Notes under the pieces: generated by a model
Seen by the model: the letters and a program-made list of their open reading frames with translations, nothing else
Told to the model about the DNA's origin: nothing
The model's database searches: none
Part shown: piece by piece, positions 1-64,000 of the stretch
Position numbering within the stretch: position 1 is the stretch's first letter
How the letters are laid out: each line of letters begins with the position of its first letter
Program-made: the position numbers and the translations under genes
From: an uncultured Chloroflexia bacterium
Lineage (GTDB): Bacteria > Chloroflexota > Anaerolineae > Anaerolineales > E44-bin32
Direction of reading: 5' to 3'
NCBI GenBank assembly: GCA_963777165.1
Contig: CAVZPO010000027.1
Coordinates: 22,209-86,208, forward strand
DNA length: 64,000 nt

Positions 1-770
1 GTAGGTGAAGAAGATGAATGCTCAGGAACTTGGCATTGGGATTGACATACGTGGCACCCATGGCGATCAGCTCGTCAAAGACGGAAAACGAGCCGATCAG
101 GCACATCGTGGTCGCCAGGATGAAGGACGGCCACATCTGCGGAAAATAGATCCGGAAGAGCCGCTGCAAGTAGCCTGCACCATCCACGACGGACGATTCG
201 ATGGTTTCTGCGGGGATGGACAGCAAGCCGGAGAGGAAGATGGCCATGTTGTAGCCGGCGTATCGCCAGCCCACCATGAGTGGCAAGATGAAGGCGGTCC
301 CCGGTGCCGAATAGATGTTGAGGGGCTCCTTGATGATTCCCAGAGCCTCGAGGACAAAGTTGCCCGTCCCGGTCTCCTTGGCGAACATCATCACCGCCAT
401 ATAGCCCACTGCCAGGCCCGAAACCATCAGCGGCAGGTAGACCACGGTGAAGAACCCGCCCCGGAACCCCACCTCGTACATGAGCAAGGCCAGGCTCAGC
501 CCAAAGATGTAGACGGTCGGGTAGTTGAGGATCGACGAACACGACGGTCCGCTGGAGAGCCGGAAGATAGTCCTCCTGGACGGAGCGGTCGGTGAACACC
601 GCCGTGAAGTTCTTGGTTCCGATGTAGTTTATCGTGGGATCGTTGAACTGCGACTTGTCGGTAAAGAGGATCGGGACGGCGATGAACAACGGGACGATCG
701 TCAGCACCACAAAGATCAGCAATTGGGGCAGGATGAATCCCCAGTCGCCCAGGATCTTTCTGCGCTGCAT
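1..770 (-). CDS. Carbohydrate ABC transporter permease (MalF/UgpA type). The 3' end runs off the window and there is one frame break near 525-535.
   Basis: Internal Met of ORF 75..986(-) at 770: MQRRKILGDWGFILPQLLIFVVLTIVPLFIAVPILFTDKSQFND. After ...RTVVFV the protein continues in another frame (own translation: SILNYPTVYIFGLSLALLMYEVGFRGGFFTVVYLPLMVSG...RIYFPQMWPSFILATTMCLIGSF) to position 1. Confidence 0.8.
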
Positions 771-924
771 CTTGCTCAGTTTCCTCTTGGCCGGCTTTGC
801 CGGCAGTTTCGAGTCAAGGATGGCTCGCAGGTGCAGATTGCATGTGATCTCCTCCTGCGAGCGAGTTAGGGCGGCCCACCTTGCGGTGGGCCGCCCTGCT
901 TTCTCATGCAGAAGAATACGAGCA

Positions 925-2397
925 CTACGCGGCCGGAAGACCTTCGTAGCTCTCTTCCCAGTTCTTCTGGGCGATGTCCAACGCACCCTTCACGTCGATC
1001 TTGCCGGTGAACAGATCGGCAAAGACCTGGTTGTTACCGTTGGACTCCCAGTCGAACACGCCCTTGGCGCCCTTCTTGCGGAAGGGGCTGGCCAGGACGT
1101 TGCCCGTCTGTGCCTGCTCCCACTTGGTGTTGGGCCAGGGGCCCGCGGGGTCTTCGATGTACTTGCAGACCGCCAGGAACTGCAGGCCCTTGAGATCGAT
1201 TGGCGTATCCAGCTTGTACAGCGGGAAGCGGCCTTCGGCCTGGGCACGGCAGCGGGATGGCCTCGGGGCTGAAGAACCAGTTCCAGGCCGCCAGGTTCTG
1301 CGGCCAGGTGGGCAGCTTGTCCACGCCAGCACGCATCCACCACTGGTTGTCGATGTTCGGCGGCAACGCGCTCTGCCACCAGGTCTCCATGCCCTCGGCA
1401 GGCGGCGTCGCCGGGATGCCATCCTGTTTGAAGGTGGCGCCGGCGGCCGATGCCTTGTCCCACACCCACGGGCCGTGGAGCATCATCACCGACTTGCCGC
1501 CGATGTAGCTGGCCTCCATGTCGCCTTCCCACAGCCGCTGCGGCATGTTCTCCGGGATCCAGCCCTTGTTCCTTGGCATCCAGGTAGAACTGGTAGTAGT
1601 GGCGGTAGGGCGAATCCTCGGCGTTGAACTTGGCCTTGCCCAGCCAGCAGTCCGCCATGCGCTGGCGGGTGCCATCGGACCAGCCCTGCGGGATGCACTC
1701 GCTGTAGTTGACGCCGAAGATCCAGTTGTGCCAGGCCTGGTTCCAGAACTGCTCAGCCTTGCCTGAACTCTTGACCCAGGCAGTGCCCTCGTCCATCCAC
1801 TTGTACAGGTCGTCCATGGACTTGACGTCTTTCCTGGGATCGAGGCCCGCCTCGGCCATCAGGTCGCCGTTGTACTGCCAGGTCATGACGTAGCCCTGCG
1901 CCCAGTCGAGCGAGCGAGGGCCGGGCAGGTTGAACAGGTCCGACCAGGCGTTCTTGGCGTCGAACGTGAAGCGGTCCCACCACGGGAAGTCGATCTCGCC
2001 CAGGTTGAGCGCCATTTCGTAGTTGTCGTTCTTGAAGAAGATCTGCGTCTCCTGGGTGAGCTCGATGTGGTCCAGGTAGCCACCTGCGATCTTGGCCTCA
2101 AAGGCGGCGGCGGTGTCTTCGTTGATCGAGAACACGTTGATCTTGATCCCCGGGTTCTCGCTTTCAAAGACATTCCAGATCTCCCTGTACGGCCCTTCGT
2201 ACTCGGCCAGCGACATGACGTCCAGCGTCACGGGCGCGCCCGCCGGCGCCGCAGTGGTGGGTGCTACGGCGGTGGCTCCTGCCCGGCGGCGGGGGCGGCG
2301 CTTCGGTGGCCACGCCGCACGCAGCCAGGGTGCTGCCTGCCGCTGCTATGGCGCTGATGCGCAGGAAGTCACGTCGGCTCATATCCTTGGTACGCAT
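925..2397 (-). CDS. Extracellular sugar-binding lipoprotein of the ABC transporter, with a Tat/lipobox signal. It is split over four frames (breaks near 1240, 1570 and 2200).
   Basis: ORFs 2164..2397 (MRTKDMSRRDFLRISAIAAAGSTLAACG), 990..2231 (YEGPYREIWNVFESENPGIKINVFSINEDTAAAFEAKIAGG...), 1034..1675 (WIPENMPQRLWEGDMEASYIGGKSVMMLHGPWVWDKA...) and 925..1422 (...PLYKLDTPIDLKGLQFLAVCKYIEDPAGPWPNTKWEQAQTGNVLASPFRKKG...) join into one family-1 solute-binding protein. Confidence 0.8.
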
Positions 2398-2508
2398 TCA
2401 CTACTCCTCCTGGTTAGAATCGCAGAGCCTTGGTTTCACGCAGACGAACGTCCAGCGTCGGTTCTTGCGCAATAGGCTTCCTGCCTCCTTCCCCCTGAAA
2501 GCCCGGGG

Positions 2509-3927
2509 CTAGCCCATGTGATGGTACAGTTCCCACTTCAGGTAGGTCTCCAGGGCTTCCTCAATGACTGCTGCACATTGGGAACGTACCATTCCCACAT
2601 GGTGTTCAAATCCATTCCGGCAGATGTACTTCAACAGCCCCTGAAGGTTGGGGACCTGGGCGATGGCGATTCCACCGGCCATGTCGAACGGATCGGCGGT
2701 GAACTCCCCTTCGCCCAGATAGGCTTTGATCTTGCCCCGGGGATCGTCGGTCGATACGCGGAAATAGGTCATCGGGCCAGGAGCCACCCTGCCTTTGATG
2801 GCGCCAAAGCTCCTGTCTTTGCCGAGCGATTCCCCCAGCACGTCCAGTTCGGAGATCTCGATCGGGCTGTTGAAGAAGCTCTTGGGATAGTTGCTGCAGT
2901 GGGTGCAGGCGCACTTGTCTCGCTGGTCAGCGTAGTTGTTGTTCCAGTCCAGCAGCGCCGAGGGATTGCCGCTCGCCAACGTGAGGGCATACATCCCGAG
3001 CACGCCCGCCACATCCACCTCGCAGGCGCAGGGCTGCAGCTTTTCCCCGCACATGCTCATGGACAGGCAGACCGCGCAGCCATAGTTCTCCTCGATGGAG
3101 GTCCAGCATTGGACGCCGGCGGCGTCGATGCTGTTGTCGGCCATCCACTTGTCGATCACCACCGAGAGCTTGGCTTGTCGCAGGACAGTCGCATCGGGTA
3201 TATGACCTGCGATCGGAGCATACGCTCGGATCTCCGCCAGCTTGTCGTTCACCTCCGGCGCCCCATCCCGAAGCCTTTGGGCGGCGAAAATGATGTCCGA
3301 CAGGTCGGTGGTGACGACGGTGATGCCCGACCGCTGCAGCAGCTTTTCGCTGACCCGCATCGTCTGGAACGGGCTGGGCCTAGCCCCAATCGCCCCGATC
3401 CGAGCGCTGCGTAGACCACCCACCACGCGGCAGACCCTGGCAAAGAACTCGATGTCCTTGCCGAACACGTCGCTTCCGATGGCGCACGTGTGGTAGGTCG
3501 TATCGGTAAAGGGGATGCCGTACTGGTAGAGGTTGTTGCACACCGACAGCTTGCCGCAGAAAGAGTCGCGCCGGTTGGCCACATCCAGCTTGTCCAGCTC
3601 GTCATCGCTGGCCTGGACCAGGACCGGAACGTCCAGCTTGGACAGCTTCAGGGTGTTGACCACACCCAGCTCATCGCCAAAGTTTGGCAGCGCGACAATC
3701 ACTCCGTCGATGTCCCTTTGGCGATCCTGGAAGAGCGCGGCGCATTTTTGGGCGTCGGCAATCGTCTCGATCGCCCCGTTCGGCGTGGCGTCTTCGGGCA
3801 GGATCACGTACCCGTAGCCCAACGCATCCAGCTTGGCGAGAAGCTGCTTGCGCCCTTCGACTGCCAACTTGGGCGAGAAGAAACCCCGGGTGCCGACAAT
3901 CAGACCGAACGTTGTTTTCTTGTTCAC
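2509..3927 (-). CDS. L-fucose isomerase-family sugar isomerase (FucI/AraA-like)
   Basis: ORF 2509..4119(-). Likely GTG start at 3927 behind GGAGAGAG (VNKKTTFGLIVGTRGFFSPKL...). C-terminal region ...QCWTSIEENYGCAVCLSMSMCGEKLQPCACEVDVAGVLGMYAL...LLDWNNNY... is typical of the family. Intact, 472 aa. Confidence 0.8.
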   Translation of the reverse strand: MNKKTTFGLIVGTRGFFSPKLAVEGRKQLLAKLDALGYGYVILPEDATPNGAIETIADAQKCAALFQDRQRDIDGVIVALPNFGDELGVVNTLKLSKLDVPVLVQASDDELDKLDVANRRDSFCGKLSVCNNLYQYGIPFTDTTYHTCAIGSDVFGKDIEFFARVCRVVGGLRSARIGAIGARPSPFQTMRVSEKLLQRSGITVVTTDLSDIIFAAQRLRDGAPEVNDKLAEIRAYAPIAGHIPDATVLRQAKLSVVIDKWMADNSIDAAGVQCWTSIEENYGCAVCLSMSMCGEKLQPCACEVDVAGVLGMYALTLASGNPSALLDWNNNYADQRDKCACTHCSNYPKSFFNSPIEISELDVLGESLGKDRSFGAIKGRVAPGPMTYFRVSTDDPRGKIKAYLGEGEFTADPFDMAGGIAIAQVPNLQGLLKYICRNGFEHHVGMVRSQCAAVIEEALETYLKWELYHHMG

Positions 3928-3953
3928 CAAGACTCTCTCCTGAATGGAATGTC

Positions 3954-4809
3954 CTACCCTGTCCAGCCGATCACGCGGATGAGCCGCTTGGTCTCGGCGT
4001 AGAAATAGCCGATGGCCCGCGAGACGAGGTGGTGATAGACGATCGTCTCCTGGCTGGCTTCCAGAACCAGGCGCTTGACATCGTCGATCGCACCGAGGCC
4101 CATGGCCGTGTAGTAGCACAACTTGCTGATGCCACTGGCAACAATCTTGGGGTACATCCCGTCCGACAACCCCGAAGCGCCGTGCATCACCAGCGGGACC
4201 TCGACCTTCTCGTGGATCTCGCGTATCCGATCCAGGTCGATCCTGGGCTCTCCCCTGTACACTCCGTGGGCGTTCCCAAAGGAGATGGCCAGGGCATCCA
4301 CGCCGGTCGTGGCAACATACTCCGCGGCCGCCAGGGGATCGGTGAGAGACGCCTTGCCGCCGGCGGTCTGGGGGCTCAATCGCACGGACCCAGCAATGCT
4401 CCCCAACTCGGCCTCCACGCTCACGCCCACGGCATGAGCGATACGCACCACCTCCTTTGTCCTGGCTGCGTTCTCTTCGTAGGGCAGGCCGGAGGCGTCA
4501 AACATCACCGTCGAGAGGCCCAGCCGGATCGCCTGAACAATCGCCTCCAGGCTTTGGCCGTGGTCCAGGATGGTCGCCACCGGCACCCTGGCTCTCTGGG
4601 CGACGTTCACCATCAAGGGCACGGCTATTTCCATGGGTACCTGGGGCGTCACATCCTGGTTAAACGCCAGGATCAGTGGTGCCCTCTCTTCCTCGGCGGC
4701 CAGCACCGTGCCGATCACCATTTCTAGGCTGCCTGCCAGAAGGCTCAGGACTCCATACTCTCTTGCTCCTAGCCTCCCTCAGGATCTCACCCATGCTGAC
4801 GTGCGGCAT
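3954..4809 (-). CDS. Class II ketose-bisphosphate aldolase (FBA/tagatose-bisphosphate aldolase family), with one frame break near 4750
   Basis: ORF 3954..4721(-) has the motifs ILDHGQS, VMFDAS, EAELG, FGNAHG and LVMHGASG. The true N-terminus MPHVSMGEILREARSK starts at 4809 in another frame and joins at ...EYGVLSLLAGSLEMVIG. Confidence 0.85.
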
Positions 4810-4833
4810 GAATGTTTCTCCCGTTCCTTCAGA

Positions 4834-5739
4834 CTAGAGCCGCACGGCGTAGCCGTTAGGGAACTCGGGGCTCAACTGGTATTCCACGATCCGTTCCAGG
4901 AGCTTCAGGTATTCAATCCCGTCCCGGGCAGCGGTGTCGGCATCCGGGATCATGGGCGCGCTCTCGATGGTGCAGTAGCCGTTGTAGCCGATCTTCTTGA
5001 CTGCGCGGAGAACGGCCTTGAAGTCGACGTTGCCGTAGCCCGGCGTCAGCGAGTTCGAGTCGCGGAAGTGCATGTGCCACAGCAACGGGTGGGCATCCAT
5101 GACCGCCTCGTAGGGGTTCAGCTCCTCGAAGTTGGCGTGGAACCAGTCGATCTGAATCCCGATGTTGTCCCGCTCGGTCAGCTCGATCATGCGCTTATGG
5201 TTCAGCACGGTGTTGACGAACTTGCCCATCTCCAGGTGATTCGTGGCCTCAAAGACCAGGCGGACGCCCTTGGCCTTGGCATAGTCGCACATGCGCCGCA
5301 GGGCATCGACTGCCACCGCCGCAGCCTCGGCGACCGTGTCGCGGGTGATGTCCTGGTGAATGGCCACCGCCACCGTGACGAAGGGAGCGCCTAGTTCGCC
5401 GGCGAAATCGATCGAGGCCTTGGTCTCCCGGACCGCCAGGTCGGCCGTCTTGGTCTCGGTCAGCGTCTTGTAGGTTGGGGAGAAGGGATCCCACTCTTCT
5501 CCCCAGCATTCGTTGATGCAAGACACCGCCAGGCCATGGTCCGCCATGAGCTTCTTGTGGGTTTCGAGATAGGGTTCCATCTTGACGCCCAGCCCGTAGC
5601 GTCCCTTGGGAGGCGTGATCTCGATCGCGTCGTAGCCGCAGCGTTTCAGGCGCGCGTAGGTCTTTTCGGGGTGCCGGTAGGCTTCCTCCTGCCCGAAGGT
5701 GAGTTGGAAGTAGCTGAATTTCAGTTTCTCGAACACCAT
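4834..5739 (-). CDS. Sugar-phosphate isomerase/epimerase (xylose-isomerase-like TIM barrel)
   Basis: ORF 4834..5790(-). Met at 5739 is preceded by AGAGGAGA. Sequence: MVFEKLKFSYFQLTFGQ...VRLVFEATNHLE...IQIDWFHANFEE...WHMHFRDSN... Confidence 0.8.
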   Translation of the reverse strand: MVFEKLKFSYFQLTFGQEEAYRHPEKTYARLKRCGYDAIEITPPKGRYGLGVKMEPYLETHKKLMADHGLAVSCINECWGEEWDPFSPTYKTLTETKTADLAVRETKASIDFAGELGAPFVTVAVAIHQDITRDTVAEAAAVAVDALRRMCDYAKAKGVRLVFEATNHLEMGKFVNTVLNHKRMIELTERDNIGIQIDWFHANFEELNPYEAVMDAHPLLWHMHFRDSNSLTPGYGNVDFKAVLRAVKKIGYNGYCTIESAPMIPDADTAARDGIEYLKLLERIVEYQLSPEFPNGYAVRL

Positions 5740-5859
5740 CGGTCTCCTCTTGCCGCCATGATCCTCACGGCACTCTCGCCCTGTGTGCAACGAAGGGTCT
5801 CCTCGCTCATCGAGAGAGATTCCTCGCTTCGCTCAGAGTGACGGATACAAGCTCCCGAA

Positions 5860-7431
5860 TTACCCTCGATCCCGCAGTCGGGCCAGCGCCCGAAAGTCCT
5901 CCTTGACATGCTCGTACAACTGTTTGTAGAGGGCAAAGTAGGCCATGTATTGTTCGTGGCGCTCCTGGTTGGGCTCGACTGGGTCGATGTACTCCGCCCA
6001 CTCCTTGGCCACCGAGAAGCTTGGCAAGACGCCGGTGACGACCCCGGCCAGGATGGCATCGCCGAACGGAGCACCCGTCCGGCGCTTGACCAGGACCGTG
6101 GGCACGTTGAACACGTCGGTGATGATCTGCCGCCACAGCTTGCTCACTGCCCCCCCCTCGTTCAGGACCATGGGGTAGTTGATCTTGAGGCCTGCGGCTT
6201 TGATCAGCCGGTACGAGTCGTATAGGGCGTAGGCCACGGCCTCCATCATGGCCCGGACGATGTGCCCCTTGGTGTGGTTCAGCGACAGGCCAAAGATCAC
6301 CCCCCGAGCGCGCGGATCCCAGATGGGCGAGCGCTCGCCCATGAGATAGGGGAGGATGATCAGGCCATCGCTGCCCAGGGGGACCTTAGCTGCCTGCAGG
6401 TTGAGCAAGTCGTAGGAACTGACGCCCAGGATCCGTTCGGTCTCGATCTCGACCTGGGAAAACTGGTCGCGCAGGTAGCGGATCGATTGGCCGCCTGTCA
6501 TCGTGGAGGGGATCGTCATGTAGGTGTGCGCGGCGTCGATGGTAAAGCTGAGGTTGATCATCGACAGGCCTTCAGGGGAGAACATGAAACTCGGATCCCT
6601 GAAGATCACGCCAAAGTTGCCGACGGTGCCAAGGTTGCTCAGAATGTCCCCTTCAGCGATCGCGCCGGCGGCAATGCAACTGGCGTTAAAGTCCACTTGC
6701 GTCATGACGGGGATGCCCGATACCAGACCCGTTTCGGCGGCGGCCTGGGGGGTCACCTCGCCGACGACCTGCTCAGAGTCCACCAGGTCGGGCAGGATCG
6801 AAGGGTCTAGGTCGATTTCTTTCAGGATGTGCTCATCAAACGTGCGGTTGAGGACGTTGTAGGCCACGCCGAAGAAGGGGCCCGCGCCGTAGCACACCAC
6901 GGTCTTACCGGTGAGCTTCAGGGTGACAAAGCCGTCAATGGTGAGGGCCTTGTGGATTTGCCTGAAGGAGTCAGGCCGGTAATTCCTCTCCCACAGCAGA
7001 TTCACGATGGAAGGGTGGTCTTCCAACCGGTTGGCCGTCACCTGCATGATCCGGGCTTCGCCGACATGCTCCTTCAGCCACTCGACCTCCTTCGTCGCCC
7101 GCCGGTCCATCAGGTTGTAGGCGCGCTGGATCGGGTTGCCGTTCTTGTCCACCATCACCATCGAGGGCAGGGCCGAAGAGACAGCCATGCCGCGGATCTC
7201 GGCCGGGCTGATGCGCGCCTGGGCCAGACAGTCCTTGATCATCCGGCAGGCGGCTTCCCAGTAGCGCATGGGCTCGTGTTCGGACCAGCCCGGTTTCTCG
7301 TGGACAAAGGGATACTCTTCGAAGGCCGAGCCCAGGACACTTCCCTGGGTGTCGATGATGCATGCTTTGGCCCCGCCGGTGCCGTAGTCAAGGCCCAGCA
7401 GGTAGTTTGGCGTCTTCCTTTCTTCAGTCAT
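5860..7431 (-). CDS. FGGY-family carbohydrate kinase (xylulokinase-like)
   Basis: ORF 5860..7431(-), 523 aa, intact. N-terminal [17 protein letters not shown] and a C-terminal FGGY domain. The start overlaps the upstream gene's stop by 8 nt. Confidence 0.9.
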
Positions 7432-9014
7432 CCTTCAACCTCTCTGACAGTTTCCCGCCCACGGCCCCGCTGGGGTGGGTCATCCCGAACTGCTCACGGG
7501 AGTACCCCCGCAGCTCGAGCAACAGGACACACAGGGCATCTTCGGCAGCGCCGTTTACCAGGGAACTGCCGATGGCGATCATCCCATACGGGTCCACATC
7601 GTCGGCAGCCTGAATGTGGTAGACAGCGTCACTCATCTGAGCCAGCGGTGACGCGGGGTTCTCGGTCTGGGCGATGATCTTGGCACCCCGTTCACGCGCA
7701 ATCTGGGCAAACTGGTTGATCTCGGCGCTGACGCCGCCTTTCGAGATGACAAACACGACATCGTCCATCGTGATCGCCCCAGCACCTCCGTGCAGGCTAT
7801 CGGCGGCGTTGATGCAGAGGGCCGGCGTGCCGACACAAGAAAGCAGGTGGGCAAAGCGTTGAGCCACTGCGTGGGAAGTGCCCGCTCCAGCCACGAGAAC
7901 GTGCCCTCTGCAATGCAGAAGCAGATCCACAACCTGGGGAAGGTCGGCATCGAACTGGTCGGCCAACGCGCTCACCGCGCGCGCTTCTCGCTGGACCACC
8001 TGTCTGGCCCTGGCAATCATGTCCACGGCTGAGCTATCCGTGCTGTTCAAGCCCTGGTGGGCCTCGGCGAGCAGCCATTGAGCTGTCGCATGGTCGGTGA
8101 TCAGTACATCCAGGATCTCGCCGCGCAATGCAGCTTGGATCACCGAGTGTTTGGCCGTCCCCCCAGCCACGCCGATGACACGCGGAATGTTCTTGAACTG
8201 CTCGAGGGTCACCCCAATCATCCGCTCGTTGATCTCCAGGTCAACCGGACTGCCCCTGGCGTCCATGTATCGCAGGCGCAAGATCCCCCACGGCGCCCGC
8301 CTGCTCTAGCAGCTTGAGGTCCTGCTCGCGCAGGATCGTACCGGAGCGCATCACCACCGAGCCAGGAGATGGCACACCAACGCCGACGAGGGCCAGATCT
8401 GCTCTGGCGGCCAACGCTAGCGTCTCTGAGACTTGGTTGTCTGATCGAAGGGTCTGGGCCGCTTCACGGGTGGAGACGATACCCGGTGCCGGGAGCAAAC
8501 GGAGCTTGGCGCTTAGGCGCTGAGCTGCTCGCCGGGTCAGTTCAGTTGCATGCTCCTGAGCGTCCAACGGCCCGAGCCCGCCCAGCATCTGCACGATCGT
8601 GACATCGGGCCAGAACCGAGCCGGGAGGGAATCCACTACAGCCAGGAGGGAGGTACCCCAGGTCAGGCCGACTGTCTGCCGGCCCGAGACGGAGCGCACA
8701 AGGCACTCCGCTCCCGCCGGGCCCAATTCGCGGGCGACGAGGCCTAGGTCGTCCGGGTCACTGACTGGGACGACGACCGCCTCCTGAAGGCCGTACCGTT
8801 GTTCCAGCTCACGTTCGACATCGGAGAGGCCGCTGGCCGGCGGGATGAGCGAGATCGTGACGATCTCTTCGGCGCGGGCCTTGTGGAGCATGCGAGAGAC
8901 CTTTGGCCGGGATAGGCCAAAGCGGCGGGCGATGCTCGCCTGGGTCAAGCCATCAGAATAGTAGGCTTGGGCTATTCGATACATGAGCCGGTGTTCATCT
9001 TGTCCAATGGACAC
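7424..9014 (-). CDS. SorC-family sugar-binding transcriptional regulator continuous with a C-terminal SIS (KpsF/GutQ-like) domain. There is one frame break at the C5 run 8285-8289.
   Basis: ORF 8241..9014: [27 protein letters not shown] plus a SorC sugar-binding domain. ORF 7424..8281 continues ...[20 protein letters not shown]...[11 protein letters not shown], then the SIS domain [22 protein letters not shown]...[13 protein letters not shown]...[11 protein letters not shown], with no stop between the domains. Confidence 0.75.
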
Positions 9015-9037
9015 GCCGCCCTCATTTCGAGCAAGCG

Positions 9038-9066
9038 TTCAGTACTGAATGGATGTTCATATTCTA
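9038..9066 (-). promoter_or_regulatory. Candidate promoter -10 (TGgTAGAAT on the minus strand, 9061-9069) followed by the perfect 12-bp palindrome TTCAGTACTGAA (9038-9049) upstream of the SorC-SIS gene
   Basis: Read directly. The palindrome lies about +5..+16 relative to the predicted -10, as expected for an autoregulatory operator. Confidence 0.4.
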
Positions 9067-9557
9067 CCACGAAACGAATCACTGATCGAACCCTTCCCGT
9101 CAAAGACGGCTTGTGAATCGTTTGCACAAACGCTAGGCGATCATACGTGCGAGTCTGTAAGTCGCAGGCCCAGAGGACATTCCGTCACCGCCCTTCCCTT
9201 TTGCTTCCGGCACCAGTGAACGACGCCCACAATCTTGGCCGATCTCGTTCGTGAGGAAGTAGAGCTTTCACACCCATCTCTCTTCGCCTCGACCAGGGGA
9301 GCCCTGACGCCAGGCACCAGGCGCCCACGATGCTCGGCGTGATTGGCGCTCCCTCCGCGGTTCGCCTGGATCCAGAGCACTTCGGTCTACTCCCGTGCGG
9401 CCGTGGCCGGCTCGGCGTCTACGCCCTTGTTGTCCCAGCGCCGGAATCCGACGGCGTCGCAGCCGACCTGTGCGCCCATCTGGCTCTGATCCAGGAACGA
9501 CCGCTCTGCGCCCGGCCCTCTCGACGCAGGTTGAGGCTCTCATCACCTGAGGCGCCC

Positions 9558-10624
9558 TCAGGCGATCGCCGATTTCACTAGCTTGACAGCGAACTCCAAA
9601 TCCTCTCGAGCCATTTCCCCGTTCGTCCTCGGTTCGCGATCGTGACGGACGCAGTCATAGAAGTGCCGCCACTCGCGCTTGAACGCCTCGTCATAGGAGG
9701 TCAGAATACGCTTCCGCACCGCCGACGATCCTTCGTTCATCTCGACGATGATTTCAGTCGCCGCGTTCTTCAAGTAGGGAAACGGGAAATCTGATCTCAA
9801 CACGGCGGTCGGCACCCCACACTTTGATGTGTTCGTCCCACTCCACGAGGTCCACGAGATTGCCCGTCTCCCACATGCAACGCACGCCGTCCTCGTATTC
9901 CAGGAGCGCCGTGACAATCGTGCCATCGATACAGCCGGGCGCCGACAATCCTGTCCGGCAGGCCGCGCAATCCATGCAACGCGTTGATGTCGTGAATGGC
10001 CAGGTGGATCATGATGTCATGCGCCTCGAGCAGGTCGCTGCGATCTGACCCAAGATCCTCGAGCATATCCCGCTGGTCCTGCTTGGAGCTTTCAGCCAGC
10101 TTTCCGCGCTCCTCGTCCGGGGCGACCACGAGGTCGTAGATCTCGAAGTTGATCTTGTACGATCCGGCGAAATCGTGGACGCGGATCAGGTGAATCTTTC
10201 CCATTCCGGCGACCTGTTCCTGCGCCCATTGAAACGCCGGATCGTAGTGTTTCATGTACCCGACCATCAGCTTGACCCGGTTCCGCAGGGCCGCGGCGAT
10301 CATCTCGTCGGCCTGCGCCAGGTTGAAAGCGATGGGTTTCTCGACCAGGACATGCTTCCCCGCCTCCATCGCCGCGATGGCCGGCCCGGCATGGTTCTTG
10401 TTGGTCACCAGGACGGCGTCCAGGTCCTGTTGCTTCACCAACTCACTGAATTGTTGATACCGGCGCCTGACACCGAATCGTTCGCCCACCGCGTCGACCA
10501 CGGTCGGCGAGACGTCGCACACCGCCCCGATCTCGAACATGGGAAGTTCTTGCAGGTAGGGCAGGTGCGCGATCTGGGCGATCTGGCCACAACCGATCAC
10601 GCCGACCTTCAGCCTTGCGTCCAT
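9558..10624 (-). CDS. Gfo/Idh/MocA-family NAD(P)-dependent oxidoreductase, split over three frames (breaks near 9960 and 9810)
   Basis: ORF 9797..10726 from Met at 10624: MDARLKVGVIGCGQIAQIAHLPYL...KHVLVEKPIA... It continues in ORF 9754..9975 (...GTIVTALLEYEDGVRCMWETGNLVDLVEWDEHIKVWG) and ORF 9558..9926 (...FPFPYLKNAATEIIVEMNEG...FKREWRHFYDCV...). Confidence 0.75.
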
Positions 10625-10802
10625 GAGGTCCTCTTTCTCTTGCGGCCCCGGCTGGCACCTCACCGCCGGCGATCGCGCATCCGGCTCAGTCCTAAGCCTG
10701 TGCGCAGCGATTCCGAAGCGCGCCAATCATCACTGCAAGGACGTCGATGGAGCCATCCGATCCGAATTCAGCCACCTCAGACTCGTGTCCGCAATCCGGC
10801 TT

Positions 10803-11200
10803 CTAGAAGACGACGCCTGACACAAGAACGACATTGGCAAACGGCGTGAACTCCCCCGTCCGGACGACGGCCACGGCAGTCAGCGCTGAGCTTCTTCAGC
10901 TCAGCGTGCGGAATGTGGTCGACCTCGGCTCCATCGAATACCTCAAGCAGGGCTCTGGTAGACATGGGGACAGGCGGCCTTCATCTCCTCGGCGACTATG
11001 ATCTTCTCGACGTTGAGCTCCACTGCGATTGCCTTGACCGTCTCGAGAAACCCGGGCACACCCCGCGTCACGGCAAGGTCGATCCTGCAGGTGGCGCCCG
11101 GAATGGGCAGACCGGCGTCGCAAACCACCAGCATGTCGGTGTGCCCCATGGAAGCAATTGCCATCGAGAGATCCTTGTTCAGGATGCCAGCCTTCTTCAC
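10803..11200 (-). CDS. rbsD: D-ribose pyranase RbsD, with two frame breaks (near 10955 and 10875)
   Basis: ORF 10943..11200: MKKAGILNKDLSMAIASMGHTDMLVVCDAGLPIP...RIDLAV. It continues in ORF 10777..10965 (ALLEVFDGAEVDHIPHAELKKLSAD) and a third frame (own translation AVAVVRTGEFTPFANVVLVSGVVF*), with the stop at 10803-10805. Confidence 0.75.
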
Positions 11201-11201
11201 G

Positions 11202-12251
11202 TTATTCCCTCTTGCTCGCGTGCGAAATCAGACCAGGCAACGACTTAGAGAACCGGGTGGCGTTCTCCTCTGTCTCGGCGAGTAGCTTCTCGACTTCTGC
11301 TCGCGCGGGGATCGAGGTCTGCGCACCCAGCCGGGTGACTGCCAGTGTCCCCGCGGCACAAGCGAAACGGGTGGCCTCCCCCAAGCCACGTCCCTCGACC
11401 AGCGACACCGCGAATCCGCCAACAAAGGCATCGCCTGCTGCGGTGGTGTCGACTACTTTGACCGGACGTGCCGGTACGGGAAGGCCGCCTTCCGAGGAGA
11501 ACACGTAGGCGCCCCGCTCGCCCAGGGTCAGCACAACCACGCCGACGCCACGCGCACACAGGGACTGGGCTGCTCCCCTGCAGCTGTCGGCGTCCACAGG
11601 TTTGATCCCCGTTAGCACCTGGGCCTCGGTCTCGTTCAGAACAAGGTAATTGACCTGGGCAAGCAGCGCCTCATCCAGTGCCGACGGCGGCGCGGGGTTG
11701 AGAAGCACTGGGACCCCGTGCCTCACGGCCATTCGGATGGCGGTTTCGACGGTGGGAATCGGCACTTCCAGCTGGAGGACCAGGAGGCTCGCCTTTGCGA
11801 TGCGAGCCTCCGCCGATGTCAGCTCGTCTGGGGTGAGAAGCCCGTTGGCGCCGGGGATGACGATGATCCGGTTCTCGCCTACTCCGTCCACGAGGATGGC
11901 GGCAATCCCCGTCGAGACGCCTTCAAGCCTTCGCACAATGGAGAAGTCCACGCCGAAGCTACCGAGGCTCCGGAGCAGTCGTTCGCCGAAAGCGTCGTCC
12001 CCAACGCAGCCGATCATCGCCACTTGTCCACCGAGCAGTGCCACGGCCGCCGCCTGGTTGGCGCCCTTGCCCCCGGGCACGGTCGAGAACGCGGTGCCGC
12101 GCACCGTCTCGCCAGCGGAAGGCATCCGGGGGGCCTGAACTACGAGATCCATATTCAGACTGCCGACAACGACGATTTCTGCCATCTGTTCCCGAGATTT
12201 GACCCTGGCTGCCCCACCCCACTCCCGGACCGCCCCGTCTTTCGAACTCAC
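11202..12251 (-). CDS. rbsK: Ribokinase (PfkB family)
   Basis: ORF 11202..12251(-), intact: IVVVGSLNMDLVV...GGKGANQAAA...DTTAAGDAFVGGFA. An alternative ATG start lies at 12185. The 12251 start (GTG) overlaps the repressor stop. Confidence 0.9.
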   Translation of the reverse strand: MSSKDGAVREWGGAARVKSREQMAEIVVVGSLNMDLVVQAPRMPSAGETVRGTAFSTVPGGKGANQAAAVALLGGQVAMIGCVGDDAFGERLLRSLGSFGVDFSIVRRLEGVSTGIAAILVDGVGENRIIVIPGANGLLTPDELTSAEARIAKASLLVLQLEVPIPTVETAIRMAVRHGVPVLLNPAPPSALDEALLAQVNYLVLNETEAQVLTGIKPVDADSCRGAAQSLCARGVGVVVLTLGERGAYVFSSEGGLPVPARPVKVVDTTAAGDAFVGGFAVSLVEGRGLGEATRFACAAGTLAVTRLGAQTSIPARAEVEKLLAETEENATRFSKSLPGLISHASKRE

Positions 12252-13258
12252 TTTGGCACGGCGGTCGACTCGCGCTCGACCAAGAACGGACTCAAGACAT
12301 GCCGCTCGGTTTGCGTCAGATCCCGCTTGCGGTTGATGCGGGAGAGCAACAGGCCAACGGCGATCCGGGCCATTTCCTCCACTGGCTGCGCCACCGTGGT
12401 AAGTGGAGGGCCTACCTCGGAGGCCAGAGGTATGTCGTCGAAGCCGACGATGGAGACATCAGCTGGCACGTTCAGGCCGGCTGCCCGTATCGCGCGGAGT
12501 GCCCCTATGGCCATCAAATCGTTGCAGGCAAAGACGGCGGTGGGGGCATCTGGCAAATCCAATAGTTCTTTCATGCCTGACTGCCCACTGGTCGGGCGGA
12601 AATCTCCCCCCACGATCCATTCTGGCATTACAGAGATGTCGGCCTCATCCATGGCCTCTCGATAGCCAAGTACACGATCGGCGCTCGGGGCCAGCATGGA
12701 CGGGCCCGTAATGCACCCGATCCGTCGATGGCCTAGGCCGATCAGATGTCGGGTCGCCAGCAGACCACCCGTCTTGTTATCGAGAAGCACCAGGTCCGCC
12801 AGAGAAAGCGGCACCTCGCGGTCGACGACGACCACAGGAGTGTCATGGCGTGTCAGTTCCTGCAGAGGCTCTGTCGCACCGCCGGAGGTAATGAAGATGA
12901 CACCATCGACCCTCTTGATGACCAGGGAATTGACGTACGCTCGCTCTTTGTCGACTTGGCCATCGCTATTGCACAGGAAGACGCTGTAGTCTTCGCGGAA
13001 GCCGATGTCCTCGATTACGTGCGAGACCTCCGCGAAGAACGGGTTCGTGTTGTCCGGGACAACGAGCCCAATCGTCCGGCTTTCGCGAACCCGCAGGCTC
13101 CGAGCCAGAGAATTGGGCCGATAGTCCAGTTCCTGTATCACCTCAGAAATTCGGGTGCGCAGCGCATCACTCACGTAGCGGGTACCGTTGACTACGTGGG
13201 AGACAGTGCTGGTCGAAACACCGGCTCTCTGGGCGACATCTTCGATCGTGGCGCTCAT
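12248..13258 (-). CDS. LacI-family transcriptional repressor (ribose-operon position)
   Basis: ORF 12248..13303(-). Likely start MSATIEDVAQRAGVSTSTVSHVVNG at 13258. Periplasmic-binding-protein-like effector domain. Intact. Confidence 0.85.
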   Translation of the reverse strand: MSATIEDVAQRAGVSTSTVSHVVNGTRYVSDALRTRISEVIQELDYRPNSLARSLRVRESRTIGLVVPDNTNPFFAEVSHVIEDIGFREDYSVFLCNSDGQVDKERAYVNSLVIKRVDGVIFITSGGATEPLQELTRHDTPVVVVDREVPLSLADLVLLDNKTGGLLATRHLIGLGHRRIGCITGPSMLAPSADRVLGYREAMDEADISVMPEWIVGGDFRPTSGQSGMKELLDLPDAPTAVFACNDLMAIGALRAIRAAGLNVPADVSIVGFDDIPLASEVGPPLTTVAQPVEEMARIAVGLLLSRINRKRDLTQTERHVLSPFLVERESTAVPK

Positions 13259-13276
13259 TGTGGAATCATACCCAGA

Positions 13277-13344
13277 CAAACGTTTGGCCAATCGATTGCG
13301 CAAACGTTTCTATGAAAATACATCCCGCCGCCCCTATCCGTCAA
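13277..13344 (-). promoter_or_regulatory. Candidate promoter (-35 TTGACG 13339-13344, -10 TATTTT 13315-13320, minus strand) with three palindromes downstream: CAAACGTTTG (13277-13286), CAATCGATTG (13289-13298) and AAACGTTT (13302-13309)
   Basis: Read directly. The AAACGTTT core is the classic LacI/RbsR-type operator half-site pair. Palindrome centres are 12 bp apart. Confidence 0.5.
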
Positions 13345-13599
13345 GTGACAAACTTCTGCCCGCCGAGTGACAAGCTTCCACGATCAAATCGGCGGTAGCC
13401 CGGATTTCTGGCAGTCATCATGACAAAGACCACAAACACGCTCGTGTCCGACAGGTTGGGCTCTCTTGCGTGACGGCTCTCTGATAGCCGTGGCGGTGAG
13501 CGGTCAACGTCCTGTTCACGCGTATGGCGTCAGGCCCAATGGGAGATCAGGCGTGATTTGCAGATACACTCTTCCCGCCCCCTGTACAACGAAGCGGGA

Positions 13600-14640
13600 G
13601 GTACGGTGGCCGAGAAGATGGAAAGCGTAGAACCCACCGTTCGGATGCTCTGCCGAATGGCGGACGCCAGGCACTCGGCGGAGGAGTGGAGAAAGTCCGG
13701 ATCGTCCCGAGGGCCTGCGGGGCGAGACCAGCATTGCCACATTGTGCCGGCGGGAGGGCATCACGACTAGTCTGCAATATCGCCCCGCTAAGACCGCAGG
13801 ATCTTCGGGTGGGACAAGGAACTCCTGGAGGCGGGTAAGCAACGGCCGGTTGGCGACGCCGAGCATCGGGCGGGCAACCGGTGAGTGAATCAGATCCGGG
13901 CAGAGGTCGAGCACTTGAAGAGACCGGTGGCCGCCGACGATCGGTTGCCCATCCCACCCACCGGGTGAACGAGGTATGGCAGACCGATTTCACCTGCTTC
14001 AAGATTCATGGTTGGGGCTACTACACCCTTCCACCATGTTGGACGACTACTCCGACCACAACCTGGCCTAGAAACTCACCCCCTACCATGGCGGCCACGG
14101 ACGTGCAGGAACCGCTCGAGCTTGCTCTGCCGCGCGACAAGCTTGATCGAGTACGGGTTCGTCATCGCCCCCGGCTGCTCCCGCAGAATGCGCCGCGCCA
14201 GGTGTATAACGAGCTGCGCCGGCTCCTGGAGGGCCGACGGATCGAGCGCACGCGCGGGGCACTCCTGCGTGACATCCGATGAGCCCGACCAAGGTCGGGC
14301 GCTGCCAACGCTCGATGTGGAACCTGATCCAACTTCCGAGCTTCGCGCTACGCCGGGACTTAGGGATGCAGGACCATCCGGGGGTTGTGGACTACTACGG
14401 CCACCACGACGCCACGACGCGGGATTCGCTAGGGCAGCCGTCGACCGCCTGCGGACTGTGTACTGTCGAGCGAGAGCCAAGTGAGGTGCAGTTGCGTCGG
14501 AAAGAGATCAAGTCCGCAGGGATCGGTGGAGCGCACCGACGACCGTCGACGTGCAGTGGAGACGCTGAAGGACCGCCGCATGACCCGTCCAAGCCGAAGC
14601 AGTGTGTCTTAACCTGCGAGCCCCGATTTGTCGCACTCTA
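13600..14640 (+). mobile_element. Decayed IS3-family transposase remnant (Transposase_8 HTH plus rve integrase core), with many frameshifts and stops
   Basis: Fragments across frames: ...LCRREGITTSLQYRP (HTH part), NEVWQTDFTCFKIHGWGYY...MLDDYS...TMAATDVQEPLELAL (DDE core, ORF 13881..14282), ...VDYYGHHDATTRDSLGQPSTACGL (YYNHxRYHESL-like tail). No intact ORF, and ends not defined. Confidence 0.6.
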
Positions 14641-14778
14641 GCTAACACGATACAGTTGTTCGGGTTGGCTGTGCGACATACAGGCACATTGCCCGATGGG
14701 GTCGCAAACTGCCTTTGATATTTGGGCTCGTCGGTTGCGCGGGCATCCTGCCGACGCTTAGGTAAGGAGAGCAATGCC

Positions 14779-15930
14779 ATGTTAGAAGGTATGCACTTTG
14801 CCGTGTTCGTAGAGGAAAACACCAACCCGACCGAATACAACTACTGCCGACTTCGGCTGAAAGAAGCGGGAGCCAGGGTTACCGTCATCGGTTTGACCCG
14901 GCTCGAATACCGGCTGGAAGATCATTCGCCCGGTCACGCCGATGTGATGATCGACGAGTTGCCGCAGACATCCTTCGATGGCGTTGTGATCCCCGGCGGG
15001 CTGGGACCAGAGAAATTGCGGCTGAACCAGAAAGTGATTGACATCGTCAGGCAATGCCACCAGGCGGGGAAACTGTGCGCTGCGATCTGTCATGGCCAGC
15101 AGGTGCTCATCTCGGCCGGTTTATTGCGCGGCGTCAACGCAACTGCAGCCTGGAGCATGATGGATGATCTGCGCATGGTCGGTGCGATCGTGCCTGAGGG
15201 GGTACGGGCAGTGCGGGACGGGAATATCGTCACCGCCGTGTTTCCCCCGGACTTACCCGAGTTCTTCCGGCTGATCCTGAGGGCGATGGCCGAGATGACC
15301 GGACGGCAGGTACCGTCGGGTTACCCCGACAGACTGAAGAACCAAACCTGGGGCATCGTTGTGGATGACGCCAGCGACTCGGTCCAGGTGGACTACCTTC
15401 GCCTGCGGGTTCAGGAGGAGGGCGGAGAGGCGTTGTTGCTGGGTCGAGGCGTGGGCAAGGTAGTCCGGCTGGGCAGCCCCAACTCGGAATGGGGCGACCT
15501 GGGTTGGCGGGTGGTGGTTGAGCGGGCACTACCCCAACCGGGCGTGATCACATCCTGCGACCATGACGCCGAGGCCAACAGCAAGGCGATCTCTCTCCGC
15601 GAGCTGAATGGGATCATTCTCCCCGGCGGACTGGCCACCTGGATGATCCGGGGGCACCCGGGCCTCAGGCAATTGCTGCAGGAAATGAATGCCGCTGGCA
15701 AACCGATCGCCGCCGTGGAACGTGGCCCTAAGATACTCGTGATGTCTGGCGTATTGGACGGCAGGTCGATCACCTGCGCCCCGCAAATGAAGGACGATAT
15801 CATCCAATCGGTCATTCCCATCCATTACCGGGATGAACCCGTTGTGGAGGATGGCAACCTGATCACGGGGCGGGGTTCTGAAGATCTGCCGCAGTTCATG
15901 CAGGCGATCCTCAACCGGATCAGCAAGTAG
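14779..15930 (+). CDS. Tandem DJ-1/PfpI (class I glutamine amidotransferase-like) domain protein
   Basis: ORF 14722..15930. Met at 14779 follows AAGGAGAG. The first domain has the nucleophile elbow AAICHGQQVL. The second domain has AAVERGPKIL (Cys replaced), so it is probably non-catalytic. Confidence 0.75.
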   Translation: MLEGMHFAVFVEENTNPTEYNYCRLRLKEAGARVTVIGLTRLEYRLEDHSPGHADVMIDELPQTSFDGVVIPGGLGPEKLRLNQKVIDIVRQCHQAGKLCAAICHGQQVLISAGLLRGVNATAAWSMMDDLRMVGAIVPEGVRAVRDGNIVTAVFPPDLPEFFRLILRAMAEMTGRQVPSGYPDRLKNQTWGIVVDDASDSVQVDYLRLRVQEEGGEALLLGRGVGKVVRLGSPNSEWGDLGWRVVVERALPQPGVITSCDHDAEANSKAISLRELNGIILPGGLATWMIRGHPGLRQLLQEMNAAGKPIAAVERGPKILVMSGVLDGRSITCAPQMKDDIIQSVIPIHYRDEPVVEDGNLITGRGSEDLPQFMQAILNRISK

Positions 15931-16213
15931 TCCATACCTGCCAGATAGACCCTGCGAAGATCCGGTCTTTGGACTCGCCGGGACCACTTGGCGGTGCTCG
16001 AAACCCACGGCGCTCGGGCAGCGGCGCCCTTGACCGAACGCACGCGGCGTCAATTGGCCGCCACTCAGCGACGCCAGGCGCCGGAGGTGTATCCGGCCCC
16101 CTCCTTGGGATCACCTCCTCTCGCTATAGCAGATTTGGGAATGACGTAGACTCTGGCACAGAAACCGGCTACTGCACAATCCTGAAGTCCACGAATGACT
16201 ACCTGTTGAGGGA

Positions 16214-17045
16214 GTGAAAGTGCACAAGGTTTGGATTGGCGTGGGCTGGAAAATAAATCACACCCTCCCTGAAGCGGAGGCCTATGCGATTGCGCTGAGA
16301 CAATTCATCAAGAGCTCACAAACCTCATTGGGGGTCTTCGTCGTCCCGCCCTATACCGTCTTGCATCGAGTGAGCAGCTTGCTGAAAGAGACGCCCATTC
16401 TGGTCGGTGCGCAGAACATGCACTGGGAAGAACGCGGGGCTCACACAGGCGAAATCTCCCCTCTGATGTTGAAGGACTGTGGGGTCACCTTGGTGGAGCT
16501 GGGGCATTGTGAACGCAGGCTCCACTTCGGTGAAACCGACAAGACAGTCAACCTGAAGACCCTGGCGGCACTAAGACATGGTCTGAAACCGCTGATCTGC
16601 GTCGGGGAGACGGCGGAGGAGGGAGAGTCTGGTGCTGCATATCCGGCACTTGCTCGTCAAGTGAGGATTGCCCTGCGCGGAGTCCCGTCTGAACAAGTTC
16701 AACACGTAATGTTCGCCTATGAGCCAGCACGCGGCTATCGGAGACGGCGGAACCCCCGCCGACCCCGATTCCGTGGGGGCCGCTGTTGCATGGCTGCGCT
16801 CGCAAGTTGCGGATGCCTACACTGAACAAGCGGCAGGTGAGATCACCATCCTGTATGGTGGGGGCGTGAGCCAGGAAAACGCCCGCCTCTATCTGTCACA
16901 GCCCGGGGTTGACGGTTTGTTCATTGGTAGGGCGGCGTGGAAGGCGGAGGATTTCGTCGCCATCATTCATTCGATAGCAGTGCGGGCGGCCGAGACAAGG
17001 CCTGGAAAGGACATTGCTGACCATGAAGATACTGATCGGAAGTGA
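16214..17045 (+). CDS. Triosephosphate isomerase-family paralogue, with one frame break near 16730
   Basis: ORF 16214..16825: VGAQNMHWEERGAHTGEISPLMLKDCGVTLVELGHCERR...ICVGET...FAYEP. It continues in ORF 16719..17045: AIGDGGTPADP...ILYGGGVSQENA...GLFIGRAA. Confidence 0.75.
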
Positions 17046-17481
17046 TCACATCGGATATCCTCTTAAGGCTGACTTGCTATCCTTCCTGGGGAGCTTGGGA
17101 CACGCCGTGATTGATGTTGGGTGCGACGGAGATCATGATGTCGTCGACTACCCGGATATCGCCGTTGCCCTGGCGGAACGAATCAGATCTGGGGAGACTG
17201 ATCGCGGTGTACTGGTCTGCGGCACAGGGATCGGCATGGCGATCGCGGCTAACAAGGTTCCCGGGATTCGGGCCGCGTGTTGCCATGATGCGTACTCTGC
17301 TGAGCGGGCGAAGAGAAGCAACAACGCGCAAGTCATGACGATGGGAGCCCTGATAGTCACGCCAACCTTGGCGCATGAGATCATGAGTCATTGGCTTGCC
17401 TCCGAATTCGCTGATGGGAAGTCCGCGCAGAAGGTCCAGAAACTGATCGACCTGGACACCCGCTTTCGAGGTTCGGGCTGA
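17014..17481 (+). CDS. RpiB/LacA/LacB-family sugar-phosphate isomerase
   Basis: ORF 17014..17481: MKILIGSDHIGYPLK...GVLVCGTGIGMAIAANKVPGIRAACCHD...RSNNAQVMTMGA. Likely start at 17023. Confidence 0.85.
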   Translation: MLTMKILIGSDHIGYPLKADLLSFLGSLGHAVIDVGCDGDHDVVDYPDIAVALAERIRSGETDRGVLVCGTGIGMAIAANKVPGIRAACCHDAYSAERAKRSNNAQVMTMGALIVTPTLAHEIMSHWLASEFADGKSAQKVQKLIDLDTRFRGSG

Positions 17482-17725
17482 CAAGGCTGTGACACTCTCT
17501 CTTGTCTTTGACCGTGCTGCGGCGAGGACCAACGCGAAAGAGGGGCGCACAACATCTTCAGGACGGGGAAGGAAGCCCCTTACGTCAAGGGCTGGAATAC
17601 CGAACGGAGGCCCCATCGTGAGACTGCTGGCCAGTTCTGAGTTCCTTCCCCTTGGCGGGTTGAAGAGGCTGGCAGAGGTTACTGGGCGCGAAACGAAGAC
17701 GGTGAGCCGAAGGAGCCTTTTGCCA

Positions 17726-18716
17726 ATGATCACAGAAGAAACGACCCCGGTTCCGCACGTAGTCTTGGGCCGCAGCGGAATTACCAGCACCCGTCTCGGC
17801 CTGGGATGTTCCATCTGGCCGCTCAAAATCCCCTATCCCCAAGTCGTCGACACTCTCCGGACTGCCCTTGACCTGGGTATCCGTCACATCGACGTGGCGC
17901 CCATTTACGGCACGGAGGAGATCGTCGGGCGCGCCCTACACGACCTGGGCATCCCGAAAGATCTTGTATTGGTGACGAAGACTTGCGCCTACAGGGGAGA
18001 ACTTGGAATTCTGTACCGTGAGTACTCCGGCGCGACAGTCTACGAATCGGTTGAAAGAAGCCTGCACAGGCTCCAGGTTGACCGCCTCGACATCGTGCAC
18101 CTTCACGATGTCGAACCCGAAGATCTGCCCCATATCCTAAGCGAGAAGGGGGCCTTGAGGGCCCTGCTTGACCTGAAAGCCCGAGGCGTCATCCGATCTA
18201 TTGGAATGGCCACGCAGTCACTCGTGGCGCTGCAAGCCGCCATAGACACAAACGAGGTTGACCACATCCAGGCCTATCACAGCTACACGCTTCTGAACCA
18301 AGATCTGATGCTGAGCGTCTGCCCCAGAGCTCGAGGAAAGAACCTGTCGATCCTGAACAATGCGCCATTCGCGGGCTTTATCCTCGCCACGGGTCCTGTA
18401 CCGGATGCCGCGCTACAACTACCGGCTTGCCGCGCGCCCCGTAACGGAGGCTACGCGACGTCTTGAGGAAGTCTGTACACGCAAAGGCGTCTCTTTGGAG
18501 ACGGCGGCCCTGGCCTTCTCACTCAAGAACCCGGAGATCGATGTCACGGTTGTGGGGGCAAGCACACCGGAGAAACTGCGCAGGCGGGTAGAGGCTTTCC
18601 AGGCGCCTCTTGAGAAGGAAGACTTCGCGGAGATGATCCTCGCTGCGGGTGGATCGTTTCCCATTTCATCGCCCTTTGCCGGCAAGAACCCCTACAAGGA
18701 CGACCGAGGGCTATGA
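17726..18716 (+). CDS. Aldo/keto reductase, with one frame break near 18405
   Basis: ORF 17489..18466 from Met at 17726: MITEETTPVPHVVLGRSGITSTRLGLG...IRHIDVAPIYG...LHRLQVDRLDIVHLHD. The C-terminus continues in ORF 18360..18716 (...RYNYRLAARPVTEATRRLEEVCTRKGVSLETAALAFSL...VVGAST). Confidence 0.75.
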
Positions 18717-19440
18717 ACCGTGGCGGGCTCCTGAAGAACCTGGTGCGGTGATCGGATCAAGAAGCGCCTCTTGGTTCTGGGGGATAGAGAGACTATGCTC
18801 GCGGAAGGGCCGAAACATCCGCGGAGAGGAGAACGAGAACGCTCCTGGCTCCTTCTTCTTCGATCTTGAACAGCGACCACTCCAAGATCATCCGCTGCGG
18901 ATCACCAGGACCTTGATCGAACCCGAGTCGTATTGGATGTCGCCCGCTCTCGATGAGATGTATTCCTGGACTGGACGTCACTCCATCCTGCCTGCAGGCC
19001 ACGGAGGGAAGCCCTTTCGTCGTCGCGTCTCTCAGTTCTGAGCACGTCATCAGGATGGTGCGTGTTAGGGTCAGCCACATGGAGCATTACGACACTGGGA
19101 CTTGCCTCGCGATCCGCGGCACCAGCCCTGAGCGATCCGGGGTCGATCAATTCCCCGACGCTGGCGTACTGATTCGCGCCCTCTACCTCATTGTCCGCAC
19201 CACCTAGATCTGATCGTGTCTGCATGTCGGAATCGGCTCGCGTCGACGAGATCGGCCCAGAGAGGGACCACAAGCACCCAACTGCCTCCTCACGGCTACG
19301 AGCCTTTGGCAGTCGCGATGGTCATCAGGAGAGCTAATCTCCAGGGTCTACGGAGGGGGGCGATCGAGTGCTGGTTCACATCCGTGAGGTCGGAGGGTCG
19401 TCGCCCTCGGAGACCCCTTGCGCGAAGCGAAAGGGATGAC

Positions 19441-19482
19441 GGGCGCCGGCCCGAACGGGGTTCGAACCCCTGCGCCTACCCA
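19441..19482 (+). other. tRNA-like minihelix: GGGCGCC / GGCCCGAAC / GGGG-TTCGAAC-CCC / TGCGCCT followed by ACCCA
   Basis: Read directly. It has a consensus T-loop (TTCGAAC), a 6/7-paired acceptor-like stem and a CCA-like tail. No D or anticodon arm is present, so it is not a tRNA gene. Confidence 0.35.
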
Positions 19483-19718
19483 GTCAGCACCCAGGTCCCC
19501 ATGGTCAGCCCGCGGAGGGAACCGTGAGGACTTCAGTTATCGCGTAAACTCAAGCCGCGCCGATATCGAGGCTCCCATTGGCGGTCGGGAGGGCCCACGA
19601 CAGGCCAGTCGGGCCGGGTCCCGCCAGCGCTCCCTCCAACTCCCAACTCTTCGCAGCCGTCATCCCACAGGGGGTCGACCGCGGCGCTCTAGCCCGCGTT
19701 GGTCCGCGGCATACCGCA

Positions 19719-19795
19719 GGCTCCCCCAAGTGGCGGAGGCACACACTCCCCGGCCGATGGATGCGGCCGGGGAGCCTCTCCGGTAGAATAGGTTG
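19719..19795 (+). repeat. Intergenic box-plus-hairpin repeat, copy A (intact)
   Basis: CTCCCCCAAGTGGCGGAG (19721-19738), then hairpin CTCCCCGGCC-GATGGATGC-GGCCGGGGAG (19746-19774), then TAGAAT (19784-19789). It lies 75 nt upstream of hup. Confidence 0.85.
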
Positions 19796-19863
19796 ATGCC
19801 CCGCGCCGGCGGATCCACGCCTCCATCCCGTAGCTCATCAGCGGTTGGCATCAAGGAGCGCAC

Positions 19864-20172
19864 ATGGCGAGCAAGAGAATGAGCAAGGGTCAATTCGTGA
19901 CCGCCGTCGCCGAGAAGAGTGGTCTGACCAAGAAGGAAACCAACGCGGCGCTGGAGGCGATCACGGCGGTCGTCACGCGCGAGCTCGGCAAGAAGGGGCC
20001 TGGAGAGGTCGTCTTCCCGGGCCTGCTCAAGCTGACCGTCGTCAATAAACCTGCCACGCGCGAGCACGAAGGTATCAACCCCTTCACCAAGGAGCCGATG
20101 ACCTACAAGGCGAGGGCGGCGCGCAAGGTGGTGAAGGTGCGCGCCCTTAAGACGCTCACCGACGCCGTCTGA
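19864..20172 (+). CDS. hup: HU/IHF-family nucleoid-associated DNA-binding protein
   Basis: ORF 19864..20172: ...KGQFVTAVAEKSGLTKKETNAALEAITAVVTREL...PGLLKLTVVNKPATREHEGINPFTKEPMTYKA. An AAGGAG RBS is present. Confidence 0.9.
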   Translation: MASKRMSKGQFVTAVAEKSGLTKKETNAALEAITAVVTRELGKKGPGEVVFPGLLKLTVVNKPATREHEGINPFTKEPMTYKARAARKVVKVRALKTLTDAV

Positions 20173-20420
20173 GCTTCACGAGGTCGACAGCCGCGTTCGT
20201 CAAGAAGTGGCTGGGGTTCTGTCTTGCAGACGAGCCCGATAAGGGAGAATCCGAAGGACCCATTCCCTGGGTGACCAAAGGGGGTGGGTCCGGTTCGCGT
20301 CCGGCGCTCACCCGGTCCTGGTGGCCGCCGCAAGCCACACGATGCCGTCGGGCTCCTGACAACTGATCGCCGACCTGCGGCGGCGCTTCCAGTGCGCAGG
20401 CTTCGGCGCCGACGAAGCAA

Positions 20421-20457
20421 CACGAAACCGGGCCGCGCGAACCCTTGCGCGGCCCGG
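20421..20457 (-). terminator. Rho-independent terminator (11-bp GC stem CCGGGCCGCGC/GCGCGGCCCGG, then TTTCGTG on the minus strand)
   Basis: Read directly. It lies 40 nt downstream of the small minus-strand gene ending at 20497. Confidence 0.6.
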
Positions 20458-20496
20458 ACCGACTCTCAACCCCAGGGCCCCCACGCGATCGAGCCG

Positions 20497-20667
20497 CTAG
20501 AGATTCCTGGTGCGTGTCGCCACCAGCATCAGGACCAGCCCGATGAAGACAAACCAGAACGCGTATGCGCTCAAGCCGGCCACATTACCCATGTAGCCAA
20601 GGAGGCCAAGCAGTCCCAGGAAGAAGGCTATCCACCAAGTGATGTTCTTCGGAGGGCTAAGGTGCAT
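20497..20667 (-). CDS. Small hydrophobic membrane protein (56 aa), below the ORF-track length cutoff
   Basis: Own translation: MHLSPPKNITWWIAFFLGLLGLLGYMGNVAGLSAYAFWFVFIGLVLMLVATRTRNL. AAAGGAG lies 8 nt upstream and a terminator lies downstream. Confidence 0.6.
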   Translation of the reverse strand: MHLSPPKNITWWIAFFLGLLGLLGYMGNVAGLSAYAFWFVFIGLVLMLVATRTRNL

Positions 20668-20865
20668 TGTCGCATCTCCTTTGACATTGACGTCTCTTCG
20701 TGCGGCGTCCGACGTTCGGCCCAGGTGCGGCAGGAAGGCGGACAGCCCGCATGCGAAGTCGCGTTGTGCGGATACACGCCCATGCTCGGCCGACGGGCAC
20801 CGACCGGCTTCGGGCCAAGCGGCGCCAGGCAGGCCGGCCCACAGATCAAGGGCCGGCGGTTCGGG

Positions 20866-21278
20866 CTACCGGCGGCGTCTCGAACCAGCGGTGGCGCCGA
20901 GAATGACAAACACGAGTGCCACTCCAAGCAAGAACCCAAGGTTGTACTGGCTCCCATCGTTGTGGACTTCGTACATCTGCACATTGGAGTTGACGAAGGA
21001 CAGCACTAGGGTCACCGGGGAAATGATCCCGTGCCAAAGTCCCAGCAGGATGCCGGCGACGCGACCACGCGCATCGCGCGGTATTGACCAGCGGGTTCGG
21101 GTCCGGGCGCATTGACTTGTATGGTTACGCCGGGGACGTTGATCTGACCGCTGGGAGCGGGCGTACCGGGCGTGCCCGGGACCGGCGTATTGACTTGTGC
21201 GACGGGGCCGGGAGCACAGCCCGCGACTGCGCCCATCATCACGGCCAGAAGCGCGAAAGCGACAAGTGCCTTCCTCAT
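20866..21278 (-). CDS. Lipoprotein/membrane protein of unknown function, with frame breaks near 21090-21110
   Basis: ORF 21012..21278: signal plus lipobox MRKALVAFALLAVMMGAVAGC and a Pro/Gly-rich linker. The C-terminal part is in the frame of ORF 20866..21738: ...GILLGLWHGIISPVTLVLSFVNSNVQMYEVHNDGSQYNLGFLLGVALVFVILG. Confidence 0.55.
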
Positions 21279-21382
21279 CTCTTACCTCCAGACCCGGTCT
21301 GACGGGCCGTTGCCTGAGTTGCCGTTGCAGGAATGCGAGCTCGAAAGGCGCACGCAGCTCGTTTCTCATTCTGCGGCCATTG

Positions 21383-21436
21383 CTCCCTGACCGCATCCAA
21401 CGACTGGGGAGTATCGATCTCCGCCATTTGGGGGAG
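21383..21436 (-). repeat. Intergenic box-plus-hairpin repeat, copy B (inverted, degenerate)
   Basis: The reverse complement reads CTCCCCCAAATGGCGGAG-ATCGAT-ACTCCCCAGTCGTTGGATGCGGTCAGGGAG. The box is conserved and the hairpin arms are mutated. Confidence 0.7.
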
Positions 21437-21944
21437 ATAGTAAGGAAGGGGGGCACATCACATTCTGCCTGGCGGGCACCTGACCCGGGCTTCAAGGGCG
21501 GGCTGCGGCATGAGCACTTGAATGGGGGGCTTTCGACCCGCTCCCGGACGATGTGCTGATCGAACAGTGGAGGCCGAGGCCAGCCGATGACGTCACACGG
21601 CTCGCGAGAGCAATCCCCCGCCGGCACCGGATGCTTATCGGCCCCCCTTCCCACGATCTCCACTTGCTGCTGCAGCCTGCGGACCCAAGTGGGCTCTGGC
21701 AGAGAAACCAGGGAGAGCCGAGCCCCGGCAGCTCTCAACGCTCACTGTTGACCCGTTGGGCCGCGATTCTGCAGCCCCATTCGAGATACACTTCTGTCAT
21801 GGTCTTCTGGCCGCAGGTGAGTGGATCCGGGTCGTCGCCCGGGAGGAGCGAATGGACCGGCTAGCAAGCGGGAATCAGACCAGATGACGTGCGGGCGGAA
21901 ACAGGATCACCTCGCGCCTTTGTTCTCAGCCAGGGAACGCCCTC

Positions 21945-23573
21945 ATGCAGCGTAGCCGGCCCCGTCCGTCTCCCGGGGAAGAAGGGCGATTCCGCAGCAT
22001 CTTCGATGCCGCCGCCGACGGGTTGATCCTTAGCGATGCGGAAACCGGGGCCGTGATCGAGGCCAACCCCGCGGCGTGCGCGATGCACGGCTGCACCCAC
22101 GAGGCATTCCTCGGGCTCCTCCCGGCGGGATTCATCCACCCCGAAAGCCTGCAGATCTTCGGCAACTACCTCCGGGGCATTCGATCCGGCGCCGTGTCCG
22201 ACACGCGGGTCCAGCATGTACGCCGGGACGGCTCGACGTTTCATGCTGAATGGCGTGGTACGGCGTTCTCCTATCAGGGCCGACCGTGCCACCTGAGTAC
22301 CGTTCGGGACGTCAGCCAGCACGTCCTGGCAGACCAGCGTCTCAACCAACGGGTTGAAGCCCGCACGCGTGAGCAATCCGCGCTGTTGGAGATCTCGCAC
22401 GTCCTGGCCTCGACGCTGGAACTCCAGCCCGTTCTGATCCTGGAGCAACTGCGGGAGATCATCGAGTACACGCACGCCGGGCTTTTCGGTCTGACGGACT
22501 CAGCACTGGTTGTTCTGGCCGTACGCGGGCCACCGCAGCTCGAGCGGGCCGTGCCCCTCCAGGTCCGAGTGGAAGGTCCCGAGACGCTGGCGGCTTTGTT
22601 CAACGGTCAGCGGCCGATCCGCATCGCAGACGTTCGCGGCGCCGACCCGGCGGCGGAGTTCCTGCGCACGCTCTTGAACGGGGCTGCGGCCGCGCTCCTG
22701 GAAGGGGTGCGTGCGTGGATGTGGGTCCCCCTGGCCGTCAAAGGCCGGATCATCGGCGGCCTGGGCGTGGCGCATGCCCAGCAGGATTACTTCACGGCCC
22801 ACCACGCCGCCCTGGCCCTCTCGATGGCCGACCAGGTCGCGATCACCATGGTCAATGCCGAACTGTACGAACAAGCCCGGGCGCTCGCCGCGCTGCAGGA
22901 ACGACAGCGCCTGGCTCGGAACCTCCACGATGCGGTCAACCAATCGCTCTTCTCCGCCGGCCTGATCGCCGAAGTCCTGCCGCGCCTGTGGGAGCTCGAC
23001 CCGGTCGAGGCGCGGCAGTCCTTGGAGGACCTGCGCCGGCTCACACGCGGTGCCCTGGCCGAAATGCGCGAGCTGTTGGCCGAGCTGCGGCCCTCGGTCC
23101 TGACCGACAGCAGCCTGGGCGACCTGCTGCGCCAGTTGGCCAGCGCCTTCACCGGCCGCACGAATGTTCCGGTTCGCGTGGCCATCGCCGGGGAACATGT
23201 TCTCTCCGCAGGAATCCAGGTGGCGCTCTATCGGATCTGCCAGGAAGCGCTCAACAACATCGCCAAACACGGCGGTGCCAGCCGCGTGGAGATCAGCCTG
23301 GACTATGATGCCGGTGCGGCCCAGGCGCCTTTGCCCCTTGCCCTCGCCGGCGTCCCCCCCATGATTGCGGTCAACTCGGTGGAGTTGCGGATACGCGACG
23401 ATGGCCAAGGCTTCGACCTCACACAGCCTGCGGGCTCCGGTCACTATGGTCTGGGCATGATGCGCGAGCGCGCCGAAGCCGCGGGCGCGCGGCTGACGGT
23501 CACCAGCAGTCCGGGGCAAGGAACCGAAATCTCCGTGCATTGGCAAGCTGCTCCAGAAGAGGAGGCTCGATGA
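21945..23573 (+). CDS. Sensor histidine kinase: PAS - GAF - HisKA_3 - HATPase_c (NarL-partner type)
   Basis: ORF 21945..23573, intact, 542 aa. PAS: FRSIFDAAADGLILSD. H-box: RLARNLHDAVNQSL. ATPase: ELRIRDDGQGFD...GLGMMRERAEAAGARL. Confidence 0.9.
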   Translation: MQRSRPRPSPGEEGRFRSIFDAAADGLILSDAETGAVIEANPAACAMHGCTHEAFLGLLPAGFIHPESLQIFGNYLRGIRSGAVSDTRVQHVRRDGSTFHAEWRGTAFSYQGRPCHLSTVRDVSQHVLADQRLNQRVEARTREQSALLEISHVLASTLELQPVLILEQLREIIEYTHAGLFGLTDSALVVLAVRGPPQLERAVPLQVRVEGPETLAALFNGQRPIRIADVRGADPAAEFLRTLLNGAAAALLEGVRAWMWVPLAVKGRIIGGLGVAHAQQDYFTAHHAALALSMADQVAITMVNAELYEQARALAALQERQRLARNLHDAVNQSLFSAGLIAEVLPRLWELDPVEARQSLEDLRRLTRGALAEMRELLAELRPSVLTDSSLGDLLRQLASAFTGRTNVPVRVAIAGEHVLSAGIQVALYRICQEALNNIAKHGGASRVEISLDYDAGAAQAPLPLALAGVPPMIAVNSVELRIRDDGQGFDLTQPAGSGHYGLGMMRERAEAAGARLTVTSSPGQGTEISVHWQAAPEEEAR

Positions 23574-24214
23574 CGTCCCCCTCCCCACGCATCCGCGTTT
23601 TGGTCGTTGACGACCATGCGATGGTCCGCCGTGGGCTGGCGACCTTCCTCAAGGTCTTTGAGGACCTGGAACTGGCGGGCGAAGCCGCCGACGGGCAGTC
23701 CGCTATTCAGCAGTGCGCGGAACTCGAGCCGGATGTTGTCCTGATGGACATGGTCATGCCGGACATGGATGGGGCCGCCGCGACGCGCCTCATCCGTCGC
23801 CAGTCCGAATCGATTCAGGTCCTGGCATTGACGAGCTTCAAGGAGGAAATCCTGGTGCAGAGCGCGCTGCAGGCCGGTGCCATCGGCTATCTACTCAAGG
23901 ATGTGTCGGCCGACGAATTGGCCCAAGCCATCCGCGCGGCGCATGCCGGCCGCGCCACCCTCTCTCCCGAAGCAGCACAGGCGCTGGTGCATGCCGCCTC
24001 CCAGGCTCCGAGACCGGGCTCGGATCTGACCGAGCGCGAGCTTGCCGTGCTGGCCCTGATGGTCGAGGGGTTGAACAACACACAGATCGCCGCACGGTTG
24101 AGCGTCAGCCCTTCCACGATCAAATCCCACGTCAGCAACGTCCTGTCGAAGCTCGGCGTCGCCAGCCGCACGGAAGCCGTCAGCCTGGCACTCCGCAACC
24201 GCCTGGTCATCTAA
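23570..24214 (+). CDS. NarL/FixJ-family response regulator (REC plus LuxR HTH)
   Basis: ORF 23540..24214. The Met at 23570 overlaps the kinase stop (ATGA). Sequence: RVLVVDDHAMVRRGL...VVLMDMVMPDMDG...LTERELAVLALMVEGLNNTQIAARLSVSPSTIKSHVSNV. Confidence 0.9.
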   Translation: MTSPSPRIRVLVVDDHAMVRRGLATFLKVFEDLELAGEAADGQSAIQQCAELEPDVVLMDMVMPDMDGAAATRLIRRQSESIQVLALTSFKEEILVQSALQAGAIGYLLKDVSADELAQAIRAAHAGRATLSPEAAQALVHAASQAPRPGSDLTERELAVLALMVEGLNNTQIAARLSVSPSTIKSHVSNVLSKLGVASRTEAVSLALRNRLVI

Positions 24215-24224
24215 GCCCCGTCCG

Positions 24225-24290
24225 TGCCTCCCCCAAGTGGCGGAGACAAACACTCCCCGGCCGATGGATGTGGCCGGGGAGGAATAGGCG
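24225..24290 (+). repeat. Intergenic box-plus-hairpin repeat, copy C (intact)
   Basis: CTCCCCCAAGTGGCGGAG (24228-24245), then hairpin CTCCCCGGCC-GATGGATGT-GGCCGGGGAG (24253-24281). It starts 11 nt after the regulator stop. Confidence 0.85.
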
Positions 24291-24302
24291 CATCATGAGC
24301 TT

Positions 24303-24675
24303 ATGACCCGCGTGTTTCTCGCCGATGCTCAGCCCGATGAGCGCAAGGCTCTGCGAATCGTGCTGCGAGACCTCAAGATGGAGATCGTCGGCGAAACCGC
24401 AGATTGGCCAACGACGTTGGCCAAGGCTCCCAAGACCGGGTTGGACATGTTGCTCGTGGATTGGGGGATGCTCCCCACCGAGATTGGGAGTGAAGGCCCT
24501 GGCTGACCTGCGCCTGGCCTGTCCCATTGCGATCGTGGTGGTCCTCATCAGCCATCTGGATGCCCGGCACCAGGCTGCGCTCTCCGCTGGAGCCGATGTC
24601 TTCATCAGTAAGGGCGAGACCCCCGAGCGTGTGGCCGAACGCCTGCAATCCGCAGCGGATAGTGTTCGCACGTAG
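24303..24675 (+). CDS. Stand-alone receiver-domain protein (CheY-like), with one frame break near 24485
   Basis: ORF 24303..24506: MTRVFLADAQPDERKALRIVLRDL...DMLLVDWGM. It continues in ORF 24325..24675: ...VKALADLRLACPIAIVVVLISHLDARHQAALSAGADVFISKGE. Confidence 0.7.
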
Positions 24676-24780
24676 GTTTCCCGGCGGATGGCTTTGAGCC
24701 CCGCACATCCATCCGCCCCGGGTGCCGCCGGAAACCGATCAGCCGATTTCATCGAACAGGAGGAGCAGGAGGAGCGAACC

Positions 24781-25020
24781 TTGAATAAAGACATCTTCGA
24801 AGGCAAATGGAAACAAGTCCGAGGCGAGGCAAAGGCCTGGTGGGGCAAGCTCACCGATGACGACTTGGATCGGGCCGCCGGCAAAGTCGACGTTCTTGCC
24901 GGCCTACTTCAGGAAAAGTACGGCTACACCCGCCAGCACGCGGTGGACGAAATCGATAGGCGCGTGACGGAGTATGAGGCGGGTCTGAAAGCCAAGACCG
25001 CCCCCCTCCGCAGCAAGTGA
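24781..25020 (+). CDS. CsbD-family general stress protein
   Basis: ORF 24688..25020. TTG start at 24781 follows GGAGGAG. Sequence: NKDIFEGKWKQVRGEAKAWWGKLTDDDLDRAAGKVDVLAGLLQEKYGYTRQHA. Confidence 0.8.
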   Translation: MNKDIFEGKWKQVRGEAKAWWGKLTDDDLDRAAGKVDVLAGLLQEKYGYTRQHAVDEIDRRVTEYEAGLKAKTAPLRSK

Positions 25021-25120
25021 TCGGGGCGGGTCAACCGGTCCTTCTCGTCGGAGAAGAACCTGGCATCAAGAACGAGCGCGATCCTGTGCAATTTGCACAC
25101 TCACACTTGAGGAGAATGCG

Positions 25121-25376
25121 ATGAACATCATTATCTATCTGGTCGCTGCGGCGATCGTCGGCTGGGTGGCGAGCGAAATCATGCACGACCGTGCCAGCCT
25201 GTTGATGAACATCCTCGTCGGCGTCGTCGGCGCCTTCCTGGCCGGCTACTTCCTTAGCCCGATCTTCAAGGTCGGGACGATCAACGATGCGGTCAACCTT
25301 CCCACCATGCTGGTGACGCTCGCTGGGCGCCATCATCGTGATCGCGCTCGTCCATCTCATCCGTCGCCGGGTTTAA
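25121..25376 (+). CDS. GlsB/YeaQ/YmgE (transglycosylase-associated) small membrane protein, with one frame break near 25316
   Basis: ORF 25121..25450: MNIIIYLVAAAIVGWVASEIM...ILVGVVGAFLAGYF. The natural C-terminus LGAIIVIALVHLIRRRV* is in the next frame. Confidence 0.7.
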
Positions 25377-25478
25377 CCCGGCCTGCTTTCGCCCGGGTTC
25401 GATCCACAAGGCAGGGGTGCGGTGACGCACCCCTGCCCAGGCTCTCGTAGGCGAGCACACGCAGCAAGGAGGATTAAG

Positions 25479-25895
25479 GTGACCGACAACAGAGTCTCCG
25501 AGGTTCGCACGACCCAAAGGGAACCGGAACGAGAACAGCGCATCTTCACCTTCAAGGCTACCCAGTTGGTCTGGCTGCTCTTTGGAGTGCTGGAGGCGCT
25601 GATCGCACTGCGCATCGTGCTGAAGCTGTTCGGGGCCAACGCCGCCAGCCCGGTGGCTGCGTTCCTGTATGGGTTCACCGACCTGTTCCTGTGGCCCTTT
25701 GCCGGGCTCCTGGGGACACCGCAAGCGGCCGGCATGGTGCTGGAACTCTCGTCCGTCGTCGCCATGGCGGTGTACGCCCTGATCGCCTGGGCGCTTGAAA
25801 GACTCATCTGGGTGCTCTTCTACCGCCCGCGCGGCGGACCGGTCGTGGGCGTCACAGAAACCACCAGCACGAATCAGCGCACGGGTCCTCGCTAG
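25479..25895 (+). CDS. YggT-family membrane protein
   Basis: ORF 25422..25895. GTG start at 25479 follows AAGGAGG. Sequence: FKATQLVWLLFGVLEALIALRIVLKLFGAN...FTDLFLWPF. Confidence 0.7.
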   Translation: MTDNRVSEVRTTQREPEREQRIFTFKATQLVWLLFGVLEALIALRIVLKLFGANAASPVAAFLYGFTDLFLWPFAGLLGTPQAAGMVLELSSVVAMAVYALIAWALERLIWVLFYRPRGGPVVGVTETTSTNQRTGPR

Positions 25896-25921
25896 CAGGG
25901 CCAAGATAAGCGGAGAGAACC

Positions 25922-26572
25922 ATGCTTCCAATTGGCGATGATAATAGCGCTCGAAGAACCGTGCCGATCGTTACGTACATTCTCATCCTGCTGAATGTGC
26001 TCTTCTTCTTTGTGGAGCTCAGCGGCGGCGATGCCTTCATCATGCGATGGGCGTTCGTTCCCAGCCGCTTCCTGGCCAATCCCGGAGCCGAATTCCCGAC
26101 GCTGTTCACCTCCATGTTCATGCACGTCGGTTGGGTCCACCTGGGTGGCAACATGCTCTACCTGTGGATCTTCGGGGACAATATCGAGGATCGTTTCGGG
26201 CACGTGCAGTTCTTGATTGGCTATCTGATCTGCGGGTTGGCGGCCACGGCGGCCCAGTTGGCCTTCAGCCTGGACTCAAGCATCCCGAACCTGGGCGCCT
26301 CCGGGGCCATCGCTGGCGTGCTCGGCGCCTACATCTTGTTGTTCCCGAGAGCCAGGGTTAGTGTCGCACAAGGACAGGCAGTCGTCCCAGTTCCCGCGCT
26401 GATCGTGATCGGGCTTTGGTTCGTTCTGCAGCTCTTCAGCAGCCTCGGCTCCATCGCCAGCTCGGCCGATACGGGGGGTACGGCCTACATGGCACACGTC
26501 GGAGGGTTTGTCGCCGGCGTGGTGCTGACGTTGTTGTTCCGAGGGAGCACGCGAACACCCTTGACGGCCTGA
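25922..26572 (+). CDS. Rhomboid-family intramembrane serine protease
   Basis: ORF 25922..26572: ...FMHVGWVHLGGNMLYLWIFG...GASGAIAGVLGAY...AHVGGFVAG (catalytic Ser and His motifs). Confidence 0.9.
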   Translation: MLPIGDDNSARRTVPIVTYILILLNVLFFFVELSGGDAFIMRWAFVPSRFLANPGAEFPTLFTSMFMHVGWVHLGGNMLYLWIFGDNIEDRFGHVQFLIGYLICGLAATAAQLAFSLDSSIPNLGASGAIAGVLGAYILLFPRARVSVAQGQAVVPVPALIVIGLWFVLQLFSSLGSIASSADTGGTAYMAHVGGFVAGVVLTLLFRGSTRTPLTA

Positions 26573-26821
26573 TGGCCCGCATTCGTCTTGGTGCCCAGGA
26601 ATCCCAAGGGCGACCGATGGACGACGGCGAAGAGGGTGACGAGAGGGTACTTTGGCCCCGGGTCATGGCGCTGGATCTCGCCTCCGTGACCGCACGGGTG
26701 ATGGTGGGCTTGATCGCCTGGGCCCTCAAGCCGCTGGCCTGGGTGGATCTTCTACCGCCCGCGCGGCGCGCCGGTCGTGGGCGTCACGCGCACCTCGACC
26801 ACGGATCATCGCACTCCATAG
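26571..26821 (+). pseudogene. YggT-like C-terminal paralogue or fragment, frame-broken near 26745
   Basis: ...LDLASVTARVMVGLIAWALKPLAWV, then (next frame) IFYRPRGAPVVGVTRTSTTDHRTP*. Positions 26749-26787 are nearly identical at the DNA level to 25817-25855. Confidence 0.4.
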
Positions 26822-26833
26822 CAGAGGGACGGC

Positions 26834-27007
26834 ATGGACATCGCCTCCGACAGATACAACTCGAAGGAAGACCGGCCGGGGGCGCTCTTGGCCCTGGTGC
26901 AGGCCGTCCGGGGCATGGTCGGGCGGCTGTACGGGTTCTTTGCCCTTACAGATGACGAGTGGTCGAACGTCGGCATCTACCTGGGGGGGATGAAGCAGGA
27001 CCGCTAG
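26834..27007 (+). CDS. Possible small protein (57 aa), unknown function
   Basis: Own translation: MDIASDRYNSKEDRPGALLALVQAVRGMVGRLYGFFALTDDEWSNVGIYLGGMKQDR. AGAGGGA lies upstream. No recognisable family. Confidence 0.3.
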   Translation: MDIASDRYNSKEDRPGALLALVQAVRGMVGRLYGFFALTDDEWSNVGIYLGGMKQDR

Positions 27008-27078
27008 GCATAGTGCAGCGCACTTTGCGCAAGCCGGAAAGCGCGATCGCCGGCATGAGTAGTCAAGGAGGTGACAAG

Positions 27079-27432
27079 ATGGAAGACAGCACCGAGGAAC
27101 ACAACAGCAGCTTCCAGAGTACGAAGAGCATGCTGATCGGCTTTCTGGTCGGCGGTTTGGCCGGCGCAGGAGCGATGCTTCTGCTCGCACCCCAGTCGGG
27201 AGCGGAGACGCGTGCCCAGATTCGGGAGAGAAGCATCCAGTTGCGCGATCAGACGGCCGCTACCGTGAGGAACGTGTTGGAGCAGGCTCGTGTCGAGACC
27301 GAGGAGATGGCGGCTGGCGTTCGGGAGAAGGCCGGGGAACTCAAGCATCGAGGGCAGGAGAAGCTCGTGGAGCAGATCGATCGTGCATCCGCCGCTCTCG
27401 ACGCCGGGAAGAAAGCGGTCAAGTCCGCCTAA
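27079..27432 (+). CDS. YtxH-domain protein
   Basis: ORF 26959..27432. Met at 27079 follows AAGGAGG. Sequence: LIGFLVGGLAGAGAMLLLAPQSGAETRAQIRERS... Confidence 0.75.
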   Translation: MEDSTEEHNSSFQSTKSMLIGFLVGGLAGAGAMLLLAPQSGAETRAQIRERSIQLRDQTAATVRNVLEQARVETEEMAAGVREKAGELKHRGQEKLVEQIDRASAALDAGKKAVKSA

Positions 27433-27495
27433 GGTCGCGACATCCGCAGCCCACCGTCACCCGGCGGCCCGCAAGGGCCGCGGGGGGCGGACGGC

Positions 27496-27678
27496 TTGAC
27501 GCTTGTCGCCTCAGAAAGGATCGGCACCGTGCGTTTCACCAAGAACATCGGCATGCTTCTGCTGGCCATCTTCCTCATCGCCTGGGGACTGGCCCAGCTT
27601 CTAGGATTGGGCGGCCTCTACCCTCTCCTGGCGATCCTCGCCATCGCAGCCGGCATCTTCCTTCTGCTAGGGCGTTAG
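27496..27678 (+). CDS. Small two-TM membrane protein
   Basis: ORF 27496..27678: ...FTKNIGMLLLAIFLIAWGLAQLLGLGGLYPLLAILAIAAGIFLLLGR. The start is uncertain (GTG near 27529 is possible). Confidence 0.5.
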   Translation: MTLVASERIGTVRFTKNIGMLLLAIFLIAWGLAQLLGLGGLYPLLAILAIAAGIFLLLGR

Positions 27679-27721
27679 GTCAGCCTACCCTCAGACGGCC
27701 CATGAGGGGCCCTGGCGTGAA

Positions 27722-28711
27722 ATGCGCGCGTCAATAGCAGGCGGCCTCAAGTCTTCCTCCCACCTCCCGCTGCGGGCGAAGCTGATCTTCAATGCTGGCT
27801 CCGGCCGGCCGGAAGAATCACCTCAGCAGCTTGCCGTGATTCTTTCGGAGATGCAGGACCACGATATCCTGCCCGAGGTCTATACCGTCCGCCCGGACAG
27901 CCAAGTTGAGACCATCGTGCGCAATGCCATCAAGGCGGGCATCAAACTGATCGTCGTAGCCGGCGGCGACGGGACGATCGACAGTGTCGTAGGGGCCATG
28001 GTCGGACAGGACGCAACCCTCGGCATTATCCCCACCGGTACGCGGAACAACGTCGCATTCAACCTGGGGATCGGCGAGGATATCCCCAAGTCCGTCGCCC
28101 TCCTGCGCCAGGGACGCCGGTTGAAGATCGATGTAGGCCGAGTTCACTTCGGCCGTTTCCGTCACTGGTTTCTGGAACTCGCCACGCTGGGCCTCGTGTC
28201 CGATCTCTATCCCATGGCGGATGATCTTCAGCACGGAGACCTGGGGCAGATCGGCGCATTGTTGTCGACCCTGGCCTCGGCCACGCCCTCGCGCCTGCGG
28301 GTAAGTCTGGACGGGCACAAGGTTCTGGGTACGACGGCGCACATGATCCTGGTGACAAACATGCCCTTCCTAGGGCCGCGCTTCCAGCTCTCCCCGAACG
28401 TATCGTTCAGAGACGGGCGTCTGGATGTGTTCGCATTTCCGGACATGAGCAAGCTGGGTATGCTCTCCCATGCCGTGCTATCTCGCGGTGCTCTGGTGAA
28501 GGATGCCGGCGTTGTGCACTACCACGCCAAGCACATCACAATCGCCGCCAACCCGCAAATGACGGTGCTTGCCGACGGCATCCAGTTGGGCCAGGGCTCC
28601 TTAATCGTTCACGTCCACCCTCGCGCCCTGAGGGTGGTGGCTGGCACAGTGCTTACAGGACAGGACGCGACAACAGCGAAGATCGATCCCATGCTGGCGC
28701 CCGATGGATAA
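27722..28711 (+). CDS. Diacylglycerol/lipid kinase family protein (YegS/BmrU-like)
   Basis: ORF 27722..28711: KLIFNAGSGR...LIVVAGGDGTIDSVVGAM...LGIIPTGTRNNVA. Confidence 0.85.
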   Translation: MRASIAGGLKSSSHLPLRAKLIFNAGSGRPEESPQQLAVILSEMQDHDILPEVYTVRPDSQVETIVRNAIKAGIKLIVVAGGDGTIDSVVGAMVGQDATLGIIPTGTRNNVAFNLGIGEDIPKSVALLRQGRRLKIDVGRVHFGRFRHWFLELATLGLVSDLYPMADDLQHGDLGQIGALLSTLASATPSRLRVSLDGHKVLGTTAHMILVTNMPFLGPRFQLSPNVSFRDGRLDVFAFPDMSKLGMLSHAVLSRGALVKDAGVVHYHAKHITIAANPQMTVLADGIQLGQGSLIVHVHPRALRVVAGTVLTGQDATTAKIDPMLAPDG

Positions 28712-29474
28712 TGGCACTCCCAAGCCAGTCCGTGCTCTCCCATTGACGGCCCGCGCTTCCTTCTGGTCCGCCCAACAGCGACGCCCTGTCTTTCTGCTCC
28801 TCTTGGTGATTGGATTGGTGCTGGTTCTTGCCTGGCTGCCGGGCGGGACGCGGGCATCCCTGTGGGCGGCCTTGAGCGCCCAACGTGGTCTCATCGTCTT
28901 GCTTTCCTTGTTTGCCCTGGTGACGTTGTCGTTGATCTGGTCGGCCGGTCAGCGCCTGGACACCCGGATCTTCACGCTGCTCAACATGCAGGTCTATCCG
29001 CGGTGGCTGGATCGTTGTATGTGGCTCGCCACCCAGCTCGGGAGCATGGTGGCTGCAATGATCGCCGCCTTCCTTCTCTATCTCCTTGACGACCGGCGTC
29101 TGGCTGTCGAGATCGTCTTCGGGACCCTCACGCTCTGGCTGCTGGTGGAACTCATCAAGGCGATTTCTGATCGGGACCGGCCGTTCCACACATTGGACAA
29201 GGCACGCGTCATCGGCCGGCGAGAGAGGGGCAATTCCTTTCCCAGCGGTCATACCACCCAGGTGTTCTTCCTGACCGCCCTGCTCATCCATCACTTCCAG
29301 TTCGGGGTGGTGGTCGCTGGAGCGCTGTATGCAGTCGCGGCCCTGGTCGGCCTCACGCGGATCTATGTTGGCGCGCACTACCCGCGAGACGTCATCGCGG
29401 GAGTTGTTCTTGGATCGGTCTGGGGATTACTGGCGATCCTGGTGGATCGCTATTGGCTTGTCCTTCACTTCTGA
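28704..29474 (+). CDS. PAP2-superfamily phosphatase (membrane)
   Basis: ORF 28704..29474: KAISDRDRP...SFPSGHT...RIYVGAHYPRDV. Overlaps the lipid kinase by 8 nt. Confidence 0.85.
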   Translation: MDNGTPKPVRALPLTARASFWSAQQRRPVFLLLLVIGLVLVLAWLPGGTRASLWAALSAQRGLIVLLSLFALVTLSLIWSAGQRLDTRIFTLLNMQVYPRWLDRCMWLATQLGSMVAAMIAAFLLYLLDDRRLAVEIVFGTLTLWLLVELIKAISDRDRPFHTLDKARVIGRRERGNSFPSGHTTQVFFLTALLIHHFQFGVVVAGALYAVAALVGLTRIYVGAHYPRDVIAGVVLGSVWGLLAILVDRYWLVLHF

Positions 29475-29550
29475 TGCCGCCTCCCCCAAGTGGCGGAGGC
29501 AAGGACTCCCCGGCCGATGGATGCGATGAGAGGGCCCCCGCTGTAGGATG
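29475..29550 (+). repeat. Intergenic box-plus-hairpin repeat, copy D (3' hairpin arm lost)
   Basis: CTCCCCCAAGTGGCGGAG (29481-29498), then CTCCCCGGCC-GATGGATGC (29506-29524) followed by diverged sequence, then TAGGAT (29544-29549). It starts at the PAP2 stop. Confidence 0.75.
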
Positions 29551-29877
29551 AGCTCAGTCTCCCCAGACCTCCTTGGGTCCTTTCGGGCCCGATCCTGAAG
29601 CCAACAGGCATCATGCCGGTGAGTCTTCATGGTCATCGTGCGGATTGTCGACCGGTTACCGGGGGATATTGGACTGAGTGTCTCCTTTGCCTCTCCGCTC
29701 CCTGGCAGAGGTGTGTGCGTCGAATTGGCCGTCGAGGCGATCCTGGGTGTTCTGCAGCCATCGGCGAACCTCGGGTTCCCAGCTATGCCCCACTCGGCCC
29801 GGAGCCGGCCGTCCCGGCCCCCGCTCCATGTACCTTGCAGCTGAGGTGCTGTTCCCATCCTAAGCGAGGAGAAGATC

Positions 29878-30315
29878 ATGAAGAAATGTGAAGAGGTAAT
29901 GACGAGGGGCCCCGTTTGCTGCCTGCCGACGACCATGGTCGAGGAGGCGGCTCAACTCATGAAACGCGAGAACATCGGCCCGATACCCGTCATCCAGGAC
30001 GAGCAGACACGAAAGCTCGTCGGTATCGTTACCGATCGGGATCTGGCTTTGAAGATCGTGGCCGAAGGCCGCGACGCCAAGTCCACGAAAGTGGAGGCGG
30101 TGATGACGCGCAAGGTGGTGACCTGCCGCGCCGAGGATGACGTGCAGAAGGCGCTGGACGCGATGGCCGAACATCAGTTGCGCCGCATTCCGGTCGTGGA
30201 CAAAGATGGCAGGATCCTGGGGATTATTGCTCAGGCAGACGTAGCCACGCGCGTGAACCAGCCGGACAAGACCGCCGAAGTGGTGAAGGGAATCTCCCAA
30301 GACAACAAGAACTGA
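29878..30315 (+). CDS. CBS-domain pair protein
   Basis: ORF 29878..30315: ...VCCLPTTMVEEAAQLMKRENIGPIPVI...VGIVTDRDLAL...AMAEHQLRRIPVVDKDGRILGIIAQADV. Confidence 0.85.
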   Translation: MKKCEEVMTRGPVCCLPTTMVEEAAQLMKRENIGPIPVIQDEQTRKLVGIVTDRDLALKIVAEGRDAKSTKVEAVMTRKVVTCRAEDDVQKALDAMAEHQLRRIPVVDKDGRILGIIAQADVATRVNQPDKTAEVVKGISQDNKN

Positions 30316-30502
30316 TGGATCGTTCGCTGCGGGTGATTGCGTGTCCCGGCTCCATGAGCGTTGGGTCCGGGCTGGGGGCGAAGCGACGCACAGCCTGGGC
30401 CCGTCGCCGGGGTGCATGCACCCCGGCGGCCTCCTCGACAACAGGGTGGATTAGTTCGCACCTGTCCTCCGGTGACTCCCGGGGCGTCTCGGTTGCGCTG
30501 CC

Positions 30503-30578
30503 AAGGCCTCCCCCAAGTGGCGGAGGAAAACACTCCCCGGCCGATGGATGTGGCCGGGGAGCCGCTACGGTAGGATGA
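30503..30578 (+). repeat. Intergenic box-plus-hairpin repeat, copy E (intact)
   Basis: CTCCCCCAAGTGGCGGAG (30508-30525), then hairpin CTCCCCGGCC-GATGGATGT-GGCCGGGGAG (30533-30561), then TAGGAT (30571-30576). Confidence 0.85.
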
Positions 30579-30690
30579 ATTCGTGCCCTGGATGGGCATA
30601 TCGGCTTGTCCGATCCGCGTCTTGGGTGCGGTGGGCGGCACGAAGGCCGCCATCACCGCCTCAAGCCAATCGATCAAGAGGAGGCATCTC

Positions 30691-30849
30691 ATGTTGTGGA
30701 CGATCATTGTGATTCTCGCCATCCTGTGGCTTCTCGGCTTTCTTGGCCCGAACTACATCCCCAGCATCCCTAGAATGGGCAACGCAGTCCACGTCCTGAT
30801 CGTGATCGTGGTCATCCTGGTTATCTTGAATCTCCTGCACGTTATCTAG
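30691..30849 (+). CDS. Small membrane protein (lmo0937-like family)
   Basis: ORF 30583..30849. Met at 30691 follows AGAGGAGG. Sequence: MLWTIIVILAILWLLGFLGPNYIPSIPRMGNAVHVLIVIVVILVILNLL. Confidence 0.7.
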   Translation: MLWTIIVILAILWLLGFLGPNYIPSIPRMGNAVHVLIVIVVILVILNLLHVI

Positions 30850-31171
30850 CCGGGAACACGTCAGCAGTCCGCCACGGGGCAATCTTCTGCGCCTGACCGT
30901 AGCTGCGGCTTCAACGCAGGATGCGATCGACTGGCCGACAACGGCCCGCTTCCAAGTCGAAGCGCATGTTGAGAACCCGGACCTGGCCTTGGGAGTTCCG
31001 CGCGAGCAACGCGTCGGGTAGGTGATACGTTGCGTTCCATCGGCAAGGTATCCACCCCCGTTGCTCCGCCAACGGGGGTCTTGCTTTCCCTTTGCGAGAT
31101 CCTCATGATGAGAGAGGGGATACGGCATCCTCCACCCGCTCAACCGGGTAGCTGCTGCCGACCGAATCGCC

Positions 31172-32665
31172 ATGGATTCTAACAGCCACAACCACCGCGC
31201 GATCCTGGAACGCATCGCCCATCGAGCCATGCTTGAGCGAGGGCTGCTCCCGGATTTCTCTGCCGCGGCGCTTGCCGAGCTGGGACAACTCCAGCCGTCG
31301 ACGGCGGGGAAGTCCCGGCCGGCCGATGTTTCGCCTGGGATCCGCGACCTGCGCAGCCTGCTGTGGGCTTCGATTGACAACGACGACTCGCGTGACCTCG
31401 ATCAGCTGACCTTTGCCGAGGCATTGCCCGGCGGCCAGGCGCGGCTTCTCGTCGCCGTGGCGGACGTAGCCTCGCTGGTGCCCGATGGCTCAGCCATCGA
31501 CGCCCACGCCCGCCACAATACCACCTCGGTCTACACCGCCGGCGGGATCTTTCCCATGCTCCCGGAGAGGCTCTCTACCGACCTCACCTCGCTCAATCCT
31601 GGCGAGGACCGTCTCGCACTTGTTGTGGAGATGGTGATCGATTCCGGTGGAGCGCTTCACGACTCCACCATCTACCGGGCGCGGGTCAGGAACCATGCCC
31701 AGCTCGCCTACAACAGCGTGGCGGCCTGGTTGGAGGGAAGCGGCGGCCCGCCGGAGGTTCTTGCGGGTCTGAAAGGATTGGACGAGGTCCTGCGCCTGCA
31801 GGATCGGACCGCCCAGAGCATGAAGCGTCTCCGGCATGTCCATGGGGCGCTCAGTCTGGACACCCTTGAAGCCAAGCCCGTGTTCGACGGTGATCAGCTC
31901 CGGGCGCTGGACGTCGATGAGAAGAATCGGGCCAGAGAGATCATCGAGGATTTCATGATCGCAGCCAACGGCGTGACCGCCCGGTATCTCTCGGCCAAGG
32001 GATTCTCCTCGATTCGGCGTGTCGTACGCACGCCCAAACGCTGGGACCGGATCGTCGCCCTGGCCTTCGAACGCAAAGCCTCCCTCCCGGACCGCCCGGA
32101 TTCGAAGGCGCTGGAGGAGTTCCTGATCAAGGAGAAGGCCGCCGACCCTCTGCGATTCCCGGACCTGTCCCTGGCCGTGATCAAGCTTCTGGGTTCAGGC
32201 GAATACGTGGCCGAGCTGCCTGGAGGGAATGCCCCGGGACACTTCGGCCTTGCCGTCAAGGATTACACCCACTCGACGGCCCCCAATCGCCGCTACCCCG
32301 ATCTGCTTACCCAGCGCCTGGTGAGGGCGGCGCTGGCCGGTCAGCCTGCCCCCTATCGGAAGGACGAGTTGGACGGCCTGGCCGCACACTGCACGGAAGC
32401 CGAAGATGAGGTCACCAAGGTCGAACGTCAGGTTGGCAAGTCGGCGGCCGCGCTTCTGCTCCAGTCGAGGATTGGCGAGCGCTTTGATTCGATCGTCTCC
32501 GGCGCCTCCGAGAAGGGCACGTGGGTCCGCCTGCTCACGGTTCCGGTGGAGGGCAAGCTGACTCAGGGGTTTGAAGGGGCCGACGTCGGCGACCGGCTTC
32601 AAGTGCAGCTAATCTCTGTGGACGTTCAGCGAGGGTTCATAGATCTCAAGAAGGTCCATCCATGA
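31172..32665 (+). CDS. RNB-domain exoribonuclease (RNase II/R family)
   Basis: ORF 31172..32665, intact, 497 aa: ...IDNDDSRDLDQL...ARHNTTSVYTAGGIFPMLPERLSTDLTSLNPG...HFGLAVKDYTHSTAPNRRYPDL. C-terminal S1-like domain. Confidence 0.85.
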   Translation: MDSNSHNHRAILERIAHRAMLERGLLPDFSAAALAELGQLQPSTAGKSRPADVSPGIRDLRSLLWASIDNDDSRDLDQLTFAEALPGGQARLLVAVADVASLVPDGSAIDAHARHNTTSVYTAGGIFPMLPERLSTDLTSLNPGEDRLALVVEMVIDSGGALHDSTIYRARVRNHAQLAYNSVAAWLEGSGGPPEVLAGLKGLDEVLRLQDRTAQSMKRLRHVHGALSLDTLEAKPVFDGDQLRALDVDEKNRAREIIEDFMIAANGVTARYLSAKGFSSIRRVVRTPKRWDRIVALAFERKASLPDRPDSKALEEFLIKEKAADPLRFPDLSLAVIKLLGSGEYVAELPGGNAPGHFGLAVKDYTHSTAPNRRYPDLLTQRLVRAALAGQPAPYRKDELDGLAAHCTEAEDEVTKVERQVGKSAAALLLQSRIGERFDSIVSGASEKGTWVRLLTVPVEGKLTQGFEGADVGDRLQVQLISVDVQRGFIDLKKVHP

Positions 32666-32723
32666 GATCGCTAGGGCTGGGATACCGGCTCCCGCTCCTC
32701 GAATTGGGCCAAGGAGAACTTCC

Positions 32724-33110
32724 ATGAAAATGCAAGCGGGTTTGTGGATCGATCATCGCAAGGCCGTGATTGTGATCGTTACGGACGAAGGGGAAACGCT
32801 CAGCGAAATCCCCTCGAACATGGAGAAGCACGTCCGGTTCTCAGGTGGTACGGGGTCTGAGGTCGGTTCAGCGGAAGACATGCGGGACCGACAGTTTGGG
32901 AACCACCTCAACAGCTACTACGACAGGGTCGTCGCCGCTCTGCGTGGCGCGGACTCCATCCAGATCTTCGGTCCAGGCGAGGCCAAAGGTGAGCTCAGCA
33001 AGCGTCTTGAGCACGAAGGACTCAAGGGTCATGTCCTCGCGGTTGAAACCGTGGACAAAATGACCGACCGCCAGATCGCAGCCAAGGTCCGAGAGCATCT
33101 ACGGACTTAG
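32724..33110 (+). CDS. Conserved hypothetical protein (128 aa)
   Basis: ORF 32724..33110 with an AAGGAGA RBS. Coding-like composition. I cannot assign a family with confidence. Confidence 0.55.
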   Translation: MKMQAGLWIDHRKAVIVIVTDEGETLSEIPSNMEKHVRFSGGTGSEVGSAEDMRDRQFGNHLNSYYDRVVAALRGADSIQIFGPGEAKGELSKRLEHEGLKGHVLAVETVDKMTDRQIAAKVREHLRT

Positions 33111-33178
33111 CGTGAGCCAGACAGGTCAAGACCAGGCCATCCGACAGAAGCAGATCGATATGGACTCGCGAGGTTGGC

Positions 33179-33667
33179 ATGAGTGACGGACAACGGATCA
33201 CAGCTGAGGAGGCTCGTGCGATTGGCGTGCGGCTCGGGGTCGATTGGGCAAACATCGTCCTGGAGCAGTTTCGGCGCGGGCTCGAGGTAGAACTCGAACA
33301 CGGCGCCCGCGATCCGGACACCAACGTCACGAACGACGATCTGACCCTCACGGGCAAGATCGCCTGGGCGCACCTCAAGGAGATCCGGGACTACTACACG
33401 CGCCTGGATCGTCTCGAGGCCGAGGCCCGGGCCGAGACGATCGGCATCTGGCCGCTGCATGACGGGAGGCCCGATCTTGAGGCCGCGGCCGTGTCCAGCG
33501 GGGCTGATCCAGGCAGCCTTGCCCTTGTCTTCTCCGGGGCGCATGGGGGGCTCTTTCCCAGGCTGCACTACGGTTCGGGGGATCAGGACGAGGAGACCCG
33601 CCGTGGCCGTTCGCTCACGCGAGACCTCTCAAGCGGAGATCTGTTTTCCCTGATGAATGAGGGCTAG
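33179..33667 (+). CDS. Hypothetical protein; the N-terminal region resembles the DUF5661-type helical domain
   Basis: ORF 33179..33667: ...EQFRRGLEVELEHGARDPDTNVTNDDLTLTGKIAWAHLKEIRDYYTRLDRLE. Confidence 0.5.
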   Translation: MSDGQRITAEEARAIGVRLGVDWANIVLEQFRRGLEVELEHGARDPDTNVTNDDLTLTGKIAWAHLKEIRDYYTRLDRLEAEARAETIGIWPLHDGRPDLEAAAVSSGADPGSLALVFSGAHGGLFPRLHYGSGDQDEETRRGRSLTRDLSSGDLFSLMNEG

Positions 33668-33825
33668 CCCGCCACCACCGACTGGGCGCGCACATGCAGC
33701 GTGGAAACCCGTTGCCGCAGGTCGGCCAGGTTGGCCTTAGCCGCCGTTCAATCGATACCCTGGCTTGCCCAGTCGCAGCCGGATGGCGGCCCTCCGTGAC
33801 ACGCCTTGAAGCGCCAGCTTCACAC

Positions 33826-34644
33826 CTAGGATCCGCCTGCGCCTGCAGGCGAGCGCAGCTCCGCGAGCGGATCCCCTCCCCTCCAGCCCTTCAGGCCGTG
33901 CAGGAAGAGGCCGAATTGCGACAGGCCGAACCACAATAGAAAGACGGTCAGGCCGATGCACGTCCAGTCCACCCACCCGGGAAGGCCGCTTTCAATCTCC
34001 GCCAGCCTAGCCCGCCATCCGCCGATCCTGGACTCATACATCGAGACGACGCCCAGGAGCTCCTCGACATGCCGCTGGGTCTCTCCCACGTCCCCTCGGA
34101 GAACGTATTCGACATCCGACAGGAAGGTGGATGCCTGATCGGCGACCTGCTCGATGCTGGCGATGTCGCCGTTCAATCGGTCGGCAGCGTCGATCAGGCC
34201 GGCGAGGAGTTCCTCGCCGGGGATCTCCAGGTTGAGGAACGAGGCGGAGTTGATCGTCTCCAGCGTGGTCAGCAGCCCCTGCAAAGCGACCCGCACCTGG
34301 TCGATTTTCTCGCTGGCTGTCCTGAGCCCTGGAATCAGCGTCTCGTCCAGGGTCTCCCCGAAGGCGTGTAGGGTGTCAGACGCCTGCGTCGTCTTCTGCG
34401 TCAAGGCGGCCAGCGCAATCTCGACATCTTCTAAGATGCGGACCGCCCGCTGCAGTTCCAGTTCGGCGCTCTGCAGCGTCGTCTGCGCCTGGCTCAACTC
34501 CAGGTCGACCTCGTCCAGGCGGGCCAGGCCCAGGCGTGTGAGCGGCCCGTTGTAGGCCCAGGCAGCACCGATCCCGACAAGACTCAGCACCATCAGGATG
34601 ACGCTCAGCCCGATCAGCAAACCGTAGAGGATCTTCCGCGCCAC
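33826..34644 (-). CDS. Membrane-anchored coiled-coil protein, unknown function
   Basis: ORF 33826..34704(-). GTG start at 34644 follows AAGGAGG. N-terminal TM (ILYGLLIGLSVILMVLSLVGIGAAWAY), a long helical repeat region, and a C-terminal TM. Confidence 0.6.
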   Translation of the reverse strand: MARKILYGLLIGLSVILMVLSLVGIGAAWAYNGPLTRLGLARLDEVDLELSQAQTTLQSAELELQRAVRILEDVEIALAALTQKTTQASDTLHAFGETLDETLIPGLRTASEKIDQVRVALQGLLTTLETINSASFLNLEIPGEELLAGLIDAADRLNGDIASIEQVADQASTFLSDVEYVLRGDVGETQRHVEELLGVVSMYESRIGGWRARLAEIESGLPGWVDWTCIGLTVFLLWFGLSQFGLFLHGLKGWRGGDPLAELRSPAGAGGS

Positions 34645-35077
34645 GTCTGCCTCCTTGCCGGAGAACCGGGTCTGTGGGTGCTCTTCCGAAAGAGCATCGA
34701 GCAACCCGTCTTACCCCGGCGCCCCACGGTCGCCGGCGGGCACCGTAGATCGGCGGCCCCTCCGGCGAGTCTACCTTCCCGGCTTAGCACCCCTCCGCAT
34801 CCCATCCCTGGCCTCGGGAAGATCACCTCGGCGACGGCACCGCATAAGGTCGGGTCACCAAGACCCGCATTCCGAGGTGGTTCAAACACCCGTACCCTGA
34901 TGGCCTGCCGCTCGGCATGTCCACAGTCGGACGACCGGACGGTGGATTGAGGCTCTGCCCGCCCGAATTGTCAAGATGTGGGGGGCCGCACGCCTTGTCC
35001 AAGCAGGAGTTCACCCGCCATCTCCCGGTATCCTTCTTGCCAGAGGCTATCTCAGCCCCCTGGCCCGGGCTTGGCCC

Positions 35078-35129
35078 TTGACAAGCAAGGCGGAATTGTC
35101 CTATCATCATATTGTAGTAACTTTATGAC
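35078..35129 (+). promoter_or_regulatory. Candidate promoter of the GntR/BMC operon: TTGACA (35078-35083), 18-nt spacer, TATCAT (35102-35107), then a GT/AC-rich candidate GntR operator TTGTAGTAACTTTATGAC (35112-35129)
   Basis: Read directly. It lies about 45 nt upstream of the GntR start. Confidence 0.45.
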
Positions 35130-35153
35130 TTTTCCGAGCTAGGTGAGCGTTGG

Positions 35154-36011
35154 ATGTCTAGTGGGCGTATGCCACCTCCCGACCGGCGTCTGCGGGTTGA
35201 TCGTGCCAGCCCGCTCCCGCTGCACGTCCAGGTAACACAGGCTCTCCGAGACCAGATCGTGCGCGGCGCCTGGAAGCCCGGCGACCGAGTCCCGGGAGAC
35301 CTGGAATTGTGCTCCGAGCTCGGGATCAGCCGGACCACCATCCGTCAAGCCTTGGCGGAGATGGCGCACGAGGGGTGGGTGGTGCGCGAACGGGGTCGCG
35401 GGACTTTCGTTGCGCCCCCGAAGCTGACCGAGACCGCCGTCGAAAGATTGTCGGGCTTCTTCGAAGACATGGTCGCCCTTGGCTACCCGCCAATCAGCCA
35501 GGTGCTGCATCAGGAAGACCGCCCGGCCGACGAGCAGATCGCTGCCCGGCTGAACGTCAGGCCCGGGACGCGCATCGTCGAGATCGAGCGGCTGCGTTTC
35601 GTGGAGGACGAGCCGGTGGTGTTGACTACGACCTACCTGCCCCTGGCGTTGGCGCCGGGACTGGCAACGGCCGACCTCACCCGCCGATCGTTGTACGAGT
35701 ATCTGGAAACCGAGTGCGGCCTGACGCTGGCGCGCGGACAGCGCACCATCGAGGCCGTCGCTGCCGATGTCCGCCAGGCCAGGCTGCTTCGCATCCGCAA
35801 GGGCGCTCCGCTGGTATACCTGCAAAGCGTGAGCTATCTGGCGGACGGGCGGCCGATTGAGTACTACCGGGCGCTCCACCGCGGCGACCGCTCGCGCTTC
35901 GAGGTCGAGCTGGTTCGAGGCCGAGATCGCGGGGCGGCCGGATCGGACGGGGACCGCTTCGGGCGGCTGCCTCCGGGCGGCGGGACCGTCCGGCGCAGGG
36001 ACGTAACGTGA
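35154..36011 (+). CDS. GntR/HutC-family transcriptional regulator (wHTH plus UTRA)
   Basis: ORF 35154..36011: PLHVQVTQALRDQIVRGAWKPGDRVPGDLELCSELGISRTTIRQALAEMAHEGWVVRERGRGTFV. A UTRA-like C-terminal domain follows. Confidence 0.9.
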   Translation: MSSGRMPPPDRRLRVDRASPLPLHVQVTQALRDQIVRGAWKPGDRVPGDLELCSELGISRTTIRQALAEMAHEGWVVRERGRGTFVAPPKLTETAVERLSGFFEDMVALGYPPISQVLHQEDRPADEQIAARLNVRPGTRIVEIERLRFVEDEPVVLTTTYLPLALAPGLATADLTRRSLYEYLETECGLTLARGQRTIEAVAADVRQARLLRIRKGAPLVYLQSVSYLADGRPIEYYRALHRGDRSRFEVELVRGRDRGAAGSDGDRFGRLPPGGGTVRRRDVT

Positions 36012-36042
36012 CGAGTCGGAGTTCGGCGGCCAGGAGGGGTTC

Positions 36043-36783
36043 GTGACGAACAGGGAAGTGATCCGGGCCAAGGTCCGCCAGGCGGTGTATCGCACGCTCG
36101 GCCTGGAGCCGCACCTCGATCCCGCGCCCAGGCGCCGCCTCGTGACCGAGCACGACCTGCGCGGCCTGCCTTTCGGATCGGACTTCCAGGTTCCGGAAGC
36201 CGGCCTGATCACGCCCCTGGCCCGCCAGGTTGCCATGGATCGCCACATCACACTGCACAAGACATCCGCGCCGGCAACGACTACAAAGAAGCAAACGCCG
36301 CGCACACCCAATGTGGCCGCCGGAGGCAAGGCCGTCGCCATCGGCGCCGACCATGGGGGCTTCCAACTCAAGGAGACGCTCAAGGCCTACTTGCACGAGC
36401 TCGGGCATGAGGTCATCGACTGTGGGACGAACAGCACCGAGGCGGTCGACTATCCGGATTTCGCCCTGGCGGTGGCCGAACTGGTGTCGCAGGGGCGGGC
36501 CTGGCGCGGCATCTTGGTCGACGGCGCCGGCATCGGTTCGTGCATGGTTGCCAACAAAGTGCCGGACGTCAGGGCGGCCATGTGCTACGACCAGTCCACT
36601 GCCGTGAACAGCCGCGAGCACAACGACGCTAACGTGCTGACGCTGGGTGCGGGCCTGATCGGCGAGACGCTTGCCCGTCAGATCGTCAAGACCTGGCTCG
36701 AGACGCCGTTCGGCGGCGGCCGGCACGCGCGCCGCGTCGAGAAGATCATGGAGACCGAACGGCGCTTCCTGCGCAGGCCCTAG
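36043..36783 (+). CDS. rpiB: Ribose-5-phosphate isomerase B (RpiB/LacAB family) with an N-terminal extension of about 100 aa
   Basis: ORF 36043..36783. Core: [15 protein letters not shown]...[28 protein letters not shown]...[12 protein letters not shown]. Extension: amphipathic helix [16 protein letters not shown], then [10 protein letters not shown]...[17 protein letters not shown]. Confidence 0.85.
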
Positions 36784-36823
36784 GCAGCGGCGACGAAGGA
36801 CTCTGGAATTCCTAACGGGACGA

Positions 36824-37690
36824 ATGATGAAGCCGATTGACGAGAAGACACTGGATCGCATCATCGAGCAGATCACCAGCCAGGTGCTGCTCAGCCTGCA
36901 GGAGGAGCCGGCTGCGAAGGGCTCGCCTGCCCCCGCCCCTCTCTCGGCGCACGATTTCGTGCAGCACGCTCGTCCGGTGCTGAGCGCCGGCGCCGATCGT
37001 CTGGCCAGCACGCTGGGGATCGCGCCGACCGACAAGAGCCTGGCGCACACCATCGACCACACGCTGCTCAAGCCCGACGCCACGCAGGACCAGATCGCCC
37101 AGTTGTGTTTCGAGGCCCGCAAGTACGGCTTCGCCTCGGTGTGTGTCAACTCCTCCCACGTCAAGCTGTGCGCCGATCTGCTCAAAGGCAGCGGTGTCCC
37201 GGTGTGCACGGTCATCGGGTTCCCGCTGGGCGCCACGCCGACCGATGTCAAGGTCTTCGAGGCCCAACAGGCCATTCGCGACGGCGCCAGCGAACTGGAT
37301 ATGGTGATCAACGTCGGCGCGCTCAAGTCGCGGGAGTACGAGTTGGTGCGAGGCGACATCGCCGCCGTGGCCCGCGCCTGCCACGCCGGGAATGCCATTC
37401 TGAAGGTCATCATCGAGGCCGCCTTCCTGACGGATGAGGAGAAAGTGATCGCCTGCCAGCTGGCCAAGGTGGCCGATGCCGACTTCGTCAAGACCTCGAC
37501 CGGCTTCGGCCCCAGCGGGGCGACGCCGGAAGATGTCGCCCTGATGCGGCGCGTCGTCGGTCCGTCCATGGGGGTGAAGGCAGCCGGCGGCATCCGTACC
37601 TACGCCGATGCTCAGAAGATGATCGCCGCCGGCGCCAGCCGGATCGGCGCCAGTGCCAGCGTCAAGATCATTCAGGGACCTGAGAAGTAG
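36824..37690 (+). CDS. deoC: Deoxyribose-phosphate aldolase (DERA) with an N-terminal extension of about 60 aa
   Basis: ORF 36671..37690, Met at 36824. Core: [11 protein letters not shown]...[10 protein letters not shown]...VIGFPLGAT...[12 protein letters not shown]...[10 protein letters not shown]...FVKTSTGF. Extension: [21 protein letters not shown] plus a Pro/Ala linker. Confidence 0.9.
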
Positions 37691-37709
37691 CCGGCAAGGA
37701 GAAGCGCCC

Positions 37710-38348
37710 ATGGCCGTGGATCTAAGGACCTACATCTTTCTCGACAGCCTGCAGCTCCAGCACTCGGGCTTCCTGGGGACCGTTGCCCGGGGGTTCTTGC
37801 CCCTGCCCAACGACACCTCGCTGTGGGTCGAGATCTCGCCCGGGATCGAGATCAACCGCATCACCGACATCGCCCTGAAGTCGACCCGTGTCCGTCCCGG
37901 GATGCAGATCGTCGAGCGGTTGTTCGGGATGCTTGAAGTTCATCATGAGGACCAGGCCGAGGTGCGGGCCGCCGGGGCGGCCATCCTGCGGGCGCTCGAT
38001 CTTCAGGAATCGGATCGCATCAAGCCCAGGGTGGTGTCGAGCCAGATCATTCGCCACATCGACGCCCATCAGGTTCAGCTGATCAACCGCATGCGGCATG
38101 GCCACATGCTGTTGGCCGGCCAGACCCTGTACGTGTTGGAGGTCGAGCCAGCCGGGTACGCCGCCCTGGCCGCCAACGAGGCGGAGAAGGCCGCGGACAT
38201 CAACATCCTTGAGGTGATGGCCTTTGGCAGCTTTGGCCGTGTGTACCTTGGGGGTGAGGAACGCGACATCATGGCCGCCTACGGCGCGGCCGTGGGCGCC
38301 ATTGAAGGGGTGTCCGGGCGCGTGGTCGAAGGTGGCCGGCGCGACTAG
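37710..38348 (+). CDS. BMC shell protein, tandem-domain (BMC-T), divergent
   Basis: ORF 37653..38348. Met at 37710 follows AAGGAGAA. 212 aa with two BMC-like halves (...[22 protein letters not shown]... and ...[42 protein letters not shown]...). Confidence 0.75.
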
Positions 38349-38409
38349 GTCGAGGAAACCGTCGAGCGTAGACGTTCGAACTCATCCAACGAGTCATCAG
38401 GAGGCAACT

Positions 38410-38730
38410 GTGTCTGAAGAATACGGAGCAACCGAAGCGCTGGGAATGATCGAGACCAAGAGCTACGCGGCCATGGTCGAGGCGGCCGACGCGATGGTCA
38501 AGGCGGCCAAGGTCGAGCTCGTCGCCTACGAGAAGACCGGCGGCGGGTTTGTCACGGCCATCGTGCGCGGCGACGTCGCCGCGGTCAAGGCGGCCGTGGA
38601 AGCCGGTGCGCGCGGGGCGGAGAAGGTCGGCGAGGTCGTCGCCATTCACGTCATCCCGCGCCCGCATGTCAATGTGGATCGCACGCTGCCTCTGGGCCGC
38701 GGCCCTGCCGCCGGCAAGGGCGGCAAGTAA
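38410..38730 (+). CDS. BMC shell protein, hexamer type (BMC-H, PduA/EutM-like)
   Basis: ORF 38224..38730. GTG start at 38410 follows AGGAGG. Sequence: [58 protein letters not shown]. Confidence 0.9.
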
Positions 38731-38838
38731 CCGGACCCTGTGGCGGTTGTCCCAGGCGGTCCCCGGCCCGTTCCGGGGGCCGCCCGGGCGGACGCACGCC
38801 GCCTCGCCGAGAGGTATGGGCGTCGAATGGAGTAGCCA

Positions 38839-39138
38839 ATGCTGCTGGGCAGAGTAGTGGGCACGCTCGTCGCCACGCGCAAGGAGCCGTCGCTCGAGGG
38901 GCTGAAGTTCCTCGTGCTGCGTCAGCTGGACATCGACGGCAAGGAGATGTCCGGCTACCGGGTGGCGGCCGACGCGGTGGGGGCGGGCCTGGGTGAAGTG
39001 GTCCTGTACGCCACGGGCAGCTCGGCGCGCATGACCACCGTCACCGACAAGCGTCCGTGCGATGGCGTGATCATGGCCATCGTCGACACGCTTGAGGTGG
39101 ACGGCGTGGTGACCTACGACAAGGCCAGGGTCGGGTGA
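38839..39138 (+). CDS. BMC vertex protein (BMC-P, EutN/CcmL family), copy 1
   Basis: ORF 38839..39138: [31 protein letters not shown]...[10 protein letters not shown]. Confidence 0.9.
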
Positions 39139-40640
39139 TGGGCGACCGGCGCGACCGTGGGGCGCAGGAGCATGCCGTGCTCGATGACGCCCGGATTGAC
39201 GCGATCATCGAAAGGGTCATGGCCGAACTGCGCCAGGCGGAGAGCGGCCCGCATGAGCCGCTGCCGCCCGCCAGTCCAGCCTTGCCGTCCGCGCCGGCTC
39301 CCGATCTGCGCCATGCGGACAACCTGTTCCCGGATGTCGACAGCGCCGTGCAGGCCGCCCGGCGGGCCTTTGAGCAGCTGGGCGGGCTGCCCCTGGCGTT
39401 GCGCGAGCGCATGATCGGGGGAATGCGGCGGACGGCACGCGAGAACGCCCAGGTCCTGGCGCGTCTGGCCTGGGAAGAGACCGGCATGGGGCGGCTCGAG
39501 GACAAGATCGAGAAGAACCTGCTCAACGCCAACAAGGCGCCCGGTACGGAAGTCCTCACCCCGACAGTCTGGACCGGGGACGACGGGATGGCGCTCGTGG
39601 AGTACGCCCCGTACGGCGTCATCGGCTCGATCACCCCGAGCACCAACCCGACCTCGAGCGTGATCTGCAACGCCATCAGCATGGTCGCCGCCGGCAACTC
39701 GGCGGTGTTCAACGCGCACCCGGGGGCCAAAGGCTGCACGAACCTGACGGTGCAGCTGCTCAATCAGGCGATCGTCGAAGCCGGCGGGCCGGCCAACCTG
39801 GTGTGCGCCATTGCCGAGCCGACGATCGAATTGGCGCAGGAGCTCATGCACCACCCGACGGTGAACCTGCTGACGGTGACCGGTGGGGAGGGCGTGGTGC
39901 ACGCCGCCATGCAGAGCGGCAAGCGCGCCATCTGCGCCGGCCCGGGCAACCCGCCGGTCGTGGTGGATGAAACGGCCGATATCGACGAGGCCGGGCGCGG
40001 GATCGTGCGCGGCGCCTCATTCGACAACAACATCGTGTGCATCGTCGAGAAGGAGACCTTTGCCGTGGCGACGGTCGCCGAGGCCCTCAAGCGCTCGATG
40101 CTCGCTCACGGCGCCTACGAGATCGATGCCGGCCAGCTCGAGCGGCTGATGAAGGTCATCTTCACCCAGGTGCCGCCGCCGGGGAAGGTCGGGCCGCTGA
40201 ACAAGTCCTTCATCGGCAAGAGCGCCGCCGTGCTGCTCAAGGAGATCGGCATCACCGTCGGCGACGAGATCCGTCTGATCGTGGCCGAGGTCGCCGCCGA
40301 TCACCCGCTGGTCGTGACCGAGCAGATGATGCCGATCATGCCGCTGGTGCGCGTGCGCCATGCCGACGAAGGCATCGACCTGGCCAAAAAGGTGGAGCAC
40401 GGCTACCGGCACACGGCGGTGATGTACTCCAAGAACCTCGATCATCTCAGCCGCATGGCGCGGGTCATGGACTGCAGCATCTTCGTCAAGAATGCCCCGT
40501 CGCTGGCAGGTCTGGGCGCCGGCGGGGAGGGGTTCTGTTCCTTCACCATCGCCAGCCCCACCGGCGAGGGCATCACCAATCCGATCAGTTTCAGCCGCCT
40601 CCGGCGCTGTACGCTCAAGGATGCGTTCCGAATCGTATGA
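39135..40640 (+). CDS. CoA-acylating aldehyde dehydrogenase (PduP/EutE-like) with an N-terminal encapsulation-peptide-like helix
   Basis: ORF 39135..40640, intact, 501 aa. N-terminus [18 protein letters not shown] plus a Pro-rich linker. Core ...[26 protein letters not shown]...[13 protein letters not shown]. Confidence 0.9.
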
Positions 40641-40676
40641 GACCGATGCGCCCATTCTGCAGCAAGGCGATGACCG

Positions 40677-41267
40677 ATGATTGAGCCCGCACTCGCTCTG
40701 GTCGAGTTCTCCAGCATTGCCGCCGGGATACAAGCCGCCGATGCGATGGTCAAGCGCGCCCCGATCGACGTGATCAAGGCGGGGACCGTGCACAACGGCA
40801 AGTACCTGGTGCTGATCGGCGGCCTGACAGCGGATGTCGAGGAGTCGCTGGCCGCCGGCCGGCAGGTCGGCGCCGATGCAGTCCTGGATTTCGTCTTCCT
40901 GCCGCACGTGCATCCCGAGGTCGTCGAGACGATCGGCGGAGCGCGTGCGCCGCAGGCCAACGACGCGCTGGGCGTGATCGAGACGACGACGGCGGCCGGC
41001 GCCATTCACGCCGCCGATGCCGGCGTCAAGGCCGCCATGGTCCGCCTGGTCGAGGTGCGCCTGGCCGACGGCCTGGGCGGGAAGGGTATCGTCCTGTTCT
41101 CCGGGCTGGTCGCCGACGTCGAAGCCGCCATTCAGGGCGGCGTGGGCGTCCTCGAACGGCCGGACCTGCTCGTGCGCCAGGTCGTCATCCCGCAGCTGCA
41201 CCCCGGCATGTGGGAGAACGTCGGCGACGCCACACGCTTCGGCCACCGCGTGCTGGGCCACCTATGA
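40677..41267 (+). CDS. BMC shell protein, tandem-domain (BMC-T, PduT-like arrangement)
   Basis: ORF 40677..41267. Two BMC domains: ALALVEFSSIAAGIQAADAMVKRAPIDVI... and ALGVIETTTAAGAIHAADAGVKAAMVRLV... Confidence 0.85.
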   Translation: MIEPALALVEFSSIAAGIQAADAMVKRAPIDVIKAGTVHNGKYLVLIGGLTADVEESLAAGRQVGADAVLDFVFLPHVHPEVVETIGGARAPQANDALGVIETTTAAGAIHAADAGVKAAMVRLVEVRLADGLGGKGIVLFSGLVADVEAAIQGGVGVLERPDLLVRQVVIPQLHPGMWENVGDATRFGHRVLGHL

Positions 41268-41596
41268 AATTCGCCCGCGTGCAAGGCACCGTCGTGGCCA
41301 CCCGCAAGTACGAGGGGCTCGAGGGCGTCAAGTTCCTGGTCGTCCAGCCGCTGGACGAGGATCTGCGACCCGTCGGCGGTCCGCAGATCGCAGCCGACGC
41401 CACGGCCCAGGCCGGGCCGGGGGAGCTGGTCCTCGTCGTCGGCAGCCGCGAAGCGGCGCAGGCCCTGCCCGTGGTGTTCGTCCCGGTCGATCTGGCCATC
41501 ACCGGCATCATCGACGAGGTGGAGGTCGAGCGCGGGCTGCGCCGCACACAGCCGACGGCCGTCTGGCACAGTCCGCCGTCCGAGGACGAGGACTGA
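41264..41596 (+). CDS. BMC vertex protein (BMC-P), copy 2
   Basis: ORF 41210..41596, Met at 41264 (ATGA overlap): MKFARVQGTVVATRKYEGLEGVKFLVVQPLDED...LVLVVGSREA. Confidence 0.9.
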   Translation: MKFARVQGTVVATRKYEGLEGVKFLVVQPLDEDLRPVGGPQIAADATAQAGPGELVLVVGSREAAQALPVVFVPVDLAITGIIDEVEVERGLRRTQPTAVWHSPPSEDED

Positions 41597-41598
41597 CG

Positions 41599-41871
41599 AT
41601 GTACATCGGCAAAGTGATCGGGACGGTTGTTTCGACGATCAAGATCTCGCACCTCGATGGCCGCAAGCTGCTGCTCGTGGATCAGCTCGATCTGCAGGGG
41701 AATGAGACCGGGGCGTACGATATCGCCGTGGACGTCGTCCAGGCCGGGCCGGGCGATACGGTGCTGGTGATCGACGAAGGCAACGGCGCGCGCCAGATCC
41801 TTCAGCTCGACCCGGGGGCGATCCGGGCGGTGATCGTGGGCGTGGTCGACGAGGTGGCGCTGGGGATGTAG
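41599..41871 (+). CDS. BMC vertex protein (BMC-P), copy 3
   Basis: In-frame tail of ORF 41017..41871 from Met at 41599: MYIGKVIGTVVSTIKISHLDGRKLLLVDQLD...[11 protein letters not shown]. Confidence 0.9.
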   Translation: MYIGKVIGTVVSTIKISHLDGRKLLLVDQLDLQGNETGAYDIAVDVVQAGPGDTVLVIDEGNGARQILQLDPGAIRAVIVGVVDEVALGM

Positions 41872-42001
41872 CAGCTAGCGACTAGCGGCTGTCAGCTATC
41901 AGCGGTCAGCAAACAGCCAAAGGGCAAGCGGCAAGTCGCAGGTGGCCTGGAGCTCGCGAGGCGCGAGGTAGGGCCAGGCAAGGAACGGGAGGGGAATCGG
42001 C

Positions 42002-42022
42002 GGGGCCAGCTGAGCTGGCCCC
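42002..42022. terminator. Bidirectional hairpin GGGGCCAGC-TGA-GCTGGCCCC between convergent BMC-P3 and the tpiA fragment
   Basis: Read directly. Perfect 9-bp GC stem. No clear U tract. Confidence 0.45.
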
Positions 42023-42052
42023 GATGGCTTCCGTCGGATCCCCGACTTCGGG

Positions 42053-42151
42053 CTAGCGACTGCCGGACGCCTCGACCGCACGCCTCACCAGGTCGACAAA
42101 GTCGGGCTTGAGGCTCGCTCCCCCCACCAGCGCCCCGTCGATCTCCGGCAT
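42053..42151 (-). pseudogene. tpiA 3' fragment (last ~32 codons only)
   Basis: Own translation: MPEIDGALVGGASLKPDFVDLVRRAVEASGSR*. Homology to the full tpiA at 49068 stops abruptly at 42151. Confidence 0.85.
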
Positions 42152-42284
42152 GGCCCTTTCCCCCAGGCGGTGGGCGATCCGATTCTGCTGAGAAGCTTCC
42201 GTCTTGGGCCGTGATCTGCGGGGCGCGAGGAGGAGGATGGCGCCTCGCTCCGGGAGCGTATCCGCGCGGCATAGCGCGGGCGGG

Positions 42285-43358
42285 TCAGCAGGGATCGCGT
42301 GTGCCGGCGGTGTTTCCCTTTGATCTGCTGTTTCTCAGGTCATAGAAGGTGGCCACGAGCGCATCTAGTTCAAGTCTCGCCGATGCCTCGTAGCGGAGGT
42401 CGATGTGGATTTCGCCAGGCAAATGGATCGAGAGGACCACGTCCCCTTGACCGGCGCCGGCAATCGACAGATGGTCAATCCTCCTCAGAGGCATGTAGGT
42501 CCCACACCCCGCCGTATCTTTCGCGCCCGCCCGGGGAGGGTACCTCCCGGATGGTGATGATCTCGCGGTTTGTGAGGATGATCGCATTCGTCGGGGACAC
42601 CATCCGTCGGTATGTCCGGCCGAATGCGGCTCCGATCTTGACCTGAGATCTCCGGCTGAAGAATCGCCTGCTGGATCTCTTCGTCTCCTGACCAGGCTTC
42701 GCTTTGCATAGTTCATGAACTTGAAGTTGCGTTTCCCCCAGGCATCGAAGGGGTCTTGCCCTCCGGTTCGGGGAACTTTCGACACTTCCGCGACCCGACC
42801 GAATTCTCGTCACAATGGGAGAGAAGAGATACTCGGTCACCGCGTTGAAGCGGACTGGGGTGCGAGCAGGTGCGAGCCCGTCTCCTTCCAGGCCCATGAT
42901 CTCGAGCCGGGCGTCCAGAAGCCTGGAGCTGACTTCGACGCAACTGATCATGGAGATCGAGATAACTGCGCACGTCGATCTTGTGGCCGCGCTTCTCGAG
43001 AATCAGAATCTCGTCGGACGTCGCCCAGACCATCTTCTCGATCTCCCGGTGGAGGAAACCCTCGTAGGAAGGCGCGATAACGACAAGCGGGAATGGCACC
43101 CCCTTCGCTTGCAGAGGTCGGAAGAAGCTGCTATACGCGGCAGGCACGTCGGCATAGGAGGCGATCGACCTCGCCCAAGATCGCTGCGCCTGCTCGAATG
43201 GGGTCAGGCCGACGGGTACTGGACCGCGCTAGGGCGCGTCTGTGATTCCAGATCGATCGCAGGCCTGCGAGGATCCTCGAGGCGCAATGCACAATCCTCC
43301 GCGGAGGGCGAACTCCGCAGACCGTGGCGTCGTGCAGGCACGAAGCGCAGAGCGCCAC
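42285..43358 (-). pseudogene. Hypothetical protein (Cys-rich N-terminus plus PH-like repeats) broken by at least 5 frameshifts
   Basis: Pieces in ORFs 42285..42785, 42475..42951 and 42713..43147 and in the frame of 43131..43760: VALCASCLHDATVCG...; FFRPLQAKGVPFPLVVIAPSYEGFLHREIEKMVWATSDEILILEKRGHKIDV...; VSPTNAIILTNREIITIREV...; RIDHLSIAGAGQGDVVLSIHLPGEIHIDLRYEASARLELDALVATFYDL. Confidence 0.5.
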
Positions 43359-43468
43359 AGGCCTTCGGCCTGCGGGTCTGGCTGGAGGAGTGTTGACTAT
43401 CGGGCAGCCAGTTCCGCCCAGTGGCGCTGACGCCCCCTCGCGAGCGAGGGCCTTGTCCAGCTGTTGGT

Positions 43469-44116
43469 CTACCTCTGGCCGTACTTGCTCTGGTAACGGT
43501 GGTGCAGGGCCGCCACGGCTTCTGCCGGGATCTCGTCGGGGTGACCCAGCTGCAGCGCCAGCCACGAGGTCCGGGCCACATCCTCGACCATCACGGCGGC
43601 CTTGACGGCGTCTTCCGCGGTCGGGCCGAGGGTGAACACGCCGTGGTTCTTGAGCAGGACAGCGCAGGAGGGGCCGATCGAACTCCACGACGACCCGGCC
43701 GATCTCTTCGCCGACCGATGGGCGCGAACCCCCCGCAGGGGATCGGTCCGCCGAACTCATCGGCGTGAGCCGTCAGATAGACCGGGATCGACCGGGCATT
43801 GGCGGCGAAGGCCGTGGCATAGGGGGAATGCGTATGAACAATTCCACCGACGTCCGGACGGTGCCGGTAGATGTAGAGGTGGCTGGCCGTATCCGAGGAG
43901 GGCAGCAAGTCCGAGTCCCGAACTTGTCCCTCGAGATCGACGATCACCATGAGCTCGGGACGAAGGTCCTCATAGCGAACTCCGGACGGTTTGATCACCA
44001 CCAGCCCCGTGGCCGCATCTCGGGCGCTGACGTTGCCGCTCGTCCAGGCGACGAGCCCGTTCCTGGGCAGCTCCTGGTGCAGGCGGAACAGGCTGTCGGC
44101 GCAGGGCTTCAAGCAT
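43469..44116 (-). pseudogene. araD: L-ribulose-5-phosphate 4-epimerase (class II aldolase fold), with at least 3 frameshifts
   Basis: ATG at 44116 (MLEALR). Middle part in ORF 43591..44328: LFRLHQELPRNGLVAWTSGNVSARD...VIKPSGVRYEDL...SSDTASHLYIY...GGIVHTHSPYATAFA. C-terminus in a third frame (own translation ...AEDAVKAAVMVEDVARTSWLALQLGHPDEIPAEAVAALHHRYQSKYGQR*). Confidence 0.75.
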
Positions 44117-45805
44117 GGACGACCTCCGCTCCGGCTGCGCACCTCGGCTCTCCAGCGCTTCAGCCGTTTGAGGACATCATTCTCGCCGCGCCCGAAGTAA
44201 TCGTGCAGTCGCAGATAGTCGCTGTAGATCTCAGTGTAGGCTGCGTGGTGCTGCGGGTCCGGCAAGAAAGCCTCGTCGTTCAACCGAGCCATACGGCTCG
44301 GCCGCGGCGTAGATCGTGTCATATCCACCCAAACGTGCGCCGGCGGCCACGGCGCCGAACATCGCTGATCCCAGGGCAGGCGTCTGTTTCGAAGAGCTGA
44401 CTTGGATAGGCAAGCCGGTGACGTCGGAGAAGATCTGCATCAGCAGCCTGTTCTTCTCCGGCAATCCACCGCAGGCCACGAGCTCATGGATCGGGACGCC
44501 GTTCTGCTGAAACGTCTCAACGATCACTCGTGTGCCGAATGCCGTGGCCTCGATCAAGGCCCGGTAGATCTCCTCGGGCCTGGTGGCGAGGGTCGCGCCG
44601 AGCAGCAGGCCCGCCAGATCCACATCGACCAATACCGAGCGATTGCCGTTCCACCAATCGAGGGCCAGCAGCCCACTTCCCCCGGCGCGAGGGCGGCGGC
44701 CTTCCGTTCGAGCAGGGTGTGGATGTCGATCCCTTCTTCGGCTGCTTCGCGCTCGAGGCAGCGCCGGAACGCAGTTCTCCACGAACCAAGCGAAATGGTC
44801 GCCCACGCATGATTGCCCCGCCTCGTAGCCAAAGAATCCGGGGATGATCCCATCTTCCACGCACCCGCACATGCCCGGCACAAGGTGCTCTTCCTTGCCG
44901 CAGCACCATGTGACAGATGGAGGTGCCCATGATCATGACCATGCGCCCGGCGCTCCGTGACGGTCGTGGCCGGCACGGCGACGTGGGCGTCGACGTTGGC
45001 GATCGCCACCGCCGTGCCAGGCATCAGGCCCGTCCAAGCGGCGGCCTGCTGTGTGAGACCGCCGGCTTTCTCGCCCACAGGCCGAATGTCACGCGACATC
45101 TTCGCTTCTACGACGGTGCCGAACTCGGGGTTCAGGGCGCCGAAGTACGCCGGCGGAGGAAAGCCTTCGCGCTTGGACCACAGCGCCTTGTAGCCGGCCG
45201 TACACGAGTTGCGGGTCTCGGCGCCCGTCAGCTGCCAGACGACCCAGTCTGCCGCCTCGATCAGCCGATCTGCGGCGGCGTAGACCGCGGGCGCTTCGTT
45301 CAAGATCTGCAGGGACTTGGAAAAGAACCACTCCGAGGAGATCTTCCCACCGTAGCGATTGAGCCAGGCTTGCCCCGTCTCCCGGGCCACGCGGTTGATC
45401 TCGTCCGCCTCGGGCTGTGCGGCGTGGTGCTTCCAGAGCTTCACCCAGGCGTGCGGCTCGCCACGCCACTCGGGCAGCGTGCAGAGCGGTGTCCCATCGG
45501 ACGCGAACGGGAAGCATGGTGCAGGCAGTGAAGTCGATCCCCACGCCGATGACGTCGCTGGGGAGACACACCGGCGTCCTGGAGCACCTGCGGGATGGTG
45601 GCCCGAAGCGTGCGAAGGTAGTCCTCCGGGTCCTGCAACGCCCAGTCAGGCGCAAGCGGGAGACCCGTTTCCGGCAAGCGTCTCGTCGATGACCCCGTTC
45701 GAGTAGGGGTACACCGCAGTCGCCACCTCGTGGCCGGTGCCGACATCGACCAAGACGAGCCCTACCGGACTCTGTCCCGAAATCCACACCGATGGCGTAC
45801 TTCAT
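44110..45805 (-). pseudogene. araB: Ribulokinase (FGGY family), with at least 5 frameshifts
   Basis: N-terminus MKYAIGVDFGTESGRA (start at 45805, ORF 45089..45823). Internal pieces in ORFs 44554..45444 (KLWKHHAAQPEADEINRVARETGQAWLNRYGGKISSEWFFSK...) and 44231..44881 (...[48 protein letters not shown]). C-terminus ...[27 protein letters not shown] in ORF 43591..44328. Confidence 0.75.
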
Positions 45806-45847
45806 CCGAGTGCACCTCCACAACCAACTCGAGCGGCAAGCGCCGCG

Positions 45848-46710
45848 CTAACCGGTGGCTCCGCTTCCTGGGTGATGATAGATATCCCAGTCCATGTACT
45901 TTCCAAGACCCTCTTGCAGGATCGAGGCACAGCGCGACGGGTTGATGGCTACATGATGTTCGAAGCCTTGCTCGCAGATGTGCGTCAGCAGATCTCTGCA
46001 AGCTGGTCGATGTGAACGACGCCGTAGCCGCCAAAGGTCCGCAAGGGATCGTTCGTCAGCTGGCCTTCGCCGAAGTAGGCCCGGATGCTGTCCGCGGAGT
46101 GTCATCGGGGGAAACGCGGCAGTAGGTGAAGGGTGTTTCCCGAACGCGACCGACGATGGTCCCATACGTGTTCTCTTTGCCGACCGTGCCGGCGATGATG
46201 GCCTGATAATCCATGGTCGGGATGTCCTCGGGGGCGATCCCTTCCTGGACGAAGATGTCCTTGGGGAGATTGGAGCAGTGGAAGATGACGGCTTTGTCCG
46301 GATCGTCTCCGTAGTTGTTGTTCCAATCCACGATCGCACTGGGCTTCCCCGTCGCCAGGACCATGGCGTACATGCCCACAAGTCCGGCGACGTCCGTCTC
46401 ACACGCGGAGGGCATGAGGTTGTTGCTCATCATGCTCATCAGGGTGCACGGCACGACGCCGTAGAACTCCTCCATCGCCGTCCAGCATTGCAGGGCGGTC
46501 GCCACCACCTCCGTCTCCTGCATCCAGCCCTCGATGGCAACCCCAAGTTTCGCCATTCTGCGTCAGGATCAAGGGTGGCACGCGGCCGGTCGAGACATAA
46601 GCCATAATCTCATCGATCTTGTGTTTGACCGAAGGCTCGCTGTCGCCGAGCTTCAGCGCCCGGCCGAAGATCTCAGAGAGATCGACCGTCTCGACCGAGA
46701 TGCCGGTTGA
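45848..46710 (-). pseudogene. FucI-family sugar isomerase (araA position), 5'-truncated and frameshifted; paralogue of 2509..3927
   Basis: ORFs 46056..46556 (AKLGVAIEGWMQETEVVATALQCWTAMEEFYGVVPCTLMSMMSNNLMPSACETDVAGLVGMYAM...VDWNNNYGDD) and 45848..46402 (...ICEQGFEHHVAINPSRCASILQEGLGKYMDWDIYHH). The first ~260 codons are absent. Confidence 0.7.
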
Positions 46711-47727
46711 CCGCCCGTCAGCGACGGTCTGCAGGTTTGGATCCGAAGCGCGGAAGACGCCTTCCTGCGAGGGCACCCACTTGGGCAGCTCCTCGCCGTT
46801 GGCGGCCTTCAGGGCGGCTTCATACACCTGCGGCGCGAGCAGCGGGTTGCACTCCACCGCCACGTTCACCTCTCCGGCGAGCATCGCCTTGAAGGCGCCC
46901 GCCGTCGCATCGAAGGTCAGGACCATCACGTCCTTGCCCGGAACGAGGCCGGCTTCCCTAAGGGCCTCGATCGCACCCAGGCCCATCTCGTCGTTCTGGG
47001 CAAAGATGCCGTTGACGTCCTTGCTTTCCTTCAGCCAGGCCTCGGTGACGGCCTTGCCTTCGGTAGCGCTCCAGTTACCGGTCTGGCTGTTGGTGATGGT
47101 GATTCCGCATGCGCCCATGCCTTCGCGGAACCCCTGGCCGCGGTCCTTGGCGGCCGACGAACCCACATTCCCGACCAGTTCCCAGACGACCTTGCCGCGT
47201 GCTGCCTTCCAGCAGCTTGCACATCTCCTCGGCGCCCTTGCGGCCTTCCAGCGCGAAGTCGGAGCCGATGTAGGTGGCGTACAGGTCCTCGGGGGCGTCA
47301 ATGCGCCGATCTTCAAGGACGACGATCTTGCCGGCGTCCTTGGCTTCCTTGAGAACATCCTCCCAGCCCGTGGTCTCGAGGGCGGCCAGGATGATCACGT
47401 TCACCTCAGGATCCTGGATGAACTGGCGAAAGCCCGCCACTTGATTGGCCAGGTCGTTCTGCGAGTTGTAGAACTTCAAGGTCAGGCCCAGCTGCGTTGC
47501 GGTCTCCTTGAAGGAGGCTGTATTGGCTGCGCGCCAGCCGCCCTCGGATCCGGTCTGCAGGAAACCCACGACCAGGTCCGAGTACTCGCAGTTTGGTGAG
47601 CACGCCAAGCCGGCGGCTGGTGCCGCAGGGGCTACCGGGGCCTCGGTCGCCGGGGCGCGGGGCGCAAGCGCCCAGGGCGAATGGCGGCAACGAGGAGAAC
47701 AAACGCAATCGTCTTGATGCGGGACAT
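46711..47727 (-). pseudogene. Periplasmic sugar-binding lipoprotein (RbsB/YtfQ-like), frameshifted; its 3' end abuts the truncated isomerase
   Basis: Start MSRIKTIAFVLLVAA at 47727. Pieces in ORFs 47075..48013 (...DLVVGFLQTGSEGGWRAANTASFKETATQLGLTLKFYNSQNDLANQVAGFRQFI...) and 46399..47358 (...VWELVGNVGSSAAKDRGQGFREGM...IFAQNDEMGLGAIEALREAG...). Confidence 0.7.
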
Positions 47728-47922
47728 GTCGATGCTCCTTCTCTCGATGTATTGCCCTTGCGAATTGCGGGCGGAAACGAACGATCCTTTGTCGACTTCG
47801 TGCGGTCTTCGCTGATGAGCCCGTGCTTCGGTCCTCGCGCGCGACGACGGACACGACGAGTGGGCTGGCGGCTCTGGCGATCTTCTCCTCTCCCCTGCGT
47901 AGCCTCCTTTCGTGTTCCTGGT

Positions 47923-48722
47923 CTATGAGGACGGTCGGATGGAGCTCTGTCGGACGACCAGAGTCGGGGACAAGATGACCGGCGTGGGAGCCGGTGCGGC
48001 GGTGCCTGTCCACTGGAATCCGATCATCCGGATCACTTCCTCCACGGCGATCTTTCCCAGTGCATGTTGGTCCTGCTCGATCGTCGTGAGAGGTGGCCAG
48101 TAGTACGCGGACTCGGAAATGTTGTCGAAACCGACAACGCCCAGGTCCCGCGGGATGCTGATACCCCTCTGACAGGCCGCTTGCATGACGCTCAGCGCCA
48201 TCTGGTCGTTGGCGACGAAGACCGCATCCATCGTCGGGTACTGTCTGGAAGAGCCGCTCGATGGCCTCGGCGCCGCTGGCAGAAGACCAGTTCCCCTCGA
48301 CCGAAGCCTTCCGCTTCTGGCTCCAGGCCAGCTTCCCTGAGGGTGTCCTCCCAGGCGGCTTTACGCTGTCGGGCCTCCCACCAATCCAGCGGTCCTGAGA
48401 TGTGGCCGATTTGCCGGTAGCCCTGATCGAGCAAATGGGCGACGGCCAGGCGGGCGCCAGCGTAGTTGTCGATCGAGACCGCCTTGAGGTTCTTGCGAGG
48501 CTCCATCGTCAAGGAGACGATCGGGACCTCTGAATCCAACGTCAGCCGATCGACGAACTCCCGGTTCGCACCGATCTCGGGGATGGCCCAGATGACGCCG
48601 TCGACATGGCGCGAGTGGAGCGTCTGGAAGATCGGCAAGACGTCGTTCGAGTTGAACTGGGGAAGCTCCTTCAGAGAAGCGAGTAGCCCAAACCTCGGCT
48701 GCGCCAGCGATGCCGTCAAGGA
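47923..48722 (-). pseudogene. LacI-family regulator lacking its N-terminal HTH (cut at repeat R2) and frameshifted near 48210
   Basis: ORFs 48192..48719 (...PIVSLTMEPRKNLKAVSIDNYAGARLAVAHLLDQGYRQIGHISGPLDWWEARQR) and 47923..48231 (DAVFVANDQMALSVMQAACQRGISIPRDLGVVGFDNI...). No DNA-binding domain lies upstream. Confidence 0.75.
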
Positions 48723-49166
48723 GGGCGTACGATATCGCCGTGGACGTCGTCCAGGCCGGGCCGGGCGATACGGTGCTGGTGATCGACGAAGGCAACGGCG
48801 CGCGCCAGATCCTTCAGCTCGACCCGGGCGCCATCCGGGCGGTGATCGTCGGCGTGGTCGACGAGGTGGCGCTGGGGATGTAGCAACTCGCAGCTAGCGA
48901 CTAGCGGCTGTCAGCTATCAGCGGTCAGCCAACAGCCAAAGGCAAGCGGCAAGTCGCAGGTGGCCTGGAGCTCGGAGGCGCAGGTAGGGCCAGGCAAGGA
49001 ACGGGAGGGGAATTGGCGGGGCCAGCTGAGCTGGCCCCGATGGTTACCGCGGATCCCCGACGTCGGGCTAGCGATTGCCGGACGCCTCGACCGCACGCCT
49101 CACCAGGTCGACAAAGTCGGGCTTGAGGCTCGCTCCCCCCACCAGCGCCCCGTCGATCTCCGGCAT
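48723..49166 (+). repeat. Direct repeat R2 (444 bp): BMC-P3 3' fragment (~53 codons), terminator region and 3' end of the intact tpiA
   Basis: See R1. The BMC-P fragment reads ...[52 protein letters not shown], identical in protein to 41599..41871. Confidence 0.9.
49018..49038. terminator. Second copy of the GGGGCCAGC-TGA-GCTGGCCCC hairpin
   Basis: Read directly, inside R2. Confidence 0.45.
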
Positions 49167-49847
49167 CGCCATGAACTCGGCGATGTTGTCGGCCGTCACG
49201 CTCCCCCCATACTGGACGCGGACTGCCTGAGCGACCTCCTCACCGAAGCGGTCGGTGATCGGTCCCCGGATCGAGAAGGCGATGACCCGGTTGGCATCCG
49301 CCGGCGTCGCTGCCTTGCCTGTACCGATGGCCCAGATGGGTTCGTAGGCGATCACACTTCGCGCTACCTGAGCGGCGTCAACGCCCTCGAAGGCGCCGGC
49401 GACCTGGCCGCTGACCCAGGCGTGTGTTTCCCCGGCCTCCATCTGCTCCAGGTTCTCCCCGACACACACGATGGGCGTCAGATCCCTGGCGACCGCCGCC
49501 CGCACCTTGCGGTTGATGGCAGTGTCGGTCTCGAGGGCCCCGCCGGCGGCACGGCGCTCGGAATGGCCGAGGATGACGTAGCGGCACACGCCGGCCAGCA
49601 TCGCCGCCGAAATATCTCCCGTATGCGCGCCCTTGTCCTCGAAGTGCATGTTCTGCGCGCCCACGGCAATCGACGTCGCCGCCAGCGCCTCGGCCACCAC
49701 GGCCAGGACCGTGAACGGCGGGCACAGGACGCGATCCGCGCCCTCGATCTCCGAGAGCGGAAACCGGATCCGGCGCACGAACTCAAGGGCTTCGTCCGTG
49801 CGCCCGAGGTTCATCTTCCAATTGGCCGCCAGGACGGGTCGACGCAT
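49068..49847 (-). CDS. tpiA: Triosephosphate isomerase
   Basis: ORF 49068..49880(-). Likely start MRRPVLAANWKMN at 49847. Sequence: ...GAQNMHFEDKGAHTGDISAAML...ILGHSERR...VCVGE...IAYEPIWAIGTGK...YGGSV. Intact. Confidence 0.9.
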   Translation of the reverse strand: MRRPVLAANWKMNLGRTDEALEFVRRIRFPLSEIEGADRVLCPPFTVLAVVAEALAATSIAVGAQNMHFEDKGAHTGDISAAMLAGVCRYVILGHSERRAAGGALETDTAINRKVRAAVARDLTPIVCVGENLEQMEAGETHAWVSGQVAGAFEGVDAAQVARSVIAYEPIWAIGTGKAATPADANRVIAFSIRGPITDRFGEEVAQAVRVQYGGSVTADNIAEFMAMPEIDGALVGGASLKPDFVDLVRRAVEASGNR

Positions 49848-50310
49848 GCTACTTGGACTCATGCCATAGGATGGTGACATTCACAGCGATGCGACTCCTT
49901 CTCAAGTGCGTGCCCTCGATCGGGCCGTGCTCCCGAGGCGGCGAGTTCCGCCGGCAGTCCCCTTCCTTGCGGGAGCGATTGTACCCCTGCCTGTTTGGAA
50001 TCAAGAAGACAGGCTGACACACTTGCCCACGTCCCGCCCACCCTTCCTCCTGCGCGGTGTCCGCCTTGGGCATCGTGTAATCATGTCGCTACCGGAAACA
50101 GCTCGCGGCCAGGTGAGGGAGGACGATCTTGAGCGGGCGTCTCATCCCGGCCTCGCCCGGATCTCGAGGGAGAGTTGAGACGGTGATCCTGGGCTACTCC
50201 TACAAGTCACCGATAATAGACCTTCATTGTCTGGACACGCTTAGGTTCGCGATGTAGAATGACGGACCTTCGCTCAAGAAGCCGATCGGCTGGACGAGGA
50301 TCTACCCGCT

Positions 50311-51003
50311 TTGCGCCACATTTCCATTCAGGCCAACGCTCTGACGCGCACCTATCGCCGGGGCTCCGAAGACGTGCATGCCCTAATGGATGTGACGCTT
50401 GCGATCCCGCCGTCCGCCTTTGCCGTCGTCCTCGGGCCCAGCGGCAGCGGCAAGTCCACGCTGCTCAATCTCATGGGGGGTATCGACCGGCCGACGAGCG
50501 GGCACCTGAGGGTCGATGGCCTCGAGCTCCACACCTTGACCGAGCGGCAACTCGACGGCTACCGCCGGGACTACGTCGGCTTCGTCTTCCAGTTCAACAA
50601 CCTGCTCCCCAACCTGGACGCGCTGGAGAATGTTGCCTTGCCGCTGATCGCCCAGGGACGCAGTTGGGCCCAAGCGAGGGATGAGGCCAGGACGCAGCTG
50701 GCGGCGCTCGGCCTGGGCAGCCGGGCAAGCCATCGGCCGGAGGAGCTTTCGGGGGGCGAGCAGCAGCGCGTGGCCCTGGCTCGGGCTGTTGTTTCCAGGC
50801 CGGCCCTGGTCCTGGCGGATGAGCCGACCGGCGACCTTGACCTCGAATTGGCCGAGATCGTGCTCGACCTGATGTCGTCCCTCAATCGTGATCTGGGCGC
50901 GACCTTCGTGATCGCCACCCACAATCCGCGGCTGGTGTCGCGTGCGACGCAAGTGATCGAACTCACCAATGGACGGATGACTCCCCCGGCGACGCAGGCA
51001 TGA
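50311..51003 (+). CDS. ABC transporter ATP-binding protein (MacB/LolD/FtsE-like)
   Basis: ORF 50311..51003: GPSGSGKSTLLNLMGGIDRPTSG...LSGGEQQRVALARA...LVLADEPTGDLD. Confidence 0.9.
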   Translation: MRHISIQANALTRTYRRGSEDVHALMDVTLAIPPSAFAVVLGPSGSGKSTLLNLMGGIDRPTSGHLRVDGLELHTLTERQLDGYRRDYVGFVFQFNNLLPNLDALENVALPLIAQGRSWAQARDEARTQLAALGLGSRASHRPEELSGGEQQRVALARAVVSRPALVLADEPTGDLDLELAEIVLDLMSSLNRDLGATFVIATHNPRLVSRATQVIELTNGRMTPPATQA

Positions 51004-52140
51004 TCCATCTGGCGCTTCAGGACCTCCGCCACGACCTGCTCACCTTCGGGTTCAGTGTGCTTGGCACCGGGGTCCTGGTCTTCGCCTTCCTGCTCCTGAT
51101 CCCGCTTTCTCTGGCGGTCACCCGCATCGGCGAGGCGGGGGGCCTGCCCCAGAATCTGATCCTCATTGAACGGGATGCCCTGCAGCCCGAGCAAAGCAGG
51201 ATCGCTCCCAGCCTGGCGGAGAGCGTGTCTGCCATCCTCGGCGACCGCCTGGACCGCGTCGACCCGGTGATCTTCCGCATCATGCGCGTGGAGGAGCCAT
51301 CCGATCCAGCTGCGCGGCGTCGCCTTCGAGTCGTGGGTGACTACGTTTCGCCTGCGGCTCCTCGAAGGAGCATGGCCATCCAGCTCCTCTGAAGTCGTGG
51401 TCGGTCAGCTGGCAGCCCAGGGCGGCGGCTGGCAGACCGGAAGCGAAATCAGCATCTATGGCCGGCGCTTTCGAGTCGCCGGCATTGCCGACGGGCCGGG
51501 GACCAAGACGCAGACGATCTGGATGTCTTACTCGGCCGCCAGCGCGCTCTTCGGCCGGGAGAAGGGCGCCCAACTCCTCGTGGCCCATCTGCAACCGTCG
51601 GCGGATCCGCTTGTTTCCAGGCAAGACCTGGAGGATGGGCTCCGGTCGATCGGAGCCGAGTACGATGCTTACTTCGAAGACGCCCTCCTGCGCGAGTATG
51701 GCGCGGCGCTGAACGATCTCCGTTCGCTGGCGCTCTTGACGGCGGTCATCGCCATCGCCGCGGTGACTGTCGGATCGCACAATCTGGCCTGGCTCGCGGC
51801 CGAGGAGAGGATGCGCTTGCTCGGCGTTCTGCGTGCGGTTGGATTCGACCGCCGAGCCGTCGGCCGATACCTCCTCTTCCGCGCCGGAGTGATCTCCGTG
51901 GCCTCGTACCTCCTTGCTCTGGCAGCGGCGATCCTCTTCATCCGGTTGGGGGCTGGGCCGAAGGACCTCGCCATCGGAGGAACCCAGACCGACTTGAGTT
52001 CGAGTTCGGCCATGGCCGTGCTGGGTCTGCTTCTAGCGTGCGCCGCAAGCCTTGCGGGGACCTGGCTGTCGGCACGCCATATCCTGAGAGCCTCTCCGGC
52101 ATCCTTGCTAGGGAGAGGACCGGGGAGCAGCTTCGCGTGA
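51000..52140 (+). CDS. FtsX-like ABC permease, with one frame break near 51300-51340
   Basis: ORF 51000..51392 (MIHLALQDLRHDLLTFGFSVLGTGVLVFAFLLL...) joins ORF 51337..52140 (...RLLEGAWPSSSSEVVVG...ERMRLLGVLRAVGFDRRAVGRYLLFRAG...). Confidence 0.8.
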
Positions 52141-53228
52141 GCGTAGCCGCGTGGCTTGCGCTGCGTGATCTCTCCGTCCACCGGCGCCAGGCCATCGCGC
52201 TGGGGATGGTGTTCGCGATGGCCGTCACGGCCTTCGTAGCACTGGGCAGCTACCGGCTGACGCTCTTGAGGGATTATCGGCCGGCGCGGGAAGACCAACT
52301 CGTGATCCAGGAGACCCAGTCGTTCGCCGAGTTCTACGGCAGCCGGCTCTCCCCCGAGATCGCGGTCGTGCTCGAAGACCTCGGTTTTCCCGGGGCCGTG
52401 GCGGAGATCCACGCCATCGTGGGGACATCGTTGGAGAATGCCGTGCTTCTCAAGGGTGTCGACCTGGCGCGCTACCCAGAACTGGACTCCTATGTCATCC
52501 GCGCCGGCCGAGGACTCGAACCTGGCGATCCTCCACGTCGAGCGATGATCGGTACACGTCTGGCAGAACGGCTGGAGGCCGCGCCGGGGGACACGATCCA
52601 GTTGCGCGGGCGGCCCTTCGAAGTGATCGGCGTTTTCGAGACCGACTCGTACACGGAGAACGAGGCCTGGGTTCCGCTGGCTGGGGCGCAAGAGCTGCTC
52701 GGTTGGGGTCAGGACGTCTCCCTGTATGTCGTCACGGACGATGGCCGGTTGACACCGGGGCAACAACTCCTCGACGGCGTGTCGGTCGTCCGCCGGGGTG
52801 AGTTGTGGTCGACGTTCCCGCGGCAGTGGGATGGTCTGATGGCCCTGATCGGCACCGTGACGCAGGCGATCGGGCTGGCGGCCGCCTTCTCCCTCGCCGC
52901 CATGTTGTGGAGGCTCGCCTGGAGGAGGAGGCGGCAGATCGCCGTCCTGCGCAGCCTGGGTTTCAGCCGGACCGTCTTTGCGATCTACCTGGCCGTGCAA
53001 GGCGCTTCGGTCGCATTCACTGGTGGGGCGTGCGGCGTCCTGGCTGCGCTGGCGCTTCTTCGGTGGGTGCGACCCACGCTGGCGGGCGTCAGTCTCCGCC
53101 CGCACCTCACGCCAGATCTGTTGATATCGACCGGTGTCTGGTTGGGATTTCTAACCCTGCTGAGCGTCGTGGTCCCCGTCTGGGCGTTGGGCCGCAGACG
53201 CGTTGCCGAGCTCATGATCGGCGAATGA
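52137..53228 (+). CDS. FtsX-like ABC permease (second)
   Basis: ORF 52038..53228. GTG at 52137 overlaps the upstream stop. Sequence: VSVAAWLALRDLSVHRRQAIALGMVFAM...RRQIAVLRSLGFSRTVFAIYLAVQG. Confidence 0.8.
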   Translation: MSVAAWLALRDLSVHRRQAIALGMVFAMAVTAFVALGSYRLTLLRDYRPAREDQLVIQETQSFAEFYGSRLSPEIAVVLEDLGFPGAVAEIHAIVGTSLENAVLLKGVDLARYPELDSYVIRAGRGLEPGDPPRRAMIGTRLAERLEAAPGDTIQLRGRPFEVIGVFETDSYTENEAWVPLAGAQELLGWGQDVSLYVVTDDGRLTPGQQLLDGVSVVRRGELWSTFPRQWDGLMALIGTVTQAIGLAAAFSLAAMLWRLAWRRRRQIAVLRSLGFSRTVFAIYLAVQGASVAFTGGACGVLAALALLRWVRPTLAGVSLRPHLTPDLLISTGVWLGFLTLLSVVVPVWALGRRRVAELMIGE

Positions 53229-53268
53229 GGGGGCTCCCCCCTCTGCTCTCTGACTCTATGGAGGAACG

Positions 53269-54058
53269 ATGATGTCGAGAAGAAGTATTGTCGGTCTCGG
53301 GCTGCTCGTATTGATCGTGGGGAGCGCCTGTGGGATCAGTTCACAGGGCGGCACGCCGGCCGCAGGGGAGGGTGAAACACCGACCGCGGAGCCAACGACC
53401 GAGGCGCCCATGTTGCCGGTCTCCATCAATGAAGGCCTCGCCAGCCTTGACAGCTACCGCATGACCTACACCACCGATGCGTTCGATTCGGTCACTCAGG
53501 AACGGAGCGTGATCACCTTCGTGGTGGCCCGCGACGCCAATGCGGACGCCAGCTACAACCGCACGGAGACGCGGGTGACGGGCGAGGCAGACGAAGTCGT
53601 TTCCGACGACGTCCAGGAGCAGTACATGATCGGCAATCAGGTGTGCCAGGTCGCAGGCGGTGAAGCGGAATTGACGACGATGAGCGACCCGGCCCGGGTG
53701 ATGTCGGACCTGATGTCCCGGGTCGTCGTCTTCAAACCCCTGATCGAGAACCCGGTGTACGTCGGACAGGATGTTCTCAGCGGGGTGCCCGTTCGCACTT
53801 ACACCTTCGAGGTGCGGAGCCTGGGTGTCGACTCGGGGGTGGAGGTGGCCCGCGCCGATGGCGAGTATGCCGTCGCCGCCGATGGCAATTACCTGGTGCA
53901 CTACAGGCTGGATATGGAGCTGCGCACGGCCGCCGAGGGAGATCCCGAGGCCGAGTTCGAACGTCTTTTCCATCGAGGCTTCCCTCGAGGAGATCAACCA
54001 GCCCGTGGAAATCACGTTCCCTCCAAACTGCCAGGCGGCCGAATCCTCCGGGGGGTGA
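53269..54058 (+). CDS. Lipoprotein of unknown function adjacent to the ABC system, with one frame break near 53960
   Basis: ORF 53269..54105: signal/lipobox MMSRRSIVGLGLLVLIVGSACG. The natural C-terminus ...VFSIEASLEEINQPVEITFPPNCQAAESSGG* is in the frame of ORF 53771..54058. Confidence 0.6.
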
Positions 54059-54101
54059 TGTCGGTCCGGATCGAATCGCGGCGGGCGCGCCGTCCTCGGT
54101 C

Positions 54102-54437
54102 GTGACCGGCCGATCTCGGCTGCGGATCACTGTTCTGACGCTGGGTTCCCGCGGGGACGTGGAGCCGTATCTCGGCCTGGGGGTCGCCCTGGTGCGGGCC
54201 GGCCACCAGATAACCGTGGCCGCACCGGCCGCTTTCGAGGCGCTCATTCGGCGGGCGGAGGGCCGCCTCCCAATCCCGCGTGGCTCCCTGCCTTCGGAGC
54301 GGCCGGTTCCGGCGATCGATGAGGCGCTGAACGATTCGAGAATCGCCGAACGGGCGGCCTTGCTAGGGTCTCAAATTCGCGCCGAGACAGGCTTGTCGAC
54401 GGCTGTCCGCCTGATCGAGGCCACCAGCCTGTCATGA
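54102..54437 (+). pseudogene. Glycosyltransferase (GT1/MGT-like) remnant with an internal deletion
   Basis: ORF 54102..54437 (111 aa). The N-terminus RITVLTLGSRGDVEPYLGLGVALVRAGHQITVAAPAAFEALI runs almost directly into a C-terminal-type tail (...RIAERAALLGSQIRAETGLSTAVRLIE). Family members I know are about 400 aa. Confidence 0.5.
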
Positions 54438-54549
54438 TTCATGCTGGGATCCGCTCGGCCCGACCCCCGAAAGGCCGAGAGGCGGTGGGCCCCCGGCGGG
54501 GTTATAAGTAGTCGTCAGGCATGATGAGCAGTACCGAAAGCGAGGCCCG

Positions 54550-55815
54550 ATGAGCGAGAGAGTGGACGCAGAAGACGCTAAGCCTCAGGCAGCTCCTTTC
54601 TTCGAGCAGCCCCGCGTCGAACAGGCGATCATCCCCGTTGGCCAGGGGATTGCGATCGGGCTGGAGCGCGTGTCCAGCCGCGAGTTGGGGATCGGGGGGG
54701 CGTACGGCACGTGGGGCACCGGCTACGACAACCTGGCCTTGCGAAGCTTCATCGAGAAGCGCCTCGGCGAGACGATGAGAGACGACGAAGTCCTCAATCT
54801 GGCGGAGCTGGGTTTCGTCGGCCGGTATCACCTGCCCGACCTCTCGGACGCGGACCACCTCGAGGTGGAGCTCGAGGTCGGCGCCCGCCTGCTGCGCGAG
54901 GCCGCCCGAAGCAGCGGCTGGAACCCGTCCGAGGTGGAGGGGGTGCTGATCGGGATGAGCGGGCCCGTCGCAGTTGACTACGTCGCCCAGATCGCCCAGC
55001 GGGCCGGCATCCCGGACGCTGCCCTCAAGGTCAGCGTCCACAAGGCCTGCGACGGATCGATGGGCGCCCTGCACCTGGCGCTCAACCCGAATCTGGCCGT
55101 ACCCGGACATCGGAACATCGCCCGCGAACTTCAAGGCAAGAAGGTCCTGGTCGGCGGGATCGAAGGGTTGAGCCGGTTCACCAGCCACGCTCGGGACAAG
55201 AACGCGCTGCAGTTGTTCGGCAACGGCGCCGGCGTGATCGGGGTGATCCCCGGGAAGACGATGACCTTCCTGGTGGGCAAGAGCCATGAGGCGTTCGACA
55301 CGGAGGGCCTGCTCGAGGTGCGGATGTACTACCCCTACTCCGGCCCCAAGGAAACGGGGCAGTCGCGGGTGGAGGTGTCGGAGCCGGCGCCCGATCAAGT
55401 GCGCGTCGCCGGGATGATGCACGAGCCCGAGGACGGCAGTCCGGTGGTGATGGCCGGATTGATGGGCATGGTCAAGCTGTTCGTGCGCAACGGCGTCCAG
55501 GTGGTGTCGGACGTCGTGCGCGAGTACCAGGAATTGATGCGCAGCCGCGGCACGCCCGACAAGTCGATCGCCGTGGCCATCGTGCACCACGCCAATTACA
55601 AGATCAACCTGCTCAAGCAGAAGCACCTGAACAAGGAAGGCATCCGCTTCCCGATGCCGTGGCTGCTCAGCGAGTTCGGCAACGTCAGCGCCGCCTCGAA
55701 CATGATCGCTTTCCTTCGCCAGCTCCCTAAGATCCATTCGGGCGACCATGTGCTTTTCGATGGCTTCGGCGCCGGGACATACTACGACGTGCTGGCCGTG
55801 GCCATGGGGACCTAG
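54550..55815 (+). CDS. KAS III (FabH)-like thiolase-fold condensing enzyme, atypically long
   Basis: ORF 54550..55815, intact, 421 aa. Candidate Cys-His-Asn triad: VHKACDGSMGAL, IVHHANYKIN, FGNVSAAS. Confidence 0.7.
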   Translation: MSERVDAEDAKPQAAPFFEQPRVEQAIIPVGQGIAIGLERVSSRELGIGGAYGTWGTGYDNLALRSFIEKRLGETMRDDEVLNLAELGFVGRYHLPDLSDADHLEVELEVGARLLREAARSSGWNPSEVEGVLIGMSGPVAVDYVAQIAQRAGIPDAALKVSVHKACDGSMGALHLALNPNLAVPGHRNIARELQGKKVLVGGIEGLSRFTSHARDKNALQLFGNGAGVIGVIPGKTMTFLVGKSHEAFDTEGLLEVRMYYPYSGPKETGQSRVEVSEPAPDQVRVAGMMHEPEDGSPVVMAGLMGMVKLFVRNGVQVVSDVVREYQELMRSRGTPDKSIAVAIVHHANYKINLLKQKHLNKEGIRFPMPWLLSEFGNVSAASNMIAFLRQLPKIHSGDHVLFDGFGAGTYYDVLAVAMGT

Positions 55816-55962
55816 CCGCAAGTTCCATTGCGACCCGCGGGCTGGATGAAACGAGAACGCCGGAGGTTGATCTCCGGCGTTCCGATTCGTTTGGTCCCAC
55901 GGATGGAGCCCCGCAGCCGGTCGGCCTGCGCGGGCTGTTGCCGGAGCCGCGAAAGGGATCCG

Positions 55963-56694
55963 CTACATCGACGGTACTGGGGCGTCCGCCTGCTCCGAGC
56001 GGGTGGCTGCTTCCAGCGGCAGGGAGGACAGCAATCCCTTCAGCCTTGGATGATCGGCGTAGGCTCCGTGGCGCTCGGGAGGCAGCAGCGCCGCGATCCG
56101 GCACATGATCTCGTCGTCATACGCGGCGAGCTGCGCGGCCTGGTCGAGCCCGGGGCTGGCCGTGAGCCGGAACGGCTTGCCAAAGCGTACGACGACGTTC
56201 ACGCGTTGCAGTCTGCGCAGCCGGGCTTTTACGGCTGCGTCCTCCGTGCCGAGGATCGCCGTCGGCACGATGGGGGCCCCGGACTTGGCGGCCAGAAAGC
56301 CGGCGCCCGACCTCGCCTTCATCAGCGCCCCACTTGGACTGCGCGTCCCCTCCGGTGCAATCACCAGCGCTCCGCCTTGTTTCAACCGGCGGAGGCAGGT
56401 CCGGATCGCCGTCAGGTCGGCGCCAAAGCGGTCGACCCACACGCCATCCAGTGCCGCGGTCAGCCAACGGAAGATCGCCACTTCGCGGTACTTCTCGGCC
56501 ACGAGCATGATGATGTCGTCGCGGTCGACCAGACAGTACACCAGCCCGGGGTCCAGGCGCCCGATGTGATTGGTCACGGCGACGATTCCGCCCGCCGGTG
56601 GGATGTTGTCTTCGCCGATCACCTGGATGCGGGTGAGCAGCTGGTAGAGCAGGCGGATCACAAACCGGGCGATCTTGAAGGTCATCAACCTCAC
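55963..56694 (-). CDS. plsC: 1-acyl-sn-glycerol-3-phosphate acyltransferase family
   Basis: ORF 55963..56694(-): NHIGRLD (HX4D) and VIAPEGTRS motifs. Confidence 0.85.
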   Translation of the reverse strand: MRLMTFKIARFVIRLLYQLLTRIQVIGEDNIPPAGGIVAVTNHIGRLDPGLVYCLVDRDDIIMLVAEKYREVAIFRWLTAALDGVWVDRFGADLTAIRTCLRRLKQGGALVIAPEGTRSPSGALMKARSGAGFLAAKSGAPIVPTAILGTEDAAVKARLRRLQRVNVVVRFGKPFRLTASPGLDQAAQLAAYDDEIMCRIAALLPPERHGAYADHPRLKGLLSSLPLEAATRSEQADAPVPSM

Positions 56695-56874
56695 CCCGGG
56701 CCGCGGGCACGCCTATCTGGCGGGTAAGTCTAGTCGAGAGTCTGCGCTCCGGCAGCGCGCCCGTCGTGCCTCGATTGTACCTGGCGTCCACCGGTCCAAA
56801 GGCGTAAACTCTTCTTCTTGGGTCTCTTTAGTCATGGAGCCACCGGGCCCGCATGGCTTTGGTGGAGGGCGAAG

Positions 56875-58767
56875 ATGAGCATCGCGAACAGCGCTCTGGC
56901 GGCGTCGCTAGCCTTCGCGTCCTTCTTCACGTCGGCCGCACCGCTGCCTGCTCCCGTCTCGGCCGCACAGCTCCTGGTCCTCGGCGAGGGCGGAATGCCC
57001 CTGACCCGACTGACGGACGGCGACGTGGTTCAGCTCCAACTGACGCTTCCGGAACCGTCGAGCCAGGCCGTCCCGGTCGTCTTCTCGCTCGAAGGCAGCG
57101 ACCAACCCCTGGTGGGATGCACGATCCTCCAAGGCTCTCCGGCCTGCATGTCCGAGCCGTTCGCGACCCTGGGTTGGTACTGGCGGCCAGACGGGGCTCC
57201 CTCCCCCCGCCGTTCGATCGTCGCCGGGCTGACCTCCGGCGGTGACGTACTCGCCGCAGCCACGATTGAGATTGCCCCCCGCCCGGTCGTCATGGTCCAC
57301 GGCTTCTCGTCCACGTGGGAGGCCTGGGTTAACTACCTCGGGCCCTCGGGCTTTCTGGCCGCCGATGGACTCTCCGGCTTCGCCGTCGGGGACGGTCAGG
57401 TGCCGGGCAGCATGAACACGGGTAACCTGGCCGCTCCTGCCGAGCGCACCAACACGATCGCCGAGAACGCCGCCATCCTCGGCGAGTATATCGACGGCGT
57501 CCGGCGGGCGACCGGCGCCCGATCCGTGGACCTGATGGCCCACAGCATGGGCGGGCTGATCTCGCGCTACTACATCGACCGCGTGATGACGGACGGTGAG
57601 GTGTCGCAGCTGATCATGCTCGGCTCGCCGATGGCCGGCACGGACTGCGCCAACCTGCCTGCAGCACTTGGTCTCTACCTCCCGGCGACGCTCGAGCTCC
57701 GCCCGAGTTACGTGCGCCAGGTGTTCGACCCACAGATCCGCCAACGCCACGGCGTGCCGTTTCGAGCGCTGGCCGGCGTCCCGATCGTCGAGGGCTTCAA
57801 GTCCCCTTGCACGTCGGTGCCCAGCGACCTGGCCGTCTCGCTCGAGAGCGTGACGGCTATTCCAGTTCAATCGAGGCAGTTGGCGGTCCTGCATATGAAC
57901 CTGAACCTCTCGGCACAGGTCTACCAGGAGTTCGTCCGGCCGCTGTTGCAGACTCCCTTCGGCGGGTTCACGCCGGAAGCCGATCCACCTCCTGCGGCCG
58001 AGTCGGGTGGGACGCTGCAGTTCTCCCGCGTCTACACGGGCCACGTCGAGAGCGGGGCAAGCCAGGTGGTCACCATTCCACTCGATCCCGGGCTGACCGT
58101 CGCCAGCTTCGCCCTGTACGACACGACCCGCTCGCTGGCCGTGGCCGTCACCGGAGCCAGCGGGAAGACGATCGACTTGAGCGCCGAGGCGAACGGGTTG
58201 ATCGTGGTGGATGATCCGACCGCGCTGCTCTACTTGGGGTACGGCTTCGAGAATCCCAAGCCGGGGTTGTGGCGCGTCGAGCTGCGATCGTCCGAGCGGA
58301 CCCCCGCGCAGGGCGCCGACTATGCTCTGGCCGCTCGCTTCGCCGGCGGCGCAGAGCTGGCCGCGTCGCTTAGCTCGCTGCTTCCGCAGATCGGGGACAC
58401 GGTCGGCCTGACCGCCGGCCTCAGTCTGCAGGGAGCCGATCTTGGTCTGTCCGGCGCGCAGGCGTCGGTACGGGCGCCGGACGGGCAGATGCAGATCCTT
58501 GATCTGTCCGTCACCGGCGGTCAAGCCCATGGAGAGCTGCAGGCGACGATGGCCGGCCTGTACGGAATCGATCTGAGCGTGATGGGTACGGCCGCCGACG
58601 GCACGCCCGTCGAACGGACTTCGTTCCTGGCCTTCGAAGCGCAGCCAAAGGGCGGCGCCGCACGCGCGCCGGCAGGCTGGATGGGAGTAGGCCTCGGGGC
58701 CACCGTCTTCCTGGCACTGATCCTCGTGGCGGTTGCCCGGCGACGGCGTAAGGCCAAGGCGGCTTAG
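56875..58767 (+). CDS. Secreted, C-terminally membrane-anchored alpha/beta-hydrolase (lipase/PGAP1-like) with a large beta-rich C-terminal region
   Basis: ORF 56818..58767, signal from Met at 56875 (MSIANSALAASLAFASFFTSAAP). Sequence: VVMVHGFSSTWEAW...VDLMAHSMGGLISRYY (GxSxG). C-terminal TM GVGLGATVFLALILVAVARRRRK. Confidence 0.75.
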   Translation: MSIANSALAASLAFASFFTSAAPLPAPVSAAQLLVLGEGGMPLTRLTDGDVVQLQLTLPEPSSQAVPVVFSLEGSDQPLVGCTILQGSPACMSEPFATLGWYWRPDGAPSPRRSIVAGLTSGGDVLAAATIEIAPRPVVMVHGFSSTWEAWVNYLGPSGFLAADGLSGFAVGDGQVPGSMNTGNLAAPAERTNTIAENAAILGEYIDGVRRATGARSVDLMAHSMGGLISRYYIDRVMTDGEVSQLIMLGSPMAGTDCANLPAALGLYLPATLELRPSYVRQVFDPQIRQRHGVPFRALAGVPIVEGFKSPCTSVPSDLAVSLESVTAIPVQSRQLAVLHMNLNLSAQVYQEFVRPLLQTPFGGFTPEADPPPAAESGGTLQFSRVYTGHVESGASQVVTIPLDPGLTVASFALYDTTRSLAVAVTGASGKTIDLSAEANGLIVVDDPTALLYLGYGFENPKPGLWRVELRSSERTPAQGADYALAARFAGGAELAASLSSLLPQIGDTVGLTAGLSLQGADLGLSGAQASVRAPDGQMQILDLSVTGGQAHGELQATMAGLYGIDLSVMGTAADGTPVERTSFLAFEAQPKGGAARAPAGWMGVGLGATVFLALILVAVARRRRKAKAA

Positions 58768-59089
58768 CTTCTTCAAACCCGGGTGAAAGCCCGCTCGGCG
58801 AGTCTCCGGCGTGCCGCGAGCAGCTTCGGGCCATCCCGGGTTCGAGTCTAGCGGCGCCTCGGGCCGGGCGTCCGCACCCCCGGCACGCCCCTCCACTCTA
58901 CGATCTCCCTAACGCGGACGAACGCAATCGTCGAGCGCCCCCCGACCACCTCGATCAGGGACTGCGGACTTAGGGCGATGCGTCGGAGCAGCCGCACCCA
59001 AAGGGAACGAAAGCCATCAGGGTCGCGGCGGCCGCCGCGACCCTGAATTCAGGTTTGTGGGAGGAAGTACGGTAGGGACGCGCCTGGCG

Positions 59090-59311
59090 TCAGGACTTCT
59101 TGCGCACCAGCCAGGCCTTGTAACCAAAGTACCAGATCGCGCACAGCGCGGCCGTGATGCCCCAGATGGGGAACCCCAGCTGGATGGCCTGCAGCCAGTT
59201 GCGGCTGGTGAACAGACCGATGTAGAGCGTGATCGCCGCCCATACGATGATGAACGTCCCCACCAGCCAGAAGCGCATCAACTTGAGCAGTTTCTCTTTC
59301 TCCGGCGTCAT
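59090..59311 (-). CDS. Small membrane protein (73 aa)
   Basis: In-frame tail of ORF 59090..59587(-) from Met at 59311, after GAAGGGAG: MTPEKEKLLKLMRFWLVGTFIIVWAAITLYIGLFTSRNWLQAIQLGFPIWGITAALCAIWYFGYKAWL. Confidence 0.6.
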   Translation of the reverse strand: MTPEKEKLLKLMRFWLVGTFIIVWAAITLYIGLFTSRNWLQAIQLGFPIWGITAALCAIWYFGYKAWLVRKKS

Positions 59312-59580
59312 GGCGAACTCCCTTCGCTGATCTGAGTGCCTCGTCCAGGTGCGGCCGGCGCATGGGGTCATCATGCGATCCCCCCGTTGCCGCGGCGCGA
59401 GCCGACGATCCGTCTGCGGCCGCGCACCGCTCCATGAGCATAGGCGATTGCGGGCCTTCGTGCAAGTTCGATGCCGGAGGCGCGCGTCCCTGGCAAGCCA
59501 GCATTCGCCAAACACGGGAATTCCATGCCGCCGCGATGGCTGCTCAGGGCGAGTCATCCCCCGAACCGACCCCCGACCCC

Positions 59581-59609
59581 TTGACACGTGGCTGCTTTCA
59601 TCGTAGAAT
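59581..59609 (+). promoter_or_regulatory. Near-consensus sigma-70-type promoter: TTGACA (59581-59586), 17-nt spacer, TAGAAT (59604-59609)
   Basis: Read directly. The GTG start of the ArsR gene lies only 15 nt downstream, implying a leaderless or very short-leader mRNA. Confidence 0.6.
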
Positions 59610-59623
59610 TACGATGAACCCTC

Positions 59624-59977
59624 GTGACCAAGTCGCCCGATCTCTCTCCCGACGAACGCCGCCTGGCCCGAATGCTCAAAGCGCTCGGGAGCCCCGTGCG
59701 CATGCAGTTGATCACCTACATGGCCGAGCACCCGACGTGCATGACGCGCCAGATCGTCGCCTCGACCCCGCTGGCGCAGTCGACGGTCAGCCAGCACCTC
59801 AAAGTCCTGCTCGATGCCGGGCTGATCCAGGGCGAGATCGAAGGCCCGGCAACCTGCTACTGCCTCGACCCAGACGGCTTCCACTGGCTCGACCAGCACC
59901 TGCAAGCCTGGATCCGGCGCCACGACCCCACCTTCGTGGTCTTCGAAACCACACCCCGCGCCGGCCAAAGGCGCTGA
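59624..59977 (+). CDS. ArsR/SmtB-family metalloregulator
   Basis: ORF 59624..59977: LARMLKALGSPVRMQLITYMAEHPTCMTRQIVASTPLAQSTVSQHLKVLLDAGLI. Confidence 0.9.
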   Translation: MTKSPDLSPDERRLARMLKALGSPVRMQLITYMAEHPTCMTRQIVASTPLAQSTVSQHLKVLLDAGLIQGEIEGPATCYCLDPDGFHWLDQHLQAWIRRHDPTFVVFETTPRAGQRR

Positions 59978-60017
59978 GCATGTCCAACCCCCCGCCTTGC
60001 GGCTCAGGAGACCCTGC

Positions 60018-61421
60018 ATGACCACCACCTACCCGTCCGCAGAATACTTCGACCAGGTCGCCGATCGCTGGGACTCCCTGCGCTCCGGCTACTTCACCGA
60101 GGCGGTGCGCGAGGCCGCCATCCACAAGGCCTACCTGCATCCGGAGATGATCGTCGCCGACGTCGGCGCCGGCACCGGGTTCATGACCGCCGGACTGGCG
60201 CCCCTCGTCCGCCGCGTCCACGTGATCGACGGCGCCGAAGCGATGCTCGACGTGGCGCGCAAGAACCTGGCCGCCTTCGCCAATCTCGAGTTCCACCACG
60301 CCGACGGCCTGTCGCTGCCCCTGCCCGATGGAGGCCTCGATGCCGCCTTTGCCAACATGTACCTGCATCACTGCCCCGATCCACTGCCGGCGATCCAGGA
60401 GATGGTCCGCACGCTGCGGCCCGGCGGCCGACTGGTCCTGACCGACATGGATTCCCACGACCACGAGTGGCTCAAGGCCGAGATGGCCGACGTGTGGCTG
60501 GGCTTCGACCGCACCCGGATCCGCGCCTGGTTCGAGCAAGCCGGGTTGGTCAACGTGATCGTCGACTGTACCGGCGAATCTTGCCACGCCGAGCGCGAGT
60601 CCGACGGCAAGGCGGCCACCAGCATCGGCATCTTCGTCGCCACCGGGACGAAGCGCATCCGCGCTCGAGAGGCGGTCCAGGCGTCGTACGCCGCCCGGGC
60701 GCTCAACGCCGAGTGCGGCTGCAGTGACACAGCCTGCTGCACGCCGGGGACGATCACCCTGGACGAGATCCAACCGACCAGCGTGCACTTCGACGGCGGT
60801 TACTCGCCGGCGGAGAAAGCCGCCATCCCGACCGAAGCGGCCGAGATCTCACTTGGCTGCGGGAACCCAACGGCGATGGCCAATCTGAAGCCGGGCGAGG
60901 TCGTGCTCGACATCGGCAGCGGCGGGGGGATCGACGCCTTCCTGGCCGCCCAGCGCGTCGGCCCCGAAGGCCGTGTGATCGGCGTCGACATGACACCGCC
61001 CATGCTTCAGCGTGCCCGCCGCGCCGCCGAGCAGGGCGGGTACGCCAACGTCAGCTTCCGCCACGGCCTGGCCGAGGCGCTGCCGGCCGACGATGCCTCG
61101 GTGGACGTGATCATCTCCAACTGTGTGATCAATCTGACCGAGGACAAGGCGAAGGTCTTCGCCGAGGCATTCCGCGTGCTCAGGCCCGGCGGCCGGCTGG
61201 AAGTCAACGATATGGTCTTCGGCGGCGCGGTGCTGCCATCGATGCGCGTGTCGGCGACCGGTTGGTCGGAGTGCATCTCCGGCGCGCTGCCCGAGGCCGA
61301 GTATGTCGACCTGGTGCGGCAGGCAGGCTTCGGCGACATTCACGTACGCCGCTCCACGAGTTCCGGGGAGGCCACCGGCGTTGCGGTCTATAGCGTGCAG
61401 CTCTCGGCGCGCAAGGCCTGA
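60018..61421 (+). CDS. arsM: Two-domain SAM-dependent methyltransferase: N-terminal class I MTase fused to an ArsM-like arsenite methyltransferase
   Basis: ORF 59997..61421, Met at 60018. Domain 1: [15 protein letters not shown]...LRPGGRLVL. Linker with [10 protein letters not shown]. Domain 2: [34 protein letters not shown]...VIGVDMT...ISNCVINL...FRVLRPGG...WSECISGAL. Confidence 0.8.
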
Positions 61422-61751
61422 GGCGCGGCATCTGGCGACTAGCGGGGAGCGACAAGCCACGAGTATTCGGAGGGTGGGCACGCAAGACCCATGAGGCAGC
61501 CTGCCCAGTCGGCCATGTGGGATACGGCCGACTCTCCCCCACGCCTAACATCGCGCAGCCCATGGTCACCGTCCTCCCCTAAATTGGTGAGCGGGTTGGG
61601 GGTTTTCCCCATCCGCTTAAGGGGAGCGGGAAGTCGGCTCGGGATTCCCGGGTCCGAGGTCGTTTCGCGGGGAGGCATGGGGGAACCGAGCGGCCGGGCA
61701 GGGCCGGCGATGGCGGGGATTGAGGGAGCTGGCCGGCGATCGAAGAGGGGG

Positions 61752-62768
61752 TTAGCCAGCTACGGGCGACTCGCCGACTGGGGCAACATCCCGCAAGATC
61801 TGCTTGAGGCTGCCGGAGGCGAGCACCTCGCGCCGGGCTCGCCGGCCGACTTCAAGCCAGCGCACGAGCCGGATGCGGTCGGCGGCGATCTCGATCGCGG
61901 TCATGCTGCCATCACTGAAGGAACAGCACCCCGTGTTGATGAAGCACGGCTGCTCCTGGGACCGGGCGAAGGCCAGGTCGGCCTCAATCCGCTCCAGCAC
62001 TTCGCTCTCGTAGGCCTCCGGCTGGTTGCGCAGCTCGTCATAGGTGGCGGTGAGCTGCTCAAAACGCGCTGCTGACGGGAAGATCGGGTGATGCGTGTGG
62101 CCAGCAACGACCAAGACTCCGGGTTGACTGACTGCCCATTCATACATGGCAAGCTCATGCTTTCGCGCCAGGCGCCAATCGGTGGCCGGGGTCGTCCTCC
62201 TGATTTTCGTCAGACGTTGGATTGGTCGCCAAAAGTAGTGCACTGCCCAGTGACTCAGCCAACCGTACCGATCGCCCCACGCCGTACCCTGGTGTCCATG
62301 AACCAGGAAGACTTCGCCGAGACGCTTATTGCGGTCCATCACCTCAAGACGCAGTGCCTCCAGGACGCCCACGCTGCCTAGCAGCGGATTGAGGTACCGT
62401 TCGACTTCGGCTTGCAGATGCCAGTCCTCGTCATGGTTGCCAAGGAACCGCCAGTAGCGGCCAACGTCCAGGAAGGGCTTCTCCGCCCGGATCGAGTCCG
62501 CGTGCTCGGCAACCACCTCGGACGGACGGCACTCCCACAGGTCCTCAACGTCGCCGAGGACGGCCAGGACACAGCCGGCCGCCTGATAGTGCTCGAGCGC
62601 AGCGCGGTAGACTGCTTTGCAGGCAAGGAAGTCGTCAGCGCCATCGCCGGATCCGCGATGGAGGTCCGAAACTACGGCGAGGCGCAGGTTGCTGAGCTCG
62701 AACGGCACCAAGGGCGCCTGGGCGTAGGCGCGATCGAGCCCGGCGTTGATGTTCTGCTGGTAATTCAT
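61752..62768 (-). CDS. Calcineurin-like metallophosphoesterase
   Basis: ORF 61752..63134(-), Met at 62768 (MNYQQNINAG). Motifs: VVSDLHRG, LGDVEDLWE, LGNHD, VAGHTHH. Confidence 0.85.
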   Translation of the reverse strand: MNYQQNINAGLDRAYAQAPLVPFELSNLRLAVVSDLHRGSGDGADDFLACKAVYRAALEHYQAAGCVLAVLGDVEDLWECRPSEVVAEHADSIRAEKPFLDVGRYWRFLGNHDEDWHLQAEVERYLNPLLGSVGVLEALRLEVMDRNKRLGEVFLVHGHQGTAWGDRYGWLSHWAVHYFWRPIQRLTKIRRTTPATDWRLARKHELAMYEWAVSQPGVLVVAGHTHHPIFPSAARFEQLTATYDELRNQPEAYESEVLERIEADLAFARSQEQPCFINTGCCSFSDGSMTAIEIAADRIRLVRWLEVGRRARREVLASGSLKQILRDVAPVGESPVAG

Positions 62769-63279
62769 CGTCCTCCAGACCGGGCGTGCGGCAGGGAAAG
62801 TACCCGATGGCCGGTATCCTACCAAGAAAAGAGGACGGGCGCCGCACACCAACACGCGTGCCCTGCCCGTCTCGCAATCTCGGGGACGGCAGCCGCGGCA
62901 GAGTGTCCCAGCAGCGGATATCGTCCCGAGGAGCCCCGCGCTCTGTGTGGGACGACGGGATAATCCCGGAAGCTGTGCGAGGCAATGGCCGCTCGCGGGG
63001 ACAAACCCCCGCCCTTCCCTCCCTCCTTTTGCTGCGCCTCGGGCACCTTCGGCGGTCCCAGGGGAGGGAATCGGGGCGCGGATCACCCTAGACAGATCCA
63101 CGGGCCTGTGGTATTCTTGCCCGCAAGGTAGCATGCTGGTTGTGTCTGGACGTCGTAGCGTTTCGACCTGAGCAGCAAGTGCTCAGGTCGTTTCGGTTAA
63201 CTCCGGGTCCCCGGACAACCCGACCTCCTGAAGAACACCACAGGCGCCTCAACACTTTTTGCCTGAGGAGGCAAACACA

Positions 63280-63489
63280 ATGACAGAACGTATCCAGGGT
63301 ACCGTGAAGTGGTTCAACGCCGGCAAGGGCTTCGGCTTCATCTCCCGCGAGGGCGGGGACGATGTCTTTGTCCACCACTCGGCGATCCTCGCCGAGGGCT
63401 ATCGCAGCCTCGAGGAAGGCCAGCGCGTCGAGTTCACCGTCGTGCAGGGCCCCAAGGGCCTGCAGGCCGCGTCGGTTACCGTCCTCTAG
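63280..63489 (+). CDS. cspA: Cold-shock protein (CspA family)
   Basis: ORF 63259..63489. Met at 63280 follows GAGGAGG. Sequence: [36 protein letters not shown]. Confidence 0.95.
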
Positions 63490-63513
63490 ACGGCCAAACC
63501 ATCGTACCCAACA

Positions 63514-63545
63514 AGCAGCCCCCATCCGGGGGCTGCTTCCTTTTC
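63514..63545 (+). terminator. Rho-independent terminator: AGCAGCCCCC-ATCC-GGGGGCTGCT followed by TCCTTTT
   Basis: Read directly. It begins 25 nt after the csp stop. Confidence 0.8.
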
Positions 63546-63737
63546 CCCTGCTTTCCCCCTGGCCCGCGTCCAAGGCCGCCCCTCCCGCCGAGGGCATGCG
63601 GCCCCCACATGGGGGCCGCGATGGCCGAGGCGGGCCAGAGTTTGAATCCGCCAACACGCGCCTCGCCCGCGCCCTGAAAGGGTTGTAGTATGGGAGAGAG
63701 GCGCCCGCTCGACGCCGGCGCCCTCGCCCCCTCCCCT

Positions 63738-64000
63738 ATGACGAACCCCATGCCCGCCGCCTCCGCGCCGACCGTGACCGTCGCCGGGTTGTCGTTCCGC
63801 TACCGCGACCGCGAGTCGCCGGCGATCGAGGGACTGTCGTTCGAGGTGCCGGCGGGCGAGGTGCTGCTGATCGCCGGCGCCAGCGGCTGCGGCAAGACGA
63901 CGCTGATCCGCTGCATCAACGGATTGATCCCACGTTCCTACAAGGGCGAGCTGCAGGGTCGCATCGAGCTGCTCGGCCAGGACACCGCCGGGCTGCCGCT
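63738..64000 (+). CDS. ABC transporter ATP-binding protein (ECF/cobalt-type ATPase-like), 5' part only; it runs off the window
   Basis: Own translation from ATG 63738: MTNPMPAASAPTVTVAGLSFRYRDRESPAIEGLSFEVPAGEVLLIAGASGCGKTTLIRCINGLIP... Confidence 0.8.
   Translation, partial: MTNPMPAASAPTVTVAGLSFRYRDRESPAIEGLSFEVPAGEVLLIAGASGCGKTTLIRCINGLIPRSYKGELQGRIELLGQDTAGLP

Follow-up and report, generated by a model that had tools for sequence, protein, structure and literature searches.

A conserved 75-bp module, probably a promoter, with a covarying palindrome in front of general-stress-like genes of Anaerolineales

The five repeats found in the window (the whole 64-kb stretch of DNA analysed) are copies of one rigid 75-bp promoter module, not a genome-specific REP/MITE or an Rfam RNA. 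From 5' to 3' the module comprises Box 1, a palindrome, a TG dinucleotide and a −10 hexamer of the form TAnGAT. The same architecture is conserved across the order, in front of genes of a general-stress-like set. With moderate confidence, we read it as a promoter cassette, dependent on an activator or a sigma factor, that marks the members of a general-stress or dormancy-like regulon in the Anaerolineales. The palindrome probably doubles as a terminator or insulator for the preceding gene.

The repeats in the window

Allowing at most one mismatch, CCCCAAGTGGCGGAG occurs five times in the window (19724+, 21419−, 24231+, 29484+ and 30511+), where dinucleotide shuffles predict 0.00 occurrences by chance. 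The five copies align over about 75 nt without internal gaps and are all confined to one 11-kb island. A covariance model run on the 64-kb window, a check the initial annotation had proposed, returns exactly these five at 64–79 bits, the next match scoring 13 bits (Table 1). The mismatch search, shuffles and covariance model thus bear out the five repeats of the initial annotation; the minus-strand copy it placed at 21383 is indeed degenerate (copy B), and the one at 29475 has lost its 3' arm (copy D). Other details had to be revised. In the window copies the stem has 11 bp rather than 10, with the 7-nt loop ATGGATG, and the −10-like hexamer, reported for three copies at 9–20 nt, is present in all five, at a fixed 9 nt after GGGGAG. 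Three copies were said to begin near stop codons; for two this is clear (stops at 24212–24214 for the response regulator and 29472–29474 for PAP2). For copies A, C and E, folding energies lie between −31.7 and −33.4 kcal/mol (z between −2.9 and −4.0). Copy B sits in a divergent intergenic region, directed away from the kinase operon, and copy D begins 5 nt past the PAP2 stop codon.

Table 1. Module copies and neighbouring genes in the window
Feature	Position	Strand	Details
Copy A	19719–19793	+	covariance model 77.1 bits; fold −33.4 kcal/mol, z = −2.9
Copy A, Box 1	19721–19738	+	
Copy A, palindrome	19746–19756 with 19764–19774	+	stem; loop ATGGATG 19757–19763
Copy A, −10	19784–19789	+	TAGAAT; predicted start ~19796
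HU-like gene	19864–20172	+	behind copy A; Pfam Bac_DNA_binding
Lipoprotein-like membrane gene	21278–21012	−	behind copy B; 'lipoTM' cluster
Copy B	21364–21438	−	degenerate; covariance model 68.5 bits; fold z = −0.3
Copy B, Box 1	21436–21419	−	CTCCCCCAAATGGCGGAG
Copy B, palindrome region	21418–21376	−	with mismatches
Copy B, −10	21373–21368	−	CAGAAT
Sensor histidine kinase	21945–23573	+	PAS-GAF-HisKA_3-HATPase; Pfam
NarL/LuxR-type response regulator	23540–24214	+	REC + GerE HTH; Pfam
Copy C	24226–24300	+	covariance model 74.8 bits; fold −31.7 kcal/mol, z = −4.0
Copy C, Box 1	24228–24245	+	
Copy C, palindrome	24246–24288	+	
Copy C, −10	24291–24296	+	CATCAT; leaderless ATG at 24303
REC-only gene	24303–24675	+	behind copy C; Pfam Response_reg
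CsbD	24688–25020	+	Pfam
YeaQ/YmgE-like	25121–25450	+	Pfam
YggT	25422–25895	+	Pfam
Rhomboid	25922–26572	+	Pfam
YtxH	26959–27432	+	Pfam
DAGK-like kinase	27722–28711	+	Pfam
PAP2	28704–29474	+	Pfam
Copy D	29479–29553	+	covariance model 64.3 bits; no stable hairpin, z = +2.2
Copy D, Box 1	29481–29498	+	
Copy D, palindrome region	29499–29541	+	5' arm and GGATG centre retained, 3' arm lost
Copy D, −10	29544–29549	+	TAGGAT
CBS-domain protein gene	29878–30315	+	behind copy D; Pfam CBS
Copy E	30506–30580	+	covariance model 78.9 bits; fold −32.3 kcal/mol, z = −3.8
Copy E, Box 1	30508–30525	+	
Copy E, palindrome	30526–30568	+	
Copy E, −10	30571–30576	+	TAGGAT
lmo0937/DUF5670 small membrane protein gene	30691–30849		behind copy E; NCBIfam lmo0937_fam_TM 44 bits (cut-off 30)

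Conservation and promoter geometry

The module was found 237 times, near full length, in 119 loci plus the window. The carriers are at least 98 species-representative assemblies, nearly all labelled Anaerolineales or Anaerolineae, with GC contents from about 40% to 69%. Indels are absent from 227 of the 237 copies, and between copies the variable positions have come close to saturation. In the family consensus, C/T/A/G frequencies are 0.94–1.00 across the 5' part of Box 1, ACTCCCC and GGATG.

Box 1, CTCCCCCAAGTGGCGGAG, lies at −75 to −58 relative to the inferred start, and its 5' two-thirds are almost invariant. Changes in it are uncompensated (one compensated cell versus 76 unpaired); Box 1 is therefore a sequence motif, and a hairpin at this place is not supported. 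The palindrome spans −57 to −15, with core arms ACTCCCC (−51 to −45) and GGGGAGT (−27 to −21) around an almost invariant GGATG centre (−37 to −33) that overlaps the −35 position. The TG dinucleotide follows at −14/−13 and the −10 hexamer at −12 to −7. A scan against Rfam gave no match to any catalogued RNA family, and no already described motif matching the module was found. That annotation's preference for a sequence-specific function over a mere generic terminator is supported.

A −10 of the form TAnnnT is present in 216 of 225 copies, most commonly as TAnGAT, and G occupies −13 in 154 of the 225; the module contains no TTGACA-like −35 element. Genes for a single receiver domain (REC-only) have their ATG exactly 6 nt past the −10 in 54 of 55 cases, so their mRNA is predicted to be leaderless, which in turn places Box 1 and the palindrome, at −75 to −15, upstream of the predicted transcription start. 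The start used for all module coordinates, 7 nt after the −10, is derived from this geometry only. The other downstream genes have leaders of 27–90 nt with AGGAG-type Shine-Dalgarno sequences. The trailing TAGRAT, initially likened to −10 hexamers, is thus supported as a real one.

We propose that initiation would depend on a factor reading both Box 1 and a second site, CTCCCC-N7-GGAT, the latter centred at −41.5, the classical position of a class II activator; an alternative sigma factor could also serve. Counting against our reading, the core 3' arm is conserved more strongly than pairing by itself would predict, and may thus act as a separate half-site for binding.

Downstream genes and a candidate regulator

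The genes behind the module form a general-stress-like set: REC-only, PAS-GGDEF, lmo0937/DUF5670, CsbD, YeaQ/YmgE-like (Transgly_assoc), PRC-barrel, dodecin, CBS, HPF and HU. Such families typify the general-stress regulons under sigma-B or EcfG, and csbD has been reported to be sigma-B-dependent (PMC2248587). The module is always oriented towards a gene of this coherent functional set. REC-only genes are the commonest, in 52 loci; the one in the window is split by a 1-nt insertion near 24478–24482, a frameshift relative to the related locus L116. ORFs of the 'lipoTM' cluster follow 11 module copies, CBS genes lie downstream of it in four other loci, and the lmo0937/DUF5670 gene of the window is preceded by the Shine-Dalgarno sequence GAGGAGG. 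The stress-type genes from 24688 to 29474 on the plus strand are probably co-transcribed with the REC-only gene behind copy C, and related loci repeat the families of this island (YtxH in 39, YggT in 38).

The sigma-B regulon of Bacillota and the PhyR-NepR-EcfG regulon of Alphaproteobacteria share with this set CsbD, lmo0937-family, YtxH, YeaQ/YmgE-like, PRC-barrel, dodecin, CBS, HPF and universal-stress-like members, as well as a single-domain receiver protein in the circuit and one promoter signature common to the members. The signature itself is different: neither GTTTaa-N12-15-GGGWAW nor GGAAC-N16-17-CGTT, but a TAnGAT −10 that lacks any recognisable −35 and is preceded by 60 conserved bp, the palindrome among them. 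Nor is any sigma gene autoregulated by the module; among 214 downstream genes there is only one ECF sigma gene.

The lead candidate for the factor is the NarL-type response regulator together with its PAS-GAF-HisKA_3 kinase. In the window, the regulator gene ends 13 nt short of Box 1 of copy C, and in 11 of 39 loci it likewise sits directly upstream of REC-only. The loci examined contain 38 such ORFs, and the closest solved relatives are VraR, ChrA, DevR and NarL. Against this candidate, the NarL-type gene is adjacent in only about a third of loci. The arrangement resembles the mycobacterial DosR/DevR system, in which a NarL-family regulator and a GAF-containing HisKA_3 kinase adjoin a regulon of dormancy or stress-type targets (CBS, USP-like), and in which tandem 'Dev boxes' likewise provide two G/C-rich boxes, the proximal one abutting the −35. 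The box sequences are, however, unrelated, the putative sites of the module are spaced at 25 bp, against about 21 bp in mycobacteria, and the long complementarity of the arms has no counterpart there.

Pairing of the palindrome and alternative readings

The arms of the palindrome covary, as the initial annotation had suggested checking: 206 cells are changed on both sides, compared with 109 in shuffles (none of 500 reaches 206) and 75–112 when partner columns are slid. Compensations are seen in front of different gene families, and near-saturation of the variable positions speaks against shared descent as their cause. G:U is not in excess; G:T and A:C mismatches number 362 and 355, with a ratio of 0.7–0.9 in every context, unlike the usual trace of selection on an RNA stem. 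A co-directional gene precedes 77% of copies, and in 97 of 225 a co-directional ORF ends within 40 nt upstream; behind such close ORFs, pairing is stronger (0.72 versus 0.65 Watson-Crick; Mann-Whitney p = 0.011). Two further observations count against our reading: the helices are paired only to 67–83% each, and pairing persists at 0.65 Watson-Crick in divergent contexts, where nothing reads in.

In the promoter-cassette reading, the spacer (−32 to −15) would be kept complementary to the upstream half of the palindrome. When a co-directional gene ending a few nucleotides upstream is transcribed, its RNA would form a strong GC-rich hairpin with a T-rich tail behind it, terminating or insulating read-through, so that each stress gene would be driven only by its own regulated promoter. 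As in intrinsic terminators, a GC-rich stem of 11–20 bp has an A-rich 5' flank and, in most genomes, a T-rich 3' flank, and often starts a few nucleotides past a stop codon; unlike in these, stem and loop keep their sequences throughout the order, the length does not vary, the 'tail' passes directly into the −10 and GC-rich genomes such as that of the window lack the T tract. A scan called one relative's copy terminator-like. Against a terminator role, the window copies, in a GC-rich genome, have no T-rich tail, and copy D has lost its 3' arm despite its closeness to a stop codon. The lack of a U tract recorded initially is true of this genome, whereas the family as a whole has the T-rich consensus tail TGTTTGTTGT. 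The combination of a hairpin that ends transcripts with an outward promoter, also put forward initially, is the best current reading.

The remaining proposals of the initial annotation fared less well, leaving it partly supported: a sequence-specific promoter/hairpin unit is, a mobile repeat or an sRNA family is not. A REP/MITE-like repeat that carries an outward promoter by chance would, like REP/BIME and MITE elements, be short, palindromic, intergenic and present in several copies per locus, and so complex a module, found ahead of more than 20 gene families, must presumably once have spread by copying. We nevertheless consider it extremely improbable, given a sequence common to 98 species-representative assemblies of such different GC content, saturated variable positions that leave no room for recent movement, and a fixed orientation towards the same kinds of genes. 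The module is neither species-specific nor dispersed, all five copies in the 64 kb occupying one island, there is no transposase among its annotated neighbours, and 2.9 million viral contigs gave no match. If the unit were instead a structured RNA (an sRNA, or an element of a 3' UTR or intercistronic region), it might offer the GGA of its loop (ATGGATG or CA-GGA-TG, which resembles CsrA sites) to a CsrA-type protein. Predicted hairpins of the family reach −47.9 kcal/mol (z = −10), their arms covary and the usual upstream gene is co-directional, but this explanation is very unlikely: Rfam has no match, no conserved promoter precedes the unit, box and hairpin lie ahead of the inferred start, from −75 to −15, and the unit is tied to the downstream, not the upstream, gene. 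Moreover, stems lack a G:U excess and length variation, changes in Box 1 are uncompensated, some copies are in divergent regions, and the last stress gene of the window island ends in an ordinary terminator instead of the module.

Two further alternatives place the function of the palindrome in DNA. It may be extruded as a cruciform under negative supercoiling, or be bound by a hairpin-specific factor, hiding or exposing the −35 and spacer, so that the promoter would sense a stress-linked drop in supercoiling or energy. Its position wholly upstream of the inferred start, arms that covary independently in each copy without strand-specific wobble bias, the rigid length and pairing retained in divergent contexts are all consistent with this. 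Horwitz and Loeb reportedly engineered such an E. coli promoter in 1988, in which superhelical density could act as a switch through a palindrome placed at the −35 region; that was an artificial construct, and no experimental precedent in a natural regulon is known. Extrusion of the module palindrome is hypothetical, and the 7-nt unpaired centre of most copies and the GC-rich arms disfavour it energetically. With imperfect pairing, and with Box 1, GGATG and −10 retained in copy D without the 3' arm, we regard a cruciform as improbable.

An ordinary double-stranded operator with half-sites ACTCCCC/GGGGAGT, for a symmetric dimer or tetramer acting as a repressor over the −35 or as an activator, would make the flanking covariation a neutral by-product of quasi-palindrome template-switch correction. 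We judge this unlikely, while noting that both core arms are conserved above the pairing level of the variable positions, that G:T and A:C occur symmetrically with moderate pairing, that spacing is rigid, and that a location over −35 and spacer is what operators typically show. Highly conserved inverted repeats also mark known stress regulons, such as CIRCE/HrcA. Like the module, CIRCE is kept throughout a large clade, accompanies stress genes and extends over promoter regions, and it has reported roles as DNA operator and RNA element alike. The module repeat differs from it in lying upstream of the start, in its 7-bp arms, which variable and covarying stretches prolong, in the asymmetry of the conserved centre between them, and in its linkage to a separate box that is invariant. 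Against an operator, a centre-to-centre distance of 24 bp between the half-sites is unusual for one dimer, and the GGATG centre is conserved on one strand only. Pairing also varies with the upstream gene context, which a purely DNA-level operator does not predict.

Copies of the module in the window and across genomes

The five window copies of the 75-nt intergenic module align with one another without gaps across about 75 nt. With the 15-mer CCCCAAGTGGCGGAG, five sites were found at one mismatch or fewer, where none is expected from 100 shuffles; a search at three mismatches was uninformative (seven matches versus 4.2 expected), and the stricter threshold was used instead. The covariance model, built later, recovers exactly the five copies counted in the initial annotation from the 64 kb, at 64–79 bits, with all else at 13 bits or less. 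A weak match on the minus strand was rejected as an ordinary terminator-like hairpin (see the table). In three copies an 11-bp GC stem forms, closed by the loop ATGGATG, at folding energies of −31.7 to −33.4 kcal/mol (z = −2.9 to −4.0). The description of the repeat in the initial annotation stands as regards the number of copies, the hairpin, the degenerate minus-strand copy and the lost arm at 29479; its account of the hexamer, seen in three copies at variable distance, is replaced by one −10-like hexamer in each of the five at a single fixed distance (TAGAAT, CAGAAT, CATCAT, TAGGAT and TAGGAT).

Coordinates of the module copies and of other features in the window
Feature	Position	Strand	Remark
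Module copy A	19719-19793	+
Module copy B	21364-21438	-	degenerate
Module copy C	24226-24300	+
Module copy D	29479-29553	+	3' arm lost
Module copy E	30506-30580	+
HisKA_3 kinase	21945-23573	+	PAS-GAF-HisKA_3
NarL-type regulator	23540-24214	+
REC-only gene	24303-24675	+	behind copy C; split by a 1-nt insertion near 24478-24482 relative to locus L116
Inverted repeat	24676-24720		directly past the REC-only stop, before csbD
TIM gene	16214-17045		split between frames, profile positions 2-165 and 167-244
Aldo-keto reductase gene	17489-18716		split between frames, profile positions 2-195 and 223-286
Terminator-like hairpin	31054-31079		behind a DUF5670 gene
Microcompartment locus	35154-41596
Weak covariance-model match	63497-63575	-	rejected as a module copy

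Species-representative genomes scanned with the pattern CCCCAARTGGCGGAG-N6-ACTCCCC gave at least 119 loci, nearly all in MAGs labelled Anaerolineales, Anaerolineae or Chloroflexota and ranging from low to high GC. When the listed loci were searched again with the covariance model and a sequence-only HMM, at least 237 near-full copies from at least 98 assemblies were found; among the matches listed, 88 of these 237 fall outside the scan pattern and 227 have no indel across the 75 nt. The copies are grouped in islands of 3 to 6 per 8 kb. The module has no match in 2.9 million viral contigs, Rfam 15 at gathering thresholds has none anywhere in the window, and Rfam at E ≤ 5 gives, between positions 19600 and 30700, two unrelated chance matches, neither of them on an element. 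The earlier remark that the repeat was not recognised as a named RNA family holds even at permissive E-values. With presence in at least 98 assemblies and no Rfam or viral match, the module is neither a REP/MITE confined to one genome nor an RNA family already catalogued.

A mobile REP/MITE-like unit, one of the initial suggestions, is effectively excluded. RAYT-associated REP and BIME elements have a sequence specific to a species or genus, with many copies dispersed through the genome; the module recurs in at least 98 assemblies, and all five window copies fall within a single 11-kb island. MITEs have terminal inverted repeats; here the inverted repeat lies inside the unit, at model positions 21-63, and no complementarity joins its two ends, Box 1 and the −10 region. 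No transposase was found among the ORFs scanned (part of the 64-kb window and the 8-kb loci). The consensus contains no GTTRRRY core of an integron attC site, the downstream genes are conserved orthologues rather than variable cassettes, and no integrase was seen near the module.

The MAGs of three loci (L013, L070 and L006) are labelled Thermoleophilia, Bacteroidota and Herpetosiphon. Their contigs are short (4-12 kb), with module-gene pairs of the usual kind, and probably represent Anaerolineales DNA that was mis-binned.

Anatomy and promoter geometry

The anatomy was derived from 225 ungapped copies among the matches listed. Box 1, an imperfect dyad of 18 bp, has the consensus CTCCCCCAAGTGGCGGAG, in which TCCCCCAA and TGG are 94-100% conserved; some copies have GGACTAG or GGCCTAG variants in its 3' part. 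After a variable, A-rich segment of 6 nt comes the 5' core arm ACTCCCC (93-99% conserved), followed by four to five variable bases and the centre of the palindrome, ATGGATG or, in 28 of the 225 copies, CAGGATG, with GGATG conserved at 91-100%. The 3' arm consists of the complement of the variable bases and GGGGAGT (GGGGAG 81-92%, final T 65%), and is followed by a T-rich segment complementary to the A-rich one, by TG and by TAnGAT. In copies with CAGGATG (model positions 39-45) the stem extends to about 20 bp closed by a GGA triloop; the example at L045:1533-1598 (-) has a folding energy of −47.9 kcal/mol (z = −10).

The commonest downstream gene, REC-only, encodes a single receiver domain of 123 residues. 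Among the matches listed, its ATG lies exactly 6 nt past the hexamer in 54 of 55 cases, the classical leaderless geometry for a −10 hexamer; the other downstream genes have leaders of 27-90 nt with AGGAG-type ribosome sites. From this geometry we infer a transcription start 7 nt past the hexamer, which would place Box 1 at −75 to −58, the palindrome at −57 to −15 and GGATG at −37 to −33. The hexamer reads TAnnnT in 216 of the 225 copies, as a sigma-70-type −10 element does, at the right distance from the inferred start, and with the REC-only spacing this bears out the earlier remark that TAGRAT resembles a −10 hexamer. At −35 to −30 the sequence is ATGYGG; a TTGACA-like −35 element is therefore absent, and a consensus scan calls none. 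A Shine-Dalgarno role of TAGGAT for REC-only was rejected, as the hexamer varies as TAnnAT (TAAGAT, TACCAT, TATCAT and others) and not as GGA. Sigma-54 (−24/−12) and ECF-type readings of Box 1 were likewise discarded, the spacing and bases of the consensus being unfit on inspection. The module goes with the gene downstream of it: the window island ends in a stress gene that has an ordinary terminator and no module behind it.

Public gene calls give REC-only homologues 128, 136 or 145 residues (for instance L120:10001-10387), where the conserved leaderless ATG gives 123; by these calls, translation would begin within the promoter. An ACAAATC motif, located at about +5 to +12 and before an AAAGGAG ribosome site, is common to the leaders of DUF5670 and DUF3597 genes that follow the module (loci L013, L020, L028, L030, L034, L048, L091, L100, L106 and L115); it may be a second, gene-specific regulatory signal.

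Downstream genes and candidate regulators

The 214 downstream ORFs among the matches listed were clustered and annotated with Pfam/NCBIfam. REC-only (55 copies) is the most frequent family; next in number come PAS-GGDEF (20), lmo0937/DUF5670 (17), a lipoprotein-like membrane protein (11), CsbD and Transgly_assoc (YeaQ/YmgE-like; 6 each), DUF3597 (5), PRC-barrel, dodecin, CBS and SpoVS (4 each) and HPF and HU (2 each); in addition there are two clusters of unannotated small basic proteins (6 and 5), as well as DAGK and a single ECF sigma factor. In the window island (19.7-30.9 kb), YggT, rhomboid, YtxH, DAGK and PAP2 genes lie behind REC-only, and these genes recur in related loci, YtxH in 39 and YggT in 38. 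With CsbD, lmo0937-family, YtxH, Transgly_assoc, PRC, dodecin, CBS, HPF and HU proteins, the set is that of a general stress response, as in sigma-B and EcfG regulons. Gene content is shared with these regulons, but the 225-copy consensus matches neither the sigma-B-type nor the EcfG-type promoter motif established in the literature. The csbD gene is reported to be sigma-B-dependent (PMC2248587). The literature searched yielded no description of a Chloroflexota general stress response and nothing relevant on promoter motifs or leaderless start-site maps in Anaerolineae or Chloroflexi, and a search with the REC-only protein (4263 clusters) names no cultured organism among the best 120.

The NarL-type regulator and the PAS-GAF-HisKA_3 kinase beside REC-only would be the lead candidates for control of the module. 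They are adjacent in the window, and in 11 of 39 loci they immediately precede REC-only; on the long contig of locus L120, a lone REC-only gene with its module has no NarL pair within 10 kb. As the linkage is found in only about a third of loci, we infer this assignment tentatively. Regulators of the NarL/DosR type bind dyad boxes of 16-20 bp in promoters, to which Box 1 and CTCCCC-N7-GGAT, the latter centred at −41.5, bear a resemblance.

Covariation and possible roles of the palindrome

Covariation was analysed in an alignment fitted to no structure, 88 of whose 150 rows lie outside the search pattern. Arm cells changed on both sides number 206, versus 109 ± 8 in shuffles (0 of 500 reach 206) and 75-112 with slid partners; the arm covariation score is 0.199 versus 0.138. 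Compensated variants (CCTCCCC/GGGGAGG, ACTCTCC/GGAGAGT, ATTCCCC/GGGGAAT and ACTCACC/GGTGAGT) stand before different gene families. Within-genome homogenisation and shared descent were rejected as causes: variable positions have an identity of 0.58 within a genome and of 0.545 between orthologues, the background being 0.53, so that any two copies are close to saturation there. Box 1 has one compensated cell versus 76 unpaired; as its changes are uncompensated, the hairpin reading of Box 1 was rejected and it is taken as a sequence motif. The palindrome does not have the signature of a typical RNA, since G:T and A:C mismatches are equal (362 versus 355, ratio 0.7-0.9 in every context), its helices are paired at only 67-83% each and its length is rigid. 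Decay is greater in the 3' arm than in the 5' arm, with transitions to transversions at about 2:1.

We rate at somewhat better than even the chance that the module is a factor-dependent, regulon-defining stress promoter whose palindrome doubles as a terminator or insulator for the upstream gene. Such a promoter would need a factor that recognises Box 1 and the CTCCCC-N7-GGAT site centred at −41.5; its spacer would have been co-opted to form the 3' arm of a hairpin, which would terminate or insulate transcription from a tightly packed upstream gene. Among the matches listed, a co-directional ORF precedes 171 copies at a median distance of 32 nt, and about 30-50 copies, window copy B included, lie in divergent regions. 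Watson-Crick pairing is 0.72 where a co-directional ORF ends at most 40 nt upstream versus 0.65 otherwise (p = 0.011). Of the features of an intrinsic terminator, a GC-rich stem is present in three of the five window copies. The initial statement that there is no U tract is right for the window copies and wrong for the family, whose consensus has the U-rich 3' tail TGTTTGTTGT, and for locus L055; the L055 copy is called terminator-like, the GC-rich window copies are not.

The same covariation could arise at a symmetric operator if neutral quasi-palindrome correction made its flanks covary, a reading that we regard as unlikely. It is still more doubtful that the −57 to −15 palindrome acts as folded DNA, either as a cruciform or as a hairpin read by a dedicated factor, although it lies upstream of the inferred start, its arms covary copy by copy with no RNA-type wobble bias, and its length is fixed. 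An RNA element of the CsrA type would account for the GGA loop, but upstream of the inferred start it would be left with no promoter of its own, and we hold it to be very improbable. CsrA sites carry GGA in the loop of a transcribed hairpin, either beside a ribosome-binding site under control or in an sRNA decoy. The likeness of CAGGATG to CAGGAUG, the repeat of CsrA-binding sRNAs, is by reason of the upstream position a lead only.

As a kind, a stress-regulon promoter signature is known; neither Rfam nor the literature searched describes the signature of this module, its rigidity across the order or the covarying palindrome over the −35 position. Sludge, sediments and soils hold abundant Anaerolineales, nearly all of them uncultured. 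A 75-nt signature with invariant boxes would make a stress/dormancy regulon readable directly from hundreds of MAGs, and provides a short list of candidate regulators as well as a DNA fragment of defined extent on which binding and reporter assays can be run. Because its arms covary without an RNA-type signature, the palindrome is a compact test case for whether a promoter can be built to serve as a terminator too, whether natural initiation is controlled by DNA hairpins, and to what extent structural covariation can be mimicked by template-switch mutation alone. Were it folded DNA, it would be a natural sensor of DNA supercoiling or energy state, switching on a general-stress regulon order-wide.

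Several minor features of the window were also recorded. The inverted repeat between REC-only and csbD (GGCGGATGG...CCATCCGCC) is conserved in L116 and could be an attenuator or processing site in the REC-csbD transcript. The minus strand of the hairpin behind the DUF5670 gene reads CCCCCGTTGGCGGAG; its loose likeness to Box 1 is probably chance. The three split genes lie within about 8 kb, and so many frameshifts in so short a stretch suggest assembly indel errors rather than pseudogenes. The bacterial microcompartment locus, unrelated to the repeat, comprises two EutN/CcmL genes, a BMC-domain shell protein, an aldehyde dehydrogenase, a DeoC/LacD-type aldolase and a GntR/UTRA regulator.

Follow-up and report, generated by a model that had tools for sequence, protein, structure and literature searches.

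Ten co-oriented open reading frames without frame breaks lie on the + strand between positions 35154 and 41871 of the window, by which we mean the whole 64,000-nucleotide stretch of DNA that was analysed. They encode, in this order, a GntR/UTRA regulator, an extended RpiB, an extended DERA, a BMC-Tdp, a BMC-H, a BMC-P, a CoA-acylating aldehyde dehydrogenase (AldDH), a BMC-Ts and two further BMC-P proteins; intergenic gaps do not exceed ~110 bp and there is a 4-bp overlap at two junctions. All ten genes are intact and together form an operon for a catabolic bacterial microcompartment (metabolosome). A first-pass annotation had listed ten unbroken, co-oriented genes, and all of them were found on the + strand with domains matched by Pfam, NCBIfam and PDB; gene content, domain identities, catalytic residues, extensions and synteny were observed directly.

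The first gene (35154-36011) codes for a GntR-family regulator with a UTRA effector domain (Pfam GntR 1.5e-19, UTRA 4e-45) that is HutC/PhnF-like, with NCBIfam matches to PhnF/HutC-like proteins below cut-off. A homologue is also present 5' of the related loci L001, L003, L007, L009, L015 and L017. A candidate sigma-70-like promoter, matching the consensus at 11 of 12 positions (TTGACA-18-TATCAT), is located 5' of the regulator gene at 35078-35107 (+ strand).

Catalytic enzymes

The signature enzyme, DERA (36824-37690), carries an N-terminal extension of ~72 residues whose helix is conserved among relatives. It matched Pfam DeoC (3e-16), passed the NCBIfam deoC equivalog with 281 bits (cut-off 117) and gave PDB matches down to 9e-80. 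Asp159, Lys223 and Lys252 align with Asp102, Lys167 and Lys201 of the E. coli enzyme, and the Schiff-base lysine, on which the earlier DERA call depended, is kept as Lys223. The AldDH (39135/39138-40640; Pfam Aldedh 4e-35; NCBIfam PRK15398, 645 bits vs 403) is closest to AldDHs of the BMC type (PDB 5jfl 2e-128, 4c3s 6e-127), and its catalytic Cys301 aligns with the Cys of 5jfl in a BMC-type acylating motif. A helix and linker precede residue ~62 and are kept in all related loci examined; a C-terminal extension is absent. [quoted passage not shown]

A phosphotransacylase (PTAC, pduL), an alcohol dehydrogenase and an acetate kinase (ackA) had been reported missing from the window, which the scan of the window ORFs confirmed. 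Lack of PTAC and alcohol dehydrogenase is no oddity of this locus but a catalogued defining feature of those sugar-phosphate-utilisation (SPU) subtypes that carry a BMC-Tdp, for which a missing acetate kinase or PduS is normal too. None of the genes for making Dr5P (deoA, deoB, deoD, deoxyribokinase) was detected among the window ORFs scanned, which counts against an SPU reading.

RpiB and its N-terminal extension

The RpiB-family protein (36043-36783, GTG start) consists of a 96-residue N-terminal extension and an RpiB domain (LacAB_rpiB 1e-55, residues 98-235). The catalytic Cys of PDB 3he8 (motif ICGTG) is replaced by Asp160, which is invariant in 42 homologues, and His193 is kept. Because of the lost Cys the protein is probably not a ribose-5-phosphate isomerase, as the first-pass annotation had taken it to be, and we regard a pseudo-isomerase that serves as cargo scaffold as the probable role. 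The same Cys-to-Asp change is found in all SPU RPIs, with negligible ribose-5-phosphate isomerase activity (Dwyer 2024, PMC11585597). A second RpiB encoded in the window (16978-17481) retains the Cys.

It is possible, though doubtful, that the protein is catalytically active as an isomerase of another sugar phosphate, so that the compartment would run an extra isomerisation and RpiB would be more than a scaffold. The fold and His193 are conserved, the NCBIfam rpiB equivalog was passed (158 bits vs 139), the domain is 61-93% identical over more than 100 clusters, pointing to strong purifying selection, and RpiB of M. tuberculosis functions with Glu in place of Cys (noted in PMC11585597). However, the SPU6 equivalent with the identical Asp substitution was the one with negligible activity on ribose 5-phosphate (PMC11585597), no enzyme of the locus would connect a pentose phosphate to DERA, and the extension bears two elements of the targeting type.

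The first of these elements is a predicted amphipathic, encapsulation-peptide-like helix (residues 4-18, 36052-36096; AF2, pLDDT ~63), conserved in relatives as (I/V)Rx(K/M)VRxxVYRTLG. The second is a mini-domain of ~42 residues (31-73, 36133-36261), for which AF2 predicted a beta-alpha-beta-beta-alpha-beta fold with a mean pLDDT of 90.3 for the module alone and 76-87 in the full protein. With hhalign the module aligned to residues 1-62 of E. coli EutQ (probability 93.5, P 2e-7) and to residues 1-62 of EutT (probability 93.8, P 2e-7), and when the 284 ORFs from the E. coli eut region were searched with an HMM of the module, EutQ and EutT were the sole hits. These profile alignments indicate homology between the module and the N-terminus of EutQ, which binds the shell, as well as that of EutT, and suggest by analogy that RpiB is a shell-cargo adaptor. 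In Salmonella EutQ, binding to EutM and EutL of the shell was located to the helices H1/H2 (residues 9-41; Sci Adv 2025, PMC12487888); the RpiB module aligns to EutQ residues 2-46 and thus spans H1/H2. Both proteins join an element of the shell-binding type (predicted in RpiB), a flexible linker and a cargo-binding part, but RpiB lacks the cargo-binding H3/H4 helices and the cupin acetate-kinase domain of EutQ, and its module instead shares the chain with an amphipathic helix and a disabled RpiB domain. The EutQ-like module is possibly a new detail of how cargo is tethered to the shell.

Shell proteins

Six genes encode shell proteins: one BMC-H, two BMC-T (one Tdp and one Ts) and three BMC-P. 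Five of them gave the Pfam hits expected from the first-pass annotation, namely BMC-H (38410-38730; PF00936 7e-29), BMC-Ts (40677-41267; two PF00936 domains, 4e-34) and the BMC-P paralogues 1 (38839-39138; PF03319 (EutN_CcmL) 4e-27), 2 (41264-41596; 1e-24) and 3 (41599-41871; 5e-20), whereas BMC-Tdp (37710-38348), though a real shell protein, stayed below the PF00936 cut-off (16.3 bits vs 24.5). The latter is a CcmP-like, permuted tandem-domain protein with a gated pore: it matched CcmP (7e-90), HO BMC-T (~1e-75) and CsoS1D (7e-58) in the PDB, passed the NCBIfam CcmP equivalog (357 bits, cut-off 340) and conserves the gating pair Glu69-Arg70; for the identical protein in locus L081, PF27545 CsoS1D_N is recorded. 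By these matches the first BMC-T is a genuine shell protein of the CcmP-type BMC-Tdp. It is ~68% identical to CcmP of beta-carboxysomes, but RuBisCO, CcmM/N, a CcmK/L set and carbonic anhydrase are missing from the locus, and the automatic label "beta-carboxysome protein CcmP" is misleading here.

BMC-H, whose start was set after a 106-residue gene call in L081, carries the KAAK and PRPH interface motifs. BMC-Ts is PduT-like, with an eut_PduT match below the NCBIfam cut-off; there is no Cys in the whole protein and no PduS-like gene in the window. The three BMC-P paralogues share 40-44% pairwise identity (the L081 gene call for the third is 90 residues long). A shell rich in vertex proteins had been singled out earlier as noteworthy, but three BMC-P are a catalogued defining feature of Tdp-carrying SPU subtypes.

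Assignment to the SPU class

Gene content and synteny agree with the earlier claim of a complete SPU-type BMC locus. We assign the region, with a probability of roughly 0.85, to an operon for an SPU-class metabolosome of best-fitting subtype SPU3, with a mechanism proposed for Dr5P; the subtype was called by comparison with the written catalogue descriptions (Sutter 2021, Supplementary Data 2). Like SPU3 (PMC8217296), the locus combines AldDH with pfam02502 and pfam01791, has RpiB before DERA, N-terminal encapsulation peptides (EPs) on AldDH and DERA, one BMC-H with the standard KAAK and PRPH motifs, three distinct BMC-P, a CcmP-like Tdp, and a BMC-Ts without pore Cys or PduS partner. SPU3 is found in many phyla, Chloroflexi among them (PMC8217296). 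The arrangement RPI-DERA-Tdp-H-P-AldDH-Ts-P-P is shared by more than 30 of 80 related loci, which represent Chloroflexota, Acidobacteriota, Planctomycetota, Marinimicrobia, Verrucomicrobiota, Proteobacteria and Actinomycetota; in several of these loci RPI and DERA are fused, as is typical of SPU3. Unlike in those SPU3 loci that have the fusion, the present locus encodes the two proteins separately, and the Chloroflexi-type subgroup represented by this locus differs further in an RPI with its own helix and EutQ-like module, a 5' GntR/UTRA regulator and a conserved convergent tpiA. Two observations speak against SPU3: a PduS homologue, missing from this window, is listed in most loci of every subtype but SPU6 (Dwyer 2024, PMC11585597), and in host phylum and in having a GntR/UTRA regulator the locus is similar to the SPU6 model.

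We consider it improbable that the locus is instead SPU6, a subtype specific to Chloroflexi and the one characterised in Dwyer 2024. [quoted passage not shown] The defining features of SPU6, however, are an EP at the C-terminus of AldDH (PMC8217296), an enzyme that in the model operon is of the EUT3/GRM branch, a Tdp of the blue clade (next to EUT3) and a separate EutQ-like protein of ~130 residues. In the present locus AldDH has its EP at the N-terminus, the Tdp scores above the cut-off of the CcmP equivalog and the EutQ-like module is fused to RPI, with no separate gene. Moreover, a BMC-Ts, which the model operon lacks, is present, and the gene order is shared with loci of many non-Chloroflexi phyla.

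SPU3 remains our assignment, and the locus belongs to a catalogued type whose enzymes are partly studied, a solid but ordinary find. The view that SPU compartments are known from comparative genomics only is outdated: an SPU DERA and RPI were purified, the DERA proved active on Dr5P and its kinetics were measured, and a DERA-RPI complex was demonstrated (Dwyer, Sutter & Kerfeld 2024, PMC11585597), and for archaeal SPU-type loci shell self-assembly and EP-dependent cargo recruitment were described (2025 preprint, PMC12747264). Those Hodarchaeales loci (L071, L072, L075) share DERA, AldDH, RPI, BMC-H, Ts and P genes with the locus, and a protein of ~245 residues there ends in a module of the RpiB-extension type (HMM, E 0.003-0.008). 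They differ in gene order, in a DERA fused to a flavoprotein domain and in the presence of PTAC and citrate synthase; a Tdp was not detected in the loci retrieved.

Proposed pathway

For this locus we infer encapsulation, substrate, transport route and regulation as follows. Dr5P from DNA or nucleoside breakdown would enter a shell built of one BMC-H, the PduT-like BMC-Ts, the gated CcmP-like BMC-Tdp and three pentamer paralogues, under a regulator that probably senses a sugar phosphate. AldDH, DERA and RpiB would be targeted as cargo via their N-terminal amphipathic helices, RpiB most likely as a structural partner of DERA. Encapsulated DERA would cleave Dr5P to G3P and acetaldehyde, and the encapsulated AldDH would convert acetaldehyde to acetyl-CoA with reduction of NAD+, while G3P would exit the shell and be processed in the cytosol. 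Since the locus is devoid of phosphotransacylase, alcohol dehydrogenase and PduS, the cofactors CoA/acetyl-CoA and NAD+/NADH would have to cross the shell, plausibly via the large gated pore of the Tdp, unless enzymes with genes outside the locus recycle them.

That the shell encloses another aldehyde-generating pathway, e.g. of ethanolamine via a satellite "EUT module", with DERA and RpiB as cytosolic neighbours, appears very unlikely. Such satellite loci occur in some SPU3 and SPU6 genomes (Sutter 2021, PMC8217296), but DERA and RpiB bear BMC-specific N-terminal extensions that housekeeping homologues lack and are embedded in the operon with spacings of 19-40 bp, and EutA, EutB and EutC were not found in the window.

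Downstream region

In ten related loci (L003, L005, L007, L008, L009, L011, L012, L013, L016 and L017), tpiA, encoding triosephosphate isomerase, follows convergently directly after the third BMC-P, which bears out the earlier proposal that it was the convergent neighbour before an insertion. In the window, the intact tpiA (49068-49880, - strand; PF00121 7e-82) is displaced by ~6.6 kb; its product has at most ~11 extra N-terminal residues before the start of the canonical fold and no encapsulation peptide. The inserted segment (42156-48722, - strand), absent in these ten loci, lies between the two copies of a 445-bp direct repeat: the left copy (41711-42155) comprises the 3' end of the third BMC-P gene, the intergenic region and a 3' tpiA fragment, and the right copy (48723-49170, 95% identical) continues into the intact tpiA. 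The segment contains a broken cluster of LacI, sugar-binding protein, araA-like, araB and araD-like genes with many frameshifts; up to 46708 it is shared with L001, where the genes are intact. A GC-rich hairpin (41989-42033; core GGGGCCAGC-TGA-GCTGGCCCC; -30.6 kcal/mol for a 50-nt stretch) lies between the operon and the former position of tpiA, and was not called a terminator since it has no T-run. The outer limits of the region as drawn in the first-pass annotation coincide with the sigma-70-like site and with the hairpin ending at 42022.

A complete SPU locus

Ten genes are arranged on the + strand at 35154-41871 in the order GntR/UTRA regulator, RpiB (RPI), DERA (DeoC), BMC-Tdp, BMC-H, BMC-P, acylating aldehyde dehydrogenase (AldDH), BMC-Ts, BMC-P and BMC-P. 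All ten open reading frames are unbroken, as the first-pass annotation had read them, the gaps between the genes amount to ~110 bp at most and two junctions have a 4-bp overlap. The outer limits drawn in that annotation coincide with a sigma-70-like site (35078-35107) and the end of a GC-rich hairpin (42022), in a window that is itself GC-rich (58-69%). The regulator matched the GntR and UTRA families of Pfam. One BMC-H, one BMC-Ts, one BMC-Tdp and three BMC-P are encoded together with a BMC-type acylating AldDH inside 4.2 kb, which is the gene content of a metabolosome, and the combination of shell genes, AldDH, DERA and an Asp-substituted RpiB bears out the earlier assignment to the sugar-phosphate-utilisation (SPU) class. 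For heterologous work, the compact set comprises the seven genes (six shell genes and AldDH) in these 4.2 kb.

Other types of microcompartment were considered. Neither the ten genes nor the window ORFs scanned encode a signature enzyme of the PDU, EUT, GRM or PVM type; a diol dehydratase, an ethanolamine ammonia-lyase and a glycyl-radical enzyme were all absent, and so was the fuculose/rhamnulose-phosphate aldolase of the PVM type. An araD-like class II aldolase is encoded at 43.6-44.3 kb, but it is part of an inserted, frameshifted segment and carries no encapsulation peptide (EP). These types, assignment to which the first-pass annotation had named as grounds against its reading, were thus rejected. 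A beta-carboxysome is suggested by a single protein, the CcmP-like Tdp, the only one to match a carboxysome family, and is rejected because neither RuBisCO nor CcmM was found in the window.

Axen 2014 and Sutter 2021 (PMC8217296) compiled catalogues of SPU loci, with >280 loci from 26 phyla in seven subtypes. The view that the class is defined by comparative genomics alone is outdated, since its enzymes (PMC11585597) and the assembly of an archaeal shell (PMC12747264) have been studied. Dwyer, Sutter & Kerfeld 2024 (PMC11585597) purified DERA and RPI from the SPU6 operon of a Chloroflexi MAG, measured the kinetics of the DERA on deoxyribose-5-P, demonstrated a complex of DERA with RPI and found the RPI essentially inactive on R5P, with a Cys-to-Asp change "in all SPU RPIs". 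A 2025 preprint (PMC12747264) described self-assembly of shells and EP-dependent recruitment of cargo for SPU-type loci of Hodarchaeales. Our literature search found no report of an isolated native SPU organelle. The locus described here is a further intact example of a catalogued, widespread and partly characterised class. Two features that had seemed odd at first reading, the three pentamer genes and the lack of PTAC and ADH, are typical of this class. Indeed, PTAC (pduL, PF06130), an iron-type ADH and acetate kinase (ackA) were not found among the window ORFs scanned, in agreement with the first reading, and for subtypes without PTAC it was proposed that acetyl-CoA leaves via the Tdp pore (PMC11585597).

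Shell proteins

The identity of the shell proteins was to be checked with PF00936 and PF03319. Matches to BMC (PF00936) in one single-domain and one tandem-domain protein and to EutN_CcmL (PF03319) in three proteins confirmed BMC-H, BMC-Ts and the three BMC-P; the ORF at 37710-38348 reached 16.3 bits on PF00936, below the cut-off of 24.5, and the check failed for this one protein. Nevertheless, its best match in the PDB was CcmP (303 bits, 7e-90, compared with 199 bits for CsoS1D and 163 bits for RMM), the BMC-T of the HO shell is a strong homologue, and the protein scored above the NCBI equivalog cut-off for "beta-carboxysome protein CcmP" (357 vs 340 bits). Since it is homologous to CcmP and passes the CcmP equivalog, the protein is, as judged by sequence, a permuted, double-stacking BMC-Tdp despite its sub-threshold Pfam score. 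The gating pair Glu69-Arg70 is present. Automatic annotation is likely to mislabel the Tdp gene of such SPU loci as beta-carboxysome CcmP. The three BMC-P share 40-44% pairwise identity and the genes of the second and third are adjacent. BMC-Ts contains zero cysteines, hence no pore Cys, and a match of the RnfC/PduS type was not found among the window ORFs scanned.

Enzymes

DERA passed the NCBIfam deoC equivalog (281 bits), matched Pfam DeoC and aligned with solved DERAs in the PDB (down to 9e-80). Direct alignment with E. coli DeoC placed Asp159, Lys223 and Lys252 on Asp102, Lys167 and Lys201; Lys223 thus occupies the position of the Schiff-base lysine, whose loss would have spoken against the first-pass reading of this protein. 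The N-terminus extends ~72 residues beyond the PDB DERAs and E. coli DeoC, and its helix is kept in relatives. As to the source of deoxyribose-5-P, no nucleoside phosphorylase, phosphopentomutase or deoxyribokinase was seen among the window ORFs scanned.

Among PDB entries, AldDH was most similar to 5jfl (2e-128) and 4c3s (6e-127), both of them BMC-associated acylating aldehyde dehydrogenases, and the catalytic Cys is retained as Cys301. An EP-type helix at residues ~15-33 with a Pro-rich linker precedes the catalytic domain, which begins at residue ~52-63 in the PDB alignments; helix and linker are kept in all relatives examined.

RpiB has 246 residues, of which 98-235 match LacAB_rpiB (PF02502, 1e-55). 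An active isomerase of this family has a catalytic Cys and His99. In the SPU protein only the His is retained (His193; E. coli His99), and Asp160 replaces the Cys (E. coli Cys66), a substitution that is invariant in 42 homologues. A useful annotation would label the locus SPU rather than "carboxysome CcmP" and its RpiB a pseudo-isomerase. In contrast to the SPU protein, a second RpiB encoded in the window (16978-17481) has no extension and an intact catalytic Cys. Together with a TIM gene it occupies a stretch (16199-17481) that has a lower GC content (58-59%) and adjoins genes for a DJ-1/PfpI protein and an aldo-keto reductase. Upstream of it, the window is dense in sugar catabolism (1-15930), with a fucose/arabinose-isomerase-like protein, a xylose-isomerase-like TIM barrel, an FGGY kinase, SorC and LacI regulators, a GFO/IDH/MocA oxidoreductase and a PfkB kinase.

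Subtype and relatives

SPU3, described from many phyla including Chloroflexi, has EPs at the N-termini of both AldDH and DERA; its shell set comprises a single BMC-H, a triplet of BMC-P, a Tdp of the CcmP type and a Ts that has neither a pore Cys nor a PduS partner, and RPI lies before DERA, sometimes fused to it (PMC8217296). The locus shares with it the N-terminal EP of AldDH, the CcmP-like Tdp and the Ts that lacks both a pore Cys and a PduS partner. Two other subtypes were weighed. SPU6 is restricted to Chloroflexi, the phylum of the window. Its AldDH lies on the EUT3/GRM branch and bears the EP at the C-terminus, its Tdp is of the blue clade, which neighbours EUT3, and it has no Ts but a separate EutQ-like protein of ~130 residues (PMC8217296). 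Here, the extension of AldDH is N-terminal and its C-terminus is level with that of PDB 5jfl, so there is no C-terminal EP; further, no separate EutQ-like ORF is present among the ten genes, and the only match in the window to an HMM of the module described below lies inside RpiB. SPU2 has four BMC-P, owing to an additional copy of the green clade, and a Ts associated with PduS (PMC8217296); its BMC-H number one or two and its genes follow the order H-Tdp-H-P-P-Ts-AldDH-P-P-RPI-DERA, whereas the locus has three BMC-P and one BMC-H, and RPI and DERA are located at its 5' end.

The AldDH was used to scan one genome per GTDB species, which gave 287 related stretches, and 80 loci were kept. The order RPI-DERA-Tdp-H-P-AldDH-Ts-P-P recurs in >30 of these 80, from at least seven phyla, and several loci that share it have the RPI-DERA fusion, a hallmark of SPU3. 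A second order, which fits the description of SPU2, was confined among the 80 to Bacteroidales, Spirochaetes and KSB3-type genomes (loci L046, L055, L059, L065, L069, L070 and L080). Since the AldDH extension is N-terminal, the Tdp CcmP-like, the Ts free of cysteine and the gene order recurrent, we classify the locus as SPU and, among the subtypes, as closest to SPU3, a call that follows the written descriptions of the catalogue (Sutter 2021) and synteny, with the Tdp clade judged from the PDB and equivalog matches. The closest relative is L001, a locus in an "uncultured Chloroflexia" MAG, whose DNA is 95% identical over window positions 30506-46708 and whose AldDH is 98% identical.

A EutQ-like module in the N-terminal extension of RpiB

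The extension of SPU RPIs has been described as an EP helix followed by a "less conserved, unstructured linker" (PMC11585597). In the lineage of the window, residues 31-73 of RpiB are highly conserved, with Thr57-Pro58-Leu59-Ala60 and Asp66-Arg67 invariant, and AlphaFold2, run on full-length RpiB with an alignment of 42 sequences, predicted a helix at 4-18, a beta-alpha-beta-beta-alpha-beta unit at 33-73 (pLDDT 76-87) and a disordered linker at 75-94 ahead of the RpiB fold. Modelled alone, this module of ~42 residues reached a mean pLDDT of 90.3. Pfam and PDB sequence searches with the three N-terminal extensions gave no match, Foldseek with the module model found nothing in the PDB at E <1, and the module profile had only a non-significant likeness (E 0.68) in the PDB, to the peripheral-subunit-binding domain of an E2 acyltransferase.

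When 1.84 billion representative proteins were searched exhaustively with phmmer, the module turned up in few contexts: the N-termini of RpiB, in one copy or, in forms of ~405 residues, in two, and class II aldolases, at the N-terminus or as an insert. The RpiB homologue P0002 (~405 residues) carries two modules in tandem, and among metagenome representatives an EP-like helix plus module is found at the N-terminus of the class II aldolase P0006 and in mid-sequence in P0014. Three matches (P0005, P0009 and P0028) were set aside as repetitive proteins that are unrelated.

A profile of 26 modules aligned by hhalign with the N-terminus of E. coli EutQ (residues 2-46, probability 93.5, P 2e-7) and with that of E. 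coli EutT (probability 93.8, P 2e-7). In 17,863 ORFs, taken from all fetched loci and from 20 kb of the eut region of E. coli, EutQ (E 1e-4) and EutT (E 4e-3) were the only E. coli proteins matched by the module HMM. In three SPU-type loci of Hodarchaeota, the HMM also matched a protein of ~245 residues at its C-terminus (E 0.003-0.008); the protein, encoded at ~6415-9650 in L071/L072/L075, is of unknown family. In Salmonella, residues 9-41 of EutQ (helices H1/H2) bind the shell and residues 1-99 are sufficient for targeting (PMC12487888).

By analogy with EutQ, the disabled RpiB may serve as the shell-cargo adaptor of the organelle in the Chloroflexi-type SPU3 lineage, a reading to which we give a probability of about 0.4. 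Such an adaptor would consist of an EP-like amphipathic helix, a module resembling H1/H2 of EutQ and, after a flexible linker, an RpiB domain as the binding partner of DERA. If the adaptor reading is true, the presence of the cassette on class II aldolases and of the module in archaeal SPU-type loci would make the module a portable EUT/SPU shell-anchoring domain. Anchoring of RpiB by the module would explain why SPU organelles conserve an inactive isomerase, a question posed by Dwyer 2024. Besides, it would carry the "linker" principle of EutQ beyond EUT, to a second class of metabolosome that is much more widespread, and engineers would gain a targeting domain that is small and confidently folded. 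In a limited literature search we found no paper on microcompartments in which EutQ and ribose 5-phosphate isomerase appear together.

tpiA and the inserted segment

The first-pass annotation had named tpiA as the convergent neighbour before an insertion, and indeed tpiA is convergent and directly follows the third BMC-P gene in ten related Chloroflexi-type loci. In the window it is found at 49068-49880 on the - strand, and its product, TPI, has no encapsulation peptide. A second TIM gene (~16199-16990) differs from this neighbour in having a frameshift at the AYEP motif, with its continuation in another frame. In the window, the third BMC-P gene and tpiA are separated by a 6.6 kb segment at 42156-48722, which encodes on the - strand a LacI regulator, a sugar-binding protein and araA-like, araB and araD-like genes. 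Two copies of a direct repeat of 445 bp flank the segment (41711-42155 and 48723-49170, 95% identical), and each copy of the repeat runs from the 3' end of the third BMC-P gene across the intergenic region into the 3' end of tpiA. In the window a tpiA 3' fragment is followed by the ara-like cluster, and this succession is also seen at the left side of L001, which has the left junction in common with the window, intact ara genes and extra transporter genes where the window lacks them after 46708. The arrangement could have arisen by Campbell-type integration/duplication, or it could be an assembly join in a mixture of strains. When the 20-mer at the right junction was searched for in metagenomes, one contig was returned, with a chance match of 22 nt; a 20-mer is too short for the collection.

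Every gene of the inserted cluster is broken. Comparison of 41925-46560 with L001 revealed that 30 of 33 indels are single-base insertions in the window, outside homopolymers and spaced by ~150 bp; the left copy of the repeat carries such +1 insertions, the right copy none. This one-sided pattern looks technical rather than a result of natural gene decay. Poor sequence quality in general does not account for all of the frameshifts, since relative to L001 the SPU operon has <1 indel/kb and the insert ~7/kb.

Other elements in the window

Frameshifts were also seen outside the insertion. The gene of a SorC-type "Sugar-bind" regulator (7424-9038) is split near 8241-8305 and that of an FtsX/MacB permease (50892-52140) near 51392. 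Conversely, two genes that are intact in the window are split in the related loci L001/L081, namely that of RNase II and that of GntR, the latter by a deletion in a G-run (window position 35392). Both the window and the L001/L081 assemblies seem to contain scattered indel errors. ARAGORN called an 84-nt tRNA-Ser(cga) at 59893-59976 on the - strand, overlapping the start of a stop-to-stop frame with methyltransferase domains on the + strand (59826-61421); with the Rfam tRNA model below its gathering score there, the call is probably a false positive.

A two-hairpin element of ~55 nt is present in four copies on the + strand (19720-19775, 24227-24282, 29480-29535 and 30507-30562), where none is expected by chance. 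It reads CCTCCCCCAAGTGGCGGAGG, ~5 nt and then CTCCCCGGCC-GATGGATGY-GGCCGGGGAG, and both hairpins are GC-rich; neither an Rfam family nor covariation was found for it. GTAGGAT or GTAGAAT follows within ~15 nt in three of the four copies, the exception being the copy at 24227. Each copy precedes a small gene on the + strand, encoding an HU-like protein, a CsbD-like protein, a CBS pair and a DUF5670 protein, and the element may be associated with the promoters, or form part of the 5'-UTRs, of a small stress-type regulon. A stretch of ~950 bp with the CBS gene (29553-30505), bounded by two copies of the element, is missing from L001.

Follow-up and report, generated by a model that had tools for sequence, protein, structure and literature searches.

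An SPU-type microcompartment operon from a Chloroflexota genome with a putative pseudoenzyme RpiB adaptor bearing a EutQ/EutT-like N-terminal module

The closest described system to the locus analysed here is the sugar-phosphate-utilisation microcompartment (BMC) of type SPU6 in Chloroflexi bacterium GWB2_54_36 (Dwyer, Sutter, Kerfeld et al. 2024, PMC11585597), a type included in the catalogue of Sutter et al. 2021 (PMC8217296). Extensions of the SPU ribose-5-phosphate isomerase homologue (RPI, RpiB), deoxyribose-phosphate aldolase (DERA, DeoC) and aldehyde dehydrogenase (AldDH) were already listed by Dwyer et al. 2024. In the same study, SPU RPI and DERA formed a 1:1 complex, which was also obtained without the DERA N-terminal extension, and RPI carried a Cys66 to Asp change with negligible isomerase activity. 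The authors suggested that the inactive RPI persists for encapsulation (Dwyer et al. 2024, PMC11585597). Attachment of cargo to the shell has been studied in other microcompartments. In Salmonella, the H1/H2 part of EutQ binds the shell, as judged from deletion imaging and modelling with no solved interface, and deletion of EutQ residues 9-41 causes shell and cargo to separate (Yang et al. 2025, PMC12487888). EutQ residues 1-99 are sufficient for targeting of GFP; this fragment also holds the encapsulation-peptide-binding H3/H4, and in NMR the chemical shifts of residues 2-62 stayed unchanged upon addition of the EutC peptide (PMC12487888). As with loss of EutQ, loss of PduM, a structural protein of the Pdu microcompartment, leaves the core separated from the shell, partly so for PduM, an N-terminal encapsulation peptide targeting PduM to the core and its 'body' being required for the core-shell connection (mSphere 2025, PMC12108088).

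The window, i.e. the whole stretch of 64,000 nucleotides that was analysed, contains an SPU-type (SPU6-like) microcompartment operon of a Chloroflexota genome, as judged from gene content and order (Table 1). The genes run in the order GntR, RpiB, DeoC, CcmP-like BMC-T, BMC-H, BMC-P, AldDH, BMC-T, BMC-P and BMC-P. Identical Pfam content and gene order were found in two further loci (L001, L003), and the order is kept in ~60-70 more loci from Chloroflexota, Gemmatimonadota and Acidobacteriota. The operon shares with that of GWB2_54_36 a Chloroflexota host, a GntR/UTRA gene followed by RPI and DERA, an enzyme set with AldDH, and a shell built from one BMC-H, a double-stacking BMC-T and three BMC-P proteins. 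Also shared are the N-terminal extensions of RPI and DERA and the Cys66 to Asp change in RPI. The CcmP-like BMC-T scored 357 bits against NCBIfam NF053796 (cutoff 340), its orthologues in L001 and L003 have a precomputed PF27545 (CsoS1D_N) match, and its identity across 70 loci is 74-100% (>84% in all but two). Several frameshift-like breaks were seen in the window, in other genes.

Table 1 Features of the microcompartment operon and of the RpiB paralogue in the window.
Feature	Position	Strand	Basis or remark
Housekeeping RpiB paralogue, internal control	17014..17481	+	no extension; catalytic Cys kept
GntR/UTRA regulator, first gene of the operon	35154..36011	+	Pfam GntR E 1.5e-19, UTRA E 4e-45; same position in L001, L003
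BMC-type RpiB, 246 aa, GTG start	36043..36783	+	AGGAGG 7 nt upstream; PF02502 at residues 98-235
RpiB residues 4-20, basic helix resembling an encapsulation peptide, 17 aa	36052..36102	+	AF2, conserved motif
RpiB residues 31-73, predicted folded 42-aa mini-domain (EutQ/EutT-N-like module)	36133..36261	+	conservation, AF2, hhalign
RpiB residues 74-96, disordered Thr/Pro/Ala/Lys-rich linker	36262..36330	+	pLDDT 33 (residues 76-94); sequence variable among homologues
RpiB core domain; codon 36520-36522 encodes Asp160 where E. coli RpiB has catalytic Cys66	36331..36780	+	
DeoC/DERA, 288 aa, ATG 36824 or 36827	36824..37690	+	PF01791
DeoC residues 6-28, amphipathic encapsulation-peptide helix	36839..36907	+	moment 0.68
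DeoC residues 29-41, Pro/Ala linker	36908..36946	+	varies among orthologues
DeoC residues 42-77, second conserved part of the extension (..YVxRVQPVVxAGADRIASTLGxAPTD..)	36947..37054	+	74 loci
CcmP-like tandem-domain shell protein (BMC-T, double-stacking type), 212 aa	37710..38348	+	NCBIfam NF053796
BMC-H shell hexamer	38410..38730	+	PF00936 E 7e-29; start approximate, from orthologue length (102-108 aa)
BMC-P pentamer 1	38839..39138	+	PF03319 E 4e-27
Acylating aldehyde dehydrogenase (AldDH), 487 aa, preferred GTG 39177	39177..40640	+	PF00171; AGGAG 7 nt upstream
AldDH N-terminal amphipathic encapsulation-peptide helix, 21 aa	39180..39242	+	moment 0.59
AldDH Pro/Ala-rich linker, 21 aa	39243..39305	+	differs in length and sequence between orthologues
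Tandem-BMC shell protein (BMC-T), 196 aa	40677..41267	+	PF00936 twice, E 4e-34
BMC-P pentamer 2	41264..41596	+	PF03319; start from orthologue length (108-109 aa)
BMC-P pentamer 3, 90 aa	41599..41871	+	PF03319; orthologues 90 aa

Conservation of the N-terminal extensions of RpiB, DeoC and AldDH spans 60-78 orthologous loci in three phyla; non-BMC homologues do not have these extensions. An earlier note on this DNA had proposed such extensions, and all of its peptide strings were found where it had placed them. Their specificity for BMC loci was supported: E. coli DeoC lacks the helix extension, and module-bearing RpiB proteins occur in BMC loci. The RpiB paralogue in the window, put forward as an internal control, lacks the extension as claimed and has its catalytic Cys as well. 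The extensions are more than chance: from Chloroflexota to Gemmatimonadota and Acidobacteriota the helices and the RpiB module stay conserved, whereas the linkers differ both in length and in sequence. It is scarcely credible that they are annotation artefacts, with translation truly starting only after the helices and leaving out all that precedes. The AldDH reading frame can indeed be extended upstream by 14 codons too many, and the frameshift-like breaks in other genes would fit such errors; however, all candidate starts lie upstream of the helices, amino-acid conservation runs through the helices in those 60-78 loci, and good ribosome-binding sites precede both the RpiB start and AldDH position 39177. 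The start position of the RpiB orthologues matches GTG 36043, and close homologues (n=120) are mostly 246 aa long. For AldDH the start is most likely GTG 39177 rather than 39135, given the AGGAG 7 nt upstream and the start position in nearly all of 61 readable orthologues, which begin M(L)DDxRID; in-frame GTG 39135 and ATG 39138 are less likely, and the helix is downstream of all of them.

DeoC and AldDH resemble the canonical encapsulation peptides of PduP, PduD, EutC and EutE (Fan 2010, Kinney 2012, Aussignargues 2015) in that both are BMC-locus enzymes with an N-terminal amphipathic helix of 15-20 residues and a variable Pro/Ala linker. The hydrophobic moments of their 14-residue stretches (0.68 for DeoC, 0.59 for AldDH) compare with 0.60 and 0.40 for the real E. 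coli encapsulation peptides of EutC and EutE. The conserved DeoC helix motif shared by 74 loci is TLERIIEQITxQVL, and the catalytic Asp and Lys residues are kept, with D159, K194 and K223 invariant in an alignment with E. coli DeoC. DeoC differs from the canonical arrangement by an additional conserved segment of ~36 residues (residues 42-77), a probable match for the two beta strands of low confidence that Dwyer et al. 2024 (PMC11585597) described in the DERA extension. AldDH is 48% identical to E. coli EutE, its helix aligns with the EutE encapsulation peptide, which has been verified by experiment and without which EutE is delocalised (PMC12487888), and this helix is conserved in most of the 61 AldDH loci, where the upstream frame is readable. 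In Dwyer et al. 2024 the SPU6 AldDH encapsulation peptide is C-terminal, whereas here it is N-terminal wherever the upstream frame can be read, and the C-terminus is the end of the core, ...FRIV (one ...FRII), in this locus and all 56 readable orthologous loci. Either the subtype assignment or the statement in that paper therefore needs checking. Two wider claims of the earlier note did not hold. Its "triple targeting of sugar-phosphate enzymes" fails on AldDH, which is not a sugar-phosphate enzyme, and "unusually cargo-rich" is unsupported because the SPU enzyme extensions had been published before (Dwyer et al. 2024) and several tagged cargo proteins per metabolosome are normal.

The encapsulation-peptide pattern of helix, linker and enzyme, which the earlier note had read into all three proteins, fits DeoC and AldDH well and RpiB less cleanly. 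The RpiB helix (residues 4-19, AlphaFold2 pLDDT ~75) has a motif conserved across loci, (I/V)Rx(M/L/K)VRxx(V)(Y/H)RT(L/V)G; it differs from canonical peptides in being basic and weakly amphipathic and in preceding a folded domain. Its hydrophobic moment is 0.13-0.30 in this clade, at the level of shuffled sequences, and 0.40-0.48 in orthologues, so that classical encapsulation-peptide behaviour may fail here. The string LDPAPRRR, which had been taken for the linker, is instead a 12-residue connector, and the true low-complexity linker is the stretch of residues 74-96. The extra small domain noted between helix and core is real: a 42-residue module that AlphaFold2 predicts to fold. The RpiB N-terminus appears to consist of a basic helix, a folded 42-residue mini-domain and a 23-residue disordered tether.

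The module has a fixed length of 42 residues with 8 invariant positions, is nearly invariant overall and, within RpiB, belongs to the best conserved stretches. Its predicted fold is beta-alpha-beta-beta-alpha-beta, with a pLDDT of 94 when modelled alone and 82-93 inside full RpiB, the flanks scoring 59 and 33, and it sits on a flexible tether away from the catalytic domain. One, two or three copies were found in 84, 6 and 25 of 120 RpiB homologues, and in 65, 2 and 12 of 79 genome loci. The module is carried by an RpiB in 78 of these 79 loci, and wherever there was enough downstream DNA, DeoC, shell genes and AldDH follow, with the single exception of a divergent locus (L071). A module HMM run against the window matched RpiB alone (E 6e-22; next best 0.33), and a Foldseek search of solved structures returned none resembling the module (best E 0.69). 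The SPU RPI of Dwyer et al. 2024 was described as having an unstructured, less conserved linker of ~75 residues, whereas most of that stretch here is a conserved module that is predicted to fold; we did not find the predicted fold of residues 31-73 in the literature searched. We consider it very improbable that RpiB residues 20-96 are no more than a flexible linker of low conservation behind an ordinary encapsulation peptide, which is how that description would have it. Such a role is contradicted by the conservation of residues 31-73, their fixed length and duplication as a unit, the confident fold prediction and the homologues in other BMC proteins; linker-like segments in the model are confined to residues 21-30 and 74-96.

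Sequence comparison identifies the N-terminal regions of E. coli EutT, a corrinoid adenosyltransferase of ethanolamine utilisation, and of EutQ as homologues of the module. The earlier note had pointed to a resemblance to EutT, and hhalign upheld it, aligning the module with EutT residues 2-46 (95%, E 3e-8) and with EutQ residues 2-47 (92%, E 5e-7), while reversed controls gave <1% and 120 shuffles <=14.5%. When all six frames of the E. coli eut region (25 kb) were scanned with HMMER, only EutT (5e-8) and EutQ (6e-6) had E <1. The homology covers ~40 residues at 31-33% identity. EutT is thus the best pairwise match; its catalytic domain (PF01923) is unrelated to RpiB, and we found no function for its N-terminal 46 residues in the literature searched. 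The module also occurs on class II aldolases, on PduL, on an ACT protein and on a cupin similar to EutQ, as well as on a flavoprotein of a Rahnella GRM locus (E 1.6e-9); the matches in the aldolases, PduL and the flavoprotein are stronger than those to PduM models. In one locus (L040) it is present both on RpiB and on a class II aldolase nearby. A 59-aa ORF that matches the module (P0222; E 4.6e-13) lies directly upstream of a EutQ cupin ORF in a EUT locus with a CsoS1D_N-type BMC-T. Were the module instead a small domain that regulates its enzyme or binds a ligand to tune it, for instance a nucleotide, cofactor or sugar phosphate, its BMC association would be incidental to targeting. Such a role would suit the ACT-domain fusion and the nucleotide and phosphate-ester enzymes among the carriers (EutT, EutQ, PduL, RpiB). 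This is nonetheless improbable: the carriers share no chemistry but only their location in BMC loci, the module is tethered rather than packed on the catalytic domain, its copy number varies from one to three, and the RpiB body is apparently catalytically dead.

Evidence for the latter comes from Asp160, identified by alignment to E. coli RpiB and to the window paralogue. Asp occupies the catalytic position in 74 of 78 loci, the remaining 4 being unreadable. Asp at the position of the catalytic base is not in itself proof of inactivity, as M. tuberculosis RpiB is functional with Glu (cited in Dwyer et al. 2024, PMC11585597). The loss of the catalytic Cys had not been mentioned in the earlier note.

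Comparison with EutQ suggests what the module may do. The aligned EutQ residues 2-47 are the H1/H2 region assigned to shell binding, both proteins are encoded in BMC operons, and in both a flexible stretch joins the module to a second, cargo-handling element. In EutQ the module comes first, with H3/H4 and then a cupin acetate kinase that is active behind it, whereas in RpiB a helix resembling an encapsulation peptide precedes the module, the body is an inactive isomerase and some proteins have the module in triplicate; identity is ~33%. H1/H2 are two helices according to Yang et al., and the AF2 model of the RpiB module adds short strands. PduM (TIGR04493 / PF15953) follows the same two-element logic, and module-bearing proteins gave weak matches to positions 111-153 of the PduM models, i.e. 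only the last ~40 positions at the C-terminus, in a comparison of family models in which all matches are below the family cut-offs (PF15953 best E 5.8e-7; TIGR04493 0.001-0.03); RpiB has no counterpart of the remaining part of PduM. An unlikely but more serious alternative is a cargo-cargo interaction or oligomerisation domain that condenses the enzyme core without touching the shell, for example by binding encapsulation-peptide helices or the DERA extension, with the shell link made by the helices or another protein. The presence of H3/H4 in EutQ 1-99, the RPI-DERA complex, the known role of encapsulation peptides in driving core aggregation and the suitability of tandem repeats for multivalent condensation would all agree with it. 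Against this, the module's counterpart in EutQ is H1/H2 and not H3/H4, the EutC peptide shifts nothing in EutQ 2-62, and the RPI-DERA complex does not need the DERA N-terminal extension.

Our best reading of the sequence comparisons is that RpiB is a pseudoenzyme adaptor that would join core to shell, with its module as the putative shell-binding part. Taken as a whole, an SPU operon encoding three lumen proteins with N-terminal extensions, of which RpiB is mainly a core-to-shell adaptor, is an explanation that we favour by a modest degree of confidence. DeoC is the aldehyde-producing signature enzyme, with a canonical amphipathic encapsulation peptide on a variable Pro/Ala linker, and AldDH is arranged likewise. 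In the proposed mechanism, the RpiB body would bind DERA, its helix would join the encapsulation-peptide helices of the core and the mini-domain would then dock on the inner face of the shell; the three tandem copies in Anaerolineales could provide multivalent attachment. Carboxysome scaffolds (CcmM, CsoS2, CcmN) offer a possible parallel, in which an inactive enzyme homologue or a repeat protein ties cargo to shell and tandem modules give multivalency; this likeness would be functional only, with no sequence relationship. Loss of the catalytic Cys points to RpiB being a likely scaffold in place of a cargo enzyme, and the relationship of its module to the shell-binding part of EutQ suggests that this inactive RpiB may tie cargo to the shell.

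The window carries a single bacterial microcompartment (BMC) operon, in which DERA (DeoC, PF01791) and an acylating aldehyde dehydrogenase (AldDH, PF00171) cluster with BMC-H, BMC-T and BMC-P genes, with RPI (RpiB, PF02502) also present. By this gene content and order the operon is a predicted sugar-phosphate utilisation (SPU) microcompartment. SPU is among the most widespread BMC types, and its loci usually include RPI. The closest likeness is to the SPU6 operon of Chloroflexi bacterium GWB2_54_36 (PMC11585597), which is also listed in the catalogue of Sutter et al. 2021 (PMC8217296). The window operon agrees with the published description of SPU6 in its GntR-RPI-DERA order, its Chloroflexota host and its lack of PduS and PTAC. 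The nearest genome match is a locus (L009) from an uncultured Chloroflexia MAG, with proteins 95-100% identical.

Features of the BMC operon and of related genes in the window
Feature	Position	Strand	Remarks
BMC operon	35154-41871	+	GntR/UTRA regulator, RpiB, DeoC, 212-aa protein, BMC-H, BMC-P, AldDH, tandem-BMC protein, 2 BMC-P
RpiB	36043-36783	+	
DeoC	36824-37690	+	
212-aa protein	37710-38348	+	CcmP-like
AldDH	ends 40640	+	acylating aldehyde dehydrogenase
RpiB paralogue	17014-17481		
Sugar-catabolism genes	43591-48013	-	fragmented across frames
Sugar-catabolism genes	16214-16825	+	fragmented across frames

The operon has six shell genes, at 37710-38348, 38410-38730, 38839-39138 and within 40677-41871. 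The 212-aa protein scored above the cut-off of the NCBIfam CcmP model over its full length (NF053796, 357 bits against 340) and is therefore predicted to be a BMC-T of the double-stacking type; its PF00936 match was only faint (E 0.006). In a set of 70 loci from three phyla it is 74-100% identical, and more than 84% in all but two, which makes it the best-conserved protein of the operon; in most loci it exceeds the enzymes, BMC-P and the 196-aa BMC-T, with BMC-H similar. The published SPU6 operon includes two unassigned 'hypothetical proteins' (PMC11585597). Unlike the BMC operon, which is intact, the neighbouring sugar-catabolism genes are broken: the class II aldolase spans only positions 3-132 of a 183-position profile, the C-terminal domain of the FGGY kinase lies apart from its N-terminal part, the periplasmic binding protein is split (2-122 and 122-258), the fucose/arabinose isomerase is only a fragment and TIM stops at position 165 of 245. 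The breaks mark either pseudogenes or indels introduced by a long-read metagenome assembly.

The earlier note had proposed that RpiB bears an extra small domain between its N-terminal helix and its core, and this was borne out. Residues 31-73 form a module with the consensus LVTExDxRxLPxGxxxxxPxxxxxTPLARQxAMDRxIxL, which was 42 residues long in all 171 instances found and keeps eight invariant positions in a set thinned to below 75% identity. The module is also duplicated as a unit: one, two and three copies occur in 84, 6 and 25 of 120 close homologues and, by HMM count, in 65, 2 and 12 of 79 genome loci, the triple form being typical of Anaerolineales. Modelled alone by AlphaFold2, it adopts a beta-alpha-beta-beta-alpha-beta fold with a mean pLDDT of 94; within the whole of RpiB its pLDDT is 82-93, flanked by a 12-residue connector (59) and a disordered stretch at residues 76-94 (33), so that residues 31-73 are predicted to be a folded domain rather than linker. 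That the stretch is a plain linker, as the published description of SPU RPI has it, is hard to credit: for residues 20-96 this reading is contradicted by the fixed length, conservation, duplication and predicted fold of the module. The three-copy RpiB proteins (Anaerolineales loci L013-L018, L020, L026, L028-L030 and L032; proteins P0046, P0050 and P0057) are about 405 aa long with a period of about 79 residues and a semi-conserved spacer after each copy, and proteins of the P0110 type carry two copies.

When one genome per species was scanned, an RpiB-type module was encoded in 136 places, and 79 of these loci were fetched. An RpiB core follows the module in 78 of them, and the genes downstream, ordered as in the window, include DeoC (74 loci), the CcmP-like protein (70), BMC-H (67), BMC-P (63) and AldDH (61); nearly all of the missing genes fall where contigs end early. 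Only one locus (L071) has ample downstream DNA yet no shell-gene match, and with this exception module-bearing RpiB sits in a BMC locus wherever the flanking DNA suffices. These loci come from Gemmatimonadota, Acidobacteriota and several groups of Chloroflexota, among them Anaerolineales, Ardenticatenales and Chloroflexia. One contig (L018, JAIWHF010000058.1, coverage 0.38) is assigned to a 'Methanosarcinales archaeon' MAG and holds a complete SPU operon with a triple-module RpiB, 70-91% identical to the window proteins, the same levels as in Anaerolineales loci; most likely the contig is bacterial and was binned wrongly, rather than revealing a microcompartment in an archaeon.

We then looked for relatives of the module. 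RpiB residues 1-97 had no sequence match in Pfam, NCBIfam or the PDB, and Foldseek found no similar solved structure for the module model in the PDB, where E was 0.69 at best and the proteins matched were large and unrelated. A word-indexed protein search, for whose index the 45-column module profile is too short a query, yielded just four matches. Among 1.84 billion representative proteins, 176 matched the profile at E <= 0.001. When 145 of these were scanned with Pfam, 33 had a recognisable RpiB domain, and many of the remainder look, by sequence, like fragments of the RpiB N-terminus; the other carriers comprised two class II aldolases and one each of PduL, an EutQ-like cupin and an ACT protein. 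The likeness to EutT that the earlier note had pointed to held up: hhalign aligned the module profile with residues 2-46 of E. coli K-12 EutT (95% probability, E 3e-8) and likewise with EutQ residues 2-47 (92%, E 5e-7), against less than 1% for reversed sequences and a maximum of 14.5% in 120 shuffles. When the 25-kb E. coli eut region was scanned in six frames with HMMER, EutT (5e-8) and EutQ (6e-6) were the only matches below E = 1, and in the 64-kb window RpiB was the sole match (6e-22; next best 0.33). The module is thus homologous to the N-termini of EutQ and EutT and has no stand-alone Pfam or NCBIfam model.

Module matches were also found in other settings, several of which strengthen the association of the module with BMC loci. 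In an EUT locus (contig L092, 10001-10616), a 59-aa ORF (P0222, E 4.6e-13 to the profile) immediately precedes a 132-aa EutQ cupin ORF; the locus is EUT3-like with a CsoS1D_N-type BMC-T, and EutA and EutC are split on the same contig. The separation of module and cupin may stem from a frameshift or from genuine gene fission. Searching plasmids with a single module by tblastn gave mostly noise and one useful lead, confirmed by HMMER: a 'flavoprotein' in a glycyl-radical microcompartment (GRM) locus on Rahnella victoriana plasmid NZ_CP089920.1 (L088 11437-12132), which carries the module at its C-terminus (E 1.6e-9) and a helix resembling an encapsulation peptide (EP) at its N-terminus. Members of NCBIfam TIGR02536 (eut_hyp) have the same C-terminal match. 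Two class II aldolases of Ardenticatenales start directly with the module, with no preceding helix (L040 9976-10800 and L053 971-1813), the former gene some 3 kb downstream of an SPU locus with a module-bearing RpiB of its own. One protein family, its members only about 90-100 aa long (P0177, P0184, P0198, P0206, P0209, P0226, P0239, P0245 and P0252) combines a TPAARD variant of the module with the conserved C-terminal motif LPDGDYLVEVRGGKxRIRR; the only contig recovered for it is 613 bp long, and no genomic context was seen for P0202, P0177 and P0216 on contigs of 0.6-2 kb. Residues 5-91 of E. coli K-12 EutQ (L005 19303-20004) match the first 88 positions of the NCBIfam EutA model NF007991 (E 1.5e-9), which suggests that some EutA reactivases carry an EutQ-like N-terminal region.

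PduM is a further candidate relative. Fifteen of the 145 module carriers match only the last ~40 positions of the PduM family model PF15953, and against the PduM models (TIGR04493 / PF15953) the module carriers other than RpiB match positions 111-153 only, below the cut-off. Membership of RpiB in the PduM family was rejected: RpiB 1-97 has no match and the carriers lie below the cut-off, which indicates a shared module instead. These sub-threshold matches suggest that the PduM C-terminus is related to the module, contrary to the description of PduM as having no homologues outside Pdu (PMC12108088).

The earlier note had also read the N-termini of RpiB, DeoC and AldDH as EPs, each a helix followed by a linker, and all the peptides that it quoted are present in the sequence. 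For DeoC and AldDH the EP architecture was upheld, as terminal, BMC-restricted extensions made of an amphipathic helix of the ~15-20 residues expected of an EP and a variable linker. On a scale calibrated on actual E. coli peptides (EutC 0.60, EutE 0.40), the hydrophobic moments of the DeoC and AldDH helices are 0.68 and 0.59. The helices themselves (TLERIIEQITxQVL in DeoC, RIDAIVxQVMxEL in AldDH) are conserved across the fetched loci of three phyla, and the Pro/Ala linkers after them vary in length and sequence among orthologues. Scans of the three N-terminal regions with Pfam and NCBIfam matched nothing. The extensions of DeoC and RpiB contain further conserved elements besides helix and linker, and extensions are missing from E. 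coli DeoC, E. coli RpiB and the RpiB paralogue in the window, which thereby serves as the internal control for which it had been put forward. The BMC restriction of the module loci, the conserved helices and the lack of an extension on E. coli DeoC therefore speak against orthologues outside BMC loci sharing the same N-termini.

For RpiB the picture is less clear-cut. AlphaFold2 predicts a helix at residues 4-19, and residues 74-96 are a flexible linker (pLDDT 33 at residues 76-94). The hydrophobic moment is weak, at 0.30 in the best window and 0.13-0.21 over the span first proposed, and shuffled sequences do equally well; orthologues of other clades reach 0.40-0.48. The suggestion of an unusually cargo-rich BMC was not supported, since several tagged cargo proteins per metabolosome are the norm. 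The extensions are moreover already in the literature: Dwyer et al. describe EPs on SPU AldDH and extended N-termini in every SPU DERA and in SPU RPI (PMC11585597). The EP reading of the extensions is sound, more clearly for DeoC and AldDH than for RpiB, but previously published, and three tagged cargo proteins are ordinary.

Start codons were also considered. RpiB starts at a GTG 7 nt after AGGAGG, with the same start residue in its orthologues. The longest AldDH ORF opens at GTG 39135, adding 14 residues absent from orthologues; a second GTG at 39177 has AGGAG 7 nt upstream, and at the equivalent point almost all readable orthologues start with M(L)DDxRID. AldDH therefore likely starts at 39177. 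We give practically no credence to the extensions being start-codon artefacts, with the true starts lying beyond the helices, as the helices are downstream of every candidate start. The position of the AldDH peptide differs from the published account, in which the SPU6 AldDH EP is placed at the C-terminus (Dwyer 2024, PMC11585597). In the window the AldDH C-terminus (...FRIV) is level with that of E. coli EutE, and the AldDH helix, which sits at the N-terminus, can be aligned with the EutE peptide. A C-terminal EP was found neither in the window AldDH nor in the 56 orthologues with a readable C-terminus, all of which also stop at the core. The published statement needs checking, unless this locus family falls outside SPU6 in the Dwyer classification; the AldDH regions that bear on this are 39135-39305 and 40600-40640 (+), together with loci L009-L087.

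DeoC keeps its catalytic Asp and Lys residues. RpiB scores above the cut-off of the equivalog model TIGR01120 (158.1 against 138.65 bits), and its Asp160 aligns with the catalytic Cys66 of E. coli RpiB; Asp occupies this position in 74 of 78 orthologous loci. SPU RpiB is an acknowledged puzzle, being inactive and without a pathway link to DERA, and nonetheless conserved. SPU RPI has been reported to carry Asp for Cys66, to have negligible isomerase activity (assayed for SPU6 RPI) and to form a ~1:1 complex with DERA; Dwyer et al. speculated that it may persist for encapsulation, and the module was not identified there (PMC11585597).

The relatives of the module offer a possible role, shell binding being known for EutQ only. 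Residues 1-99 of Salmonella EutQ suffice to target GFP to Eut microcompartments; its H1/H2 (residues 9-41) was assigned to shell binding, with EutM/EutL as shell partners, its H3/H4 (62-99) binds the EPs of EutC and EutE, and loss of either part separates shell from cargo (PMC12487888). The RpiB module aligns with EutQ H1/H2. In PduM, an N-terminal signal sequence leads to the core and the 'body' is required for the core-shell connection (PMC12108088). The module is thus homologous to an experimentally defined shell-binding part of EutQ, and therefore RpiB may be a core-shell adaptor, an explanation that we favour by a narrow measure. The homology, fold, conservation and BMC restriction of the module are observed here; that the RpiB copy itself binds the shell we would put at about even. 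DeoC and AldDH would be the true cargo enzymes, packaged via classical EPs, and RpiB would act mainly as an adaptor whose body holds DERA and whose N-terminal helix becomes part of the core's helical bundle. The RpiB module would dock to the shell, possibly where BMC-H and BMC-T meet, a site proposed for EutQ, and tandem modules would give multivalent attachment.

Two other roles for the module were weighed. It could bind cargo and not the shell, which we consider unlikely given that EutQ residues 2-62 showed no peptide-induced shift by NMR (PMC12487888). It could also be a ligand sensor, an improbable reading in view of carriers that have no common chemistry. Beyond the adaptor role in RpiB, we propose more tentatively that the module serves BMCs in general as a folded, portable domain for docking to the shell, a second targeting class beside the amphipathic EP. 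It would be used in EUT (EutQ, EutT), probably PDU (PduM), GRM (the flavoprotein) and SPU (RpiB, class II aldolase), and in SPU a pseudoenzyme RpiB would staple the DERA/AldDH core to the shell, with one to three modules setting the valency.

What is new here is the rereading of the RpiB 'linker' as an EutQ/EutT-type mini-domain common to several BMC types, together with the adaptor hypothesis. A dedicated module profile would improve the annotation of BMC loci, and such a docking domain, if real, would offer engineered shells a useful new tag for cargo loading. Our results suggest that one small docking domain without a stand-alone database model is common to EutQ, EutT, RpiB and a number of further BMC proteins, a group to which PduM may also belong, and a folded module in the supposed RpiB linker provides a concrete, testable answer to the puzzle of SPU RpiB.
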